Made by a program: the position numbers and the translations under genes
The notes under the pieces: model-generated
Database searches by the model: none
What the model was told of the DNA's origin: nothing
The model's input: the letters and a program-made list of their open reading frames with translations, nothing else
Source: Alphaproteobacteria bacterium
GTDB lineage: Bacteria > Pseudomonadota > Alphaproteobacteria > Rhizobiales > Hyphomicrobiaceae
Reading direction: 5' to 3'
NCBI GenBank assembly: GCA_018819265.1
Contig: JAHJQI010000085.1
Coordinates: 11,302-75,301, forward strand
DNA: 64,000 bases
Shown here: positions 1-64,000 of the stretch, piece by piece
Layout: every line of letters starts with the position of its first letter
How positions within the stretch are numbered: position 1 is the first letter of the stretch

Positions 1-1210
1 CGTCGACAAGCTTGGCCGCCACGTCGTCCTTGCTCATTTCCGGCCAGTCGACGTGGCCGTCGCCGGTCACGAGATGGACGCTGTTGCGGTCCCCGCCCAT
101 CACGCCCTTCGTCGCGGAGACGTCGTTTGCCACGATCAGGTCGCAGCCCTTGGCGGCGAGTTTCGCCTGCGCATGCGCCAGCACGTTTTCTGTTTCCGCG
201 GCAAAGCCGACGACGAGGCGGGGGCGCCCGGACTTGAGCGTTGCAACTGTCTTCAGGATATCCGGGTTCGCCACCAGATTGAGAGCCGGCGCAGGTGCCC
301 CCTTCTCCTTCTTGATCTTCTGTCGGCCCTGTTCGGCAACGCGCCAGTCGGCGACGGCTGCGCAGAACACCGCGATGTCGGCCGGCAGTGCTCCAGCGAC
401 GGCTGCCAGCATTTCAGCCGCCGTTTCGACATGCCACGTCTCGACTCCTCGCGGATCGGGGAGGTTGACTGGCCCGCTGATCAGCGTCACGCGGGCCCCC
501 GCGCGCGCTGCCGAGATGGCAATCGCATGGCCCTGCTTGCCTGACGAACGATTGGCGATGTAGCGCACCGGATCGATCGGCTCATGCGTCGGCCCGCTGG
601 TGACGATGACGTGCCTCCCCGACAACGGACCGTTCGCCGCCGCACCGCCTGCGCTCATTCCCGGCATTGCTTCCAGCGCGGCGATCAGCTCGGCGGTTTC
701 CACAAGGCGTCCCGGCCCGGCTTCGCCGCGCTCGGCCATCTCGCCGGTTTCGGGGCCGACGAAGGCAATCCCGTCGGCTCGGAGCTGTTCCACGTTGCGT
801 TGCGTCGACTTGTTGAGCCACATGCGCGGGTTCATTGCCGGCGCCAGCAGCGGCGCCTTGTCGGAGGCAAGCAGCACCGACGTCGCGAGGTCGTTGGCGT
901 GTCCGCCGGCTATTTTTGCGATGAGATCGGCAGTCGCCGGTGCGACAATGATGGCGTCGGCCTCGCGGCTGAGACGGATGTGGCCGATTTCTCGCTCGTC
1001 GTCGAGGTCGAATAGATCGGTGAAGACACGCTCGTTGGTCAGTGCCGAAACCGACAGCGGCGTTATGAATTGCTGCGCCGCCGGCGTCATCACCACGCGC
1101 ACTCCCGCGCCCCGTTCCCGCAGGCGGCGGATCAGGTCGAGACACTTGTAGGCGGCGATTCCGCCGCCGATTATCAATAAAATCCGCTTGTTCTTCACGA
1201 AAGCTTCCAT
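1..1210 (-). CDS. coaBC: Bifunctional phosphopantothenoylcysteine decarboxylase/phosphopantothenate-cysteine ligase (3' end runs off the window)
   Basis: Manual minus-strand translation gives KRILLIIGGGIAAYK, APAMNPRMW, TSGPTHEPIDPVRYIANRSSGKQG and VGFAAET. It is absent from the ORF track because there is no stop in the window. The start could be ATG 1228, ATG 1210 or GTG 1198. Confidence 0.95.
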   Translation of the reverse strand, partial: MEAFVKNKRILLIIGGGIAAYKCLDLIRRLRERGAGVRVVMTPAAQQFITPLSVSALTNERVFTDLFDLDDEREIGHIRLSREADAIIVAPATADLIAKIAGGHANDLATSVLLASDKAPLLAPAMNPRMWLNKSTQRNVEQLRADGIAFVGPETGEMAERGEAGPGRLVETAELIAALEAMPGMSAGGAAANGPLSGRHVIVTSGPTHEPIDPVRYIANRSSGKQGHAIAISAARAGARVTLISGPVNLPDPRGVETWHVETAAEMLAAVAGALPADIAVFCAAVADWRVAEQGRQKIKKEKGAPAPALNLVANPDILKTVATLKSGRPRLVVGFAAETENVLAHAQAKLAAKGCDLIVANDVSATKGVMGGDRNSVHLVTGDGHVDWPEMSKDDVAAKLVD

Positions 1211-1524
1211 AAGGGCGGTGCCGGGCATCGCAGCCTTTTTTAGCATGCCCGGCCACCCTGAAGTGTTAAGCTCGCCGTGCCCAATTTAAGCTGCGTTAAC
1301 GCGTTAGGCATGACGCCGCGGCATTTGCGGTAGGCCGCATCCGCTTTGCCCGGCCGGCGCACCGGCCAAAGGGTGTCGCAATATGCTGAAAAGCCCCAGT
1401 GTTCTGAAGCGGATGCTTGATTCCCGGAGAAGGTCGTCAAGCGACCGTGAATCCAGAACAGTATCAAACAATTGGCCTGAGGTTGCGGGCTGACGCTTAG
1501 GTACTAAAGGCATAGGGCGAGAGG

Positions 1525-2181
1525 TTGCCATTGAGAAAAATCATCCAGCACGTCGGGCGCTTCGGCGCACTCCTGGCACTCGCGCTTGCCATCGGCACAG
1601 CGATGCCGGTCACGGCCGACACCCAGCAGGATTGCTTCGGGACGCAAGGTATTAACCGTATCGAGGCATGCACCAGGCTGCTCGAATTGCCCTTGCCGCC
1701 GGCCGAACGCAGCTACGCCTTCGCCATGCGCGCGCTCGCCTACTCGTTGCAGGGCCGCTATGAGCTTGCCATCACCGATTACGATGCCGCGATCGAGATC
1801 GCACCGGACTTTGCCATTGCATTGAATAACCGTGCCTGGGCCTACTACAAGTCAGGCGGTATCGCGAACGCCGAGAAGGATGTGGCGCGTGCGCTGGAAT
1901 TGAATCCGGACAGCCCGCACGCGCTCGATACCCGCGCCCATGTCCGTCAAGCCAGAGGCGACCTTCCGGGGGCGCTGGCCGACTATGAAGCTGCCATGCG
2001 CTTTGGTGGCGCGCGCATGGTCAAGCTCTACCAGTGCGGATTGCAGGCCGCTGGCCTGTTTGACGGCGCGCTCAGCGGCGTTCAGTCCGAGAAGCTTCGC
2101 GGTGCCTTGGAGACGTGCGTCAGGAATCCAGGCTGCGACCCGCTGCCAGCCGACGAGGAGTGCCGCAAGCTGACCTCGTGA
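1525..2181 (+). CDS. Exported TPR-repeat protein
   Basis: Hydrophobic signal-like N-terminus, then TPR units (AFAMRALAYSLQGRYELAITDYDAAIEIAP; ALNNRAWAYY; ALDTRAHVRQARGD). Confidence 0.8.
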   Translation: MPLRKIIQHVGRFGALLALALAIGTAMPVTADTQQDCFGTQGINRIEACTRLLELPLPPAERSYAFAMRALAYSLQGRYELAITDYDAAIEIAPDFAIALNNRAWAYYKSGGIANAEKDVARALELNPDSPHALDTRAHVRQARGDLPGALADYEAAMRFGGARMVKLYQCGLQAAGLFDGALSGVQSEKLRGALETCVRNPGCDPLPADEECRKLTS

Positions 2182-2206
2182 GGGGCACCAGGAACGTGAG
2201 GCAGCC

Positions 2207-3190
2207 CTAAGCTGCCGTGCCTTGCTGCTGCGATGCCTTTTCCCCGATCGATAAAAGCACCTGCCTGACAGCGGCTTCGACGCTGAGGCCGGTGGTGTCG
2301 ACGACGGCGTCTGCCAATTCGTAAAGCGGCGTACGCTCGGCGAGTGCGGCTTCAAGCTGGTCATGCACCTCGGTCGCGTAGGCATCGTTGCCTTCGAACG
2401 CTTCTTCGCCCCAGCCTTCGCTGGAAGCTTCGTGCGAGCCGCGCACCCAGATCACATGGCACCCTGCCAAAAGCAGGTCGTAGGTGTCACGGGCAAGCAC
2501 GATGCCGCCGCCGGTATTGATGATGCCGCGCGGCAGCGAGTTGAGGACGTTGCCGAGGCATTCGTGCTGCAGCCTGCGGAAGACGTCGGCACCGTGTACG
2601 GCGAACACTTCCGCGACCTCGATGCCGCTGGCCCGCTCGACCTCCCGGTCGAGATCGACGGTCGGGACACCGAGCGCCTTCGACAAAGCGGAAGCGAGCG
2701 TTGCCTTGCCGGCCCCACGCATGCCGACCAGGGCAATCCGGGCAGCCGACGTCGGCGGTTTGCGGCCGAACCGGCCGACCAGCAGCTGACGAGCTTCGGC
2801 GGCCTGCGTCGCACCGAGGTTTTCGAGGTGCTGGATTGCGAGCGTCTTGTCGATCGGCCTGTCGTCTTCGTCGATGGTGATCTCGTGCACCCGCGAGCCG
2901 AGAGCTTCCGCGATGCTTCGCAACACCAGCAGCGAGGCATTTCCAGACCCCCGTTCGAGTTCTGCCAGATAGCGCTCGGAAACACCCGAGGCCTGCGACA
3001 GAGCCTTCCGCGACATGCCCATTTGAAGGCGCATCAGGCGCACGCGCTCGCCCACGAGACGCAGGTACGCCTCGTCCCCGGGTTCGCTGCCCCTGCGCGG
3101 CTCGCTGCCAATTCCATTTGTCGGTTTTGCCATTCCCATTCCAATCGGGTAGGAGGCCAGGACAACTCGCGGTCGCCTGGCAGGCGGCAT
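2207..3190 (-). CDS. XRE-family HTH fused to a shikimate-kinase-like domain (BzdR/BoxR-type regulator)
   Basis: HTH region RLQMGMSRKALSQASGVSERYLAELERGSGNASL, then IALVGMRGAGKATL (P-loop), VDLDREVE, INTGGGIV and ERTPLYELADAVVDTT. Confidence 0.85.
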   Translation of the reverse strand: MPPARRPRVVLASYPIGMGMAKPTNGIGSEPRRGSEPGDEAYLRLVGERVRLMRLQMGMSRKALSQASGVSERYLAELERGSGNASLLVLRSIAEALGSRVHEITIDEDDRPIDKTLAIQHLENLGATQAAEARQLLVGRFGRKPPTSAARIALVGMRGAGKATLASALSKALGVPTVDLDREVERASGIEVAEVFAVHGADVFRRLQHECLGNVLNSLPRGIINTGGGIVLARDTYDLLLAGCHVIWVRGSHEASSEGWGEEAFEGNDAYATEVHDQLEAALAERTPLYELADAVVDTTGLSVEAAVRQVLLSIGEKASQQQGTAA

Positions 3191-3262
3191 GAAGAAAACC
3201 CAATCGAGCGGAGTGCTCGACAGATCCCGCTATTAGGCGCAGTTTACACCGGAATTACGTTT

Positions 3263-3306
3263 TGCACACTGCGGTGCAGCAGAATATTTTTGCAGCGCAC
3301 TATGCA
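3263..3306. promoter_or_regulatory. Two TGCA-N8-TGCA sites, candidate operator of the BzdR/BoxR-like regulator
   Basis: TGCAcactgcggTGCA (3263-3278) and TGCAgcgcactaTGCA (3291-3306) lie in the divergent intergenic region. BzdR/BoxR are known to bind TGCA-containing repeats. Confidence 0.45.
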
Positions 3307-3511
3307 TCTGGCGCATAACCCGGCTAAGTCCCGGCTGAGTTGGGTCGTATATGGTGAAACGAAGCGCCTTGCGATGCTGAAAAGTGCGCGCAATACGCCC
3401 GTACCGCATGCGTCAGATTGCCTCGCTGCCCGATAATATTCGCGCTTGCGAGAAGGGCCCTGGAGCGCGCTCGCGGCTATCCGGGCCCTGTGCCTGTCGG
3501 GAGGAACCTGA

Positions 3512-4291
3512 ATGCGTCAAAACCTTGCCAGGGCGAAGCTGATCGATGGCCAGCCAGTCGTGAACGGCTGGTGCTCGCTGCCGTGTGCGTATTCGGCCGA
3601 AGTTATGGCGCATCAAGGCTACGACACCCTGACGATCGACATGCAGCATGGCGCCATCGGCTATGAGTCCGCAGTTGCCATTCTGCGGGCGATTTCGACG
3701 ACGCCGACGGTGCCGTTTGCCCGGGTGCCCTGGCATGATCCGGGACTGATGATGAAGCTGTTGGATGCCGGCGCTTACGGCCTGATCTGCCCGATGGTCA
3801 ACAACGCCGCGATCGCTGAACAATTCGTCGCCGCCTGCCGCTACCCGCCGCGCGGGTTCCGCTCGTTCGGGCCGAACCGGGCGACGCTCTACTCGGCCGC
3901 TGGATCGAGCGCGGCCTACGCTGCGGCAGCCGACCATGAGATCCTGCTTTTTGCCATGATCGAAACCCGCGACGGGTTTGCCAATCTCGAAGAGATCCTA
4001 GGCGTGCCCGGGCTCGACGGCGTCTACATCGGTCCCGGAGACCTCTCGCTGGCGCTCGGAGCGCCGCCTTCGATGGCGCCCAGTGAACCGAGCGTTGTTG
4101 CGGCGATCGCGTCGGTGCTGCAGGCCGCCAAACGTCATGGCCGCTTCGCCGCCGTCCACACCGACGGCCCGGCCACCGCTCGTGACCGCTTCCGCGAAGG
4201 CTTCGGGCTGTGCACGCTGCAAGGTGATGTCCGCCTCCTCGCCGACGCTGCCAGGAAGCAGGTCGAAGAGACTCGAGCGATGAGCAGGTGA
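3512..4291 (+). CDS. HpcH/HpaI class II aldolase family protein
   Basis: IDMQHG, ARVPWHDPGLMMKLLDAGAYGLICPMVN, AMIET and GVYIGPGDLSLALG motifs. Confidence 0.9.
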   Translation: MRQNLARAKLIDGQPVVNGWCSLPCAYSAEVMAHQGYDTLTIDMQHGAIGYESAVAILRAISTTPTVPFARVPWHDPGLMMKLLDAGAYGLICPMVNNAAIAEQFVAACRYPPRGFRSFGPNRATLYSAAGSSAAYAAAADHEILLFAMIETRDGFANLEEILGVPGLDGVYIGPGDLSLALGAPPSMAPSEPSVVAAIASVLQAAKRHGRFAAVHTDGPATARDRFREGFGLCTLQGDVRLLADAARKQVEETRAMSR

Positions 4292-4428
4292 TGTACGCTC
4301 CGGCCTGAGGAAGGCCGCGCGCCCGGCGCGTTGTCAATCGACATCTCCGTCTCCACTGCGCTACAGCAATTGCAAGTGACGCAGATTGACTGTGGGCCGG
4401 CTGCCGGTCCCCGCCGAGGAGCCCGCCG

Positions 4429-6486
4429 ATGACCCTTTCCCCGCTGGAGGCAGAAGGCGGTCCAATCACCGGTCCGCAACCCACGCCCCGGCCCCGGCCA
4501 TGGGCGGCGGCCTTTACCATTGTCTGCGCCGCGCTGTTGACCCTCGCACTGCCGCTTGCCGCCCCGACGCTGAACGCCGTCGGCGTCGCCGGAATTCCTC
4601 TCGGATACTATTTCGCCGCCCAGGGCGCGCTGGTTCTTGTAGCGCTTTTGGGCTTGTGGCTGTCGGGCCCGTGGCGGGACTGGTCGCACCGGGAGCGGCT
4701 CGGCGCCTTCGCCGCGTCGTTTTCGGCAACCGGCAGCTGGCTGTCGGCAGGTGTCGTGCTGACGATCGTCGGCGGCCTGTTCGTCTACGGTCACGATGGC
4801 TTGCCACTCCTGCTGGGGCTGGCGGCCGGCCTGCTGGTGTCGCTGGTCTTTGTCGCCCCGGCCCTCGACCGGGCGGGCGCACTCCACGTCGACGATCTCC
4901 TGGCCCGGCTGACCGCCAGCACCTATGCCGCCGCCGCCGCCGGTCTCGGAATGGCGGCTGGACTGGTCATGTTGCTGTCGATCGAGCTTGAGGCCTTTGC
5001 ATTGGCCATCGCCGCGGCCGGGGCGGCCCCGATGCTGGCGCCGCCGATGGTCATCGGCCTTGCCGCGGCGCTGGCGATCCTGCTGTCGTTCGCGCCCGGA
5101 CGCCGCCTTCGTGCGACGGTTATAGCGATGGCGCTGCTTGTGACTGCGGCCGGTATCTGGTTCACGGTTTGGGCGCTTGCCGGAAAGGCTCCGGGCGCGC
5201 TGATCCCGCAGTTGGCGTTTGGCGGCGCCCTCGGCGACCTGACCCGCGTTGAACGCTCTCTGCTCACCGAAGGCTTGGCCGACCCCGTCAGCATGCCGCC
5301 GTTTTCGCGGCCTTTCGTGCAGGTATCGTGGATCAACTTCGCCTGCTTGACGTTCTCCATGCTGCTCGGCTCGAGCGTCCTGCCGCACATGCTCTGGCGC
5401 CGAAAGGCAGCGGCCCGCCCGCCGGGCAGTGCGGCTGGCGCGCCCCCAGGTGTTTTCTATCCCTCCCGCCACAAGGCCGCATTCGGACTTGTCGTGGCCG
5501 CATCGGTGCTCAGCGCGTTGCCCGCCGCGGCCATCTTCGCCAAGCTTCAACTCTATAGATCCGTTGCTGCGGGGATCACCGTGGACGCCCAGCCGGACTG
5601 GATGCGCGATGCTGCCCAGGCGGGGTATCTGCGAATTTGCCCCGCAGTCTTCGCGGCGGTTGAACCTCCCGGCGCAGCAACGGCCACGGCCGACAGCCCC
5701 AACGCAGGCATGGCAAACGAACCCTGTGGCGATCCAGGTGGCAGGCTCCGCATTGTCGATCTCGCGATCAACCCGGCGACCGCCGTCCTGATGGCCCCGG
5801 GCCTTGCCGGGATCGAGGCTCCCTGGCCGGTCGTCTTTGCGGCGATCGCTTCCCTTCTCACACTGCTGGCGGCTGCCGCGACGCTGCGCATGGCGACAGA
5901 AGCAGCCACCGGATGGCTCTCGATCAAAACTTTGAACGAAGCCGCCAGGGGCCTCGCGGCTCCGGCTCCACTGATGCCGCGTATCGTCATTGCGGTTCTG
6001 CTTGCCGCGCTCGCGGCAGCTGGTGTCATTATTCTCAACGAGTCGGCGGTGAACCGCCTTTACTGGGCGTTCTCCCTGCTCGGCGCGTCGGTATTCCCGA
6101 TGGTCTTGCTGGCGGCACTGATGCCGCGGGTTCACGGCGGCGCGCTGGCACTGGGGGGCCTGACGGGCCTCGCGGTCTGTCTCTATTACGTCATCGGCAC
6201 GACAAGCGTTTTCGCACCGCATTTCGCTCTTTATTGGTCGGCGATTTCCGATGCCCCGCCGTGGTTGCTCGAAGAGCTGGAGGTACTGTTGAAGACCTGC
6301 GCGGCCGGCGGCGAAGCCTCGGCGGAGGCTTGCGAGGGCGCGATAACGCACGGTCGCGAACTCGCGAACTGGTTCGGTATCGATGGTCGCGCCGGCGCCG
6401 CGATAGGTGCGCCTGTCGGCCTGCTCACGGCGCTTTTCGCCGCAATGCTGCTTCCCAAAACAGCGAGCGGCTCTGCCGGGCACTGA
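4429..6486 (+). CDS. Divergent sodium:solute symporter (ActP/VC_2705-like) with an N-terminal DUF4212-like small-subunit segment
   Basis: GIPLGYYFAAQGALVLV resembles DUF4212. SWLSAG...GHDGLPLLLGLAAGLLVSLVFVAPAL, GSSVLPHML and WAFSLLGASVFP resemble SSS proteins. There are many TM helices. Confidence 0.7.
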   Translation: MTLSPLEAEGGPITGPQPTPRPRPWAAAFTIVCAALLTLALPLAAPTLNAVGVAGIPLGYYFAAQGALVLVALLGLWLSGPWRDWSHRERLGAFAASFSATGSWLSAGVVLTIVGGLFVYGHDGLPLLLGLAAGLLVSLVFVAPALDRAGALHVDDLLARLTASTYAAAAAGLGMAAGLVMLLSIELEAFALAIAAAGAAPMLAPPMVIGLAAALAILLSFAPGRRLRATVIAMALLVTAAGIWFTVWALAGKAPGALIPQLAFGGALGDLTRVERSLLTEGLADPVSMPPFSRPFVQVSWINFACLTFSMLLGSSVLPHMLWRRKAAARPPGSAAGAPPGVFYPSRHKAAFGLVVAASVLSALPAAAIFAKLQLYRSVAAGITVDAQPDWMRDAAQAGYLRICPAVFAAVEPPGAATATADSPNAGMANEPCGDPGGRLRIVDLAINPATAVLMAPGLAGIEAPWPVVFAAIASLLTLLAAAATLRMATEAATGWLSIKTLNEAARGLAAPAPLMPRIVIAVLLAALAAAGVIILNESAVNRLYWAFSLLGASVFPMVLLAALMPRVHGGALALGGLTGLAVCLYYVIGTTSVFAPHFALYWSAISDAPPWLLEELEVLLKTCAAGGEASAEACEGAITHGRELANWFGIDGRAGAAIGAPVGLLTALFAAMLLPKTASGSAGH

Positions 6487-6705
6487 CCGGCAAGTGGGCG
6501 AACGGCCGAGCCTGAGTGCATCCGACTCCCCCACGCCAAGAAGTTTGCATGAGCAACTTGTCGCAGATGCGTGAAAATTACGTCCCAATGCTTTGAATAT
6601 ATTTTCAAATCACTTCGAGAACCTGCGCAATAAGTCTTGGTTGCGACAACTTGCTTTTGAATTCTGCTCTGCATCGGCTCCTGGATTAGTCGCGAGACTG
6701 TCGTA

Positions 6706-6720
6706 TTAACCATGATTCAA
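6706..6720. promoter_or_regulatory. CtrA-like box (TTAA-N7-TCAA, containing TTAACCAT)
   Basis: TTAAccatgatTCAA is one mismatch from TTAA-N7-TTAA and lies upstream of a cell-wall peptidase. Confidence 0.35.
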
Positions 6721-6770
6721 AGAGACCGTTTATTTCTTAATTTTTTTCTATAGGCGTCCGGGAAATTAAT

Positions 6771-6805
6771 TGTCCGAATTTGCCTAATTCGGACATGTCC
6801 GAAAT
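6771..6805. promoter_or_regulatory. Overlapping palindromes, candidate operator
   Basis: TGTCCGAATT-tgcct-AATTCGGACA followed directly by TGTCCGAAAT. This creates the perfect 14-bp palindrome TCGGACATGTCCGA (6789-6802). Confidence 0.4.
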
Positions 6806-6878
6806 GGGCGACGGAATGCCGGAATAAATTCGTAGAATTCGGCGTTCTCCGGGCCATAGGCATCGAGGGAAAATCGTA

Positions 6879-7643
6879 ATGCGTATCGTTTCGATGAAAC
6901 GGGGCGGCTTGGCGCGCCTGCCGACTGGCGCAAATGTGCCATGGAACATGGCGCTTGCCCTTCTGGTCGCAGTCTTTGCCGGGACCACGGCCGGCGCGGG
7001 CGGACACGCACTCGCCGGTTACTCCACGGCCCAGGCGAAGATGGCGGGGCACTATGAGTCGCTCTCCACGGCGCCCGCCGCAATAAAGAAGAGATACGAT
7101 CGGTCCGGAAACTCGGCGACCCGCAGCTATAAAAAATCGAGCAGCAGGAAGACCTATAAAAAGAACCGGGCAGGCAAACACCGCTACGGCAGCAAGAAAA
7201 GCCCCGGAAAATCGGCGTCATATCGCAAATCGAATTCCGGGAATAAGTCGGCCGGCTACAAAGCCAAGAAGAACTACACGAAAGTCGCAGCACTTTCCCC
7301 GGCCCATGTGCCGCAGCCGCAAAAGAGCCTGTCAGGCGGCAGTGTCCGCTGGGCGGCATCGTCAGGCTGCCTGAACGGCACTTTGAAGTCGGTCGTCTAC
7401 CAGGTTGCCGCAAAATTCGGTCCGGTCACCGTCTCCTCCACCTGCCGCAGCAAGTCTCGCAATGCCCGGGTCGGCGGAGCGAGAAAATCGCAGCATCTGC
7501 ACGGCAATGCCGTCGACTTCCGCGTGCATTCGAACCATCGCTCGGCCTACGCCTACCTCAAGAGCCACGGTTCGGTCGGCGGCTATAAGCATTACGGCGG
7601 CGGCCTCTTCCACATCGATACGGGTGCCCGCCGCACCTGGTGA
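6879..7643 (+). CDS. Peptidase M15 (D-Ala-D-Ala carboxypeptidase-like) with a Lys/Ser-rich basic N-terminal region
   Basis: C-terminal STCRS...RVGGARKSQHLHGNAVDF...FHIDTG zinc motif. The true start may be somewhat downstream. Confidence 0.85.
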   Translation: MRIVSMKRGGLARLPTGANVPWNMALALLVAVFAGTTAGAGGHALAGYSTAQAKMAGHYESLSTAPAAIKKRYDRSGNSATRSYKKSSSRKTYKKNRAGKHRYGSKKSPGKSASYRKSNSGNKSAGYKAKKNYTKVAALSPAHVPQPQKSLSGGSVRWAASSGCLNGTLKSVVYQVAAKFGPVTVSSTCRSKSRNARVGGARKSQHLHGNAVDFRVHSNHRSAYAYLKSHGSVGGYKHYGGGLFHIDTGARRTW

Positions 7644-7740
7644 ACGCGTCGAAGTTTGCGAACGCCAGAAGAAACCCCCGTCGGGTACCTGCCTGATTGC
7701 CGGTGCCCGTCGGTGCAAGTCCCGCAATCGATGCGACAGG

Positions 7741-9234
7741 CTATTCGCTCTTGCCGGGTGCGACGTTCGCATCTGACGGCTTCGCGATCCAGCCGGCAAA
7801 TGCTGCTTCCAGTCTCTCGCCGTTTTTGGCCCACCATCCCTCGTCGACGGACAGGGCGGTTTTCAGATTGACCGGCGCCGTCGGAAGATACGCTTCGAGA
7901 TCGAGGCCGGCGGAAAGATGTCGCTTCGTCAGCGCCAGCGCCGAGGTTCGCGTGGGACCGTAGGGAAATCTCTGCGCAACGGCGGCGAGCTGTTGTGGCT
8001 CGGTTGCGAAATCGAGGAACGCGCGCGCCAGTTCCTGCCTCGGGCTTTTCGACGGTATGGCCCAGTAGGTCATCGCATAGATCTGTCCATCCCAGATGAT
8101 CTCGATTTTCGCGCCGCGGGCTGCCGCGAAGAAGGCCCGGCCGCTGAACGACTGCGCGATAACCGCGTCGCCTTTGGCCACCGCTTCCATCGCGGCCTGG
8201 CTGTCGCCGACCCATAGGATGTCGTCGCGAATGCTTGCCAGTTTTGCGAACGCGCGCTGCAGGCCGTCCTCGCTCCCCAGAAGATCATAGACTTGCGCGG
8301 GCTCCGCGCCGTCCGCCATCAAGGCCACCTCCATCAGGAAACGCGGCTCCTTCATGAAGGCACGCTTGCCGGGGAAACGCTTCACGTCGAAGACGTCAGT
8401 CAGCGATTCGGGCTTGCTGTTTTCAAATGCCGACGGGTTGACGGCGAGAATGTGCGACCATGCGAACGCGCCGATGCCGCAAGGTTTCAGGCTTCCGGGG
8501 AGGAAGTCGCTTGTGATCGCGGGCGCTACGATGCTGTTGGTGCTGCCGTCCTCCAGCCTGAGGAGTTGCCCGGCCCGGCACCCCGCGTCGATTTCTTCGC
8601 CTGAGAATTCCGCGGCATCCGGCAGCAGGGAGCCTGAATCAGGCGTCAGGTCGATGGGATCCTTGCCGTTGCGCTCCACGACGTCGATGGAAATCGACCG
8701 CTTTGCCTTGAACCGCTCGATGACGACCGCGCGCTGTGCTTCCCCATAGCCGCCCGGCCACGTCGCGACCCTCAGCTTCGTCATGTCAGCCTCAGGCGCT
8801 CTCGCCGCCTTCTCAGGTTCCTTCGGGGCGGCTGGTTTTGCGGGCTCGGGCGCGGCCGGCGTTCGATCGGCATGCGCGGGCTCTGCCGGCTTTGCATCAC
8901 CTGTTGTCGCTGTCTCGCCGCTCGGATTGGCTTCGTCTGACTTCGCCGGAGCGGTGGCCTCGTCGCGAGGCGTAGCGCCCTCTGCTTTCGATTCGGTTTC
9001 GCCAGCGGGTTTGGCTTCGCTGGCCGGGCTCGTTTCCCGGACCGCATCCGCAGGCCGCGCATTTGGCCCGGCAGTTGCTTTTGCTTCAGCTTCCGCTGCC
9101 GGTTCCGGCGGGCTCGGCTGCGCGATTGCGCCAGCGGTCTGGAGTGCCGCTATACCGCAGGCCAGAAACAGGCCGATGCTAAAGGCGGTTGCTGGCGAGC
9201 AGCGCAAATTCGACGTGAAGTTGGATCGGCTCAT
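7741..9234 (-). CDS. PotD/PotF-like extracellular solute-binding protein with a long Pro/Ala/Glu linker
   Basis: LRVATWPGGYGEAQR, CGIGAFAWSH, FFDVKRFPGKRA-like segment, EVALMADG, IIWDGQIY and FLDFATEP motifs. The start is set at MSRSNF (ATG 9234). Confidence 0.8.
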   Translation of the reverse strand: MSRSNFTSNLRCSPATAFSIGLFLACGIAALQTAGAIAQPSPPEPAAEAEAKATAGPNARPADAVRETSPASEAKPAGETESKAEGATPRDEATAPAKSDEANPSGETATTGDAKPAEPAHADRTPAAPEPAKPAAPKEPEKAARAPEADMTKLRVATWPGGYGEAQRAVVIERFKAKRSISIDVVERNGKDPIDLTPDSGSLLPDAAEFSGEEIDAGCRAGQLLRLEDGSTNSIVAPAITSDFLPGSLKPCGIGAFAWSHILAVNPSAFENSKPESLTDVFDVKRFPGKRAFMKEPRFLMEVALMADGAEPAQVYDLLGSEDGLQRAFAKLASIRDDILWVGDSQAAMEAVAKGDAVIAQSFSGRAFFAAARGAKIEIIWDGQIYAMTYWAIPSKSPRQELARAFLDFATEPQQLAAVAQRFPYGPTRTSALALTKRHLSAGLDLEAYLPTAPVNLKTALSVDEGWWAKNGERLEAAFAGWIAKPSDANVAPGKSE

Positions 9235-9474
9235 CGAAACCTCCAGGCTATGCGGACCGGAACCTGCGACCGGCGACGACAAGGAGTACGTCCGCCACTC
9301 TATGGACGACGAACGCGCTCCAGGAAATGGCGCACGGCGTTGTATCACGATCAATTCGACGGAAAACAGGCAGCGGCCATGACGAGCTTGGAAAGCGTCG
9401 ATCTTTGGGGAGGAAATCGCCAGGCCCTGATCCGGCCGGGAAGCCAGCTTGGCCGGCTTCGCAACCCGTGAGGC

Positions 9475-11352
9475 CTACCCGCGCGTCGCGGCCCGCTGGC
9501 CTGCACTGGGCGCCGTTCCTTCCTTCCGACTCTCCGGATAGACAGGGTTCTCGGTTCTGTTGGGGAACGGTCGCTTTACGAGCTGCGGATTGTCCCAGTG
9601 CCCTTTGATGTTGAGCACGCTCGGCACCACGGCGTTATCGCTGCTGCCGGCTGTGCGCGCAAAGACGTTGAGGTCAAGGCTCCTGCGGTGGATGTTGACC
9701 GATCCCGTAACGGCAAGTTCGCTGCGCCCCTGCCGTTCCGTCACCAGCCGGTCGATCCGCGCGAGACCGTAATTGAACGCGAATTCCCCCGTAAGCGTCT
9801 CGACGTCCGTCCGTCCCTTCGTCGCCACCCCCCAACCCTCGACCGGGGGTTCGTTGACCCCCATGCTGGTCAGCAGCGCAGGCAGGTCGGCTTCGAGCGT
9901 CGCGCCATTTTCCATGCGCATCCCGACCCGGCCATCGAGGCTGTGCAGGAACGTCTCGGGGCTGTCCCAGTTGCCGCTGAGATCGATCGATACGTCGGCG
10001 GGGCCGGAGATGACCGCCCGCGGCAGAACCAGATCCGAAACATTCTCGATACGCACGCCCTTGAGCTTCCCGCGCAGCCCGCATCTCGTCACGCCGCTGC
10101 TCGGGTCGACCGAAAGAAGAAGACTTCCCTGTCCGCCACCCGGCAGTGCCATTTCCGCGAGATCGAGCAGGATGCGGCCATCGCGCAGCGACAACGCTGC
10201 CGCCGTCTTGTTCATTGTGAAGTTTGTGAACTGTGCCTGCTTTGCCGAGATCCGCAGGTCGACATCGATCTCGCGCAGAATCGGCAGGCTTATTTCCGTC
10301 AGCAGGTCGCGCACTCGTGCAGGCAGCCAATTTGTCGTCCCGCGGACCGTAGTTGCCAGCAGCGACTGGTGTTTCGTCTCGGCTTTCAGAAGCGCACCGA
10401 TATCGAGCTTGTCGAAGGCCAGCGTTCCGTCGATCAAAGGCCGCTCGCCCTTGCCGTTCACCAAGAGCGAGCCGGCCGCCGAATTGCCGTCGAGTTGGAA
10501 CCGGCCGTTGTGAAAATTGACGACCTGGCGCACCCATTCCAGCTTGCCGTCGGAGACGAACGTTTGAATGCCGAGTTCGGACGGCCACGACAAGCCGAGC
10601 CACCGTGCAAAAACGGGAACATCCGTCACCGTCAAGTGGGAAGAATCGGCAATCAGCCTGCCGCCGTCCCCGAGCGCGAATTGCCCCGAGAAGGAGGCGT
10701 TGAGAAGGGCGCCCGCCGTGATGGTGCCACGGATCGGCAGCTTCCTGGTGGCAAAGTCGCCCTCGCGTGCCCCGATCGTCGTATCGAAATCGAGTTGCCG
10801 GCCGAGTAGCTCGACACTGCCCTTGGCAACGAGCCGGTCCCCCGCGAGCCGGCGAAGCCGCAGGTTGACATTCCTGAAGACGGCAGCCGTACCCTTGTCG
10901 GCGGAAATATCGATGCGTCCGTTTTCAATCAGCAGGGCACGATATTTCGCAGCGGCAAGCGCCTTGGTCAGCGGCGCATCGATGCGCGCCGCCGAGTTGG
11001 CATATTGCTCGGCGCTGGGTCCAACGGAGATTTCCGCGTCGGTTAGAATGAGCACGCCGTTGCCGTCTTCCAGCAATTCGGCGATGGCGCGCGAACTTAG
11101 CGGCGCTGCACCTTGCGGCTGGGCGACCGACACGGTGCCGCGTGTCACGACGATGCGCGGCTCTGCCATGATTTGGACGGGCTGGTTCAGCTTGAAGGCG
11201 CTCTGATCCGCGGCGCTGACCGTGGAACTCCGGAGGATCAGTTCGGCTGGATCATCCGCGAGGAACAGCGGCAGCGCCACCGCGAGCACGACGACTGCGA
11301 ACGCAGCGACGGCCACGATAAGACGATGCTGTCGACGATCTTCTCGCTTCAT
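9475..11352 (-). CDS. AsmA-family protein
   Basis: N-terminal TM anchor, FQLDGNSAAGSL, IDGTLAFDKLDI, DVDLRISAKQA and C-terminal AVTGSVNIHRRSLDL...IKGHWDNP. The start is set at MKREDRR (ATG 11352). Confidence 0.75.
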   Translation of the reverse strand: MKREDRRQHRLIVAVAAFAVVVLAVALPLFLADDPAELILRSSTVSAADQSAFKLNQPVQIMAEPRIVVTRGTVSVAQPQGAAPLSSRAIAELLEDGNGVLILTDAEISVGPSAEQYANSAARIDAPLTKALAAAKYRALLIENGRIDISADKGTAAVFRNVNLRLRRLAGDRLVAKGSVELLGRQLDFDTTIGAREGDFATRKLPIRGTITAGALLNASFSGQFALGDGGRLIADSSHLTVTDVPVFARWLGLSWPSELGIQTFVSDGKLEWVRQVVNFHNGRFQLDGNSAAGSLLVNGKGERPLIDGTLAFDKLDIGALLKAETKHQSLLATTVRGTTNWLPARVRDLLTEISLPILREIDVDLRISAKQAQFTNFTMNKTAAALSLRDGRILLDLAEMALPGGGQGSLLLSVDPSSGVTRCGLRGKLKGVRIENVSDLVLPRAVISGPADVSIDLSGNWDSPETFLHSLDGRVGMRMENGATLEADLPALLTSMGVNEPPVEGWGVATKGRTDVETLTGEFAFNYGLARIDRLVTERQGRSELAVTGSVNIHRRSLDLNVFARTAGSSDNAVVPSVLNIKGHWDNPQLVKRPFPNRTENPVYPESRKEGTAPSAGQRAATRG

Positions 11353-11708
11353 CGTCCTGCCAATGAAAGAGTACGCAGTACTAGCTGAAACCGGGTCCTT
11401 GACCGCAGCGCCTGGCGTAAGACCGCCCCCCAGCATCGCCGCAACTATTAGCTGGCATGCCATGTGCTGGCAAGTCATTGCGACGGCCAGGAGTACCATT
11501 CGATGGCCGAAGCACGCGCGAATAATAGTCGATCCGGCAGCGAAAGCGAGGGCTGGAATTAACGCAGCTGTTAAGAAGATGAATTGCCGATCTTTCACAG
11601 ACACGGCGCTTCCAAAGGCGACATCAATCCCGTTGCCGGCGCCATGTCGTACGGCAGCCAAGCGATTTCATCGTCAAGGGGTCATCGGCGGCGCCAGCGC
11701 GGGCGCAC

Positions 11709-13586
11709 TCAACCGCCCGGCCGTCCGCCTGCGACGGCCTTGTGCAACAGCAGCACCGGCACCAGCCCGACGAAGACGATTGTCAGGGCGCCAAGTCCGG
11801 CCTCCTCGAACTGTTCGAGCGATGCCAGCCCGTACACGTAGGTTGCCAGCGTGTCGAAGTTGAACGGACGCAGTAGCAGCGTTGCCGGAAGTTCCTTCAT
11901 CGCGTCGACGAAAACCAAGAGGCCGGCCGACCCGAGTGCCGGCAGAAGGAGTGGCAGGTGCACCCGCATGAGGGTCGACAGCGATGTCTCGCCAAGCGCT
12001 CGGGCCGCGGCGTCGAGGTTGGGTGAGATGCGCTCCAGCCCTGCTTCGATGGTGCCAAGCCCGACAGCCAGGAAGCGGATCGAATAGGCAATGACCAGCG
12101 CCACGATGGAACCCGATAGCAGCAATCCGGTCGACAGGCCTGTTATCGAGCGCGCCAGTGCGTCAACGGCATTGTCGATGCCGGCAAGGGGAATAAGGAG
12201 ACCGAGCGCCAGCACCGTCCCAGGCACCGCATAGCCGAGTCCGGCGAGTCGAACCGCGGGTCTGATGAACCCGTTCGGCGCAACGCGTCGGGCATAGCCC
12301 AGCGTCAATGCGAGCATGACGGCAACGCCGGCGGCGATCGCCGAAAGCGCGAAGCTGTTGGTCGCCGCCGCCCAGAACGCGGCGTCCGCGGTGTCTCCCA
12401 TCGCCGCCCATGACAACCGGAGAAGCACGATGACTGGAACGAGAAACCCGGCCGCGAAAGGCAGGAGGCACAGGCTGGCCGCCGCAAATCCTTTCCAGCC
12501 GCCGAGTTCATGGAACGGGATCGATCGGTAGCGCCCGGTCGTGTGGTGTCGTTGCGCCTTGCCGCGCGCCATGCGCTCTGCTGCAAACAGGATGATGACG
12601 AGGCCCAGCATCACCGAGGCGATCTGCGCGGCGCCGCCAAGGTTCGACCGCTGCAGCCAGGTGCTGTAGACACTTGCCGTCAGCGTCTGCACGCCGAGAT
12701 ACTGGACCGCTCCGATATCGTTGAGGCACTCCATCAGAACGAGCGATACGCCCGCCACGAGAGCCGGCCGCGCCAGCGGCAGCGCCACCGCCCAGAAGGC
12801 TCCGAGCGGTGTCCGTCCCAACGTTCTCGCGACCTCGAGGGCACACACCGACTGCTGCACGAAGCTCGCTCGCGCCGTCAGGTAGACGTACGGGTAGAGC
12901 ACGGCCGACATGAGGAAGATCGCGCCGCCGATCGAGCGGATCTCCGGAAACCAGTAGTCGCGTACCGATTGAAACGCGAAAGCTTCGCGCAGCATCGTCT
13001 GCAGCGGTCCCGCATAGTCCAGCAGTTCGACATAGGCGTAGGCGACAATGTAGGTCGGCATGGCAAGCGGAAGGACGAGCAGCCTGTCGGCGATGGCGCG
13101 CCCCGGGAAGCGATACATCGTGACGAGCCAGGCGGCACTCGTCCCGGTGACGAGTGTCAGCGTGCCGGCACCCGCCATCAAGAGGATGGTCTGCCCGAAC
13201 GAACCTGAAAATGATCCCATCGCCAGAATGAGCGAGACGATCGAAACCCAAAGCAGCGGTAGGGCGGCCGGCGCCGTCGGGCGCGCCGAGCGGAAAGCCA
13301 GCCCCGACAGCGCCAGCGCTGCCAACACCCACGCGGTCGCCGGGGCCTGTCCGAACAGCACGTTGGCCAAAAGATGGGGCCAGATGTTTTCCGCCGGCGT
13401 CAGCGCCAGAACGACGACCGTTATGAGCGGCAGCGCCATGACCGCCATGACCGCCGCAATGGCCACCGTCCACATTGGTGAGGCGCGCCGCTTCGCCCTC
13501 CAGCGGGTCACGCTGCGTCCAAGGCCGCCGATACGGCGGGTCACCTCGCCAAGCGATGGAACGGGGAGTCGTTCGAGCCAGCTCAT
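11709..13586 (-). CDS. Fe(III) ABC transporter permease (FbpB/SfuB-like)
   Basis: LPLAMPTYIVAYAY, LYPYVYLTARASF, EVARTLG (EAA loop), VFVDAMKELPATLLLRPFNFDTLATYVY. The ATG at 13586 overlaps the TGA of the cytochrome gene (ATGA). Confidence 0.9.
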   Translation of the reverse strand: MSWLERLPVPSLGEVTRRIGGLGRSVTRWRAKRRASPMWTVAIAAVMAVMALPLITVVVLALTPAENIWPHLLANVLFGQAPATAWVLAALALSGLAFRSARPTAPAALPLLWVSIVSLILAMGSFSGSFGQTILLMAGAGTLTLVTGTSAAWLVTMYRFPGRAIADRLLVLPLAMPTYIVAYAYVELLDYAGPLQTMLREAFAFQSVRDYWFPEIRSIGGAIFLMSAVLYPYVYLTARASFVQQSVCALEVARTLGRTPLGAFWAVALPLARPALVAGVSLVLMECLNDIGAVQYLGVQTLTASVYSTWLQRSNLGGAAQIASVMLGLVIILFAAERMARGKAQRHHTTGRYRSIPFHELGGWKGFAAASLCLLPFAAGFLVPVIVLLRLSWAAMGDTADAAFWAAATNSFALSAIAAGVAVMLALTLGYARRVAPNGFIRPAVRLAGLGYAVPGTVLALGLLIPLAGIDNAVDALARSITGLSTGLLLSGSIVALVIAYSIRFLAVGLGTIEAGLERISPNLDAAARALGETSLSTLMRVHLPLLLPALGSAGLLVFVDAMKELPATLLLRPFNFDTLATYVYGLASLEQFEEAGLGALTIVFVGLVPVLLLHKAVAGGRPGG

Positions 13587-14362
13587 TTTTGCGGCAGCGT
13601 CTTTGCATACGCGAGAACATCGGCCGCGTCCTCGATGGGGAACGCCCTCAGGCTGATCATGGCCGCACCGGGATGCGAATTGCGGATCTTGTGCAGGACC
13701 TCGTCGGGTGCCGCATTCGCATCGGTTCCCACATATGCCGGCGCGTCCTTGTCGCCCCGATTGAGCAGCCGGCCATCGAAACCGTGACAGGCCGCGCAAG
13801 TCGTCTGGAAAATCGCCTCGCCGTGTTTGACGTCGCCTTTTACATTACCGGTCTTCACGTCGACGAATTTTGCAGTCTCATCCTGCCCCCGGCTAACGAA
13901 TGCGGCAACGCGAGCCAGTTCTTTATCGGTGATCATAGTGGCCGGATAGCCGTGTGGAGCGCCGCGCAACATCTTGGCGATGGCCGCTGGATCATCGCCC
14001 TTGGCCGCCTCGATTCCCTTGATGCCCGTGAAGTGACTGCCGCTGGCGTACTTGCCGTCCCTGCCGCGATAGTCCCAGCCATGGCATTCCTTGCAGCGCC
14101 ACGTATTGGCCCCTGATTGCTTTCCGGTCGCCGGATAGGCGGGATGCATGGAAGTCGGCTTCTCACGGTCGAGCGCGTGCCACCAATTGTCATAGATGCG
14201 GCCGCCCGCCGCCAGCAGCCAACTGTCGCTCTCGGACTCTGGCGCCCCGTGAACGAAATCGGCCTGGTCTTCGCGGAGTTCAGATTTGGGGTCGGCACTG
14301 ACGACCTCGCTGGCCAAGCAGCACGACAGGGCAATGACGACGGCGCTGAGCTGAATTTTCAT
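13583..14362 (-). CDS. Exported di-haem c-type cytochrome
   Basis: Signal peptide MKIQLSAVVIALSCC and two CXXCH motifs (CKECH, CAACH), with a distal Met candidate in PGAAM. Confidence 0.85.
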   Translation of the reverse strand: MKIQLSAVVIALSCCLASEVVSADPKSELREDQADFVHGAPESESDSWLLAAGGRIYDNWWHALDREKPTSMHPAYPATGKQSGANTWRCKECHGWDYRGRDGKYASGSHFTGIKGIEAAKGDDPAAIAKMLRGAPHGYPATMITDKELARVAAFVSRGQDETAKFVDVKTGNVKGDVKHGEAIFQTTCAACHGFDGRLLNRGDKDAPAYVGTDANAAPDEVLHKIRNSHPGAAMISLRAFPIEDAADVLAYAKTLPQK

Positions 14363-14544
14363 GGCGTTTGAAGCTCCGGTTGTCGGTCTAACGGCCACCC
14401 GTATATCCCGCACACCGGCGATGATCCATTGATTGAAAGCAAGTTCGTGTTCCGGTTCTGACATTTGCTTCCCAGTGGCTGATCTCGAAGCCGCACGCTG
14501 GGACCAAACGTCGGGTGCGCGACACTGGCGCGCATTGTTGAGGA

Positions 14545-15342
14545 TCAACTCAGCACGATGCGGTCCTTTGGAAAAACGATCCGAGCCGACGTCCCTTGGC
14601 CTGGCGTACTGGTGAGATCAAGCCGCGCTCCATTCGCAGCAGCCAGCGCCTGCACCAGCGGCAGTCCGACGCCGAGCCCGCCACCATCGCGTGAGGCTCC
14701 TTCGGCGACAAGCCCTTCGAGCGCGTCGGCAATCTGCTGCTCGCTCATGCCACGCCCGCTGTCGCGGATTTCGAAGATCAAGGACATGTCGGTCGAATAG
14801 CTCGCCTTCGCGACGATCGCACCGCCCTCCGGGGTGAACTTCAGTGAGTTGGTTATCAGGTTAATGAGCATCTGCTTGAGCGCCACCGCGTCTGCGATGA
14901 CTTTTGGCAGCCGCACATCGGGCTCGACGAGCTTCATGACGATACGCGCGCGTTCCGCCAGCGGCAGCATCGAGGAGATGGTGGCGTGCAGCAACTCGAG
15001 GGGATCGATTTCGGTAAACTCCAGCGGCTGCTGGGCGGCCTCGCGGCTGCGCTGCTCCAACATCCGGTCGATGACGGACAGCATCAGCCGGGCGCTGTCA
15101 TGGATATCGGCGGCATAGCGCCTGTAGCGCTCATCCCCGATCGGGCCGAGTTGCTCATCGCGCATGATTTCGGATGCAGCCACGATGGCAGTTATCGGCG
15201 TCTTCAGTTCGTGCGCCATTTTTTGCACATACGACCGTCGGCTGGCCACGCGCCGCATCTCCTGCGGGCGGTCCAGATCACCTGCTCTATCTGGTCCCGG
15301 CCCTGTCTTCTCGTCTTTCTTGCTGGCGTCGGTAGGGTCCAT
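14545..15342 (-). CDS. Histidine kinase (PleC/DivJ-like HisKA + HATPase) with no sensor domain
   Basis: MAHELKTPITAI (H box), LKQMLINLITNSLKFTPEGG (N box), IRDSGRGM and GLGVGLPLV. Only about 40 aa precede the H box. Confidence 0.85.
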   Translation of the reverse strand: MDPTDASKKDEKTGPGPDRAGDLDRPQEMRRVASRRSYVQKMAHELKTPITAIVAASEIMRDEQLGPIGDERYRRYAADIHDSARLMLSVIDRMLEQRSREAAQQPLEFTEIDPLELLHATISSMLPLAERARIVMKLVEPDVRLPKVIADAVALKQMLINLITNSLKFTPEGGAIVAKASYSTDMSLIFEIRDSGRGMSEQQIADALEGLVAEGASRDGGGLGVGLPLVQALAAANGARLDLTSTPGQGTSARIVFPKDRIVLS

Positions 15343-15604
15343 GGATCCTGCGGGTCTGCATGTTGAAGGCGCTCCGTCGCCCCGACTCGGATTTCTTGGA
15401 CGGAACGGATCGGCCGGCTTACGCTAAACCTGTATGGCGAAGTTGCAAGCGGGCGTCGCTTTCTGGAGGCTCTCGAGGCCGGCTGAAGTCGACGCAATGG
15501 CCGCCCCGCTTGGCTTGGCGCGGTGAATGCGCTATTTCCCCTTGACGGATGCCCCTCGAACGATGTTTCTAGCGGGTCTTCCACGGCGCGCACGGCGCCC
15601 CAAT

Positions 15605-15681
15605 GCCGCCTTAGCTCAGTTGGTTAGAGCGCTAGATTGTGGATCTAGAGGTCGGTGGTTCAAATCTACCAGGCGGTACCA
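15605..15681 (+). tRNA. tRNA-His(GTG)
   Basis: Acceptor stem GCCGCCT/AGGCGGT, D arm TAGCTCAGTTGGTTAGAGC, anticodon arm CTAGA-TTGTGGA-TCTAG, T loop GGTTCAAAT and an encoded CCA. There is no G-1, as known for this alphaproteobacterial clade. Confidence 0.97.
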
Positions 15682-15695
15682 CTGTTCTACCAAGA

Positions 15696-16134
15696 CTAGG
15701 TCATAAACTCATAAATGGGATTCACATCCGGTGCGAACAGTGATTCAAGCTCTCAAACGAGGGAGCTTTGGATGGCACGACACCGCTACGACCTGACCGA
15801 TGCCGAGTGGAAAATCATTGGACCGATGTTGCCGCAGAATTCGCGCGGCGTGAAGCGCGTCGATGACCGGCGGGTTTTGAACGGCATCTTCTGGCGCATG
15901 CGCGCTGGCGCACCATGGGCCGATATCCCGGAGCGCTATGGGCCGTATACGACCTGCTACAACCGCTTCGTTCGGTGGCGGAAAGCGGGCATCTGGGACA
16001 TGCTTCTGAAGGCGATATCAGAGACTTACGACGGACGGGTTCAGATGATTGATTCAACGTCCGTGCGGGTCCATCAGCACGGCGCCAACGGCGACAAAAA
16101 AGGGGCTCAGCGATTGCGTGGGCCGTTCCCCTAG
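15696..16134 (+). mobile_element. Truncated IS5-family (IS427-group-like) element
   Basis: Begins at CTAG 18 nt after the tRNA, with an IS-type left end and ribosome-binding region before the transposase ATG. The sequence breaks at a second CTAG (16131) and no right end is seen. Confidence 0.85.
15772..16134 (+). pseudogene. IS5 transposase N-terminal fragment
   Basis: RYDLTDAEW...DDRRVLNGIFWRMRAGAPWADIPERYGPYTTCYNRFVRW...MIDSTSVRVHQH, an A6G4 slippery site (16096-16105), then shifted-frame DCVGRS and abrupt loss of homology. Confidence 0.9.
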
Positions 16135-16394
16135 GTTTCTCGGACCGCTTGACTTTCGGCTTCTGCCAAGGCCCGCTTGGCGTCGTCGCGAACAACCTGC
16201 AATGCGGCAATCGCCTCGTTGACGAAACGGTCGATTTGCGACGCCGTCCTGAGATGGGGGGAAATCGCCAAATCAGCCTTGTGACTGAGACAACTCGACT
16301 TCACGAAAATCTGCACATCTGTCGCCGGTGGCCTGGAATCACTTCCGCCAACGAGATGGAAGCCGAAACACCCTTTGGTTTCCTCGATATTCAT
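16131..16394 (-). CDS. Small hypothetical protein (87 aa)
   Basis: MNIEETKGCFGFH...ISPHLRTASQIDRFVNEAIAALQVVRDDAKRAL, with an amphipathic C-terminal helix. Its TAG coincides with the CTAG where the IS breaks. Confidence 0.5.
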   Translation of the reverse strand: MNIEETKGCFGFHLVGGSDSRPPATDVQIFVKSSCLSHKADLAISPHLRTASQIDRFVNEAIAALQVVRDDAKRALAEAESQAVRET

Positions 16395-17095
16395 TTGCTC
16401 TATTCCATATCGGATTGCTGGTCTTCTGATCAATGGTTGCCCAATCGCGGCCCCGTGCAAGATCCGTCACACTGCATCGCTTCTCTACATCAGGCCACCA
16501 AATCTGGAGTGCGAGCAGTCGCCGAATCGCCGTTGGCCGCGAGCGTCGCAGCCGTGCTGATATCAATACGATCAATGTAGGCCTTTGCCCCACAACGTGG
16601 CAACTCCCCCTTGCCGATCTGACAAACGTCCGCAAACTGTCTTGCAGTCGGAGAACGGAACATCGGTGTGACAGGTGTTGCTGCTTGGCTCGATTAGGTT
16701 CGGAAGGGGACCGCTGCTCGATTGACGAGACCATAGCCTACGAGGCGAGGTTTCCAGCCACTCGGACTGCGATCGAAACAATATTTGGAACTTCACGAGC
16801 CTCGAAGCGTTCAGGGAGCACGCGTGCAAAGCCACGGAGCCGCTCAAGATAGCCGGCAAATCCATGGCTGCCCTGAGAATTTCAACGGTCCTGCGAATTT
16901 TGTGAATACCGATGCAGCGCTGGGCCGCGACGCTTTGCACGAAGGTGATCCTCGCCGCCAAAGAACCACGAACTCTAAAGTCAGGAGTAACTATTCATGG
17001 CACCGAATAAACCGAACGAACACACTGACAACCAACCCCGTGCCAGCCGCTGGACTCGCGAATCCTTCACATTCCGCCGCATGACCGGGGAGAAC

Positions 17096-17170
17096 GTGAT
17101 CGCACTTGTCATCGCCGTTTTGATCGTTGCTTTTGTTGCGGTGGTCCTGAGCGGCGGCTTTTCTGCCTAG
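17096..17170 (+). CDS. Putative 24-aa single-TM peptide
   Basis: GGGGAG RBS, GTG start, (M)IALVIAVLIVAFVAVVLSGGFSA*. The stop TAG is the first CTAG of repeat element A. Confidence 0.45.
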   Translation: MIALVIAVLIVAFVAVVLSGGFSA

Positions 17171-17333
17171 TACCGCCGATCAGAAGTCCCTGTGTCGCAT
17201 CAGTCAACCGCTCTCAGGGACTTCTGATCGAAAAGCGGTACTAGATTCAATATTTTACTAGTACCCTCTGCTTTCAGAAGTTCGTCAAGGTGTTGCCGCG
17301 AATGACCAACGAACTTCTGAAAGCGGGTACTAG
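17167..17333. repeat. CTAG-bounded double-hairpin element, copy A
   Basis: Hairpin 17167-17244 (26-bp perfect stem, AAAA bulge), 13-nt spacer, hairpin 17258-17333 (25-bp perfect stem, TCT bulge). Confidence 0.9.
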
Positions 17334-17414
17334 TGTTCTGGATCAATCGTCCGATTCCGTGGCAAAGGTCGCGCAAACGATCAGCCTAACGGTCCCGTGC
17401 TGACGCTCGGGAAC

Positions 17415-17452
17415 GAAGTGTTAGCGTCGGACTGAAGTGTTAGTGTCGGACT
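17415..17452. repeat. 19-bp tandem duplication
   Basis: GAAGTGTTAGCGTCGGACT followed by GAAGTGTTAGTGTCGGACT. Confidence 0.8.
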
Positions 17453-17787
17453 ATTGGCGCTTAAGATCGCCGTGAACTGAATTCATCGCGAAATGGTTTG
17501 AAAGCCTTGACCACATTGCCTTCTCGGTCGCTCTTCTTGTTACATTAGGCAGCTTAAAGCAGGGTCTTGAGCGCGCGATTCGGTGTGTTCTCGCGTGACT
17601 GCATCCCCCTGCGCAGCCGCGTCGACAAAGCGTTCGTCGAGGTTAGGGCGGCGGCGTATGGCAACCCAACCTCGGAATCGGGACACTGGCAGTTAGTCGA
17701 ATGTTGCATTAAGACTTCACTGTGTTCGGCCCGACGGAGCTGCACACCAAGCCCACCAATCCAGACAATCACTGCAGCAGGTAGGAA

Positions 17788-18747
17788 ATGACGCGCATCG
17801 TATTCCTCGACCGGGGGACCATTGGGCCCACCGTTAATCTCCGCAAGCCCAGCTTTGAACACGAGTGGGTCGACCATGACCGGACAAGCCCCGGAGACGA
17901 GGTGGTCGAGCGTTTGAAGGACGCCGACATCGCCGTTTGCAACAAGGTGCCGATTCGCCGCGCGCAGATCGAACAGCTCGATAAGCTCAAGATGATCGCC
18001 ATCCCCGCGACCGGCTACGACGCTTTCGACATCGATGCCTGCAAGGAACGCAACATCGTGGTCTCCAACGTTCGCGGCTACGCCGTCAACACCGTGCCCG
18101 AGCATACGTTCGCTTTGATCTTCGCCCTGCGCCGCGGCATCGTCGGCTACCGCCAGGACGTGATCGACGGCAAATGGCAGGAAGCAGGCCAGTTCTGCTT
18201 TTTCACCCACCCGATCAACGATCTTGCCGGTTCGACGATAGGTATCGTCGGCGAGGGCTCGCTCGGTCAGGGCGTCGCCACGATCGCCCGGGCGCTGGGC
18301 ATGCGCGTGCTGTTCGCCGCCCATAAAGGGGTCAGCGGTCTTGGCCCGCTCTATACGCCGTTCGATGAGGTCATTGAGACCTCCGACGTGATCACGATGC
18401 ATGCCCCGTTGATGCCCTCGACGCGCAACTGTATCGCCATGCCCGAGTTCAGGAAGATGAAGCGCAACGCCCTGCTCATCAACTGCTCGCGCGGCGGTCT
18501 CGTCGATGAAGCCGACCTGGTGGCGGCTCTCGAGCAGGGGCTGATCGCAGGAGCAGGTTTCGACGTTTTGACCAGCGAACCGCCCGCACCCGATAATCCG
18601 CTTCTCAAGGTCCTCGGCCGCCCGAACGTCATCGTCACGCCGCATGTCGCCTGGGCCAGTACCGAGGCTATGCAGACATTGTGGGATCAGACGGTCGACC
18701 ACATCAACAACTTCAAGGCCGGAACTCCGAGCAACACGCTCTGGTAG
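17788..18747 (+). CDS. hprA: Hydroxypyruvate reductase / glycerate dehydrogenase (serine cycle)
   Basis: IVFLDR, NKVPI, ATGYD, NTVPEHTFALIFALRR, QFCFFTHPINDLAGST, INCSRGGLVDE, FDVLTSEPP and TPHVAWAS match Methylorubrum HprA as I remember it. Confidence 0.88.
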   Translation: MTRIVFLDRGTIGPTVNLRKPSFEHEWVDHDRTSPGDEVVERLKDADIAVCNKVPIRRAQIEQLDKLKMIAIPATGYDAFDIDACKERNIVVSNVRGYAVNTVPEHTFALIFALRRGIVGYRQDVIDGKWQEAGQFCFFTHPINDLAGSTIGIVGEGSLGQGVATIARALGMRVLFAAHKGVSGLGPLYTPFDEVIETSDVITMHAPLMPSTRNCIAMPEFRKMKRNALLINCSRGGLVDEADLVAALEQGLIAGAGFDVLTSEPPAPDNPLLKVLGRPNVIVTPHVAWASTEAMQTLWDQTVDHINNFKAGTPSNTLW

Positions 18748-19312
18748 GAGACGCCGGCAAGACTCCGTGACGCCCGATATTGGTCCAGTCCTATGTCTGG
18801 CGTCACGCTATCGCCCGGCGAACGGTCCGGATGTTCGTCCGGCCGTGAAATTGGCTTCGCCGGTCATCCCGCCGTCTGATCGCCCCCCCTGTTCCATGCG
18901 TCCGAAATCCGGTGCGACAACCACTCCGCACCCGCCTTTTTTCGGCACGTCGTCGTAATCTTGCCTGACAATTCATAAATCCGCCGCTGAAAATTTGAGA
19001 CCGATTGCGGCCGATTCCGGCCCCGCGCCACTCACGTCCATTGCTGCCCGGCGCTCTGCCGTTAACGCTAATTCTCCGTAACACCGGCTGCCCAGGCGGT
19101 ATCGGAAAACGCAATGTATTCAAATTCCGATCAATGCAGAATAAAATTGAAAATAATTTGAATGTGTCCGTGAAGCCGGCCTTCAATGTTTGTTGCTAAA
19201 ACAATAATCGTTTCGCGTCGGCTTTCGGTAATCGATCAACGAACTCGGCGGGCGTCGCGCGGAACTAAGAAAAGACAACGACGAATCTTCATCCAATGGC
19301 GAGCGCAAGATC

Positions 19313-21604
19313 ATGGCCACCATCTCCGGGACTGACCAGAACGACGACATCCAGGGCACGCCGCTAGCCGATGACATCACCGCCCGCGCAGGCGTCGATA
19401 CGGTCCACGGTGGTGATGGCAACGACGACATTCGCGGCGGCGATGGTGACGATGTACTGTATGGAGACGGCGGCGACGACAAGCTTTACGGCGAAGCTGG
19501 CGACGACACGCTTCATGGCGGCGCCGGCAACGATATCCTGACGGCCAGCCTCGGCGCCGACACCCTCTATGGCGAAGACGGTGACGATTTCCTCTATGGC
19601 GAGCGCGATGCCGATGTGCTCGACGGCGGCGCCGGGGTCGATTATCTCGTCGGCGACGCCGGCAACGATGTTATCTCCGGGGGCATCGGCGACGACCGGC
19701 TGTTCGGCGGCGCCGACAACGATGCGCTCGATGGCGGCGAGGGCAACGACACGATCTCCGGCGACAGCGGCGATGACTCAATCAACGGAGGCATTGGAGC
19801 TGACCGCATCTTCGCTGGAACCGGCAACGACGTGATCACCTACGTGATCGGTGAGGGCGCCGACCTCGTTTTCGGTGAGAAGGGCGTCGACACGCTGCGC
19901 CTGGAAGTCGCCTCCAAAGATCTTCCCGCCGTGCGTGCTGAAATCCTCGACTACGCCGCCTGGCTGGAGACCCAGGTCGCCAATGCCGGCGGCGAGGCTG
20001 CCCATGGCAATTTGATCGCGGGGGCAACCTTCAAGTTCTCATTCGGCCTGTCCGTGACGACAGTCGAAAGGCTGGAGATCGTCGTTGACGGCGAGCCGCG
20101 CTCTGTCAGCGACCTGATGAACTCCGCTCCCGTCGTCGCCGAACTGCAGTCCCTTGCCGGCATCGAGGATGAAGTGATCACCGGCAGCATCGGCGCCGTC
20201 GATCCGGACGGCGACGCCATGAACTACGAACTTCTTGAGGGCCCCGAAACTGGCGAGCTCACTTTCGACGCCAAGACCGGCGAGTTCACCTTCAAGCCTG
20301 GGGCGAACTATTCGGGCAAAGAGTCCTTCTCGGTGCTCGTCTCCGACAGCAACGGCGCAACGGCCGAACAGCGCGTCGAGCTTGCGATCGCCGCCAGAGC
20401 GGACGCCCCGACGATTTCCGTGGCGGTGCCCACGAGCGTAATGCAGGGCAGTGAAGGCAGCGACAGGATGCGGGGTTCGGCTGGCAACGATGTCATCAAC
20501 GCCGGCGCTGGCCACGATGTCATAATCGCTGACGGCAACGCCGCAATGAGCCTGACGCATGCGCTCGGCATCGACGCTGGGCTGACCGATACCGACGGCT
20601 CCGAGTCGCTGCAGGTCGTCATCGCCGGACTGCCCGAGGGCGCGGAATTGTCGGCGGGGACCCGGCAAGACGACGGCTCCTGGGTGCTCGGCGCCGATCA
20701 GCTGGATAACCTCAGCCTCACGCTCGCCGCCCCGGCCGACGTTACCCTTCAGGTCTCGGCAGTCGCCACAGAAGCGAACGGCGACACTGCGGTAACGACC
20801 CGGCAAATCACCATCGCAGCGGCGGGCACGGGCGGCAACGACGTCATCGACGCCGGGGCAGGCAACGATATTGTCCGCGCCGGCTGGGGCGATGACGTCG
20901 TCATCGGTGGCCAAGGCAATGATTTTCTCGATGGCGGCCAAGGCAACGACACGCTCGACTACTCCACTGCGCAGTCGTCGACATGGGTCAACTTGAGCGC
21001 GCACCGGGCAATGGGCGGTGACAGCGGCTTCGACTACCTGCGCGGCTTCGAGAATGTGACCGGTTCGAACTTCGACGACCGCATCGTTGGCGACCGTGGC
21101 GACAATGTAGTCAAGGGCGGCGCGGGCGACGATATCATTGTCGGAGGCCGCGGCGACGATCTACTTGTCGGCGGCGAAGGCGCCGACAATTTCAGTTATT
21201 CCCGCTCCGACGTTGTCGCGGGGCGGAATAATCACAGCATCGACCGCATCGCCGATTTCGACGAATACGACACGCTTGATTTCAGCCGTCTGCTGAGCGG
21301 TGTGCATGGCAGGAACCTCGCCAAGGCGGTGACCGCGACCGAAACCGAAGAGGGAACCTTGATCTCGGTGAATCTCGGCGGCCGGGCCGGGAACGTCGAT
21401 GTCGTGCTGCTGGAGGGCGTGGCCGATTTCGACATCGGATCGATCGATGTCGGCCGCAATGGTTTCGCCTCGCGCGGAAATGCTTTCGGCCGGCGCCATG
21501 ATGACGACCAGTCGCACGGTAAATCGGGAAACAACGATCACGGTTCGGACTATGGGCTGGCAACCGGGTCTGAAGCATCCAACGGCAACGACCTGTTTGC
21601 CTGA
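19313..21604 (+). CDS. RTX/hemolysin-type Ca2+-binding repeat protein with cadherin/Ig-like domains (probable T1SS substrate), paralogue 1
   Basis: Many GGXGXD nonapeptides, a cadherin-like NSAPVV...DEVITGSIGAVDPDGD domain, an LTDTDGSESL Ig repeat, no signal peptide, and a C-terminal DRIADF motif. Confidence 0.85.
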   Translation: MATISGTDQNDDIQGTPLADDITARAGVDTVHGGDGNDDIRGGDGDDVLYGDGGDDKLYGEAGDDTLHGGAGNDILTASLGADTLYGEDGDDFLYGERDADVLDGGAGVDYLVGDAGNDVISGGIGDDRLFGGADNDALDGGEGNDTISGDSGDDSINGGIGADRIFAGTGNDVITYVIGEGADLVFGEKGVDTLRLEVASKDLPAVRAEILDYAAWLETQVANAGGEAAHGNLIAGATFKFSFGLSVTTVERLEIVVDGEPRSVSDLMNSAPVVAELQSLAGIEDEVITGSIGAVDPDGDAMNYELLEGPETGELTFDAKTGEFTFKPGANYSGKESFSVLVSDSNGATAEQRVELAIAARADAPTISVAVPTSVMQGSEGSDRMRGSAGNDVINAGAGHDVIIADGNAAMSLTHALGIDAGLTDTDGSESLQVVIAGLPEGAELSAGTRQDDGSWVLGADQLDNLSLTLAAPADVTLQVSAVATEANGDTAVTTRQITIAAAGTGGNDVIDAGAGNDIVRAGWGDDVVIGGQGNDFLDGGQGNDTLDYSTAQSSTWVNLSAHRAMGGDSGFDYLRGFENVTGSNFDDRIVGDRGDNVVKGGAGDDIIVGGRGDDLLVGGEGADNFSYSRSDVVAGRNNHSIDRIADFDEYDTLDFSRLLSGVHGRNLAKAVTATETEEGTLISVNLGGRAGNVDVVLLEGVADFDIGSIDVGRNGFASRGNAFGRRHDDDQSHGKSGNNDHGSDYGLATGSEASNGNDLFA

Positions 21605-21784
21605 CGCGATCCTGCAGGGCCGGAGAATTCCGTGAGAAGAGTTCCCGGCCTGGAGCGCGCCGATCCAGGATCAGAACCTGTTATTGTCTTGAGGCAGAAA
21701 CCCTGCTGTCCAGTGCCATCTGCAGCGGCGCCGGGGTGGTCGGCGCTCGCTGCAAGTCCGATGCATTCCGCCGGTTCAAGCGGC

Positions 21785-22228
21785 TCAGTGAACCGACTTC
21801 TCACCGCTGATGTAATTTTGCAGCTCCGAGATGATGAAGCTCTTTTCCTCGATAATGCTCTTGACGATGTCCCCGATGGAGATGACGCCGATAACGCGCC
21901 CCTTTTCCAGAACCGGAAGGTGGCGGACGCGGCGGCGCGTCATGATTTCCATGCAGTGATCGACGGTCTGTTCGGGTCTTGCGCAGGCCACGCAGCGGTC
22001 CATGATTTCGCCGACGAGCGTATCCGGAGAAGTTTTGCCCTTGAGGACGACGTTACGTGCGTAATGGCGCTCGGTGATGATCCCGGCAAGCTTTCTGCCG
22101 TCCATGACGAGCAGCGATCCGATGTTCTTGTCGGCCATGATACGGATCGCTTCATAGACCGTCTGGTGCGGGGTGACCGTCCAGACTTTGCTGCCCTTAA
22201 TTCCAACAAGCTGCTTCGCGGTGACCAT
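21785..22228 (-). CDS. Tandem CBS-domain protein
   Basis: VYEAIRIMADKNIGSLLVMD...GIITERHYAR...MTRRRVRHLPV...GVISIGDIVK. The start is set at MVTAKQ. Confidence 0.9.
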   Translation of the reverse strand: MVTAKQLVGIKGSKVWTVTPHQTVYEAIRIMADKNIGSLLVMDGRKLAGIITERHYARNVVLKGKTSPDTLVGEIMDRCVACARPEQTVDHCMEIMTRRRVRHLPVLEKGRVIGVISIGDIVKSIIEEKSFIISELQNYISGEKSVH

Positions 22229-22626
22229 GGGTCCGCCTCCTCTCTGGTGCAAGGCTCCCCTTCTACCCCCCGCGTCGAAGCGATCACCGGCATGCAGGAT
22301 CGATTCTGCCAAGGCCTAATCGTTCCAGACATTGCGAGCACCGGATCCCGCGACGACAATCTGTGAAATATACTGCAACTGCCTGCCACTGTCGCTGGCC
22401 AATATCAATATCGCCAACTTATTCGACAGTTCGCAAAGTGCCGTCGATAAATACTGGGAAACATCGTCGACGCATAGATTTAACACAAGTTATTGGCGCC
22501 AGCGCCTTATGTAAAAGGTGGCACAACCTTGCAGCGCTGGCCTTCGCTAAAAACCATGATCAATTTCAGTGATTTCACCTGCATTGCTGACAATCGTCAG
22601 AAACCGCCACAACCGGGAATTGTAGA

Positions 22627-23355
22627 TCAACGCATGGTCACTCGGTATTTGCAGTCTGGTGGAAGGATGAAGAAGGCTTTCCTGACGCTCGCCATGCGAT
22701 TGTCGAGGGCAAAAGTCCTCCGCACGAGGAACATGCAAGGTGATCCTTGCTTCGCGTTGAGATCGCGGGCTGCTCGTTCCGTCAGCGGTCGCATCGAAAT
22801 CTCTTCCACGGCATGGTCGAGAACGACGCCGTACCGCTGTGCGATCACGGTTATCCGATGCGGAAAATTCTCTTCTTCCGTCAGACCAGGAAACAGGTCG
22901 CCGCTGATCACCCAATCCTCGCTTAAAAAGCGAACGCCATTGATAGTCCTGACCAAATGCACCTGAACGCAATTATGTTCCGAAGAAACCCTCAGCAGAC
23001 GACGCTCTTCGGCGCTGCAGCAATTGGCAGGTTCTATAATTCTTTCAACGACTTCACCAGACGTCCGCTTGCCTGCCGAGTCATAGAAGTTGCTGAAGCG
23101 CACCGGCGTAGCTTCCAACGAATGATCGACGACGAACGTACCTCGACCCTGCCGCCTTTCAATCAGATGTTTTTCGCGCAAGAGCGCGAGCGCTTTGCGA
23201 ACGGTACCGACGCTGACTTGGAATTCTGCCGATAGCTCCGCCTCGCTTGCCACCATCGCGCCCGGTTTCCACGCGCCTGCGACAATGCGCGAAACAAGCT
23301 CATCGTAAACCAACAGCGGCAGGCTGCGGCTTTGAAATATCTTTTTGGAAGTCAC
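22627..23355 (-). CDS. GntR-family regulator (HutC/UTRA type)
   Basis: SEAELSAEFQVSVGTVRKAL...IERRQGRGTFV followed by a UTRA-like C-terminus. GC is visibly lower than the flanks. Confidence 0.9.
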   Translation of the reverse strand: MTSKKIFQSRSLPLLVYDELVSRIVAGAWKPGAMVASEAELSAEFQVSVGTVRKALALLREKHLIERRQGRGTFVVDHSLEATPVRFSNFYDSAGKRTSGEVVERIIEPANCCSAEERRLLRVSSEHNCVQVHLVRTINGVRFLSEDWVISGDLFPGLTEEENFPHRITVIAQRYGVVLDHAVEEISMRPLTERAARDLNAKQGSPCMFLVRRTFALDNRMASVRKAFFILPPDCKYRVTMR

Positions 23356-23726
23356 GGGGCCTCATCCCTGGTGCTGTTTCGAAGCAGGAACGCATGACTA
23401 AGTACGACTTTAGAATTATTCTACCATACGTTGTTTGTGAATCAAGATAAATCGAGAAGATCACTTTATAAATAGACACCAAAAATGATTCGCGTGCCGA
23501 AAAGTGGTGCGCAATTCAGGACACGTCCTGTAAACGATGCAGCGTCGACGGCACAGGACAACGTAGGTGCTTTGCAGTGTATATTGCGAAGGGAGAGCAA
23601 TAAACGACAGTGATTCCATGTTTAGCAAACGGTTACTTACGTTAGCTGGTAGTAATTGCATGATTTGACCTCAGATGATTTCTTGAAAGTGCCGATCTAA
23701 TCAGGTCAACTCCTCAGGGGGAACAA

Positions 23727-24251
23727 ATGAAAATCATTATCGAGCAATCGTCCAAAGTCGTCGCGAGAAACAACGTAAAAACCGGTTCTGCCGCTCCGTA
23801 TATAAAGGCCTCCCGCATTGTCCGGCTTCCTCGGTTGCAAGCGTTTATTGGGAGCCGTTCAGGTGCATCGGCTGTTGAGTTTGCCGTCATTGCACCCGCA
23901 TTTATCTTGATGCTCGTCGGAATGCTTTGCTACGGGCTTTATTTCTCGACTTCGCACGGCGTTGCCCAATTGGCTGCCGATGCAGCCCGCGCATCGGTTG
24001 CAGGACTCAGCGCTACCGAGAGGACGCAGATTGCGACCACTCACGTTCGCGAACGCGCCGGTGATTACATGTTCATTGACGCGACCAAGGTCGTTGTCGA
24101 TGCCGGCCCGTCGCAAGACGATGCGACGCAATTCAAGATCGCCGTCAGATACGATGCATCGGCTCTCCCCATCTGGGTGTTCAGCGGACTGCTGCCGCTC
24201 CCCGAGCGGAACATCGTCAAGGTCGCGTCTATCAAGACCGGAGGCTTTTGA
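23727..24251 (+). CDS. TadE/TadG-like pseudopilin
   Basis: GASAVEFAVIAPAFILMLVGMLCYG prepilin-like motif and AADAARA. Confidence 0.85.
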   Translation: MKIIIEQSSKVVARNNVKTGSAAPYIKASRIVRLPRLQAFIGSRSGASAVEFAVIAPAFILMLVGMLCYGLYFSTSHGVAQLAADAARASVAGLSATERTQIATTHVRERAGDYMFIDATKVVVDAGPSQDDATQFKIAVRYDASALPIWVFSGLLPLPERNIVKVASIKTGGF

Positions 24252-24252
24252 G

Positions 24253-25944
24253 ATGAACGTCTTCAACAAAGCCAGTGTTTCTGGTGGTGTGCCTGCCAGA
24301 AGGTTCCACAGCGACCGCTCGGGCAATGCCGCCCTGCTGTTTGCCGGTTCGCTGCCTGTGATCATCGCCTGCACGGCCCTGGCGATCGATGTCGGCTCCC
24401 TCTACACGGAGCGGCGTCAGGTACAGGGAGCTGTCGACCTCGCGGCGATCGCCGCCGCAGCCAACCTCTCCAATCGCGATACAGCGGCGCTTCAAACGCT
24501 CAAGGCCAACCACGTCGGCGCGATCAAGTCACTCAATGTCGTTCCCGGGCGCTTCGACCCTGATCCGCAGCGCGACTACACCGAACGCTTCACGGCCGGC
24601 GCTAACCCGCCCAACGCCGTAAAGGTGTCGCTGGTGACCGAGCGTCCCTACTATTTCGCGAAGGTCTTCATGAACGACTCGGCTGACATCGAGGCCGAGG
24701 CCATCGCAGCGACGGCCAGCAATGCGACCTTTTCGATTGGCAGCCGCTTGCTGGCAATCCGCGACGGTCTTCCAAACCAGCTGTTGGAAGCTCTCGTTGG
24801 CGGCAATCTCGAATTGTCGGTGATGGACTATAACGCGCTCGCTTCGGCTGATATTTCGCTCGCCGATCAAATGGACGCCCTCGCCGGCGAACTTAACCTG
24901 ACGGCCGGCACGTACCGCGACGTCCTGCTGGCGGACGCGACGGTCGGCGACTGGTTCGCCGCCGCCGCTGCCGTTACAGGCAAGAATGGTGATACGGTTG
25001 CAAAGGCTTCACTCGAGAAGCTGATTGCTCAATCCAACGCTGGAAGTTTGTCGTTGCCGCTGAACAAGCTCATCGATCTCGGCCCGTTCGGCAATGCTTC
25101 AATCGGAGAACCAGGACACAATTTCGCGGCTCTCTTTAATGCCCTTGAACTCGTGACGGCCGCCGCGCAGGTTGCCAATATCGACCATGAGGTCTCGCTC
25201 AACCTCGATGCCGGCCTGCCGGGGATTGCCCGGCTGCGGCTGGATCTGTCGATCGGCGAGCCGCCTCAGTTCGGCGGCTGGGCGGCGGTCGGCGTGCCGC
25301 AAGCCACCGTTTACACGGCGCAGACGCGCTTACGTTTGGTCGCGGAAATCGGCGGCGGGGCCATGCTGTCCAACGCGACCATAAGGCTGCCCGTCTACGT
25401 CGACATGGCCACCGGCAGCGCCCGCCTGCACGGCGTAAGCTGCGAGGCCGGCAGAACGGATCAGCCCGCCGCGACAATTGCCGCCAAACCCGGCATCATT
25501 TCCGCAGCGATCGGTGAACCAGCCTATGGATGGAGCGATTTCGGCTCTAAGCCCATGCTTCATTCGGCCAATATCGTCGATACGCCGTTGATCAAGGTGC
25601 GGGGCAAGGCGTTTGTAGAGGCCTCGAACATGAATGAGACGCTTCTGGACTTTTCGCATGACGATATCGTGAACCGGAGGATCAAGCGCGTCGACACGAC
25701 CGACATCGGCGCGTCCTTGGTGAGTTCACTCCTCAGCAATCTGCGGCTCAGGGCTGAAATCGGTGGCCTCGGTCTCGGCTTGCCGGGCATACTTGAGCAG
25801 CACGTCGCAGGCCTTCTGTCGAATATCGCGGCTCCGATCGACGCTGTTCTGGCGACCGTCCTTGAAACCTTGGGCGTGCATCTTGGCGAGGTTGATGTCC
25901 GGGTGCATGGAGCCGCCTGCGGCAGAGCCGTGCTCGCTGGCTGA
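24253..25944 (+). CDS. TadG-like pilus assembly protein
   Basis: DRSGNAALLFAGSLPVIIACTALAIDVGSLYTERRQVQGAVDLAAIAAA. The ATG is 1 nt after the tadE stop. Confidence 0.8.
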   Translation: MNVFNKASVSGGVPARRFHSDRSGNAALLFAGSLPVIIACTALAIDVGSLYTERRQVQGAVDLAAIAAAANLSNRDTAALQTLKANHVGAIKSLNVVPGRFDPDPQRDYTERFTAGANPPNAVKVSLVTERPYYFAKVFMNDSADIEAEAIAATASNATFSIGSRLLAIRDGLPNQLLEALVGGNLELSVMDYNALASADISLADQMDALAGELNLTAGTYRDVLLADATVGDWFAAAAAVTGKNGDTVAKASLEKLIAQSNAGSLSLPLNKLIDLGPFGNASIGEPGHNFAALFNALELVTAAAQVANIDHEVSLNLDAGLPGIARLRLDLSIGEPPQFGGWAAVGVPQATVYTAQTRLRLVAEIGGGAMLSNATIRLPVYVDMATGSARLHGVSCEAGRTDQPAATIAAKPGIISAAIGEPAYGWSDFGSKPMLHSANIVDTPLIKVRGKAFVEASNMNETLLDFSHDDIVNRRIKRVDTTDIGASLVSSLLSNLRLRAEIGGLGLGLPGILEQHVAGLLSNIAAPIDAVLATVLETLGVHLGEVDVRVHGAACGRAVLAG

Positions 25945-26067
25945 GGACACCTCATGGCCCGCCCGGCCGCTCGGTCGGGTCATGCACATCTCTTGTTGCA
26001 ATTGACATCCTCCACCTTCTTCGCCGAGCATCAAGCGAAGTCGCGTTTGTCGAAGAGGGCGGAGCCG

Positions 26068-27213
26068 ATGTCGGACGTAGCGGGAACTGGCGATCTGCTC
26101 AGAACGCCTCTCTACGATCTGCATGTCTCACTGGGCGCGCGCGTGGTCGCCTTCGCCGGCTACGAGATGCCGGTCCAGTATCCGCTTGGCATCCTCAAGG
26201 AGCATCTCCACACGCGGTCCTCGGCGGGCCTGTTCGACATCTCCCACATGGGTCAACTGTCGATCACCGCTCCAGGCGGACATCTCGACGAAGCCAAGCG
26301 TGCTTTGGAAGCTCTCATCCCCGTCGATATCCTGGGCTTGCCGGAGGGCCGCCAGCGCTATGGTTTTTTCACGAACGAAACTGGCGGCATCCTCGACGAC
26401 TTGATGATCGCCAATCTTGGCGACCGCTTGGTGCTCGTCGTCAACGCCGCGAGAAAGTCGGCCGACGAGGCCCATCTGCGCCAGCATCTTCCAGGCGGAA
26501 TCGGTATCGAGAGGATTGATCGCGCCCTCATCGCGCTTCAGGGACCTGAGGCGGCAGGCGCCCTCGCGAGCCTCGCCCCCGAATGCGCGTCGATGCGCTT
26601 CATGGACGTAAAGGCGCTGAAAATCCTGGGGCACGACTGCCTTGCATCGCGCTCAGGCTATACCGGCGAGGATGGTTTCGAGATCAGCGTACCGAACGCG
26701 GCCGCGGATACGATTGCGCGAACTCTTCTCAGCCTTGCTGAAGTCGAAGCGATCGGTCTCGGCGCTCGCGATAGTCTGCGGCTGGAAGCGGGACTCTGCC
26801 TGCATGGTTCCGACATCGACGAAACGACCACGCCGGTCGAAGCCCGGCTGACCTGGGCGATCCCCAAGGTGCGACGCGCAGGCGGCGCGCGGGCCGCCGG
26901 CTTCCCTGGCGCTGACATAATCGTGCGGCAGCTTCACGACGGCGTTTCGCGGCTGAGGGTCGGTCTGCGTCCCGCGGGACGCGCGCCAGTCAGGGGCGGG
27001 GTTCAGGTCTATGCCAGCGAAGCCGGTGGCGAGGTCGTCGGCCAAGTGACATCGGGTGGATTTGGCCCCAGTGTCGGCGGGCCGGTGGCCATGGGCTACG
27101 TAAGAACGTCTTTAAGCGAGCCGGGCACCCGGCTGTTCGCTGAACTACGCGGCAAGCGGCTGGCGCTTGACGTGGCGCAACTGCCGTTCGTCCCATCCGG
27201 CTATAGGCGATGA
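26068..27213 (+). CDS. gcvT: Glycine cleavage system T protein
   Basis: [57 protein letters not shown] and VTSGGFGPS. The start is set at ATG 26068. Confidence 0.97.
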
Positions 27214-27232
27214 CGGCAACGAACCTCGGGAG

Positions 27233-27601
27233 ATGACCGTGCTGAAGTTCACCAAGGACCACGAGTGGGTGAGGATCGACGGCGACACCGCCACCGTCGG
27301 CATCACAGCCCATGCCGCCGCGCTGCTCGGCGATCTCGTCTTCGTTGAATTGCCGGAGGTCGGCAAGGCGCTTGCGAAGGGCGACAACGCCGCCGTCGTC
27401 GAATCCGTCAAGGCGGCTTCCGACGTCTACGCCCCTCTTTCCGGCACCGTGAGCGAAGTCAATGAGGCGGTTGTCGACGACCCGTCGATCGTCAATTCCG
27501 ATGCGGCTGCTGCCGGCTGGTTCTTCAAGCTCGAATTGAAGGATGTGGCGGAAGCCGACAGCCTGCTCGACGAGGCCGCTTATCAGCAGTTGATCGCATA
27601 A
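27233..27601 (+). CDS. gcvH: Glycine cleavage system H protein
   Basis: [22 protein letters not shown] and [13 protein letters not shown] (lipoyl Lys). Confidence 0.97.
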
Positions 27602-27604
27602 CCC

Positions 27605-30448
27605 ATGTTCAAGTCAGAACCCTACCACCCCTATGATTTTGCCAATCGCCGCCACATCGGGCCGTCGCCCGAGGAAATTGCCGAAATGCTTCAGGCACTC
27701 GGCTTCGACAGCCTCGACGACCTGATCGACGCTGCGATCCCGGCGGGCATCCGGCAAAAGGAGCCGCTCGAACTTGGCCGCCCCGTAACCGAGTTGGGTT
27801 CGCTCGACCGCATGCGCGAGGTCGCCAACAAAAACCGCGTTCTGACGTCGCTCATCGGACAGGGCTACCACGGCACCATCATGCCGCCGGCGATCCAGCG
27901 CAACATCCTCGAAAACCCAGCGTGGTACACCGCCTACACCCCCTATCAGCCCGAGATCAGCCAGGGACGTCTCGAAGCGTTGCTGAATTTCCAGACCCTC
28001 GTCACCGACCTGACCGGCCTCGATATCGCCAACGCCTCGCTGCTTGACGAAGCCACCGCCGCTGCCGAGGCCATGGCCATGGCTCACCGTCTGGCGAAGG
28101 GAGAAAGAACGAAATTCTTCGTCGACGCCCAGTGCCTGCCGCAAACGGTGGCCGTCGTAAAGACGCGCGCCGAACCGCTCGGCTGGGGTGTCGTCGTCGG
28201 AGATCCGACGATCGATCTCGACCCTTCCGAAGTGTTCGGCGCGATTCTCCAGTACCCGGGCGTCTGCGGCGGCTTCCACGATTTCACCGATGCGATCGCC
28301 AGACTGCATGCCGAAGGTGCGCTCGCCGTTGTCGCCGCCGACCCGATGGCGCTGACGCTGCTGAAGCCGCCCGGCGAAATGGGCGCCGACATCGCCGTCG
28401 GTTCGATGCAGCGGTTCGGAATGCCGGTCGGCTTCGGCGGACCGCACGCGGCCTATATCGCCGTCAAGGACACCTACAAGCGCGCCCTTCCCGGCCGCAT
28501 GGTCGGCGTCTCGATCGATTCCCGCGGCAATCGCGCCTACCGTCTCGCCCTGCAGACCCGCGAGCAGCACATCCGTCGCGAGAAGGCGACGTCCAACATC
28601 TGCACCGCCCAGGTTCTGCCGGCTGTCATCTCGGCCATGTATGCCGTGTTCCATGGTCCGCGCGGATTGAGGGCCATCGCCGAGCGCATCCATCGCAACA
28701 CGGTGCGCCTTGCCGAGGGGCTCGAATCGCTCGGGTTCGAAATCGTTCCGCAATCCTTCTTCGACACGTTCACCGTCAACGTCGGCCCCTACCAGGGTCT
28801 CATCATGAAGAACGCCGTCGACAATGGCGTCAATCTGAGGAAGGTCGGCCAGGACCGTATCGGCATGAGCATCGACGAGCGCACCTTGCCCGCCACCATC
28901 GAGGCGGTCTGGCGTTCGTTCGGCGGCTACGATCTGAAATTCCGCGACGCCGCTCCTGATGTCCGCCTCCCCGACGGCCTCATCCGGACGAGTTCCTATC
29001 TCGAACACCCCGTCTTCCACATGAACCGCGCCGAAAGCGAGATGACGCGCTACATGCGCCGCCTAGCCGACCGCGACCTGGCGCTCGACCGCGCTATGAT
29101 ACCGCTCGGCTCCTGCACGATGAAGCTCAACGCCACCGTCGAGATGCTGCCGATTACGTGGCCGGAGTTCGCCGAGATCCACCCCTTCGCGCCGCCCGAT
29201 CAGGCGCTGGGCTATCACGAGCTGATCGAGGATCTCTCCGACAAGCTCTGCCGGATCACCGGCTATGACGCGATCTCGATGCAGCCGAATTCCGGCGCGC
29301 AGGGCGAATTTGCCGGACTTCTTACGATCCGCGCCTACCACAAGGCGCGCGGGGAAGGGCATCGCGATGTCTGCCTCATTCCAGCCTCGGCGCACGGCAC
29401 CAACCCGGCGTCCGCCTCGATGTGCGGGATGCAGGTGGTCGTGGTCGGCACCGACGAAAACGGCAACATCGACCTTGAGGAATTCCGCGCCAAGGCTAAG
29501 ACCCATTCCGCCAACCTGGCGGCGGTGATGATCACTTACCCCTCGACGCACGGGGTCTTCGAGGAAACGGTACGCGAGATTTGCGACATCGTGCATTCGC
29601 ATGGCGGGCAGGTGTATCTCGACGGCGCCAATCTGAACGCGATGGTCGGGCTGGCGCGGCCCGGCGATCTCGGCGCCGACGTCAGCCACCTCAATCTGCA
29701 CAAGACGTTCTGCATTCCCCATGGCGGCGGCGGACCGGGCATGGGGCCGATTGGCGTCAGGGCGCATCTCGCCCCGCATCTGCCTGGCCATCCGGAGACC
29801 GGCGGCAATGACATGACCGTTTCCGCTGCCCCCTATGGCTCGCCGTCGATCCTGCCGATCTCGTGGAGCTATTGCCTGCTGATGGTTGGCGAAGGTCTGA
29901 CGCAGGCTTCCCGCATTGCGATCCTCAACGCCAATTACGTCGCCAAGCGCCTATCTGATGCCTACCCGATACTCTACAGGGGCCGGCAGGGCTGCGTCGC
30001 TCACGAGTGCATCGTCGATACCCGGCCATTCAAGGATCGCGCCGGCGTCACCGTCGACGATATCGCCAAGCGGCTGATCGATTGCGGCTTCCATGCGCCG
30101 ACCATGAGCTGGCCGGTGGCGGGGACGCTGATGGTGGAGCCGACCGAGTCGGAGACGAAGGCCGAACTCGATCGCTTTTGTGATGCCATGTTGGGGATTG
30201 CGCGCGAGATCGCCGATATCGAAACGGGAAAAAGCGACCCCGAAAACAATGTGCTGCGGAATGCTCCCCATACCGTCGAGGATCTCGTCGGCGACTGGGA
30301 GCGGCCCTATTCGCGCGAAGCAGCCTGTTTTCCGGCAGGCGCGTTCCGTGTCGACAAATACTGGCCGCCCGTCAATCGCGTCGACAATGTCTATGGCGAC
30401 CGGCATCTCGTCTGCACCTGCCCGCCGATCGAGAGCTATTCGAAATAA
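27605..30448 (+). CDS. gcvP: Glycine dehydrogenase (P protein, single chain)
   Basis: [54 protein letters not shown] (PLP Lys) and EPTESE. Confidence 0.98.
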
Positions 30449-30784
30449 CCTGAGCCCGTTCCCCATTCGCCGCCACCGCAGCGCTGTCGGATCAACGGCC
30501 GTTGATACTGACCAAAATCAGTTTCGGATCTACGCACGCTTCTCTGTGACGCCCGAATGGTAGAGGCGCTGCCTCACGCGAATCCGATGCGTCGATTTTT
30601 TGTATTGCAGCGCAATATCTTGGCTGTTTTTAACCGCCTGCTGCCACTGGTGTTGTTGGGCCGGTTCGGGTTAGACTAAAGGCGACCAAGGTAAGCCATC
30701 TGCCCGGTAAGTACGGGTGCGGCGCGACATCGCGCCCGGGCAGACTTCTTCAAGAACGGGCTATCTCTCCGGAGCACAGACGAG

Positions 30785-31486
30785 ATGCAGGCGCGACCGC
30801 AATCCTATGCCGAATCCGAAGCGCGAAATCCCGCGCAAACCCAGACATCGCCCAGAGATCATCAATTGCAAAAGAACGCTGCAATCATCGCCATTGGCGA
30901 CAAGAACCCGATCGTGCGCGCCGGCCTGGCCGAGTACATCGCCAGGGACGATCGCTTCAGCGTTCGCGAACTCGTCTCCAGCGGTTCGGAATTCATTGCT
31001 CTTTGCGAGCGCACCAGGATCGATGTCGGCGTGATTGGCTGGGGCCTGCCCGACATGACCGGCGGCGATGTGCTGCGCGCCATCAAGCGCCGCGGTCTGC
31101 CGACGCGCGTCGTCGTCTACACCGGCGACTTCAGCCCCGGCGTACTGCGCGAAGCGGTCAAGTCGGGTGCATGGGGTGTCACCTCGAAGGCCGATGACCC
31201 TTCCGTTCTGATCGAGACGCTGGCAAGCGTCCGCGCCGGCCGCATGAGCATTCCCTATATCGACATCAGCCAGCTCGCCACCGATCCGCTGGAAAACCTC
31301 ACCGTCCGCGAGCAGGAACTGATGCGCGCGCTCGCCAAGGGCTGGACCAACGAGCAGATTGCGAGCCGCATTGGCATCTCCCGCAATACGGTCAAATACC
31401 ACCTCAAGAACCTTTACGAGAAAATCGGCGCCTCGAACCGCGCCCAGGCGGTCGCCATGTATCTTTCAAGTTCGAGCAACCGCTGA
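30785..31486 (+). CDS. NarL/LuxR-family regulator with an atypical receiver domain
   Basis: REC-like N-terminus with DVGVIGWGLPD (Gly at the phospho-Asp position) and HTH LTVREQELMRALAKGWTNEQIASRIGISRNTVKYHLKNLYEK. Confidence 0.88.
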   Translation: MQARPQSYAESEARNPAQTQTSPRDHQLQKNAAIIAIGDKNPIVRAGLAEYIARDDRFSVRELVSSGSEFIALCERTRIDVGVIGWGLPDMTGGDVLRAIKRRGLPTRVVVYTGDFSPGVLREAVKSGAWGVTSKADDPSVLIETLASVRAGRMSIPYIDISQLATDPLENLTVREQELMRALAKGWTNEQIASRIGISRNTVKYHLKNLYEKIGASNRAQAVAMYLSSSSNR

Positions 31487-31512
31487 GGATGCAGAAATGC
31501 GCCCCGCTCCAG

Positions 31513-31629
31513 GGGTAGTAAAGTGCCTACCCGCCCGACGACGGCCCTACCCTGTCGGGTAGTCGATCCCAGTCAAAGCTCTGGTTCAATTAAAGAAAAT
31601 TCCCTTCTCCCGGCTATCCCGTCGGGTGG
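31513..31629. promoter_or_regulatory. Repeated CTACCC/GGGTAG palindromes upstream of sgaA
   Basis: CTACCCTGTCGGGTAG (31547-31562) and CTATCCCGTCGGGTGG (31614-31629), plus GGGTAG (31513) and CTACCC (31527) half-sites. Confidence 0.5.
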
Positions 31630-31785
31630 CAAATCCTATCCGCGCGGGTGTTGTTGGGCCTGCTACCAAAGTCCATAACAATCGGGACGCTGACCGGAGC
31701 TGGAGCTTCAGGAGGCGGGTGAAATTCAATGTCGGGCCCCGCATGGGCTCGGCGATCAGATAATGAACTCGGAGGGATCCAGCCT

Positions 31786-33003
31786 ATGCTCGTACAGCCG
31801 CACCTATTCATTCCCGGCCCAACCAATATCCCCGAGCCCGTGCGCATGGCCATGAACCTTCCGATGGAAGACATGCGCAGCCCCGAGTTTCCCAAATTCA
31901 CGCTGCCGCTCTTTGAAGACCTGAAGAAGGTCTTCAAAATGAAGGACGGCCGCGTCTTCATCTTTCCCTCCTCTGGGACCGGCGCCTGGGAATCGGCCAT
32001 GCAGAACACGCTGGCCCCAGGCGACAAGGTTTTGATGTCGAGCTTCGGACAGTTCTCGCTCCTGTGGGTCGATATGGCGAACCGCATGGGCCTCGAAGTC
32101 ATTCACTGCGACGAAGAATGGGGCACCGGCGTCCCCCTCGAGAAGTACGCCGACATTCTCGCCAAGGACACGGCCCGCGAGATCAAGGCGGTCTTTGCAA
32201 CCCACAACGAGACGGCGACCGGCGTGACGAGCGACATCGCTGGCGTCCGCAAGGCACTCGACGCAGCAAGCCACCCCGCGCTTTTGATGGTCGATGGCGT
32301 CTCGTCGGTAGCGTCCCTTGATATGCAGATGGGCGCCTGGGGCGTCGACTGCTGCGTTTCGGGTTCGCAGAAGGGTTTCATGCTGCCGACCGGGCTGGGT
32401 ATCCTCGCCGTCAGCAACAAGGCGCTTGAAGCCAACAAGTCCCAACAGCCGCGCATGAACCGCTGCTTCTTCTCGTTCGAGGACATGATCAAGACGAACG
32501 ACCTCGGCTTCTTCCCCTACACCCCGGCCACCCAGCTTCTGCGCGGGCTGCGGGCGTCTCTCGACATGATCAAGGCAGAAGGCCTCGAAAACATCTTTGC
32601 CCGCCACCATCGCATGGCCGAGGGCGTCCGCAAGGCCGTCGACGCATGGGGCCTGAAGCTGTGCGCCAAGGAGCCCAAGTGGCACTCCGATACCGTTAGT
32701 GCGATCCTCGTGCCGGAAGGAATCGACGCCAACAACGTTCTTAAGACGGCTTATTACCGATACAACACGTCGCTAGGCACAGGATTGAACAAGGTAGCCG
32801 GCAAAGTGTTCCGCATCGGCCATCTCGGCGCTCTCGATGAGGGCATGATCGGCGGCGTGCTGTTCAACGTTGAAATGGCGCTCTTGGACTGTGGCGTTGA
32901 CATCAAGGCAGGTTCTGGCACGGGCGCCGCGGCCGAATACTTCCGCTCCACGGCGACGAAATCCGCCACATCGCGGGAAAGCGACAGCCTGAAGGCGGCC
33001 TGA
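31786..33003 (+). CDS. sgaA: Serine-glyoxylate aminotransferase
   Basis: HLFIPGPTNIP, EDMRSPEFP, SSGTGAWES, HNETATGV and SGSQKG (PLP Lys). It closely resembles Hyphomicrobium SGAT as I remember it. A GGAGG RBS precedes ATG 31786. Confidence 0.95.
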   Translation: MLVQPHLFIPGPTNIPEPVRMAMNLPMEDMRSPEFPKFTLPLFEDLKKVFKMKDGRVFIFPSSGTGAWESAMQNTLAPGDKVLMSSFGQFSLLWVDMANRMGLEVIHCDEEWGTGVPLEKYADILAKDTAREIKAVFATHNETATGVTSDIAGVRKALDAASHPALLMVDGVSSVASLDMQMGAWGVDCCVSGSQKGFMLPTGLGILAVSNKALEANKSQQPRMNRCFFSFEDMIKTNDLGFFPYTPATQLLRGLRASLDMIKAEGLENIFARHHRMAEGVRKAVDAWGLKLCAKEPKWHSDTVSAILVPEGIDANNVLKTAYYRYNTSLGTGLNKVAGKVFRIGHLGALDEGMIGGVLFNVEMALLDCGVDIKAGSGTGAAAEYFRSTATKSATSRESDSLKAA

Positions 33004-33256
33004 GCCAGTCTCAAATTCAAGTACACGGCAAGTGTTCTGGATCTAGCGCTTGTTTCCTGGCGAAGGTCGTCAAGCGTTGGTGAGCCCACAACACAAGCGA
33101 GCAGCTCGCTGGTCTTTCGGCGGAGGCGATTGGAAGCCAAGCGTCGGAGTCGGAATACTAGCCCCGCGGAAGTCACATCTGGTATGAGCCATGGTAGCGG
33201 CGCGGTCCTTCGCGCCGCATGAGGAAACTCGTGCCCACGAGAGGAAAGAAAACCCA

Positions 33257-34213
33257 ATGAGTTATACCCTTCACCCCCTGCGCAAGCAGCGCCTGCAGCG
33301 TTCCGAACTTGCCTGCCCGGGCTCCAACACCACCATGATCGATCGCGCCTTCAAGAGCGCGGCGGACTTTGTCTTTCTCGACTGCGAGGACGCGGTTGCA
33401 CCGCCTGAAAAAGAGCAGGCCAGGAAGAATATCATCCAGGCGCTGAACGACCTCGACTGGCGCGGCGCCGGCAAAACCGTTTCCGTCCGCATCAACGGCC
33501 TCGACACGCATTACATGTATCGCGATGTCGTCGACATCATGGAGCAGGCCGGAGACAAGCTCGACACGATCCTTATTCCCAAGGTCGGCGTCCCAGCGGA
33601 CGTCTACGTGGTCGAGTGCATGATGAGCCAGATCGAAGAGGCCAAGGGCTACGCAAACCGGGTTGGCACCGAGGCGCTGATCGAAACACCACTCGGCATG
33701 GCCAACGTCGAAGCGATCGCAGCCGCACCGAGCCGGCTTGAAGCGATGCACTTTGGCGTAGCCGACTATGCAGCTTTCAACAAGGCGCGCACGGTTGTGA
33801 TCGGCGGCCTCAACCCCGATTACCCCGGCGACCAGTGGCACTTCGCATTGTCGCGCATGACGGTAGCCTGCCGCGCTTACGGCCTTCGTCCGATCGATGG
33901 TCCCTTCGGTGACTTCGGCGATCCCGAAGGCTACAAGGCGGGCGCAAAGCGCGCGGCGGCACTTGGTGTTGAAGGCAAGTGGGCCATCCACCCCTCGCAG
34001 ATCGATCTCGCCAACGAGGTTTTCTCGCCACTTCCAGCGGAAGTCGAGCGCGCGCACCGCATCATCGCAGCACTGAAGGAGGCCGAGGCACAGGGCAAGG
34101 GTGCGGCCTCGCTCGACGGCAAGATGATCGATGCGGCGTCCGAGAAGATGGCGCGCAACATCATCGTCGTCTCCGAACACATCGCAGCGGCGAAGGCCAA
34201 GCAGGGGGGCTGA
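33257..34213 (+). CDS. mcl: L-malyl-CoA/beta-methylmalyl-CoA lyase
   Basis: [57 protein letters not shown] and [10 protein letters not shown]. Confidence 0.93.
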
Positions 34214-34257
34214 GCCCCTCCGCGAAGGCCGCCGCTAACAAAAAAGGGAGGAATGGA

Positions 34258-35436
34258 ATGGATATCCACGAATATCAGGCCAAGGAACTTCTGTCGAAGT
34301 TCGGTGTGCCCATCCCGCGCGGCGGCCTCGCCTATTCGCCAGAACAGGCAACCTATCGCGCCAACGAGATCGGCGGCACGACCTGGGTCGTCAAGGCCCA
34401 GATCCACGCCGGCGCCCGCGGCAAGGCTGGCGGCGTCAAGATCTGCCGTTCGGACGAAGAAATCTGGGAAGCCGCCGACAGCATGCTGGGTAAGAAGCTC
34501 GTCACCACCCAGACGGGTCCTCAAGGCAAGCTCGTGTCGCGCCTCTACGTCGAGGAAGGCACCAACATCGACAAGGAATTCTACCTGTCGCTGACCATGG
34601 ACCGCGGCAAGGAGCGGATCGCGGTTGTTGCGTCGGCCGCCGGTGGCATGGACATCGAGGAAATCAGTGCCAGCGATCCGGATTCGATCCTCACCGTCGT
34701 CGTCGATCCCGCGGTTGGCATGCAGGGCTTCCAGGCCCGCGAGATTGCCTTCGGCCTCGGCATCGAACCCGAACTCGTCAACAAGTTCGAGCGCACCATC
34801 CTCGGCTGCTACCGCGCCTTCCGCGATCTCGACGCCACCATGGTCGAGATCAACCCGCTCGTCATCACCAAGGAAGGCGCCGTCGTCGCGCTCGACGCCA
34901 AGATGTCGTTCGACGACAACGCGCTCTTCCGCCGCCCGCAGATCTCCGAGCTGCGCGACAAGTCGCAGGAAGATTCGCGCGAAACCTATGCCTCCGACCG
35001 CGGCCTCTCCTATGTCGGTCTCGAAGGCGACATCGGCTGCATCGTCAACGGGGCAGGCCTCGCCATGGCGACCCTTGACATGATCAAGGTGGCCGGCGGC
35101 GAGCCGGCAAACTTCCTCGATATCGGTGGTGGCGCCAGCCCCGAACGCGTCCAGAAGTCCTTCCGCGCGGTGCTGCGCGACGGCAACGTCAAGGCGGTGC
35201 TGGTCAACGTTTTCGCAGGCATCAACCGCTGCGACTGGGTTGCCAAGGGCGTTGTCCTCGCCATCGAGGAACTCGAAATCAAGATCCCCGTCGTCGTCCG
35301 CCTGGCGGGCACCAACGTCGAGGAAGGACGCAAGATCATCTCCGAAAGCGGCCTCAACCTGCTGACCGCCGAAAGCCTCCGCGATGCGGCCGAGAAAGCC
35401 GTCTCGGCGGCAAAACAAACGCCCGCAGCGGCATAA
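34258..35436 (+). CDS. mtkA: Malate-CoA ligase (malate thiokinase) large subunit
   Basis: [26 protein letters not shown] and [10 protein letters not shown] (Mtk-type rather than SucC IMRCD), lying between mcl and ppc. Confidence 0.88.
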
Positions 35437-35451
35437 GGGAGGATCAGTGAC

Positions 35452-36351
35452 ATGGCGATTTTCATCAACGAGCACACCAAGATCTTGATCCAGGGCTTCA
35501 CCGGCCGCATCGGCACCTTCCACGCCCAGGAAATGATTGACTACGGCACCAATGTCGTCGGCGGCGTAACCCCCGGCAAGGGCGGCACCGAACATCTCGG
35601 CCGCCCGGTGTTCAACACGGTGAAGGGAGCAGTCGCCGAAACCGGCGCGGAGGCCTCCATCGTATTCGTGCCGCCGCCCTTCGCCGCGGACGCGATCATG
35701 GAAGCCGCCGACGCCGGCATCAAGTTCTGCACCTGCATTACCGACGGCATCCCCGCCCAGGACATGATCCGGGTGAAGCGCTACATGCGCCGCTACAAGA
35801 AAGAGAACCGCATGCGGCTCGCCGGCCCGAACTGCGCCGGCACCATCTCGCCGGGCCGCGCCATGCTCGGCATCATGCCCGGCCACATTTACGCGCAGGG
35901 CCGCATTGGCGTCATCGGCCGCTCCGGCACATTGGGCTACGAAGCCGCCGAGCAGCTCAAGGCGCTCGGTCTTGGCATCTCGACGAGCGTCGGCATCGGC
36001 GGTGACCCGATCAACGGCGCATCCTTCAAGGACATCCTCGAAGAGTTCGAGAAGGACCCGGAAACCGATGTGGTCTTGATGATCGGCGAGATCGGCGGCC
36101 CGCAGGAAGCTGAGGCCGCAGCATACGCACGCGACCACATGAAGAAGCCGGTCGTCGCCTACATCGCTGGATTGTCCGCACCAAAGGGCCGCCGAATGGG
36201 GCACGCCGGAGCGATTGTCACCAGCTATGGCGAAGCGGCCGCCGAAAAGGTCGAGATCCTCAAGGCGGCCGGCGTGACCATCGCGCCGACGCCTTCGGAT
36301 ATGGGCTCCACGGTCGCGGAGGTCGTCTCGAAGCTGAAGAGCGCCGCCTGA
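35452..36351 (+). CDS. mtkB: Malate-CoA ligase small subunit
   Basis: [34 protein letters not shown] and [10 protein letters not shown] (phospho-His). Confidence 0.88.
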
Positions 36352-36480
36352 TCCGGGGCCCACAACGGCCCGCGGCAGAACGAAACCTTCGGTCGAACAA
36401 GCATACCCAGGGCACGTCCGGACCGGCCGGAAGTGCCCTGGCAGATCCGCGATGAGCAACTGTCGAAAGAGGCAAAAACG

Positions 36481-39360
36481 GTGAACCCGAACGAGGCGTC
36501 TCCAACGGCGGATAAACCGCTCGACGAAATTGAACTGCGCGACAGATTGCGCCAGCTTCGCACCGGCATCCCCGATGAGCCGTGGCTCAATCCCATCGTC
36601 TCGCTTGCGTTCCAGTTGTCGCGGCGGCTGGAAGCAGGCGAGATCACCCTGTCAGACATCCGCACGTTGTCCGCGGGCCTTATGGACCGCGCGCTCCTCA
36701 ACCGTGCCCGCGGATTGCGCGACCGTGTCGGTTACGCTTCCGCCGGCGGCAATGGCGATACGTTTTCCGCCCTTGTCGCCAAGACCATAGCCGATAGCGG
36801 CCCGGCGCCCGATCTGGAGGCGTTCCGCAAGTCCTGGGACCGCGCCCGCGCCGGGATCGTTTTGACCGCGCATCCGACATTCGGGATCTCCGAATCTCTC
36901 GCCGCCCAAATGGTCGAGATCGCCGCCAGCGGCAGTGAACTGGCAAATGAGCGCGCCCGTCTGCCGCACCGCCCCGATTCGCCAATCGACCTTGCCTACG
37001 AGCATCGCCGCGCCCAGTCGGCGATCGTCAACCTGCGCAACGCGCTGGAAAGCCTGCTGAACCGCTTCTATACCGTCGCCCAGGATTCGTTTGGCGATGA
37101 AGCGTTTTCGATCAAGCCGAAACTGGCGACGATCGCCTCATGGGTCGGCTACGACCTTGACGGGCGAACCGACATCACGTGGCTCGATTCGTTCAGGCTG
37201 CGCCTGCGCGAGAAGTTGACGTCACTGAGCGATATCCGCCAGCGCTTTCTGCTCACAAAGCACCGGCTCGGCGACCGGCCCGAAGTCGAGCGCATCGGGC
37301 GCCAACTCACCGGCAAACTCGACCTCGCCATCGCCGCAGCCCAGGAACAGGTCCAGGCCCTCGAGAGCATCGGCAAGGATGACCGGGCCGGTATGGCCAA
37401 GGCTGCCAACATCATCGCCGCCAGCGACAGCTACAACCTGACGTCCGTCAGCCCGCTGATCGACCTGATCGACCAGTTGATCGCGGTCGTCGACGCGCAG
37501 CAGATGAAGCGGTCGCTCGCAGCCCTGCGCGGCCTGCTGGAGGCGACCGGGCTCGGCAACTCGCACATCCACGTTCGCATCAATGCCGCCCAACTCGACA
37601 ACGCCTTGCGTGCGCTGATCCGCGAGCCCTGGACCCAAAACACCAGCGAGCGCCGCGCGGTGCAGAACCTCGCCGAGCGCATCGAACAGGCAAAGTCGAA
37701 ACCGGAAACGGTCAACTTCGGCACGCTGGAATTGGAGACGGCAACCGCGATCCGGCAGTTCGCGCTGATTGCCCAGATCAAGAAGCATGTCGACCGCGAA
37801 ACGCCGATCCGCTTCCTGATCGCCGAGTGCGAATCGCCGGCAACCGTCATGATCGCCGTCCTCCTTGCCCGGCTCTTCGATGTCGCAGACATCGTCGACA
37901 TCTCGCCGCTGTTCGAGACCCCTGACGGCCTCGAGCGCGGCGCCCGCCTGATGGAGGACCTGCTCGAAGAAGAGACCTACCGCGATTATGTGCGCGGCCG
38001 AGGCCGCATGTCGATCCAGACCGGCTTCTCGGACGCCGGCCGCTTCATTGGCCAGGTCGCCGCGACGCTCGAAATCGAGCGCCTGCATCTGGCGGTCGTC
38101 GAAGCCCTCAAAAAGGCCGGCCTCCACGATATCGAAACGCTGATTTTCTCGACGCATGGCGAGTCGATGGGCCGCGGCGCGCATCCCGGCAACCTCAGGA
38201 AGCGCCTCTCCTATGTCCTGCCGCACGAGGTTCGCCGACGCTTCAAGAAGCATGGCCAGTCGCTGAAGCACGAGACGAGCTTCCAGGGCGGCGACGGCTT
38301 CATGTTCTTCTCCGACACGACTCTGACCACCGAAACGCTGGCAACGATCATTCGCGACGCTTTCGAGATCAACGAGTCCGAAGATCCCTTCTATGCCGAT
38401 GACAACCTGTCGCTCGATTTTTTCCTGCGGCTGCGCACCTATCAGCAGAACCTGTTCAGCCACTCCGGCTACCGCGCCATGCTCGGCGCCTTCGGCCCGA
38501 ACCTCCTGTTCAAGACCGGTTCGCGAGCGGTGAAGCGCCAGTCGGACGTTGTTACCGCGCTCGATCGCGGCGATCCTTCCCGCATGCGCGCCATTCCCAA
38601 CAACGCCATCCTGCAGCAGTTCGGCTACGTGGCAAACGTCGTCGCCGGCCTCGGCTATGCCACCGGCTACGACCGCGAACGCTTTATCGCGCTCGCCAAG
38701 AAGTCGCCGCGCCTGATCGACATCCTTGAAATGGTTGCGCGCGGCAAACAGCTCTCCAGCCTCAACGCCGTCGGAGCCAATGCCTATATCTTCGATGCCG
38801 GCTTCTGGGCGTCGCGCGCGTCGTGGGGCCGCGAGCAGACACTGGAGGCTGCTTTCCGCCAGTTGTCCCGCGCCTTGTTGACGGACAAGCGGGCGAGCGA
38901 GATCAACCGCCTCGTGCACCACATGCGCATCGACGCCATCGATCTTCACGCCATCCTCGAAGGGCTTGGATTGGAGGGCGGCAAGATCCCTGACGACACG
39001 CGCCTGGAACTCGATCTGCTGCAGGCGGTCCGTCTGGCGCTGATCATGCGCATCTTCATCCTCGCCGCCCGTCTGCCGCGCTTCGCCCCGCGCAACGACA
39101 TGTCGTATGAACGCGTACTCGACCTCGCAATCGGCCTTGATATTCCCGAGGTGGTCGAATTCATGCGCCAGGCCTTCCCCTACCGCTCGGCCGGCACCAT
39201 CAGCGGCGAGGACTACGACGAGAAGGCGACCTATAGGCCGCATGGGATCGATGAATACGGCCGCCTCGAACGCGAGCTGCTGGCGCCGATGCAGGACACC
39301 TACGAACTGGTTCGCGAGATCGGCACCGGCATCTCCCACCACTTCGGCGCGTTTGGCTAG
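36481..39360 (+). CDS. ppc: Phosphoenolpyruvate carboxylase, divergent serine-cycle type
   Basis: LTAHPTF, SWVGYDLDGR, ISPLFET, QTGFSDAGR, HGESMGRG, RAIPNN and HHFGAFG C-terminus. The GTG start at 36481 is inferred. Confidence 0.88.
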   Translation: MNPNEASPTADKPLDEIELRDRLRQLRTGIPDEPWLNPIVSLAFQLSRRLEAGEITLSDIRTLSAGLMDRALLNRARGLRDRVGYASAGGNGDTFSALVAKTIADSGPAPDLEAFRKSWDRARAGIVLTAHPTFGISESLAAQMVEIAASGSELANERARLPHRPDSPIDLAYEHRRAQSAIVNLRNALESLLNRFYTVAQDSFGDEAFSIKPKLATIASWVGYDLDGRTDITWLDSFRLRLREKLTSLSDIRQRFLLTKHRLGDRPEVERIGRQLTGKLDLAIAAAQEQVQALESIGKDDRAGMAKAANIIAASDSYNLTSVSPLIDLIDQLIAVVDAQQMKRSLAALRGLLEATGLGNSHIHVRINAAQLDNALRALIREPWTQNTSERRAVQNLAERIEQAKSKPETVNFGTLELETATAIRQFALIAQIKKHVDRETPIRFLIAECESPATVMIAVLLARLFDVADIVDISPLFETPDGLERGARLMEDLLEEETYRDYVRGRGRMSIQTGFSDAGRFIGQVAATLEIERLHLAVVEALKKAGLHDIETLIFSTHGESMGRGAHPGNLRKRLSYVLPHEVRRRFKKHGQSLKHETSFQGGDGFMFFSDTTLTTETLATIIRDAFEINESEDPFYADDNLSLDFFLRLRTYQQNLFSHSGYRAMLGAFGPNLLFKTGSRAVKRQSDVVTALDRGDPSRMRAIPNNAILQQFGYVANVVAGLGYATGYDRERFIALAKKSPRLIDILEMVARGKQLSSLNAVGANAYIFDAGFWASRASWGREQTLEAAFRQLSRALLTDKRASEINRLVHHMRIDAIDLHAILEGLGLEGGKIPDDTRLELDLLQAVRLALIMRIFILAARLPRFAPRNDMSYERVLDLAIGLDIPEVVEFMRQAFPYRSAGTISGEDYDEKATYRPHGIDEYGRLERELLAPMQDTYELVREIGTGISHHFGAFG

Positions 39361-39480
39361 CTCAACACCGGCCTGCCGAGTGTTGACGCCTGCTCAACAC
39401 CGGCTTGCCGAGTGTTGACGAACAGACACGCTCAACACCGGCTTGCCGAGTGTTGACGAACAGACACGCTCAACGCCAGC
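39361..39480. repeat. Tandem array of a 28-nt hairpin (3 full units + 1 partial)
   Basis: CTCAACACCGGC(C/T)TGCCGAGTGTTGACG units at 39361, 39393 and 39431, with linkers CCTG and AACAGACACG. The array starts right after the ppc TAG (in CTAG). Confidence 0.9.
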
Positions 39481-39640
39481 TCTTCTTGATGGCCCTCGTT
39501 AGCCCCAGCACCCGCTTGAGGCGGCGTGCGTCCTCTCCCATGAGCGCCATGCAGCAGCAGCAGAACAGCGGCCGCTGCGCCAATTCGAGGTGGACTCGAT
39601 AGCGGCGGAGACGGGGGCTGAATTGATCGAGATTGGGCAT
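39470..39640 (-). CDS. Putative 56-aa basic protein with a CCCC motif
   Basis: MPNLDQFSPRLRRYRVHLELAQRPLFCCCCMALMGEDARRLKRVLGLTRAIKKSWR, downstream of prmB on the same strand, with GGAAG upstream. Confidence 0.4.
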   Translation of the reverse strand: MPNLDQFSPRLRRYRVHLELAQRPLFCCCCMALMGEDARRLKRVLGLTRAIKKSWR

Positions 39641-39728
39641 CGGTGAAACGTCTTCCAACTGAACATGGAAGTCAATGACTGCCGATCAAGAGACGATGAC
39701 GCGCGGGCGCCGCGGCGGGTCTGACCTC

Positions 39729-40655
39729 TCAGTCCGGCAGATCTTCTTTGCGCAGCATGAAGACCTCGCCCTCGCTCAGTTCCGTATCGAGCCACTGGAA
39801 CGGGATTTGCGGATAGCAGCTTTCGAGTAGATCCCGTCCCTGTCCGATCTCGACGACGAGCGTGCCGCCCGCTTCGAGGTGCGCGCCAGCGCCTTTCAGG
39901 ATCCGGTGCACGAGATCGAGCCCGTCGGCACCACCGGCATGCGCCAGGGCCGGTTCGGCGGCGTATTCAGGCGGGAACGCCGCGACGGCCTCGTCGGTGA
40001 CGTAGGGAGGATTCGAAACGATGAGGTCGAAGCGGCTGCCATCGAGCCCTTCGAAAAGATCGGACCTGACCAGCCGGATCTGTTCCCGGAGGCCATAGTC
40101 GGCGACGTTCTGTTTCGCGACCTCCAGCGCATCGGCGGAGATATCGCAGGCAACGATCTCCGCGTCCGCAAACGCGTGCGCCATCAGTATCGCGAGGCAC
40201 CCCGATCCGCTGCAAAGATCGAGCCCGCGCCCGACTTCGCCCAGCTCCCCGACAAGTTCGTCGAAGCCGCCCACCAGCAGTTCGCCGATGAACGAGCGTG
40301 GCACGATGACCCGTTCGTCGACCCGGAAGCTGTAGGGTCCAATCCAGGCTTCGCCGATCAGATAGGAAGCCGGCTTTCGCGTCTCGATGCGCCGCGCAAT
40401 GATATCGGCGACCTGCTCGCGTTCGGGTGCAGTGAGCTTCGCCTCGAGCCACGGATCGACCTCTTCGATGGGCAGCTTGAGTGTAGCGAGAATGAGAAAC
40501 GCGGCTTCATCGAGTGCCCGCGTCGTGCCATGCCCAAAGACGAGTTCTGCGGCCGTGAACTGCGAGACGGCGTAGCGCAGGAAGTCGCGCACCGTGGTCA
40601 ACTCGTGCGCGGCCCGGCGGATATCATCGCGCGTCTGCCCGATTGGATTTTTCAT
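39729..40655 (-). CDS. prmB: 50S ribosomal protein L3 N5-glutamine methyltransferase
   Basis: LTTVRDFLRYAVSQF...FGHGT...DEAAFL, TRKPASYL, VDERVIVPRSFIGELL, LDLCSGSGCLA and SNPPY. Confidence 0.95.
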   Translation of the reverse strand: MKNPIGQTRDDIRRAAHELTTVRDFLRYAVSQFTAAELVFGHGTTRALDEAAFLILATLKLPIEEVDPWLEAKLTAPEREQVADIIARRIETRKPASYLIGEAWIGPYSFRVDERVIVPRSFIGELLVGGFDELVGELGEVGRGLDLCSGSGCLAILMAHAFADAEIVACDISADALEVAKQNVADYGLREQIRLVRSDLFEGLDGSRFDLIVSNPPYVTDEAVAAFPPEYAAEPALAHAGGADGLDLVHRILKGAGAHLEAGGTLVVEIGQGRDLLESCYPQIPFQWLDTELSEGEVFMLRKEDLPD

Positions 40656-40658
40656 CGC

Positions 40659-41855
40659 TCAGCGCTTCGCCCAGACCTGAACCAGCGCCGAGTTGTCGTC
40701 CTGGTTCGTCGCCTCGATCACGCGTGAGCGGTAACGCGCCAGGACTTCACGCACCTTCTGACCGCTGCGCAGGGTGATGGGACCATAGGTATCGCCAGCC
40801 TCGATCCTTGAGCGAACCGGCACGATGTCCTCCTCGTCGTTGTCGTAGACGATGCGCAACTGGTTCAAGGTGATGGCCCGCCCGCTCACATTGACGCGCA
40901 ACTCCGAGAAGCCGTCGCCATGATCGGCGAGCGTGATGACGTCGTTGTCGAAACCGACGAAGCCGGCGGTCTGCGCGCCAATCAGGATCCATCCGTCGTT
41001 GAAGCGGGCGCCATCGCCACCGGACTTGAGCCAGCTTTCCTCGAGATCGCCGTAGAGTTCGAACCGCGCAGGCGCGGTGAGGCTGGTCTTTTCCTTGAGC
41101 TCCAGGCCGACGTGCTTGATGAATTTCGAGCCGTCGATATCGAACCATGGCGTGCTGGAGTTGGGCTGCAGGCGTCCATTGACCGCAAAATCCTTGTGTG
41201 AGCCATCGTCGAACAACACCGAGACCCGTTCGATTTCCGCCTCGCTTGCCCGCGTCGCCAGTTTCAGGCGCGTGAACCTGCCAATGCCGTCAGGGACGTC
41301 CAACGTCTCGCTGGTCACTTCGCGAGCCGCCGTCTTCGCGGTGATGAGAATTGATTTGCTGGCATCAAGCTCCAGCTGGCCGACACGCGGCGGTGGCGGC
41401 GGCACCGGCATCTGTTGTTCCAGGCGCACGGCATTGCGGCCATCCCGCGTTTGCAGCCCCCACAATTCCAGCATCGCCGAACGGCTGTTCCTGGCGCTCT
41501 CCTGATAGGTCAAGCTCAACACTTCCGGAAAGCGCTCGGTATCATCACGCGCGAAAACGCGAGTTCTTTCCCCGGCGCGCAACTGGAATGGCGCCGGGCT
41601 CTCATGCTTGGCGTCGCCTTGGAACTTCAGGACGATTTGCTGGATGGCGACGCGACCGCGTCTGCCGCGCAGCTGAAAGCCGACATAGGAGCCTTCCGCG
41701 CCCGCAAGATCGATCGTTTCTTCATTCGCGTTGGCCTCGACCGTGTGCTGGGCGATCCGCACCCAGCGCTCGGCCGGGGCTGCTTGCGCCGCTCCGCAGC
41801 AGGACGCGGCAACGAAAACGAGCATCGAAAGGACGTGGACGAAACGCTGCGACAT
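40659..41855 (-). CDS. Exported protein with three DUF2541-like beta-sandwich repeats
   Basis: Signal peptide, then three roughly 100-aa repeats (W-x-x-I...D/E-x-I...F-x-x-L-x-L...ELWG/ELYG/QVWA). It ends 3 nt before prmB. Confidence 0.65.
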   Translation of the reverse strand: MSQRFVHVLSMLVFVAASCCGAAQAAPAERWVRIAQHTVEANANEETIDLAGAEGSYVGFQLRGRRGRVAIQQIVLKFQGDAKHESPAPFQLRAGERTRVFARDDTERFPEVLSLTYQESARNSRSAMLELWGLQTRDGRNAVRLEQQMPVPPPPPRVGQLELDASKSILITAKTAAREVTSETLDVPDGIGRFTRLKLATRASEAEIERVSVLFDDGSHKDFAVNGRLQPNSSTPWFDIDGSKFIKHVGLELKEKTSLTAPARFELYGDLEESWLKSGGDGARFNDGWILIGAQTAGFVGFDNDVITLADHGDGFSELRVNVSGRAITLNQLRIVYDNDEEDIVPVRSRIEAGDTYGPITLRSGQKVREVLARYRSRVIEATNQDDNSALVQVWAKR

Positions 41856-42069
41856 GATTTGGCAACCTGCACTCAGTGAAGGACGGATCGTATCTGGCCT
41901 TTTAGAATAGCCAGAGCCAGAACGAAAGTACGGCGGTTTAGGGGCACGCCGTGATTTGCGGTCCCGGCAGTTAATGGCTCGCGGTGATTGTCGGTTGGCG
42001 CATTGCCGCTGCGGCCTCCGCCGGTGCTATACTTCAGCAATTGCCAGGTGAAAGAACGGATCGACCGAA

Positions 42070-43470
42070 ATGCCAGACCCGCGCCCTGACCACAACGCCT
42101 GTCGCGCGGCCATCGCCGACATCAAGGAGAGCCTTGGCGCGCAGGTCGAAACTGGCGACGAAATCTGCCGCCAGCACGCGCACACCCTGACCTGGATCGA
42201 CGGGCAGCCCCCCGATGCAGTGGTCTTCGCCCGCTCGACTGAGGACGTCGCCGGCGTCGTGGCGATTGCTGGCCGCTACCGCGTCCCGATCATTCCGTTC
42301 GGTGCCGGCACCTCGCTGGAAGGCCACGTGAACGCGCCATATGGCGGCATTTCTCTCGACCTGTCGCGGATGGACCGGATCCTGCGCGTCGATACCGGCG
42401 ATCTCGATTGCACGGTTGAAGCGGGCGTTCCGCGCGGCAAGCTCAACGTCTACTTGCGCGATACCGGCCTGTTTTTCCCCGTCGACCCGGGCACCGAGGA
42501 AGCCACAATCGGTGGCATGGCCGCAACCCGCGCTTCGGGAACGACGGCCGTGCGCTATGGCACCATGCGCGACAACGTCATCGCCGTGAAGGCCGTGATG
42601 GCCGATGGCAGCGTCATCGACAGCGCCAGCCGTGCCCGCAAATCCTCGGCCGGATACGACCTGACCCGGCTGCTGGTCGGCTCTGAGGGGACGCTTGGCA
42701 TCATCACGGAAGTGACTTTGCGACTCCATGGCGTGCCCGAGAAGGTGATTGCCGCCATCGCTGCATTTCCCACTTTGGAAGCCGCCTGCAACACGACCAT
42801 GGCGGCGATGGCGCTGGGGCTGGGGCTTGCCCGCATTGAACTCCTCGACCCGCTGGTTCTGCGTGCGGTCAATGTCCACGCGGGACTGTCGCTGGAGGAG
42901 GTCCCGACCTTGTTCATCGAGTTTCATGGCTCTGCGGCAGCAGTCGGCGAACAGTCCAAAACCTTCGAGGAACTGGCCCTCTCCGAAGGCGCTATTCGTG
43001 TGTCGAGCGCCGCAGACGAGACCGAGAGGCGCTCACTGTGGAAGGCCCGCCACGACGCCCTATGGGCCGTGCGCGAAGCCTGGCCCGGCTTGCGTCCACT
43101 CGTGACGGATGTCTGTGTTCCGGTCTCCCGGCTCGCCGAATGTGTCGCCGCAACTGAGGCCGACATCGCCGCCTGCGGGCTTATCGCACCGATCGTCGGG
43201 CACGTCGGAGACGGAAACTTTCATGCAATCGTGATGCATCGCCTGGACGATAGCGCCGAGCGCGGCAAGATTGAAGCATTCTCGGCCCGCCTGGCGCAGC
43301 GCGCCATCGCCATGGACGGAACCTGCACCGGCGAACACGGCATCGGCCAGGGTAAAATGAAGTATCTGCAAGCCGAACTCGGCGCTGGCGTCGATGTCAT
43401 GGCTCGGATCAAGCAGGCTCTCGATCCGCATGCAATCATGAATCCCGGGAAGATTATTTACCTGCCCTAA
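42070..43470 (+). CDS. FAD-linked oxidase (D-lactate dehydrogenase/GlcD-like)
   Basis: PFGAGTSLEGH, TIGGMAATRASGT, LVGSEGTLGIITE, GHVGDGNFH, GTCTGEHGIG and MNPGK. Confidence 0.9.
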   Translation: MPDPRPDHNACRAAIADIKESLGAQVETGDEICRQHAHTLTWIDGQPPDAVVFARSTEDVAGVVAIAGRYRVPIIPFGAGTSLEGHVNAPYGGISLDLSRMDRILRVDTGDLDCTVEAGVPRGKLNVYLRDTGLFFPVDPGTEEATIGGMAATRASGTTAVRYGTMRDNVIAVKAVMADGSVIDSASRARKSSAGYDLTRLLVGSEGTLGIITEVTLRLHGVPEKVIAAIAAFPTLEAACNTTMAAMALGLGLARIELLDPLVLRAVNVHAGLSLEEVPTLFIEFHGSAAAVGEQSKTFEELALSEGAIRVSSAADETERRSLWKARHDALWAVREAWPGLRPLVTDVCVPVSRLAECVAATEADIAACGLIAPIVGHVGDGNFHAIVMHRLDDSAERGKIEAFSARLAQRAIAMDGTCTGEHGIGQGKMKYLQAELGAGVDVMARIKQALDPHAIMNPGKIIYLP

Positions 43471-43652
43471 ACCATCGGCACTGCATCATAGTATCGCCGA
43501 CCCGTCACGGACCTTCGGCAACGATTTATTTTAGCGATAGGCCGGAATTGATTGATCCCGGCGAACCCAGCATTAACGTCATTCATGCAAGAAATACGAC
43601 GTATGCCCCGAACCGGCGGCGTACCATTGTTTTGTAAAGAGTAGCGTCAAAA

Positions 43653-45296
43653 ATGGCGGTGACGATTCAAAGGGAGCGGCCGGACCAGCGCCGCCATCAT
43701 CGTCTGACTGCGCCTCTTTTCGTCGAGGTGAGCGGCCATCGCGTGCGCGCTGCCGATTGGTCGCTGGGCGGCCTTCGGGTTGAAGGTTTCCCGGGTGATC
43801 TACCAAGCGTCGGCACTGCGGTCGACCTCGCGATGACGCTCCCCTTCCAGGGCTTCGACGTCGCCTTCAAGGCGACCGCCGAGGTGGTCCGCGCGCACCC
43901 TGCGCGCGGCATGTTCGCCGTCCAGTTCATCGAACTTGGCGACCGCGAACGCGAGCTGATGGCGCACTTCATCGAAGAACTGGTCCGCGGCCACATGGGT
44001 GATGCCGCCGACACCATCCAGCGGATCGACGTTCCGGTGACCCCGGCGTCCTTGCAGCCCGACGAACCCAGGAAGCCGCCGAATGAATCTGCCGATGCCA
44101 AACTCGAAAGGCTGCCCTGGCGCCGCTGGCCGGTAAAAACCATCGCAATGAGCGCTTTCTACATCGTGCTCGGCGTGGTCGTCTTTTCGTATGCCGGCAT
44201 TCTCACTTATTCGAATTTCTTCCGCATGGAAGTGCCGACTGCGGTCATTACGGCGCCGGTAGAGATGGTCGAGGCGCAGGCCGACGGCCACCTCGAATTT
44301 GCCGGCCTCAAGCAGGGCGACAGCGTCAGATCCGGCGATGTGCTGCTCAATCTCATCGACGGCAAGCTGGAGCGCGAGATCGAGCTTGCCGACATCGCCG
44401 TCAAGGAGCGCAAAGCCAAGCTCATCTATTTGAAGCGCCGCCATGCCGACGAATTGGAACGCGTCAAGAGTTTTGCCGCGATCGAGATGAAGAACGTCGA
44501 GCAGGCCCGCCTCTCGCTCGAGGCCGCCAATGTCAGCCTGCAGACTGCCCGAAACCAGTATGCACGTCTCAAGATCCTCTATGACAAGGGCTTCGCCACC
44601 CAGTCCCGCCTGGAGGAAGCGCAAGAGAAGATGGTGACGCTCGACACGCAGCTCGCAAGTCGGCGCATCGAGCTTGCGACCCGTGTCGGACTTGCCGAGG
44701 ACGATATCGGCAAGCGCCTCTATACCGGTGACGACCTCATCGGCAAGAGCGGCGAGCTTGATGCCGAGGTTCGCCTTGCCGAGCACGATATAGCTCTGAG
44801 CCAGCAGCGCTACATTGCCAATCTCAAGATGCGCGACAGCCTTGCTGTCCGCGCCCCGTTCGACGGAACCATCCTGAAGCTGCCACGCTTCGACAAGTCC
44901 GCGGTGCGCCGCGGCGACGTCATCGCAATTGTCGAGCAGCGGCGCAATCGCCAGGTCACGGCTTTCCTCACCCAGGACGAAGTCGCCAAGGTTGGCCTTG
45001 GCGACCAAGCGCTGCTTTATTTGCCGGCTCTTGGCGAAACATTGGCGGGACGCGTCACGTCGATCGATCGCACCAGCGGTTTCATTCGCGAACAAGAGCA
45101 GCGCGCGAACCCGGGTTACGCCTGGCGCGGCCCCACCGACCGCTCGGCCCAGGTGTCGATCAGCTTCGACGACGATGCGGTCCTGCGTGATTCCGAGCGC
45201 TATCGCTCAGGCCTTCCCGTCACCGTCATCTTCGAACAGCGCACGCAGAACTCGATCCTGTCGGGTATTGCGAGCAAGCTGGCGGTATCGATGTGA
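43653..45296 (+). CDS. alg44: Alg44-like PilZ + TM + HlyD/MFP-domain co-polymerase
   Basis: PilZ motifs QRRHHR (RxxxR) and DWSLGG (DxSxxG), one TM helix, then a biotin-lipoyl/coiled-coil/beta-barrel MFP region, directly upstream of alg8. Confidence 0.8.
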   Translation: MAVTIQRERPDQRRHHRLTAPLFVEVSGHRVRAADWSLGGLRVEGFPGDLPSVGTAVDLAMTLPFQGFDVAFKATAEVVRAHPARGMFAVQFIELGDRERELMAHFIEELVRGHMGDAADTIQRIDVPVTPASLQPDEPRKPPNESADAKLERLPWRRWPVKTIAMSAFYIVLGVVVFSYAGILTYSNFFRMEVPTAVITAPVEMVEAQADGHLEFAGLKQGDSVRSGDVLLNLIDGKLEREIELADIAVKERKAKLIYLKRRHADELERVKSFAAIEMKNVEQARLSLEAANVSLQTARNQYARLKILYDKGFATQSRLEEAQEKMVTLDTQLASRRIELATRVGLAEDDIGKRLYTGDDLIGKSGELDAEVRLAEHDIALSQQRYIANLKMRDSLAVRAPFDGTILKLPRFDKSAVRRGDVIAIVEQRRNRQVTAFLTQDEVAKVGLGDQALLYLPALGETLAGRVTSIDRTSGFIREQEQRANPGYAWRGPTDRSAQVSISFDDDAVLRDSERYRSGLPVTVIFEQRTQNSILSGIASKLAVSM

Positions 45297-45306
45297 GGGC
45301 TGATCG

Positions 45307-46884
45307 ATGACGGTTTCGACCGCCGCCTTCCACAGGCCCGCCGACCGGCCCATGTCGCAGAAGTGGCCGGTGGCCGTCCGCTTTCAGATTGTTGCCTACT
45401 TCACCGTCTGTTTCATCGCTATTTCGACATTGCCGAACTCGATCTGGAATACCGAGGTCCGCGGCTTCGTCTACGTCATCGGAATTCTCGGGATCTGGCG
45501 CTATCTGTGGTGGGCCAACCACTGGCTGCGCGCGATGATCTTCGCCAACCTCACCTATCCCAGGATGCGCGACCGCGCCGCCGCCGTCTGGAAGTCGGGC
45601 TGGCGACCGCGTCACATCCACATCCAGATGACCACGTTTCGCGAGCATCGCGGCATTTCGGAAGCCGTCATCCGCGGCCTCGTCCGCGATATCCGCGAAT
45701 GCGGCGTTCCCGCCACGATCTGGCTCGGCTCCAGCGAAGCCGAGGACGAGCGCCAGATTGCCGAGCACCTGAAATTGGTCGGCAGCGACTGTGATATCGC
45801 CTTGCGCATCATCCGCCAGAACCAGCCCGGCAAGCGCGTAGCTATCGCGCTCATCCTGAGGGCAATGTCGCGGGCGGGCCTTTCCGACGATGACCTCATC
45901 ATCTTCATGGACGGCGACTTCGTCATTCACCCGGGCATGATGCGGCGTTGCTTCCCGCTGTTTGCACTCGATAAGGAACTGCACGCGCTGACCACCGATG
46001 AATATGTCGAGGTGCAGGGGCCGCGCTGGATGCAGACCTGGCTCGACATGCGCTTTTCCCAGCGCCGGCTCGCCATGCAGAGCCACGCGCTTTCGAACCG
46101 TGTGCTGACACTGACCGGCCGCTTTTCGGTGTTTCGCGCCAAACACGTCATGACCAGCGAATTCATCCGGCTGCAGGAGGCGGACTTCCTGAGCCATTGG
46201 CTGTGGGGGACGTTCCGCTTCCTGTCGGGCGACGACAAGTCTTCGTGGTACTGTCTCCTGCGCCAAGGCGTTAAGATGACGTACGTGCCGGACGCTTCCG
46301 GCACCACGATCGAAGTCGTCGAGGGTTCTGGTTATCAGCGCATGGTGGAGAACCTGCGCCGCTGGTCGGGCAACATGCTGCGCAACGGCCAGCGCGCCAT
46401 CGCCCTCGGACCGCACCGCATGCCGTTCTTCATCTGGTGGTGCCTCGTCGACCAGCGCATCGCCATGTGGACCATGCTCTTCTCCCCGCTGCTGGCGATC
46501 GCGGGCACCATCAAGATCGGCCTGCCATTCCTGATATCCTATCTGATCTTCATCGCCGTCACCCGCATGCTCTTGTCGCTGGTGCTGTTCGCCTATGCGC
46601 CGAAAGTCGACCTCGGCTATGTCTGGATGCTTTACGCAAACCAGATCGTGAATGCCGTAGTCAAGGTCTACATGATCTGGCGGCTTGCCAAGCAGAAGTG
46701 GGCAAACCGCGGCAACCAGAAACAGGGCATGGAAAGCCTCGGATGGGTTGCCGTCGCGCGGGAAGGAATGGCGAGTTATTTGACCTGCCTGTCTTTCGGC
46801 AGTGTGTTTCTTATTGTAATGGTTTATACAAAATTGCTCGAAATACCCGGCTGGGCTTTTTTTGCTTCGATATTTTTCCGCTAG
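45307..46884 (+). CDS. alg8: Alg8-like GT2 mannuronan synthase
   Basis: FMDGDF, ALTTDEYVEV, RVLTLTGRFSVFRA, FRFLSGDDKSSW, YVPDA, LRRWSGNMLRN and DQRIAMWT parallel Pseudomonas Alg8 motifs. Confidence 0.88.
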   Translation: MTVSTAAFHRPADRPMSQKWPVAVRFQIVAYFTVCFIAISTLPNSIWNTEVRGFVYVIGILGIWRYLWWANHWLRAMIFANLTYPRMRDRAAAVWKSGWRPRHIHIQMTTFREHRGISEAVIRGLVRDIRECGVPATIWLGSSEAEDERQIAEHLKLVGSDCDIALRIIRQNQPGKRVAIALILRAMSRAGLSDDDLIIFMDGDFVIHPGMMRRCFPLFALDKELHALTTDEYVEVQGPRWMQTWLDMRFSQRRLAMQSHALSNRVLTLTGRFSVFRAKHVMTSEFIRLQEADFLSHWLWGTFRFLSGDDKSSWYCLLRQGVKMTYVPDASGTTIEVVEGSGYQRMVENLRRWSGNMLRNGQRAIALGPHRMPFFIWWCLVDQRIAMWTMLFSPLLAIAGTIKIGLPFLISYLIFIAVTRMLLSLVLFAYAPKVDLGYVWMLYANQIVNAVVKVYMIWRLAKQKWANRGNQKQGMESLGWVAVAREGMASYLTCLSFGSVFLIVMVYTKLLEIPGWAFFASIFFR

Positions 46885-47127
46885 TTCCATAAAATTGGCA
46901 GGACGCGTTTCAGTTTCATCCAATCAATCTCTGGCAGACTCCCTCAGCACACTGATCCTGCAGACAGGGTTCGAAACGATGGTCGTTTTCGAGAGGACAC
47001 GGCCAGCGCGGCATTTGTTGCCCCCAGGGGTTGACCCTGGAAAAATTGACACGCGGGAGCGTCAAGTTAAATGAGCGTATTTGGAAGCGCATCGGCCGTA
47101 TCGGCCAGCAGGTTGGTCGAGGATTTC

Positions 47128-48531
47128 ATGGCGGACGGGAATGCCGCCAACACGTCCGCAACCGATCGTCAGGCCCCCGATCGCGACGTCGTGAAACCAG
47201 CGATCAGCGTTGTCGGACTTGGCTACGTCGGTGCCGTCTCCATGGCTTGCCTGTCGCACCTTGGCTTCCGTATGGTCGGTGTCGACATCGCCAACCGTAA
47301 GGTCGAGATGATAAACACCGGCCGCTCTCCGATTGTCGAGGAACGGCTTGGCGAGTTGCTTGCAGAAGGCGTCGAGGACGGGCTCATCGCCGCCACCGAC
47401 AACCTGGTGGCTGCCGTTCTGCAGACGGACGTCACCTTGATCTCGGTCGGAACGCCGACCGCCGACGACGGCAGCTGTGATCTGACTTTCGTGCGCAAGG
47501 CCTCCCGCGCCATCGGCCAGGCCATCGCCATGAAGTCGTACTACCACGTCGTCGTGTTGCGCTGCTCGGTGCCCCCTGGGACGACCCTCGGCGTCGTCGC
47601 CCACGAAATCGAGAAGGCCTCGGGCAAGAAGCTCGGTCCCGATTTCGGCGTCTGTTTCAACCCGGAATTCCTGCGCGAGGGCGTGGCAGTCGCCGACTTC
47701 TTCGCACCCCCCAAGACAGTCGTCGGCGCCAGCGACTCGCGCGCCGCGTCAACGGTTTCGGCGATCTACGAAGCCGTTGATAGGAATGTGATATTCACGT
47801 CGATTGCCGCCGCGGAGATGGTCAAGTATGTCGACAACGTCTGGCACGCGACGAAGGTCGCCTTCGGCAACGAAGTCGGCCGCATCTGCAAGGAGCTCGA
47901 TATCGACAGCCACGACGTCATGGATATATTCGTGCGTGACACGAAGCTGAACCTCTCGCCCTACTATTTGAAGCCGGGCTTCGCATTTGGCGGTTCCTGC
48001 CTGCCCAAGGAAGTGCGCGCCGTCGGTCATCTCGCCGAGAAGCTGAAGGTCAGCGTCCCGCTGATCGATAGCCTCATGTCCTCGAACCGGTGCCAGGTCG
48101 ACCAGGCCGTCAAGCTGCTCGCACCCTTTGCGGGCAAGCGTATCGGCTTTCTTGGCCTCACCTTCAAGCCCGGTACCGACGACCTGCGCGAAAGCCCGAC
48201 CCTCGACGTGATGGCGGTGCTGCTTGAGCGTGGCGAGACGATTCAGGCCTACGATCCCAATCTGGCCTTCGGTCCTATGCTGCAAGGCCAGATCGATTAC
48301 GTCCGTCATGCCGTGCCGCGTCAGGCCCGCTTGATGGACGAACTCGAACAGCTGACCGTTGCCGATGCCGACGCGCTCGTTGCCGAAAGCGATGTCGTGG
48401 TTGTCAGCCACGCGACCGATTCCTTCCGCGCGGCCCTCGCACGCCGGTCCCCCTCGACTCATGTCATCGATCTGGCGCGGTTGAGCCGGGACATGTCGTC
48501 CAGCCAGACCTACCATGGCATTGCCTGGTAG
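47128..48531 (+). CDS. algD: GDP-mannose 6-dehydrogenase
   Basis: GLGYVGAV...SPIVE, NPEFLREG, EMVKYVDNVWHATKVAFGNE and KLNLSPYYLKPGFAFGGSCLPK (AlgD-type). A GAGGA RBS precedes ATG 47128. Confidence 0.9.
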   Translation: MADGNAANTSATDRQAPDRDVVKPAISVVGLGYVGAVSMACLSHLGFRMVGVDIANRKVEMINTGRSPIVEERLGELLAEGVEDGLIAATDNLVAAVLQTDVTLISVGTPTADDGSCDLTFVRKASRAIGQAIAMKSYYHVVVLRCSVPPGTTLGVVAHEIEKASGKKLGPDFGVCFNPEFLREGVAVADFFAPPKTVVGASDSRAASTVSAIYEAVDRNVIFTSIAAAEMVKYVDNVWHATKVAFGNEVGRICKELDIDSHDVMDIFVRDTKLNLSPYYLKPGFAFGGSCLPKEVRAVGHLAEKLKVSVPLIDSLMSSNRCQVDQAVKLLAPFAGKRIGFLGLTFKPGTDDLRESPTLDVMAVLLERGETIQAYDPNLAFGPMLQGQIDYVRHAVPRQARLMDELEQLTVADADALVAESDVVVVSHATDSFRAALARRSPSTHVIDLARLSRDMSSSQTYHGIAW

Positions 48532-49223
48532 CGTGCGGGTCAGCATCTGAGGGTTGCAGCAAAATCGCAGGCTTTCCGGCCTGTGTTCTTTTTCGTGCCT
48601 GTATCCTATGGTTTGCGGAAATTGTGACTCACCAGATCAAATTCAAATAGAATTGCGGTGCAGACAACAATTTCGTCGGACGGCTCGTTTCAACATCTAC
48701 TCTATATTCGGCACCGGTCGAATTGCGAATCGCATGTCGTGCGAATTCGTCGACGGAATTGAATAATAGCTCGAAAAGAGCGGCAGAGCGTCAAAGACAG
48801 AGAGAGTCAGGACATGGCAGACATCACCAAAAGCGTCGGCGACGGTTCGGCAAACCACAGAAGCCGGCAGCTTCGAACTGCTCGCCTGATCTGATCACCC
48901 GAACCGACGATCAGGGCCGCCGGGCATTCGTCCGGCAGAATCTTTTGCGTCTATTATTGATCCGGATGCCGTTGTCGGCAACGGGCCGGAGGGCTGCAAG
49001 GCCCTCCGGCGTTTCTCTGCCCTCTGAACGTTTTGTTAACCAAGCCGACATTAGCGTCCGCGACGTCAGCGCGCACGGCTGGGGGCACCCAGCAGCGATC
49101 ATGCGCGAAGTTGCGAAATGAACTTGTTCGAATTGCACATTGTCTGAATACGCGATCGCAACGCGCGCCTGCTAACGTTGGTTTATATCGGGGTTTGTAT
49201 CCGGGTTTGCGGTGGAGTTCATT

Positions 49224-51410
49224 GTGGTTAATAGAATCGATGGCACGGCAGGGGACGACATTATAGTCGGTACGGCTGGCGCTGACGAGATCGAGGGCGG
49301 CGCCGGCAGGGACCGCCTCAACGGCGGCGACGGCGATGACATCGTCTCCGGCGGCGATGACAACGATTACGTCTACGGCGACCGTGGCAATGACACCCTC
49401 TACGGCGGCGCCGGCAACGACGCGCTGGTCGGTGATTCCGGCGACGACCTGATCCACGGGCAAGACGGCAACGACGGCGTCTTCGGCGGCGGCAACAACG
49501 ACACCATTTACGGTGGCGCCGGCAACGACACGCTTTACGGCGACGGCGCAAATGACTTCATCGACGGCGGCGCGGACGACGACAAGCTGTTCGGCGGTTC
49601 GGGCAACGATACCCTTGTCTATACCGTGGGCGAAGGCGTCGACCAGCTGACCGGCAACACCGGCATCGATACCGTGCGCGTGGTCATGACCTCGGCCGAT
49701 CTCGACACCGCCCGCGCTGATCTTGGCGACTTCGCGGCTTGGCTCGATGGCCAGATCGCCGCTGCGGGTGGCGAAGCCGCCCACGCCGGCATCAATAACG
49801 GCGAAGGCTTTGCCTTCTCCAGCTTCGGCCTGACGGTGTCGGCCGTAGAGCGGGTCGAACTCATCGTCGACGGTGAGACGGTCGCCCTGCAGGACGCCCT
49901 CAACCAGACCCCGGTAGCAGCGGCCGAACAGACGGTGCTGGTTGCCGAAGACCTTAGCGTTACGGGCGCGGTCGGCGCTTCCGATCCCGACGGCGACCCA
50001 TTGAGCTTTTCGCTGTCCGAGGCACCCGCAAGCGGCGTTATTGAAGTCAACGAGGCAACGGGCGAGTTCACCTATACTCCGAACGGCGATTTTGCCGGAA
50101 GCGACAGCTTCACGGTGCTGATCGATGACGGCCGCGGCGGCACATTCCAGCAAATGGTCAACGTCGGCGTCGAAGCGGTCGCCGATGCGCCGACGCTCTT
50201 TGCGACCGTCAGCGAGGTCGCCGGCACCACGATCGAGGGGACCGGCAGCAGCGAGACGATCCACGGCACGAACGGCGACGACAGCATCAACGGCGGTTCC
50301 GGCAGCGACACGATCTACGGCGATGGCGGCAACGGATCCGGCGTGACCGTCTCGATCGATATCGAAGCGTCCTTGACCGACGCCGACGGCTCCGAAGCGC
50401 TCGGCATCATGATCGACGGCGTACCCGGCGACGCGACCCTGTCGGCAGGAACCGATCTTGGCGGCGGCTCGTGGCAACTGGCCGAAGACGATCTCGACGG
50501 CCTGACGATGACGCTCGCCGAGCCGCAGGATGTCACTCTCACCATCACCGCCACGGCAGCCGAAGCCAATGGCAGCTTCCAGTCCGTCACCCAGGTTCTT
50601 AAGGTTGCGGCGTCCACATTCGGTGGTGATGACGTGATCGCCGGCGGCGCCGGCAACGATGTGATCTATGGCGGCGCAGGCACCGACACGGTCGACTACT
50701 CGGGATCCGGCGGGGGAGTACTTGTGAATCTCGGGCTCGGCCTCGGCTTCGGCGAAGGCATCGATCAGATCTACGGAGTCGAGAATATCAACGGGTCTGG
50801 CGGTTCCGACATTTTGATCGGCAACAGTGGCAACAACGTCATCAACGGTGGTGCTGGCAACGACGTCATCGACGGCGGCAGCGGCATCGATACCGCAAGC
50901 TACGCTGGCGCGGCCTCAGGTGTTGATGTCGACCTGCAATCCGGGCAGGCGGGCGGCGGCGCGGGCAGCGACAAGATCGCGAACATCGAGAACCTTGTCG
51001 GATCCGACCACGCTGACGAATTGAGCGGCGACACTGGTGACAACGTCATTGATGGCGGCGCAGGTGCTGACACGCTCAGTGGAGGTCGCGGTGATGACGT
51101 CCTCGCCGGTGGCGCGGGCGCGGATACGTTCGTGTTCACCAAATCCGACGTCGTCTCCGGCAGCAGTCACTATGGCGTTGACCGCATCACCGATTTTGGC
51201 GCTGGCGACCGCCTCGACTTCGAGGATCTCCTCAATGGCGTCAAGTACGATGAACTCTCCGACGTCATACGCGCAACGACGACGGCAGAGGGCACGTTGT
51301 TGTCGATCGACATAAAGGGCTACAGCGGCTTTGCCGACGTCGTGTTTCTCGAAGGCGTCTTCGATCTCGACCTCGACTATCTCGACGGCAGCGGCCAGCT
51401 GATCGTCTAG
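49224..51410 (+). CDS. RTX Ca2+-binding repeat protein with cadherin/Ig-like domains, paralogue 2 (probable T1SS substrate)
   Basis: Same architecture as 19313-21604, with GGXGXD repeats, NQTPV...VGASDPDGD, LTDADGSEAL and DRITDF. It lies upstream of the T1SS genes. The start could be GTG 49212 or 49224. Confidence 0.87.
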   Translation: MVNRIDGTAGDDIIVGTAGADEIEGGAGRDRLNGGDGDDIVSGGDDNDYVYGDRGNDTLYGGAGNDALVGDSGDDLIHGQDGNDGVFGGGNNDTIYGGAGNDTLYGDGANDFIDGGADDDKLFGGSGNDTLVYTVGEGVDQLTGNTGIDTVRVVMTSADLDTARADLGDFAAWLDGQIAAAGGEAAHAGINNGEGFAFSSFGLTVSAVERVELIVDGETVALQDALNQTPVAAAEQTVLVAEDLSVTGAVGASDPDGDPLSFSLSEAPASGVIEVNEATGEFTYTPNGDFAGSDSFTVLIDDGRGGTFQQMVNVGVEAVADAPTLFATVSEVAGTTIEGTGSSETIHGTNGDDSINGGSGSDTIYGDGGNGSGVTVSIDIEASLTDADGSEALGIMIDGVPGDATLSAGTDLGGGSWQLAEDDLDGLTMTLAEPQDVTLTITATAAEANGSFQSVTQVLKVAASTFGGDDVIAGGAGNDVIYGGAGTDTVDYSGSGGGVLVNLGLGLGFGEGIDQIYGVENINGSGGSDILIGNSGNNVINGGAGNDVIDGGSGIDTASYAGAASGVDVDLQSGQAGGGAGSDKIANIENLVGSDHADELSGDTGDNVIDGGAGADTLSGGRGDDVLAGGAGADTFVFTKSDVVSGSSHYGVDRITDFGAGDRLDFEDLLNGVKYDELSDVIRATTTAEGTLLSIDIKGYSGFADVVFLEGVFDLDLDYLDGSGQLIV

Positions 51411-51498
51411 CCCAACACCGGCTCGCCGAGTGTTGGCAGAAAAAGCCCAACACCGGCTTGCCGAGTGTTGGCAGGAAAAAGCCCAACACCGGCTTGCC
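51411..51498. repeat. Tandem array of the same hairpin family as 39361 (2 full units + 1 partial)
   Basis: CCCAACACCGGCT(C/T)GCCGAGTGTTGGCA units at 51411 and 51446, partial at 51482, with G(G)AAAAAG linkers. The array starts right after the RTX gene TAG (in CTAG). Confidence 0.9.
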
Positions 51499-51646
51499 TC
51501 CGGCACGAGCTTGCGAAGTGTCGGTGCAACCAGATGTTGGTCGAAAGCAGCGTTGGACAAAGGCAGTGCGACCCAATGAATTGGCGGCATCAGGAGCAAT
51601 ATTGAACTCAGCCTGTGTTCGCGGCCCACCAGCCATGCACACCGAC

Positions 51647-51670
51647 GTCATTCCCGCGCAGGCGGGAACC
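51647..51670. repeat. REP-like palindrome of the GTCATTCCCGCG...GCGGGAAT type
   Basis: GTCATTCCCGCGCAGGCGGGAACC, a well-known dispersed proteobacterial palindrome type. Confidence 0.6.
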
Positions 51671-52044
51671 TAAGCGAGCCTGCGGGTTCGTCGAAATTTC
51701 CGATACTGCACGGTATCAGGCAATACCGGCGTGCCGGAGATCAAGCAGAACAGGATCGTACGGGCGCGGATGCGCCGAAGGCATGGGGATCCAAAGCGCC
51801 CGAAAGGAAAACTCTCGTTTTTGGGACGGCGCCTAAGGCTTTGTTGACCAGTGACAAGCCGACAACGCTCGCCGGGTTCGGCGATCGTAAAGGACTTTGG
51901 CTTAGTCTCCTCGTTGTCTGCTCGAGCAATGCCCGCGTGCATCCTCACGCCAGCCTCGCAATCTGCTTGCGCAGACCGGCGCGCTTCTAGGTGGGAAGCC
52001 GGCCGCCACGGTGAAATGAATCGCCTGCAACGGGGACTTGTTAC

Positions 52045-53739
52045 ATGCGTACCTCAAGGCGGATACTCGGCCAGATCCGCCGGGCTGTCTTCGTGGCATT
52101 CCTGTTTTCAGGCTGCATCAATGTCCTGATGCTGGCCATGCCGCTCTACACCTTGCAGATCTTCGAGAACGTGCTTCCCGTCGGCAGCATCGAGACACTG
52201 CTCGTCCTGACGGCGTTGATCGCGGCCGCGATCGCCGCACTCGCCTTGATCGAGATAGCGCGCGACCGGATCATGCTGCGCGCCGCCGTCTGGATCGATC
52301 ACGAGCTTGGCCAGCACATTCTTGAGAACGGTCTGAAGCAACGCGCATGCTCATCGGAGCTGAGGGCCGACGCGCGCGCCTTGATGCGCTTGCGAGCGTG
52401 CCTGACGAGCCCGGCAGTGATGCCGCTGTTTGATGCCCCCTTCGTGCCGCTGTTCCTTTTGATACTCATTGCGCTGCATCCGATGATCGGCCTCGTCGCC
52501 GCCGCCGCCGCCGTCGCCTTGCTGCTGACGGCGCTCGTGCACATCCTCACGACGGCAAAGCTGCACGAGGAATCGGCCCAGTCCAGCGAGCGCGCCGAAC
52601 ACTGGTGGTCGACGGTCGCCGGCAACGGGCAGATGGCCGGAGCCCTTGGCATCGGTCCCGGCGCGACAAACCAGTGGGAGTGGTTCAACCGCGCCCAGAT
52701 CGCCAGTTCCTATTCGCTCGGCAAGCGCTCCGGCACCGTCAAGATCGTGTCCCGCACAGTCCGGCTCAGCGCCCAGTCCGGCGTCTACGGCGTCGGGGCT
52801 TGGCTGGTTGTCGCCGGAGAATTGACCCCGGGCGCGTTGGTCGCATCCGCGATTCTGATTTCGCGCGTCGTCGGTCCGCTCGAACAGCTGGTCGGCTCGA
52901 TCAAGGCGATCCGCACGGCCTGGGTGTCCTACAGTCGTCTCAAGGCGCTGCCCGCCGACGCCGTCGTTCCGGCCCTCGGCGAACGCGACACGGCCCCCCG
53001 CGGCGCCATCGTGCTGTCCCAGGTCGTCGTCCACCATCCCGGCCGCAAGACCGCAGCGCTGCGTGCCGTCAGCCTCGAAATTGCGCCCGGATCGTGCCTG
53101 GCTCTCGTCGGCCCCAACGGTGCCGGCAAGTCGACGCTGGCCGCCGTAATCGCCGGAGCGGTCGTGCCGTCCAGCGGCGCTGCCGATCTCGACGGCGTTC
53201 CCGTGCACAAGTGGCAGCGTTGGGAAGGCCTGCCCCCGGTCGGCTTCGCACCCGATGAGCCGGCGCTGATTGAAGGCACGGTGCATGCGAACATCGCCCG
53301 TTTCCGTGAAGCCAGCCTCATGTCGGTAGGTGCCGCAGCCGTGAAGGCCGGCGTCCACGAAGTCCTTCAACGCCTGCCGGAGGGCTACGACACCAATGCC
53401 GGACCTCAGGGCCGTTACTTGTCGCTGAGCGAGCGCCGCGCGGTTTCGCTTGCCCGCGCGTTGCATGGATTGCCTTGCCTGATCGTCCTCGACGAACCCG
53501 AAGCAGGGCTCGACGGTGCAGGCGTGCGCCGCCTCATCGACACGCTCAATGCCCTAAAGGCGACAGGTGTCGGTCTCGTCATTGCAACCCAGGACCCGCG
53601 CCTCCTCGCCCTCGCCGACAATATCGCGCTACTTGCCGAGGGCAGTCTGGTGTCGCTGCAACCCGCGTCCTCGATGCTCGACTCCTACGAAATGACGCGC
53701 ACCAGACAGCAGCCCGCCGAAGCCGTCGGGCTTCACTGA
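52045..53739 (+). CDS. Type I secretion ABC transporter (PrtD/AprD-like), with a degenerate signature
   Basis: INVLMLAMPLYTLQ, FDAPFVPLFL, Walker A GPNGAGKS and Walker B LIVLDEP. The signature is LSLSE instead of LSGGQ, and the switch is ATQ instead of SH. Confidence 0.88.
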   Translation: MRTSRRILGQIRRAVFVAFLFSGCINVLMLAMPLYTLQIFENVLPVGSIETLLVLTALIAAAIAALALIEIARDRIMLRAAVWIDHELGQHILENGLKQRACSSELRADARALMRLRACLTSPAVMPLFDAPFVPLFLLILIALHPMIGLVAAAAAVALLLTALVHILTTAKLHEESAQSSERAEHWWSTVAGNGQMAGALGIGPGATNQWEWFNRAQIASSYSLGKRSGTVKIVSRTVRLSAQSGVYGVGAWLVVAGELTPGALVASAILISRVVGPLEQLVGSIKAIRTAWVSYSRLKALPADAVVPALGERDTAPRGAIVLSQVVVHHPGRKTAALRAVSLEIAPGSCLALVGPNGAGKSTLAAVIAGAVVPSSGAADLDGVPVHKWQRWEGLPPVGFAPDEPALIEGTVHANIARFREASLMSVGAAAVKAGVHEVLQRLPEGYDTNAGPQGRYLSLSERRAVSLARALHGLPCLIVLDEPEAGLDGAGVRRLIDTLNALKATGVGLVIATQDPRLLALADNIALLAEGSLVSLQPASSMLDSYEMTRTRQQPAEAVGLH

Positions 53740-53754
53740 AATCGAGGAACACCG

Positions 53755-54720
53755 ATGACCGTCAACCTGACGTCGCGCAACAAGTTGAAACGCATTCCGC
53801 GCCTCGATATCCGGGCGCCGGTGCTGTTCGGCTTGAGCATCATCGTGCTGTTCTTCGGCGCCGGCATCGGTGGCGCCGCGATCATGCCGCTTGACCGGGG
53901 CGTCGGCATGTCGGGCCAGTTCATTGTCGAGACCAAGGTCAAATTGGTGCAGCACGAGCGCGGCGGACGCATTGCCGCGATTCATGTTGCCGAAGGTCAG
54001 GAAGTTGCGGAAGGCGACATCGTCGTCACCTTCGATACTTCCGCGCTGATCGAACAGATCGAGGCTCTCAAGGCCCAGGCCGGGGCGTCCTTCCGGCAGC
54101 TCGATCTGGCGCGCCAGGAAGCATCCACCATGAACGATCTTCTCGAAAGGAAGCTGACCCAGCGCTCCCGCGTTCTCGCAATTGAGCGCCAGGTGGCGCA
54201 GATCGAGAAGGAAGTCGCCTCCATCAATGCGCGTGTTGCGGTTGCCGAGCAGGAACTCACGCATGCCGAAGTCCGCTCGCCTGTCTCGGGACGCGTCCTG
54301 ACATTGAAGGTCAACGGTATCGGTGCCGTCGCCGAACCGGGCGGAATATTGATGGAAGTCGTCCCGGCCTCCGACAAGCTCGTCATCGAAGGCCGCCTGC
54401 CGCCCGACAGCATCGAGAACGTCGTCCCCGGCATGGCCGCCAAGGTCTGGCTGCCGGCGTTGAGCTGGCGCGAGCAGCGCCCGCTTGCCGCGAAACTGTC
54501 CTGGGTTTCCCCTGACAGCGTCGAAGACCAGCGCACCGGCGGTCGCTATTTTACTGCACGCCTCGTCCTCGACGAGGCTGCGGCCCGGGAACTGTCAGGC
54601 AAGCTGACGCTGGTTCCCGGCATGCGCGCCGAGATCATGCTTCTGACCGGCAAGCGCACGTTGCTCGACCAAATCGTAAACCCGCTCATGCGTAATATGA
54701 ACCGCGCGTTCCGCAACTGA
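53755..54720 (+). CDS. Type I secretion membrane fusion protein (PrtE/HlyD-like), short
   Basis: TM anchor, VQHERGGRIAAIHVAEGQEV, EVRSPVSGRV, LMEVVP and LVPGMRAEI...GKRTLLD. Confidence 0.9.
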   Translation: MTVNLTSRNKLKRIPRLDIRAPVLFGLSIIVLFFGAGIGGAAIMPLDRGVGMSGQFIVETKVKLVQHERGGRIAAIHVAEGQEVAEGDIVVTFDTSALIEQIEALKAQAGASFRQLDLARQEASTMNDLLERKLTQRSRVLAIERQVAQIEKEVASINARVAVAEQELTHAEVRSPVSGRVLTLKVNGIGAVAEPGGILMEVVPASDKLVIEGRLPPDSIENVVPGMAAKVWLPALSWREQRPLAAKLSWVSPDSVEDQRTGGRYFTARLVLDEAAARELSGKLTLVPGMRAEIMLLTGKRTLLDQIVNPLMRNMNRAFRN

Positions 54721-54725
54721 GCCAA

Positions 54726-54889
54726 CTAGTTCCGGTTCTGACATTTGGTTCCCTTGCGGCACTGTGCAGAGCAAATGTCAGAACCATAAGGAACTAGCAA
54801 ACCTATGATTCTAGTGTAGCTTTTGCATCTAACGTTTGGTCGGTACGCCAGCCGCTTGTGAGGACCAAACGTTAGATGCGCTACACTAG
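54726..54889. repeat. CTAG-bounded double-hairpin element, copy B (inverted relative to A, C and D)
   Basis: Hairpin 54726-54797 (22-bp perfect stem, ATAA bulge), 13-nt spacer CAAACCTATGATT, hairpin 54811-54889 (27-bp perfect stem, TTTT bulge). Confidence 0.9.
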
Positions 54890-54917
54890 AAACAGATGAT
54901 CCGTTAGGCCACATCAA

Positions 54918-55781
54918 ATGCAGCAGTTCAACGTCAAGTCGATCCTGTTCAACGCCGCCGCCGGAATTGTTGTCCTCTCGACTGTCATCTTCATGCTGCG
55001 CAGCCTGTTCGTGGCCGAGGTCATCCCGCCGTGCTCGGCGCGCTACCCTTCGCCAACGGAGTTCACGCTCGACAACGGCAACGGACCGATGAGCCCCGTT
55101 CAGCTTGTCGGCATGATCGGCACGACGCAGCGCGGCATCTACCGCAACGCCAAGGTGGTGCGGGTACGCGATACCTCCGGCAAGCATGCACTCAAGGTCG
55201 CGCTTCGTCCCGACGGCGAAGATGCACGGACCACCGGTGAGGGCAACGGCATTGCATTTCAGTGGTCGCCAGCTGGCATGGCGGGAGCGACCGCCGCCTG
55301 CCTGTCGTATTCGGTCTATCTGCCGGAAAAGTTCGACTTTGGCGGCGGTGGAGTGCTGCCGGGGCTTTATGCCGGCGCACCCGAAACGATCAATGAATCC
55401 TCCGACGGCAAGCGCGCTGTCGCCCAGCGTCTCGTCTGGCGCAACAACGGCCGGGCAAATCTTTACGCGCAGCTTCCCGGATATGAAGCCAACGGCGGTG
55501 CCTACCTGCACCAGGACGGCATCGCGTTTCCAAGCGGGCGCTGGGTCAAGGTCGAGCAGGAGATAAAGCTCAACGATCTGGGCAAGGCCAACGGCCTGAG
55601 CCGCCTCTATCTCGATGGAAAAATAGAAATCGAGAAGCAGTGGATCGAGTGGCGCAAGAACGGCAAGCTGACGCTTTCGGGTGTCCACGCCGAAGTTACC
55701 TATGCGATGCCGCGCCGGGATCTGCAGCCGCCGAAGGAAACCGCCATCTACGTGACGCCGCTGCAGTTGCGCTGGCGCTGA
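54918..55781 (+). CDS. Membrane-anchored PL14-like polysaccharide lyase domain protein
   Basis: N-terminal TM, then CLSYSVYLPEKFDFGGGGVLPGLYAG and WVKVEQEIKLND...NGLSRLYLDG, which resemble the PL14 FDF.KGGKLPGL and W...Q...LN...DG motifs. Confidence 0.7.
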   Translation: MQQFNVKSILFNAAAGIVVLSTVIFMLRSLFVAEVIPPCSARYPSPTEFTLDNGNGPMSPVQLVGMIGTTQRGIYRNAKVVRVRDTSGKHALKVALRPDGEDARTTGEGNGIAFQWSPAGMAGATAACLSYSVYLPEKFDFGGGGVLPGLYAGAPETINESSDGKRAVAQRLVWRNNGRANLYAQLPGYEANGGAYLHQDGIAFPSGRWVKVEQEIKLNDLGKANGLSRLYLDGKIEIEKQWIEWRKNGKLTLSGVHAEVTYAMPRRDLQPPKETAIYVTPLQLRWR

Positions 55782-55961
55782 CGCCCGATGACGAAGATGT
55801 CGGCCAGCTGAAATGCGCGCTGCAGAATAGCTGGATATGCCGTTGAATTGGAAAAACAGACGTGCCGCACTCTTGATATGAAAGCGTCGGCGGTGCTAAA
55901 ATATCACGGTCCGAACGTGGCGGCCCGACCCAATCCCCCTGAGTGGCGCCGCGCTGTCTCG

Positions 55962-55994
55962 CCCGCGGTCGCCCCCGATCGCGGGACTTTTTTT
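55962..55994 (+). terminator. Intrinsic terminator after the lyase gene
   Basis: Stem CCCGCGGTCG/CGATCGCGGG with a CCCC loop, followed by ACTTTTTTT. Confidence 0.6.
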
Positions 55995-55999
55995 GGCGG

Positions 56000-57241
56000 T
56001 TATCTCGAAACAGTTTCCGATGGCCGCTGAGCCGTGCCTTGCCACAGACCCCTTCTGGCAGCCTTGGCCTCCGCCTCCTCGCTGCCGTAGGCGCGAAAGA
56101 AGCCCGTTCCCGCAAACACCGCTCCATCCTTGACGAGGCTTGCCGCGATATTGGTGTCGCCGACCCTGCAGTCGGCCACCTTGCGCCCTTCCCCGTCGAT
56201 TTCCGCCACGGAGCAGACGACCGTTTCGTAGCCGGTAATCTTGCGCAATGCGTTCAGCGCCGAACGTCCGCACCGCCAGCTGCGTCCCCTCTCGTCGGTA
56301 CAGGTTTGGCGGACGGCGGGGGCCTCGATTCCTCTCAACAGGACCTTTTCGCCGCCAACCAGCATGACGTCGCCGCTGAGCGCCCTTGCCTTGCCCTCGA
56401 TGGTCGCCGCGTCGGCGGTCGGTGCCAGCGGCGGACTGCCCGGCAAATCCGAACGCGAAAGGTAAGGCGCTGCAAGCCAGATGAGGCCGGCAAAAAGGCT
56501 GAGCACGACGAGTCCGACGAGGCCCTTCGCAAGTCCGGCGAAATCGGCGTTCTTGTCGGCTGCCGGTAGATCCCCGGACGATTTGCCGTCGCCGGAATAG
56601 CGGCGCGTGCTGAATGGCGCGCTCAGCGAGGCCCGCCCGGCGATGACCGGCAGCACCGCCAGTCCGATCAGCACCGCGGCGATGACGCTGGCGCTGATGG
56701 CAACCGCGTCGAAGCCATGTTGGAAAGCTCTGGCGACCGCACCGAACACGGCGGCCAGGCCCGCGATGACGAGCGGCAGCGCCACCCGGGGCGACATCGC
56801 CTGCCCGACCCCGCTCAGTCCACCGGCAATTCTGTCTATTCCCTCGCCACCGGCCTTGCCGAGCTTGCTGCCCGCGACCCGGCTGATCCGCCAAAGGCCT
56901 GAGCCGGCGCGCACGGCGCCGGTATGGGCCGCCCGCCCGGCAGCCGCAACTCCCCGTCCAAGGTTCTGGCCGACTTTTTGCCCAGCTATACGCGCGCCGG
57001 CTGCGACTTTTCCGCCGGCTGCTTGCGCCTCGCGCGCAGCCGCATCGAGCCCGCGCTTGGCCGCTTCCACGCCAGACTGCCCGGCCGCCTTGCCCGCGCG
57101 GCCTGCTTCAACCAGCCCGTCGAGCGCCGCCTGCCGAGCTTCTTCAAGCTTGTCCTGGCGCTGCTTGCGCTTCACCAGGATCGTCGTCCTGACGTAGCTT
57201 CGCCATTCGAAACCGTCGCGCTTCTTGCGCCAGCCGAACAT
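56000..57241 (-). CDS. Membrane protein with a C-terminal thermonuclease (SNase-like) domain
   Basis: Ala/Gly-rich N-terminal part, three TM segments, then LSGDVM...LRGIEAP...WRCG...GRKVADC...LVKDGAV...EAEAKAARRGLW. Confidence 0.8.
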   Translation of the reverse strand: MFGWRKKRDGFEWRSYVRTTILVKRKQRQDKLEEARQAALDGLVEAGRAGKAAGQSGVEAAKRGLDAAAREAQAAGGKVAAGARIAGQKVGQNLGRGVAAAGRAAHTGAVRAGSGLWRISRVAGSKLGKAGGEGIDRIAGGLSGVGQAMSPRVALPLVIAGLAAVFGAVARAFQHGFDAVAISASVIAAVLIGLAVLPVIAGRASLSAPFSTRRYSGDGKSSGDLPAADKNADFAGLAKGLVGLVVLSLFAGLIWLAAPYLSRSDLPGSPPLAPTADAATIEGKARALSGDVMLVGGEKVLLRGIEAPAVRQTCTDERGRSWRCGRSALNALRKITGYETVVCSVAEIDGEGRKVADCRVGDTNIAASLVKDGAVFAGTGFFRAYGSEEAEAKAARRGLWQGTAQRPSETVSR

Positions 57242-57362
57242 CCTTGCCGGTCTCCGAATCTATTGGTCGATTGAGGTTTAGACGCGAACGAGGCTTGGTC
57301 GATAGGGCCAAAACATGGCATAAGCGGCCTGTCCCGTGGAACAGGTCCATCGGACCGGACAT

Positions 57363-57425
57363 TGGGACTGGCCTATGGGACTGCACTTGGGACTGGCCAA
57401 TAAGTCATGGCCAATAAGTCTGGCG
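57363..57425. repeat. Short direct-repeat cluster
   Basis: TGGGACTG x3 (57363, 57376, 57388) and TGGCCAATAAGTC x2 (57394, 57408). Confidence 0.6.
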
Positions 57426-57456
57426 TATAGCACTGGATTGCCAGCACCCTTCCAGG

Positions 57457-57625
57457 CTAGTTGTCCCGTCTGCGAAGTTCGCCTCCACTCTGCCGCATCC
57501 GCCTGAGCGAACTTCGCAGACAAAAGGGACAAATAGAATCATGGAGCTGCTAGTGTGATTCAGATTCAGAAGCTCGCTCTCTGCCGAGCCGCAAATGGTA
57601 GCGAACTTCTGAATCATCACACTAG
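57457..57625. repeat. CTAG-bounded double-hairpin element, copy C
   Basis: Hairpin 57457-57536 (AAAA bulge, inner CTAG changed to ATAG), 13-nt spacer AATCATGGAGCTG, hairpin 57550-57625 (TCA bulge, 1 mismatch). Confidence 0.9.
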
Positions 57626-57658
57626 CTTGCGGCGATACCACTTGGAGACCCTCGAAAA

Positions 57659-58213
57659 ATGCCGCGATTGACCTCCCTCGCCCTCGTTGCCGCACTGATG
57701 GCCGGTGCAATTGTCAGCCCCATGACCGCCGATGCCAAGGATCGCGGCCCAGCCAGCGCCAATTGCGACCAGTTCGAAAAATCGACCCCCGCATGGCTCC
57801 GCTGCGCTGAGAATGCACCCGCTGCCGCCGGCCCCGCCGTCGCCGATGCCCAGCACTTCTATGCCGGCTATTGGCTGGCCAAGACCGGCCGCTTCGAAGA
57901 GGCCCTCGACCACCTTGGCAGGGCTGAGGTCAAGAATGCCCGCGTTCTCACCTATATCGGGTTTGCCACCCGCAAGCTCGGCCGTGTCGACGAGGCCATG
58001 GGCTACTACGCCGAGGCGCTGCGCAAGGACCCCGGCAACGTCATCGCTCGCTCCTACCTCGGCGAGGCCCACCTTGCCCGTCACGATCTTGCCGCCGCCA
58101 CGGCCGAACTGCAGAAAGTCGAGGCGGACTGCGGACAAAATTGCGACGCCTACACCGAACTTGCCGCGCGCATCGCTGATTACCGGGCAGGAACCGGCGG
58201 CGGCCGGGGTTGA
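57659..58213 (+). CDS. Exported TPR protein
   Basis: Signal peptide, then FYAGYWLAKTGRFEEAL...RVLTYIGFATRKLG...YYAEALRKDPGNVIARSYLGEA. Confidence 0.8.
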   Translation: MPRLTSLALVAALMAGAIVSPMTADAKDRGPASANCDQFEKSTPAWLRCAENAPAAAGPAVADAQHFYAGYWLAKTGRFEEALDHLGRAEVKNARVLTYIGFATRKLGRVDEAMGYYAEALRKDPGNVIARSYLGEAHLARHDLAAATAELQKVEADCGQNCDAYTELAARIADYRAGTGGGRG

Positions 58214-58338
58214 GCCTGCCCCGCAGGCCTGCTAAACTTCGCCGATCACAGAAGAGATTTGACCATCGTCAATGGCGCGCAAATGCATCCACGCCAGCAT
58301 GATGATTATCCGAACTCAATCGTGAGAGGTTCAAGGCC

Positions 58339-58521
58339 ATGAAAGCTCTGGAAGTCCAGGAACACGCCCGCAAATTGCGCGCCGCCCATGGCGACAAGGC
58401 CGTTGCCGAAGCCGCTCAGAAAGCCGCCGAAATGGAGAAGTTGGGCCGCGACGAGGACGCCAGCGACTGGCGCCAGATCGAGAAGGCGTTGTTGTTGTTG
58501 CGCGGCCCCCACGAAAGCTGA
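58339..58521 (+). CDS. Small helical hypothetical protein (60 aa)
   Basis: GAGG RBS and MKALEVQEHARKLRAAHGDKAVAEAAQKA...DWRQIEKALLLLRGP with host-like codon usage. Confidence 0.7.
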   Translation: MKALEVQEHARKLRAAHGDKAVAEAAQKAAEMEKLGRDEDASDWRQIEKALLLLRGPHES

Positions 58522-58550
58522 GTTTCGAAGGCACTGCCGGCCGTTAGCCT

Positions 58551-59330
58551 TCAAGTGCTAGCGACCGCCGTTTCAGGTTTCGCCGCCGCGGCTATGTAGT
58601 TGACGTCAGTGTCGTTGCAAACCGACCAGCGGTCGCGCAGCGGCTCGTAGACGAGCCCGGCCAAGCGCGGATTTTCCATGCCGCAGTCGCGGAGCGCCGC
58701 CTTCAACTCTTCCGAGGTGACGAAACGCTCATATTGGTGCGTGCCCTTGGGCAGCCAGCCGAGCAGGTGTTCGGCGGCAATGATCGCCAGTCCGTAGGCT
58801 TTCAGCGTCCGGTTGATCGTCGACACGATCATCAGTCCGCCCGGCCGGACCGTTTTCGCACAGGCCGCAACCAACGCCGTCGGATCGGGCACATGCTCGA
58901 TCACTTCGAGGCACGTGGTCACCTCAAACAGCTCCCCCGCCGCCGCCAGATCTTCCACCCGCGTTGCCCGGTAGTCGATGGCAAGGCCCTGCTCCTTGGC
59001 ATGCGCGCTGGCAACCGCGATGTTTTCCTCGCCCGGGTCGATGCCGGTGATGGAGCCGCCGAGCCGCGCCAGGGGCTCGCAAATGAGCCCGCCGCCGCAT
59101 CCCACGTCGAGAACCTTGAGCCCGGCAAGTGCCCGCACTTTGCGCGGGTCGATCCCGAAGTGATCGCCGACCGCATCTCGGATGAACGACAGCCGCGCCG
59201 CGCCGATCTGGTGCAAGGGGCGGAATTCGCCCTCTTGGTCCCACCATTTGGAACTGAGCGCCGCGAATCGGTCGACCTCTCGTGAATCGAGATTGTTCCC
59301 GTACGGATCCGGTTTTCCGCCAGCCTGCAT
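58551..59330 (-). CDS. ubiG: Ubiquinone biosynthesis O-methyltransferase
   Basis: EVDRFAALSSKWWDQEGEFRPLH, VLDVGCGGGL, LEVIEHV, STINRTLK and LPKGTHQY. Confidence 0.95.
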   Translation of the reverse strand: MQAGGKPDPYGNNLDSREVDRFAALSSKWWDQEGEFRPLHQIGAARLSFIRDAVGDHFGIDPRKVRALAGLKVLDVGCGGGLICEPLARLGGSITGIDPGEENIAVASAHAKEQGLAIDYRATRVEDLAAAGELFEVTTCLEVIEHVPDPTALVAACAKTVRPGGLMIVSTINRTLKAYGLAIIAAEHLLGWLPKGTHQYERFVTSEELKAALRDCGMENPRLAGLVYEPLRDRWSVCNDTDVNYIAAAAKPETAVAST

Positions 59331-59584
59331 TCGTGCTGATCCCTGTCGTGACGCTCCACTTTGAACGCGAGGTTAGCCGACGCGGACGCAATCGGTTAGC
59401 CAAAGTTGCCCGCGCGCCCTTCTGCCGCTATGACATCGCGCCAATCGGGGCTGTATGAGCTTATGCGCGATTGCCCGAGGCGGACTGTTTCCGAAAGACT
59501 GACAAGATCGACGGCGTGCGAGCAATCACCGCGACGGCCCGCATTGGGTTGCTGAACGAATAAGACGAGGCATCTAGGGGCGTC

Positions 59585-60847
59585 ATGGCCGTAGTTGTGA
59601 TGAAATTCGGCGGAACTTCCGTCGCCAATATCGAGCGCATCCAGAACGTGGCCCGCCACGTCAAGCGCGAGGTCGATGCCGGCAATAAGGTCGCCGTGGT
59701 TGTGTCCGCCATGGCTGGCGCAACCAATCAGCTCGTCGACTGGGTCCGCGAGCTGTCCCCGCTTTGCGACGCCCGCGAATACGACGCAGTCGTCGCGTCG
59801 GGCGAGCAGGTTACCGCCGGGCTGCTCGCCATCGCGCTGCAATCCGCGGGAATTACCGCGCGCTCGTGGCAGGGCTGGCAGATCCCGATCCGCACCGATG
59901 CGACCCACGGCGCCGCACGCATCGCCGAGATCGACGGCGGACGCCTGCGCGCCCGCGTTGAGCAGGGCGAGGTTGCCGTCGTCACCGGTTTCCAGGGGAT
60001 CGAATCCGACCATGGCCGCATCGCCACGCTTGGCCGCGGCGGTTCCGATACGAGCGCCGTCGCCATTGCGGTGGCGATCGGGGCCGACGTCTGCGATATC
60101 TATACCGACGTTGACGGCGTCTACACGACCGACCCGCGCGTCGTGCCCGAAGCGCAGCGGATTGCGCGCATTTCGTATGAGGAAATGCTTGAAATGGCGT
60201 CTCTTGGCTCGAAGGTTCTTCAGACCCGGTCGGTCGAGCTTGCCATGGTCTACGGCGTGCGATTGCGCGTGTTATCGAGTTTTGTCGACCCGAGCGATCT
60301 TCCCGCCGTCGATGTCGGCGCCCTTGGAGACATCGGAACCACCGTTTGCAGTGAGGATGAAATCGTGGAAACCCAGGTTGTCAGTGGTATTGCCTTTGCC
60401 AAGGATGAGGCGAAGGTCACGATCCTCAATATCGAGGATAAGCCGGGCGTTGCCGCCCGCATCTTCGGGCCGCTGGCCGAATCTTCGATCAATGTCGACA
60501 TGATCGTGCAGAACGTCGCCCCCGATGGACTGCATACCGACATGACGTTCACCGTTCAGGCCGCCGAATTGCCTCGTGCTCTCAAGGTGTTGGAGCGCGT
60601 TCGCGCTGATCTGGGCGAATTCGAGATCCGCAGCTCCGATGATGTGGTTAAGGTGTCGGTCATCGGTATCGGCATGCGATCGCACGCCGGCGTTGCCGCC
60701 AAGATGTTCCAGACGTTATCCGACAAGGGCATCAATATTCTTGCTATTTCAACTTCGGAAATCAAAGTGAGCGTACTCATCAATGCCGACTATGCCGAAC
60801 TTGCCGTGCGCGCCCTTCACGAAGTCTACGGCCTTGATGCACAATAA
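59585..60847 (+). CDS. lysC: Aspartate kinase
   Basis: MKFGGTSV, VVVSAM, TLGRGGSDTSA, TDVDGVYTTDPR, two ACT domains and ISTSEIKVS. Confidence 0.97.
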   Translation: MAVVVMKFGGTSVANIERIQNVARHVKREVDAGNKVAVVVSAMAGATNQLVDWVRELSPLCDAREYDAVVASGEQVTAGLLAIALQSAGITARSWQGWQIPIRTDATHGAARIAEIDGGRLRARVEQGEVAVVTGFQGIESDHGRIATLGRGGSDTSAVAIAVAIGADVCDIYTDVDGVYTTDPRVVPEAQRIARISYEEMLEMASLGSKVLQTRSVELAMVYGVRLRVLSSFVDPSDLPAVDVGALGDIGTTVCSEDEIVETQVVSGIAFAKDEAKVTILNIEDKPGVAARIFGPLAESSINVDMIVQNVAPDGLHTDMTFTVQAAELPRALKVLERVRADLGEFEIRSSDDVVKVSVIGIGMRSHAGVAAKMFQTLSDKGINILAISTSEIKVSVLINADYAELAVRALHEVYGLDAQ

Positions 60848-61025
60848 GTGAACCATGCACGCGCGTGCCGGAGGTCCGGCGCCGTGCTAAGAGACGATTT
60901 TTCGGGAATGCAGCCTTAGCGATTTGGCACTCGCCGCCTTTAGGCCCTACTGAGCAGCGAAGCCTTCACTGCGCAGAACGCGCAGGTGGAATTCCCGTAG
61001 GATCAGTTGAAAAGGAGCCGCCAGC

Positions 61026-61191
61026 CTAGTGTCCCGATTCCGAATTTCGCCACCACCCTGCCGCGAACTCGCATGCGAACTTCGGAATCAAAAGGGACAC
61101 TAGAATCTTGACTTTGCTAGTGTGGTTCAGATCGCGAAGTTCGCTCGGAGCGAGCTGCAAGTGGATACGAACTTCGCGATCAACACGCTAG
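61026..61191. repeat. CTAG-bounded double-hairpin element, copy D
   Basis: Hairpin 61026-61103 (AAAA bulge, 1 mismatch), 13-nt spacer AATCTTGACTTTG, hairpin 61117-61191 (TCA bulge, 1 mismatch plus 1 G-T). Confidence 0.9.
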
Positions 61192-61238
61192 CCGCACCGG
61201 ACGATCGCGTGCGCAGGCCGAAAAGGCGGCATTTTGAA

Positions 61239-63530
61239 ATGCATAAGAGACGCGGAGATGAGCCAGGGGTCTTGGCGTCGGAGCCGGCGCTGCGCGTCAT
61301 CATGCGCAGGCTCCGCGAGATCATGGCGGCACCCGCCGATGGCCAGGCGCGTCTCGACCGCATCGTGCGCCAGATCGCCGGCGTCATGGTCGCGGAAGTC
61401 TGCTCGATCTACCTCAAGCGCCGCGACGGCTCCTTGGAACTCTACGCGAGTGAGGGCCTGAAGGCGGAGGCCGTGCATGCCACCCGCCTCAACCGTAACG
61501 AGGGGCTCGTCGGCCGCTGCGCCGAACAGGCCAAACCCATAAACGAGCCCGACGCCCAGTCCCACCCGGCCTTTTCCTATCGGCCGGAGACTGGCGAAGA
61601 GGCCTACCATTCCATGCTGGCGGTGCCTGTCCTGCGCGCCGGCAAGGTGATCGGCGTACTCGTCGTCCAGAACCACACCCGGAGGGAATACGCCGAAGAA
61701 GACATCGAAGTTCTGCAGGCGACCGCGATGATTGTCGCCGAACTGTTGGCGTCCGGCGGTGTTGCCGGTTCGGAAGCCGAAATAGAGCTTTCACGTTCCG
61801 CCTCGGCGGTGATTCCGGGCCAGCCGCTGGCTGACGGCATAGCGCTTGGCCACGCCGTCCTGCACGAGCCGCGCATCGTCGTGACGACGCTGCTGGCCGA
61901 AGACCCGGCCGTCGAGTTCACGCGCCTCGAGGCCGCGCTGCAACGACTGCGTGACAGCGTCGACGAGATGTTGTCGCACGAGCGCCTGTCGGGGGCCGGT
62001 GAACATCGCGACGTGCTCGAAGCCTACCGCATGTTCGCCCACGACCGCGGCTGGCACCACCGGCTGCGCGGCGCCGTCCAGGACGGCCTCACCGCCGAGG
62101 CCGCCGTCGAGCGTGTCCAGAATTCGACCCGTGCGCGCATGTTGCGCCAGATCGACCCGTTCTGGAGCGAGCGCGTCCGCGACCTCGACGATCTTTCCTA
62201 CCGGCTCCTGCGCATCCTTGCCGGTCGCGCCGACGACCACGGGCAGCGCGCGAACCTGCCTGATGACACCATCCTGGTCGCCCGCACCATGGGCCCGGCC
62301 GAGCTACTCGACTACGACCGCACCAAGCTGCGCGGTCTCGTCGTCGAAGACGGCAGCGCGCAAAGCCATGTCGCGATCGTTGCCAAGGCGCTCGGCATCG
62401 CCGCCGTCGGTCAGGCGCACCGCATCGTCGAACACGTCGCCGACGGCGAGGCGGTGATCGTCGATTCGGAGGCCGGCGAAGTTCACCTGCGGCCGTCGAG
62501 CGATGTCATCGCCGCTTTCCAGGACAAGGTCCGGTTCCGCGCCAAGCGCCAGGAGCGTTTCCGCGAACTGCGCGGGCTTCCAGGTGTCACTCGTGAGGGC
62601 CAGCGCATCAGCCTGCTGCTCAATGCGGGAATGCTGGTCGACCTGCCGCAACTTGAGGAATCCGGCGCCGAGGGCATCGGATTGTTCCGCACCGAACTTC
62701 AGTTCATGTTGTCCGACAGGCTGCCGAGGCTCGACCGCCAGACCGAGGCCTACAAGGCGGTGCTCGATCAGGCGAAAGGTTGCCGCGTCGTATTCCGCAC
62801 GCTTGATATCGGTGGCGACAAGGTGCTCCCCTATCTGCACCGCGTGCCAGAGGAAAACCCGGCGATGGGTTGGCGGGCGCTGCGCATGTCGCTCGACCGT
62901 CCTGGCCTGTTCCGCACCCAGGTGCGCGCGCTGCTGAGGGCCCACGCCGGCCGGCCGATGGCCCTGATGGTGCCGATGCTGACGACGGCCTCCGAGATGG
63001 ATGCGGTGCGCGTCCTGATCGACAAGGAACTCCATCACGCACACAACCACGGCCACCCCGTTCCCGCTTCGCTGTCGATCGGCGCCATGCTTGAGGTACC
63101 AAGTCTCCTGTTCGATCTTGACAACGTCCTGCCGAAAACCGATTTCATCTCGGTTGGATCGAACGACCTCTTGCAGTTTCTGTTTGCTGTCGATCGGTCC
63201 AGCGCCCAGGTTTCCGGCCGCTACGATGTGCTCCTGCACGCGCCCTTGCGTGCCCTGCGCACCGTGTTCGAAGCCGGCGACCGCCACGGCGTTCCCGTCA
63301 CGGTTTGCGGTGAAATGGCCGGCAGCCCGCTCAATGCCATGGCGCTTTTGGCGCTGGGCTGCCGTTCGTTGTCGATGACCGCCGCCAATATCGGCCCGGT
63401 CAAGGCAATGGTGCGCTCACTGCCGCTGTCCGCCCTGCGCGACAGGCTCCCCGGTTGGCTGGACGATCCGTCATGCAATATCCGTGTCGAGCTTGCAGCC
63501 TTCGCCAAGGACCACGACGTCGAAGTCTAA
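61239..63530 (+). CDS. ptsP: PTS enzyme I-Ntr (GAF + PEP-utilising domains)
   Basis: N-terminal GAF (VAEVCSIY...LYASEGL), SHVAIVAK (phospho-His), GIGLFRTE, RTLDIGGDK, ENPAMGWRA and SVGSNDL. The ORF-track start at 61122 lies inside repeat D, so ATG 61239 is preferred. Confidence 0.95.
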   Translation: MHKRRGDEPGVLASEPALRVIMRRLREIMAAPADGQARLDRIVRQIAGVMVAEVCSIYLKRRDGSLELYASEGLKAEAVHATRLNRNEGLVGRCAEQAKPINEPDAQSHPAFSYRPETGEEAYHSMLAVPVLRAGKVIGVLVVQNHTRREYAEEDIEVLQATAMIVAELLASGGVAGSEAEIELSRSASAVIPGQPLADGIALGHAVLHEPRIVVTTLLAEDPAVEFTRLEAALQRLRDSVDEMLSHERLSGAGEHRDVLEAYRMFAHDRGWHHRLRGAVQDGLTAEAAVERVQNSTRARMLRQIDPFWSERVRDLDDLSYRLLRILAGRADDHGQRANLPDDTILVARTMGPAELLDYDRTKLRGLVVEDGSAQSHVAIVAKALGIAAVGQAHRIVEHVADGEAVIVDSEAGEVHLRPSSDVIAAFQDKVRFRAKRQERFRELRGLPGVTREGQRISLLLNAGMLVDLPQLEESGAEGIGLFRTELQFMLSDRLPRLDRQTEAYKAVLDQAKGCRVVFRTLDIGGDKVLPYLHRVPEENPAMGWRALRMSLDRPGLFRTQVRALLRAHAGRPMALMVPMLTTASEMDAVRVLIDKELHHAHNHGHPVPASLSIGAMLEVPSLLFDLDNVLPKTDFISVGSNDLLQFLFAVDRSSAQVSGRYDVLLHAPLRALRTVFEAGDRHGVPVTVCGEMAGSPLNAMALLALGCRSLSMTAANIGPVKAMVRSLPLSALRDRLPGWLDDPSCNIRVELAAFAKDHDVEV

Positions 63531-63639
63531 CCGCGCCGGCACCGGTCTTGACTCTGAACTCCCGCCGTAGGGAAAGCCGCGGGCGCAACCGAACTCCAAG
63601 TCATCGCTCCGCCTACCGGAGCCCGGAACACAAATCGCG

Positions 63640-64000
63640 ATGCCCGCACTGCCGCAAGAAAAACTGGACAAACTTGTCGACCGCTGGGAAGCCATCCGAG
63701 CTGAACTCAATGCCGGTCCCGATCCCCAGTCGTATGCGAGGCTGAACCGGGAGTTCGCCGAACTCGATCCCCTGGTCGATTCGATCCGCCGCCTGGCGCA
63801 AGCCGAGCACGAACTTGGCGAACTGCAGGAACTCTCCCGCGATGCTTCTGCCGGCGCCGAAATGCGCGACCTCGCCTATGAGGAAATGACGGACCTGCGC
63901 AAGCGAGTCGCCCAACTTCGCGATGAACTGCAGGTGCTTCTGCTCCCGAAGGACGCCGCCGACGAGCGCAGCGCGATCGTCGAAATCCGGGCCGGCACCG
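63640..64000 (+). CDS. prfA: Peptide chain release factor 1 (5' part, runs off the window)
   Basis: Manual translation gives MPALPQEKLDKLVDRWEAI...LLLPKDAADERSAIVEIRAGT, in the canonical lysC-ptsP-prfA order. Confidence 0.93.
   Translation, partial: MPALPQEKLDKLVDRWEAIRAELNAGPDPQSYARLNREFAELDPLVDSIRRLAQAEHELGELQELSRDASAGAEMRDLAYEEMTDLRKRVAQLRDELQVLLLPKDAADERSAIVEIRAGT

What the first reader, a model, noticed from the sequence alone, without database searches (positions are those of the whole stretch)
43653..55781. Minimal alginate-like synthase (alg44-alg8-algD) linked to an RTX protein, a T1SS and a PL14-like protein in an alphaproteobacterium
Seen: all genes are on one strand: PilZ-MFP with intact c-di-GMP motifs, Alg8-type GT2, AlgD-type dehydrogenase, RTX-Ig protein, PrtD/PrtE-like T1SS, and a PL14-like protein, ending in a terminator. 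The core order is reversed relative to Pseudomonas algD-8-44, and no algK/E/G/X/L/I/J/F/A is in the window. Known: alginate systems are characterised in Pseudomonas/Azotobacter, where Azotobacter exports RTX-module epimerases by T1SS; PL14 includes alginate lyases. Inference: an undescribed mannuronan biofilm/capsule system, with c-di-GMP-activated unacetylated polymer, a non-AlgKE export route, a PL14 protein in the AlgL role and a secreted Ca2+-binding matrix protein.
Basis: partly seen in the sequence, partly recalled or inferred. Interest (0 to 1): 0.8.

Follow-up and report, generated by a model that had tools for sequence, protein, structure and literature searches.

The report
TolC-coupled mannuronan synthase gene cluster
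A methylotrophic soil/water bacterium (family Hyphomicrobiaceae) carries a stripped-down alginate-type sugar-polymer factory whose c-di-GMP-sensing partner protein looks built to plug into a TolC-type outer-membrane channel rather than the usual alginate pore, and it always sits next to secreted calcium-binding proteins and usually next to a lyase-like protein.

Summary

- The dehydrogenase is AlgD-type (44% identity over the full length to P. aeruginosa GDP-mannose dehydrogenase).
- The GT2 belongs to the small, discrete Alg8 family.
- The "Alg44" shares only its PilZ domain with real Alg44. Its periplasmic part is an EmrA/LipC-like adaptor with a roughly 75-residue helical hairpin.
- The tip of that hairpin carries an invariant RxxxLxxxxxxT motif, the motif that binds TolC. 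This gives the "non-AlgKE route" a concrete candidate: a synthase–adaptor–TolC tripartite exporter, as proposed for rhizobial mixed-linkage glucan (BgsA/BgsB/TolC).

The core is family-wide. In the best 80 of 238 related Hyphomicrobiaceae species loci:
- alg44-like lies directly upstream of alg8 in 73/73 testable loci.
- algD lies directly downstream in 73/75.
- An RTX gene follows in 56/56.
- PL14-like is present in at least 33/47.
- The T1SS is present in only 22/47.

The PL14-like protein has the PL14 fold and a membrane anchor. In this lineage it lacks three of the five canonical active-site residues, so its lyase activity is doubtful. More canonical alginate-like clusters exist in Rhizobium and Roseobacter replicons. 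I rate this a new variant of a known kind, with moderately high interest.

The parts
43653..45296 (+). PilZ-TM-adaptor protein (547 aa), 'Alg44-like'. It has a cytoplasmic PilZ domain, one TM helix and a periplasmic EmrA/HlyD-type membrane-fusion domain with a long alpha-hairpin.
   Evidence: Pfam PilZ plus HlyD_3. The AF2 model has mean pLDDT 77: PilZ at 23-110, disordered linker at 108-156, TM helix at 161-190, helices at 237-311, 317-351 and 366-396. Best Foldseek PDB matches are EmrA of EmrAB-TolC (E 7e-18) and then MacA. A profile search of PDB gives LipC and EmrA and no Alg44 PilZ. It lies directly upstream of alg8 in 73/73 loci.
43689..43772 (+). c-di-GMP-binding PilZ motifs: RxxxR (aa 13-17, RRHHR) and DxSxxG (aa 35-40, DWSLGG).
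   Evidence: Read directly from the sequence. All motif residues are invariant in 33 homologs.
44565..44600 (+). RLT motif (RxxxLxxxxxxT; aa 305-316, RLKILYDKGFAT) at the predicted hairpin tip. This is a candidate TolC-docking site.
   Evidence: It is the only match to the pattern in the protein and sits at the AF2 tip. R305, L309 and T316 are present in 33/33 homologs. Only 1.6% of shuffles of the hairpin region place such a motif at the tip. The motif definition and its mutational validation in HlyD, MacA and AcrA come from PMC3391258.
45307..46884 (+). Alg8-family processive GT2 (525 aa), the putative mannuronan synthase.
   Evidence: Pfam Glyco_tranf_2_3. JGI names homologs 'mannuronan synthase / glycosyltransferase Alg8'. 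It is 33-37% identical over at least 79% of its length (at least 83% in 13 of 14 records) to the GT2s of Rhizobium and Roseobacter clusters that also hold AlgX, AlgL-type lyase, beta-helix and Sel1 genes. The family is discrete: 510 representatives among 1.84 billion proteins. DGD (202-204), SGDDK (307-311) and RRW (351-353) are invariant.
47071..48531 (+). GDP-mannose 6-dehydrogenase (AlgD-type). The true start is possibly 47131 or later.
   Evidence: Best PDB match is P. aeruginosa GMD 1MFZ: 380 bits, full length, 44% identity, catalytic GGSCLPK conserved. The best UDP-glucose dehydrogenase scores 272 bits. It lies directly downstream of alg8 in 73/75 loci.
48566..48585 (+). Terminator-like hairpin plus T-run after algD. 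It is followed by a 680-bp non-coding gap.
   Evidence: In close relatives this gap position holds DUF4114-RTX genes.
49212..51410 (+). RTX-Ig-RTX protein (732 aa), a T1SS substrate.
   Evidence: HemolysinCabind in 10 stretches, Big_9/Cadherin_5 at 231-320, and the T1SS C-terminal target domain TIGR03661 at 657-708. No beta-helix or AlgE A-module was found. At least one RTX ORF follows algD in 56/56 loci.
52045..53739 (+). T1SS ABC permease/ATPase (PrtD-type, no C39 peptidase domain).
   Evidence: TIGR01842 at 438 bits, the best match but below its cutoff of 510. Present in 22/47 related loci.
53755..54720 (+). T1SS membrane-fusion protein (321 aa, short).
   Evidence: TIGR01843 at 205.8 bits against a cutoff of 208.65. 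It has a single RLS/T motif at aa 114-125, RQLDLARQEAST.
54918..55781 (+). Membrane-anchored PL14-like protein (287 aa).
   Evidence: PF21294 at 99 bits. PDB sequence hits are AkAly30 (1.7e-10) and vAL-1. The AF2 model has pLDDT 91, with an N-terminal helix at 6-31 followed by a beta-jelly roll. Top Foldseek matches are AkAly30 (E 2e-15, TM 0.65-0.71), vAL-1 and PL36 Aly36B. C39 and C128 are invariant. The canonical Lys, Ser and second Tyr are replaced by V146, A169 and Q185.
55962..55985 (+). Terminator-like hairpin plus T-run closing the cluster. It lies between convergent genes.

Best explanation
This is a family-wide Hyphomicrobiaceae locus for a c-di-GMP-gated polymannuronate (alginate-type) exopolysaccharide. 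The polymer is made by a three-gene core and, I infer, exported through a TolC-type channel.

Proposed steps:
1. AlgD-type dehydrogenase makes GDP-mannuronate. Enzyme identity is shown by homology.
2. The Alg8-family GT2 polymerises it at the inner membrane. Family membership is shown; the donor and product are inferred.
3. The co-transcribed PilZ-TM-adaptor binds c-di-GMP at its cytoplasmic PilZ domain and activates Alg8. The motifs are shown; activation is inferred by analogy with Alg44.
4. The adaptor's long EmrA/LipC-like hairpin, tipped by an invariant RLT motif, docks a TolC-family outer-membrane channel encoded elsewhere. This would form a synthase-adaptor-TolC conduit in place of AlgK/AlgE. 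It is inferred from structure and motif, and it is analogous to BgsA-BgsB-TolC.
5. One or more RTX proteins encoded just downstream are secreted by the adjacent T1SS where it is present, or otherwise by another T1SS. They act outside the cell as Ca2+-dependent partners of the polyuronate, for matrix, adhesion or binding. The secretion signal is shown; the role is inferred.
6. The membrane-anchored, periplasm-facing PL14-like protein handles polymer that goes astray in the periplasm, in an AlgL-like role. In this lineage it may bind rather than cleave.

With no AlgG, AlgI, AlgJ, AlgF or AlgX nearby, the product is predicted to be unepimerised, unacetylated mannuronan.
For: - AlgD identity: 380 bits and 44% identity over the full length to 1MFZ, against 272 bits for the best Ugd.
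- Alg8 family: source names; 33-37% identity to GT2s that sit inside canonical-type clusters; a discrete family.
- PilZ motifs are invariant.
- Adaptor: AF2 hairpin; EmrA and MacA as the best folds; LipC and EmrA as the best PDB profile hits; a single invariant RLT motif at the tip, with the motif validated in PMC3391258.
- The Rhizobium and Jannaschia Alg44-like proteins, which sit in clusters with Sel1/TPR genes, have no hairpin and no RLS motif.
- Precedents for GT2 + HlyD-type MFP + TolC: PMC13438883 and the cyanobacterial cellulose work it cites.
- Synteny: 73/73, 73/75, 56/56 and at least 33/47. No other recurrent gene family lies downstream.
- An Alg8-PL14 fusion protein exists.
- PL14 fold and anchor.
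- RTX R-modules bind alginate in Azotobacter enzymes, and every known alginate cluster encodes a periplasmic lyase (PMC4444821).
Against: - No TolC/OEP gene is in the window or in the flanks of relatives, so TolC coupling is untested.
- Only 64 kb of this genome could be searched, so AlgK/E/G/X/L could lie elsewhere.
- I could not compare Alg8 directly with the Pseudomonas protein, because no reference sequence was available in the tools.
- A terminator-like hairpin after algD and long non-coding gaps suggest that the RTX, T1SS and PL14 genes are separate transcription units.
- A 41%-identical RTX-Ig paralog lies 30 kb away with no alg genes beside it.
- The T1SS is absent from about half of the related loci.
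- The PL14-like protein lacks three of the five canonical residues in this lineage and in most relatives.
- The Alg8-PL14 fusion rests on one 2.7-kb metagenomic contig.
- No polymer chemistry is known.
Confidence: 0.55

Rival explanations
1. This is a canonical alginate pathway split across the genome. AlgK, AlgE, AlgG, AlgX, AlgL (and AlgI/J/F, AlgA) are encoded elsewhere, and the polymer leaves through an AlgE-type porin. The long hairpin of the adaptor would be incidental.
For: Only 64 kb of the genome is visible. AlgA-type functions must be elsewhere in any case. Absence from +/-10 kb flanks does not show absence from the genome.
Against: The adaptor's nearest relatives are TolC-docking MFPs, and it carries an invariant RLT tip. 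Alphaproteobacterial clusters that do have Sel1/TPR, beta-helix, AlgX and AlgL-type genes keep them beside alg8 and use a short, hairpin-less Alg44. In 80 species none of these genes has drifted next to the core.
Confidence: 0.1
2. There are two independent systems that are merely neighbours. alg44-like, alg8 and algD make a polymer. The RTX and T1SS genes (and perhaps PL14) are an unrelated adhesin-secretion module parked at a variable site.
For: There is a terminator-like hairpin and a 680-bp gap after algD. RTX gene content is highly variable between species. The T1SS is present in only 22/47 loci. An RTX-Ig paralog lies elsewhere in the window. The chromosomal context is otherwise a conserved housekeeping backbone.
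Against: An RTX ORF follows algD in 56/56 loci despite turnover in RTX type, and PL14-like is retained at the distal end in at least 33/47. PL14 is a uronate-lyase fold and is fused to an Alg8-like GT2 in one metagenomic protein. RTX modules bind alginate in Azotobacter enzymes.
Confidence: 0.2
3. The PL14-like protein of this lineage is not an active lyase. It is a catalytically degenerate, membrane-anchored polyuronate-binding or scaffold protein of the export apparatus. This is compatible with the main model.
For: V146, A169 and Q185 replace the Lys, Ser and second Tyr that align with AkAly30 K/S/Y and vAL-1 K/S/Y. Only 3 of 36 Hyphomicrobiaceae homologs (L070, L079, L083) keep the full GGK / S-x-R / Y-x-Y set. 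The invariant residues instead are C39, C128, LPG147-149, R171, W209, E215 and N219.
Against: The fold is intact and modelled with high confidence. R171 and Y183 are retained. Related PL36 enzymes use a different catalytic arrangement (title of the reference cited in PMC8618178). My assignment of catalytic roles in PL14 is from memory of the vAL-1 and AkAly30 papers, which I could not open.
Confidence: 0.45
4. The polymer is not mannuronan. The Alg8-like GT2 would use another donor or make a heteropolymer, and the dehydrogenase would feed a different pathway.
For: No chemistry is available. GT2 specificity cannot be read from sequence. PL14 also contains glucuronan lyases.
Against: The dehydrogenase is clearly nearer to GMD than to any Ugd and is adjacent to alg8 in 73/75 loci. 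The same pairing occurs in canonical-type clusters.
Confidence: 0.1

Closest known systems
Pseudomonas/Azotobacter alginate system (algD-8-44-K-E-G-X-L-I-J-F-A)
   Same: It has an AlgD-type GDP-mannose dehydrogenase, an Alg8-family GT2, a single-pass partner protein with an N-terminal c-di-GMP-binding PilZ domain and a periplasmic MFP-type domain, and a polyuronate-lyase-fold protein in the cluster.
   Different: The gene order is reversed (44-8-D). No AlgK/AlgE, AlgG, AlgX/I/J/F or PL5 AlgL is in the cluster. The partner protein is about 160 aa longer, with an EmrA/LipC-like hairpin and an RLT tip. A PL14-like protein replaces PL5. RTX genes are always adjacent.
BgsA-BgsB-TolC mixed-linkage beta-glucan system of Sinorhizobium meliloti (PMC13438883), and the cyanobacterial cellulose tripartite system cited there
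   Same: It is an alphaproteobacterial, c-di-GMP-controlled processive GT2, encoded next to an HlyD-type adaptor, with no dedicated porin gene. In the MLG system TolC is genetically required and a tripartite conduit is proposed.
   Different: The polymer is predicted to be a polyuronate, not a glucan. The c-di-GMP receptor is a PilZ domain on the adaptor, not on the synthase. TolC dependence has not been tested here.
Alginate-like clusters on Rhizobium chromids and Roseobacter-group plasmids (e.g. NZ_CP044010 and NZ_CP081156, annotated only generically)
   Same: They are alphaproteobacterial, and their Alg8-family GT2 is 33-37% identical. An AlgD-type dehydrogenase lies adjacent.
   Different: These clusters keep the Pseudomonas order and carry a short, hairpin-less Alg44, TPR/Sel1 (AlgK-like), beta-helix/NosD (AlgG-like), AlgX and PF05426 alginate-lyase genes. 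They have no RTX, T1SS or PL14 genes.
Azotobacter vinelandii secreted AlgE epimerases and the AlyA3 lyase (RTX R-modules)
   Same: They are Ca2+-binding RTX proteins functionally tied to an alginate-type polymer and secreted to the outside.
   Different: The RTX protein here has no A-module or beta-helix catalytic domain. It has only RTX blocks plus Ig/cadherin-like domains. Relatives carry DUF4114-RTX proteins.
PL14 lyases AkAly30 (Aplysia) and vAL-1 (Chlorella virus)
   Same: It passes the Pfam PL14 model. It has a beta-jelly-roll fold with TM 0.6-0.7. The LPG, Arg and first Tyr positions are conserved.
   Different: It is bacterial, membrane-anchored and embedded in a biosynthetic cluster. 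In this lineage it lacks the Lys, Ser and second Tyr.

Membership tests
Canonical bacterial alginate biosynthesis system | GDP-mannose 6-dehydrogenase (AlgD) | tested here: met
   380 bits, 44% identity, full-length alignment to P. aeruginosa GMD 1MFZ, with the catalytic Cys motif conserved. The best Ugd scores 272 bits.
Canonical bacterial alginate biosynthesis system | Alg8-family polymerase | tested here: met
   This test is indirect. The supporting points are a discrete family, JGI names, and 33-37% identity to GT2s inside clusters that hold AlgX, AlgL, beta-helix and Sel1 genes. I could not compare it with the P. aeruginosa Alg8 sequence. PDB has no hit.
Canonical bacterial alginate biosynthesis system | Alg44 orthologue (PilZ plus a short MFP-like periplasmic domain) | tested here: not met
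   PilZ is present with intact motifs. However, no match to the solved Alg44 PilZ appears even with a profile at E<=1. Only the PilZ region aligns (26% identity) with the Rhizobium Alg44-like protein. The periplasmic part is EmrA/LipC-like with a long hairpin.
Canonical bacterial alginate biosynthesis system | AlgK lipoprotein plus AlgE porin for outer-membrane export | tested here: not met
   They are absent from the window and from the +/-10 kb flanks of 80 related loci. The rest of the genome cannot be tested with these tools.
Canonical bacterial alginate biosynthesis system | AlgG epimerase and an AlgL-type lyase in the cluster (stated as universal in PMC4444821) | tested here: not met
   No beta-helix/NosD domain and no PF05426 domain is in the window. 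A PL14-like protein is present instead.
Canonical bacterial alginate biosynthesis system | O-acetylation genes AlgI/J/F/X | tested here: not met
   None is in the window or in the recurrent neighbour families.
Synthase-adaptor-TolC tripartite EPS secretion (BgsAB-TolC type) | Processive inner-membrane GT2 encoded next to an HlyD/EmrA-type adaptor | tested here: met
   There is a 10-bp gap between the two genes, and they are adjacent in 73/73 loci. The fold and profile hits are EmrA, MacA and LipC.
Synthase-adaptor-TolC tripartite EPS secretion (BgsAB-TolC type) | TolC-binding RLS/RLT motif at the hairpin tip | tested here: met
   R305-L309-T316 is the single occurrence, it sits at the AF2 tip, and it is invariant in 33/33 homologs. 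The motif definition is from PMC3391258.
Synthase-adaptor-TolC tripartite EPS secretion (BgsAB-TolC type) | Genetic or physical requirement for TolC | not testable with these tools
   No OEP gene is in the window, and this needs experiment.
Polysaccharide lyase family 14 | Sequence and fold membership | tested here: met
   PF21294 at 99 bits against a cutoff of 27. Foldseek best matches are AkAly30 and vAL-1, E about 1e-15.
Polysaccharide lyase family 14 | Canonical active-site set (Lys of GGK, Ser-x-Arg, Tyr-x-Tyr). Residue roles are recalled from the vAL-1 and AkAly30 papers and were not re-read. | tested here: not met
   The window protein has V146, A169, R171, Y183 and Q185. The full set is kept in only 3 of 36 Hyphomicrobiaceae homologs, and in the Alg8-PL14 fusion P0248.
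Type I secretion system with RTX substrate | ABC exporter plus MFP, with a substrate that has nonapeptide repeats and a C-terminal signal | tested here: met
   The best NCBIfam models are PrtD-type (438 bits) and HlyD T1SS-type (205.8 bits), both just under their cutoffs. The RTX protein has 10 repeat stretches, and the TIGR03661 C-terminal domain scores above its cutoff. The outer-membrane component is not in the window.
AlgE-type secreted mannuronan C-5 epimerases | Catalytic A-module (right-handed beta-helix) preceding the R-modules | tested here: not met
   Only HemolysinCabind and Big_9/Cadherin_5 were found. The remaining segments are Ig-like or repeat sequence.

The most novel reading that the evidence does not exclude
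An alginate-type polyuronate is polymerised by Alg8 and threaded out through TolC by a PilZ-gated EmrA-like adaptor. This would be a third, polyanionic example of tripartite synthase-adaptor-TolC polysaccharide secretion. The obligatorily linked RTX proteins would be dedicated Ca2+-dependent partners that bind, cross-link or anchor the polymannuronate. The system is ancestral to Hyphomicrobiaceae, so it would make these common wastewater and soil methylotrophs a real genetic source of alginate-like exopolymer.
Probability: 0.35. Interest if true: 0.75.

Novelty: new variant of a known kind. Interest (0 to 1): 0.62.

Why it matters
Synthase-dependent exopolysaccharide systems are usually described as using a dedicated TPR-protein and porin pair: AlgK/E, BcsC or PgaA. 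A TolC-coupled route has only just been proposed, for two neutral glucans.

If an Alg8 polymerase also works through a TolC-docking, c-di-GMP-sensing adaptor, three things follow:
- The tripartite route is general and can handle polyanions.
- It defines a minimal three-gene module (plus TolC) for making pure, unacetylated, unepimerised polymannuronate. That polymer is the preferred substrate for in-vitro epimerase tailoring of alginates.
- It gives a testable genetic basis for alginate-like polymers in Hyphomicrobiaceae-rich biofilms.

The strict RTX linkage, and the drift of the PL14-like active site, also offer a natural experiment on what accessory proteins a polyuronate secretion system needs.

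Tried and rejected
- **Glucuronan hypothesis** (Ugd plus PL14 glucuronan lyase). NCBIfam listed only UDP-glucose dehydrogenase equivalogs. I rejected this because the PDB search puts P. aeruginosa GMD far ahead, with a full-length alignment.
- **RTX protein as an AlgE-type epimerase or lyase.** Rejected, because no A-module or beta-helix was found. The DUF4114-RTX proteins of relatives also lack one.
- **Plasmid or mobile origin.** There was no megablast hit in PLSDB. The locus lies in a conserved chromosomal backbone next to serine-cycle genes.
- **Riboswitch or known RNA in the long non-coding gaps.** No credible Rfam match.
- **Direct comparison with P. aeruginosa Alg8 or Alg44.** This was not possible. 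There are no PDB sequence hits, and cluster look-ups of representatives gave no Pseudomonas names.
- **Reading the PL14 structure papers for the catalytic residues.** They are not held, so the residue roles are from memory.
- **More Alg8-PL14 fusions among long family members.** None was found beyond P0248. Several members carry beta-helix-like C-termini instead.
- **TolC/OEP, AlgK or AlgE among recurrent neighbours of 80 loci.** None was found.
- **Literature on alg8 in Hyphomicrobium or Alphaproteobacteria.** Nothing relevant was found.

Full report
**What is in the window.** The window is from a member of the Hyphomicrobiaceae. The nearest homologs of its proteins come from Filomicrobium and Hyphomicrobium MAGs. 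The region upstream of the finding encodes the serine cycle of a methylotroph: class-V aminotransferase, malyl-CoA-lyase-type HpcH, two-subunit malate thiokinase-type CoA ligase, and PEP carboxylase. It also encodes the glycine-cleavage system.

On the + strand between 43653 and 55781 there are seven genes with coding-type GC3:
- a PilZ + HlyD_3 protein
- a GT2 (Glyco_tranf_2_3)
- a three-domain nucleotide-sugar dehydrogenase
- an RTX/Ig protein
- an ABC exporter
- a membrane-fusion protein
- a Polysacc_lyase_14 protein

The flanking genes are unrelated: an FAD-linked oxidase upstream and an SNase-domain gene on the opposite strand downstream. None of the other ORFs I scanned in the 64 kb carries an AlgK/E/G/X/L/I/J/F/A-type or OEP/TolC domain. 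That includes the intact RxxxR (R13-R17) and DxSxxG (D35-G40) PilZ motifs and a terminator-like hairpin about 180 bp after the last gene.

**The precursor enzyme and the polymerase.** NCBIfam offered only UDP-glucose dehydrogenase equivalogs. That raised the possibility of a glucuronan system, because PL14 also contains glucuronan lyases. The PDB search settles the question. P. aeruginosa GDP-mannose dehydrogenase (1MFZ) is the best match by a wide margin: 380 bits, full length, 44% identity, GGSCLPK catalytic motif conserved. The best UDP-glucose dehydrogenase scores 272 bits.

The GT2 has no detectable relative in the PDB, even with a profile. It belongs to a small, discrete family of 510 representatives at E<=1e-3 among 1.84 billion. 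Sources that name its members call them 'mannuronan synthase' or 'glycosyltransferase Alg8'.

It is 33-37% identical, over at least 79% of its length (at least 83% in 13 of 14 records), to GT2s on Rhizobium chromids and Roseobacter-group plasmids. Those GT2s sit in clusters of clearly canonical alginate type:
- Rhizobium sp. BG6: dehydrogenase, GT2, a 378-aa PilZ/HlyD_3 protein, a TPR + beta-helix/NosD protein, a PF05426 alginate lyase, and a Sel1-repeat protein.
- Jannaschia: dehydrogenase, GT2, a nucleotidyltransferase, a NosD protein, an ALGX-domain protein, a Sel1 protein and an alginate lyase.

I take this as good, though indirect, evidence that the window GT2 is an Alg8-family polymerase. 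It also shows that alginate-type clusters are not restricted to Pseudomonas and Azotobacter.

**The 'Alg44' is something else beyond its PilZ domain.** The 547-aa protein is about 160 residues longer than the Rhizobium Alg44-like protein, and only its PilZ region aligns with it (26% identity). Neither the single sequence nor a 33-sequence profile finds the solved Alg44 PilZ domain. The best PDB sequence relatives are the T1SS adaptor LipC and the MFS-pump adaptor EmrA.

An AlphaFold2 model (mean pLDDT 77) shows:
- a PilZ barrel at 23-110
- a disordered linker
- one TM helix at 161-190
- a lipoyl/beta-barrel membrane-fusion body
- a 75-residue helix at 237-311, returning through helices 317-351 and 366-396

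Foldseek puts EmrA of the EmrAB-TolC pump first (E 7e-18), followed by MacA of MacAB-TolC.

At the predicted hairpin tip lies RLKILYDKGFAT (305-316). This fits the RxxxLxxxxxx[S/T] 'RLS/RLT' motif. Mutagenesis and binding assays identified that motif as the TolC-contacting tip of MacA, AcrA and HlyD (PMC3391258). It is the only such match in the protein. R305, L309 and T316 are invariant in 33/33 homologs. Only 1.6% of shuffles of the hairpin region place a match at the tip. The Rhizobium and Jannaschia Alg44-like proteins have neither a hairpin nor the motif.

This is an inference, because no TolC gene is in the window. It has direct precedent. In Sinorhizobium meliloti the c-di-GMP-activated GT2 BgsA and the HlyD-type BgsB need TolC to make mixed-linkage glucan, and a tripartite complex is proposed. 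A similar scheme exists for cyanobacterial cellulose (PMC13438883).

**Conservation.** A scan of one genome per GTDB species found 238 loci encoding a relative of the GT2. The best 80 are all Hyphomicrobiaceae/Hyphomicrobiales MAGs.

| Feature | Loci with it / loci testable |
|---|---|
| PilZ-adaptor gene directly upstream of alg8 | 73/73 |
| Dehydrogenase directly downstream of alg8 | 73/75 |
| At least one RTX-repeat ORF, where at least 2.5 kb follows the dehydrogenase | 56/56 |
| PL14-like gene, where at least 8 kb follows | 33/47 |
| T1SS ABC gene, where at least 8 kb follows | 22/47 |
| T1SS MFP gene, where at least 8 kb follows | 17/47 |

Seven further loci end inside the T1SS, before the position where PL14 would be expected.

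All-against-all clustering of downstream ORFs reveals no other recurrent family, in particular no porin, TPR/Sel1 or beta-helix protein. The surrounding backbone is also conserved: PEP carboxylase, methyltransferase, DUF2541, FAD oxidase on one side; SNase, TPR, methyltransferase, aspartokinase on the other. The locus is therefore ancestral and vertically inherited, with a variable RTX/T1SS middle.

Most relatives carry DUF4114 + RTX proteins right after the dehydrogenase. In this window that segment is missing and is replaced by a 680-bp non-coding gap. The RTX-Ig gene, which in relatives immediately precedes the T1SS, follows directly here. It is half met for the T1SS.

**The RTX protein and the T1SS.** The 732-aa protein has two blocks of nonapeptide repeats, an Ig/cadherin-like domain and the TIGR03661 T1SS C-terminal target domain. 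It has no beta-helix A-module of the Azotobacter AlgE epimerases. The ABC protein is PrtD-type and lacks a peptidase domain. The MFP is short (321 aa) and has its own single RLS/T motif.

The simplest reading is a T1SS with its substrate. Its functional tie to the polymer is inferred from three things: the 56/56 adjacency, the polyanionic Ca2+-binding nature of polyuronates, and the fact that RTX R-modules of Azotobacter epimerases and the AlyA3 lyase bind alginate (PMC4444821).

Three points argue against a tight coupling. There is a terminator-like hairpin after the dehydrogenase. There are long non-coding gaps. And a 41%-identical RTX-Ig paralog lies at 19313-21604 with no alg genes beside it.

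**The PL14-like protein.** It passes the Pfam model comfortably (99 bits). It matches AkAly30 and vAL-1 by sequence and by fold. The AF2 model has pLDDT 91, and the best Foldseek matches are AkAly30 at E 2e-15 with TM 0.65-0.71, then vAL-1, then PL36 Aly36B. An N-terminal helix (6-31) and two invariant cysteines (C39, C128) point to a membrane-anchored, periplasm-facing protein. That is the right compartment for an AlgL-like role, and every known alginate cluster encodes such a lyase.

Independent support for a synthase-PL14 partnership comes from a metagenomic protein, P0248 (777 aa). It is an Alg8-like GT2 fused to a PL14 domain (196 bits). It rests on a single 2.7-kb contig, and I found no second fusion.

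The caveat is the active site. Aligned to AkAly30 and vAL-1, the window protein has V146 where they have the Lys of 'GGK'. It has A169 for the Ser two residues before the conserved Arg, and Q185 for the second Tyr of Y-x-Y. It keeps R171 and Y183. Only 3 of 36 Hyphomicrobiaceae homologs, and the fusion protein, keep the whole set. The catalytic importance of those five residues is from my memory of the two structure papers, which I could not open. I therefore rate 'active lyase' and 'degenerate binding/scaffold protein' as about equally likely for this lineage.

**Mechanism proposed, and how much is shown.** Shown by homology or structure prediction:
- AlgD-type enzyme
- Alg8-family GT2
- PilZ with intact motifs
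- a TolC-type adaptor architecture with an invariant RLT tip
- an RTX T1SS substrate
- a T1SS ABC/MFP pair
- a PL14 fold with a membrane anchor
- family-wide synteny

Inferred:
- GDP-mannuronate is polymerised to poly-beta-1,4-mannuronate.
- c-di-GMP binding to the adaptor activates Alg8.
- The adaptor bridges Alg8 to TolC.
- The product is unacetylated and unepimerised. This rests only on the absence of the relevant genes from 64 kb here and from the +/-10 kb flanks in relatives.
- The RTX proteins act on or with the polymer.
- The PL14-like protein polices the periplasm.

Overall confidence in this composite model is about 0.55. The weakest links are the RTX role and PL14 catalysis. The main untested alternative is that AlgK/E/G/X/L lie elsewhere in the genome.

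**Comparison and novelty.** The system works like a hybrid of two things: the alginate polymerase core (AlgD, Alg8, PilZ control) and a BgsAB-TolC-type tripartite secretion apparatus. It is not a member of the canonical alginate system. It fails the tests for an Alg44 orthologue, AlgK/E, AlgG, AlgL (PL5) and AlgI/J/F/X. It meets the sequence-level criteria of the tripartite type.

I found no publication on alg8 or alg44 in Hyphomicrobium, nor on this architecture. Database entries are annotated only as 'glycosyltransferase', 'HlyD family efflux transporter periplasmic adaptor subunit' or 'polysaccharide lyase'. I rate it a new variant of a known kind, of moderately high interest, and directly testable.

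Noticed in passing
window 19313-21604 (+): This is a second RTX-Ig-RTX protein (763 aa). It is 41% identical over its full length to the cluster's RTX protein and has the same architecture, but no alg or T1SS genes lie beside it.
   Followed up: partly
window 51404-51498: Three tandem copies of a 35-36-nt unit, each containing a hairpin (CCAACAC...GTGTTGG), lie right after the RTX stop codon. A similar sequence occurs downstream of ppc in the related locus L001 (3743-3810), so this looks like a dispersed REP-like element.
   Followed up: partly
window 48532-49211, compared with L004 6100-9763 and L005 13474-16919: Close relatives carry one or two extra RTX genes between algD and the RTX-Ig gene (a DUF4114+RTX protein and an RTX-only protein). 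This window has a 680-bp non-coding gap there, which suggests a deletion. The N-terminal 160-250 aa of the DUF4114-RTX proteins have no known domain.
   Followed up: partly
proteins P0248, P0260, P0245, P0337 (from the representative search): Alg8-family GT2s occur fused to other domains. One fusion is to a PL14 domain with the canonical residues (P0248). Several are to beta-helix 'Pect-lyase_RHGA_epim'-like C-termini, including a Leptolyngbya protein (P0260). Many members of 880-960 aa have unassigned C-terminal halves.
   Followed up: partly
L085 (Rhizobium sp. BG6 pRPC 103476-124792); L084 (Jannaschia sp. M317 plasmid): These are near-canonical alginate-type clusters on alphaproteobacterial secondary replicons. 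They hold algD, alg8, a short alg44, a TPR/beta-helix protein, a PF05426 lyase, Sel1 and AlgX. They are annotated only generically or not at all.
   Followed up: partly
window 17788-18747 and 25954-39360: A serine-cycle and C1 gene set marks the organism as a methylotroph: hydroxypyruvate-reductase-type dehydrogenase, gcvT/H/P, a LuxR-type response regulator, class-V aminotransferase, malyl-CoA-lyase-type HpcH, two CoA-ligase subunits, and PEP carboxylase. The polysaccharide locus is syntenic with this backbone across the family.
   Followed up: partly
window 15715-16131 and 22000-24000: There is an IS4/5-family transposase fragment (DUF4096). There are also two lower-GC stretches (0.52-0.56) containing a GntR/UTRA regulator and TadE/TadG-like Flp-pilus genes (23727-25944).
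   Followed up: no
L086 (GCA_036704275.1, 4.28-Mb contig): In this relative the dehydrogenase (183 + 282 aa) and the FAD oxidase (337 + 131 aa) are each split into two ORFs. These are either assembly indels or pseudogenisation. The contig belongs to an assembly with more than 25,000 contigs, which may be a host-associated or contaminant genome.
   Followed up: no
window 53755-54720: The T1SS membrane-fusion protein is only 321 aa, and it has the same length in relatives. That is much shorter than typical HlyD/PrtE adaptors, yet it keeps a single RLS/T motif at aa 114-125.
   Followed up: no
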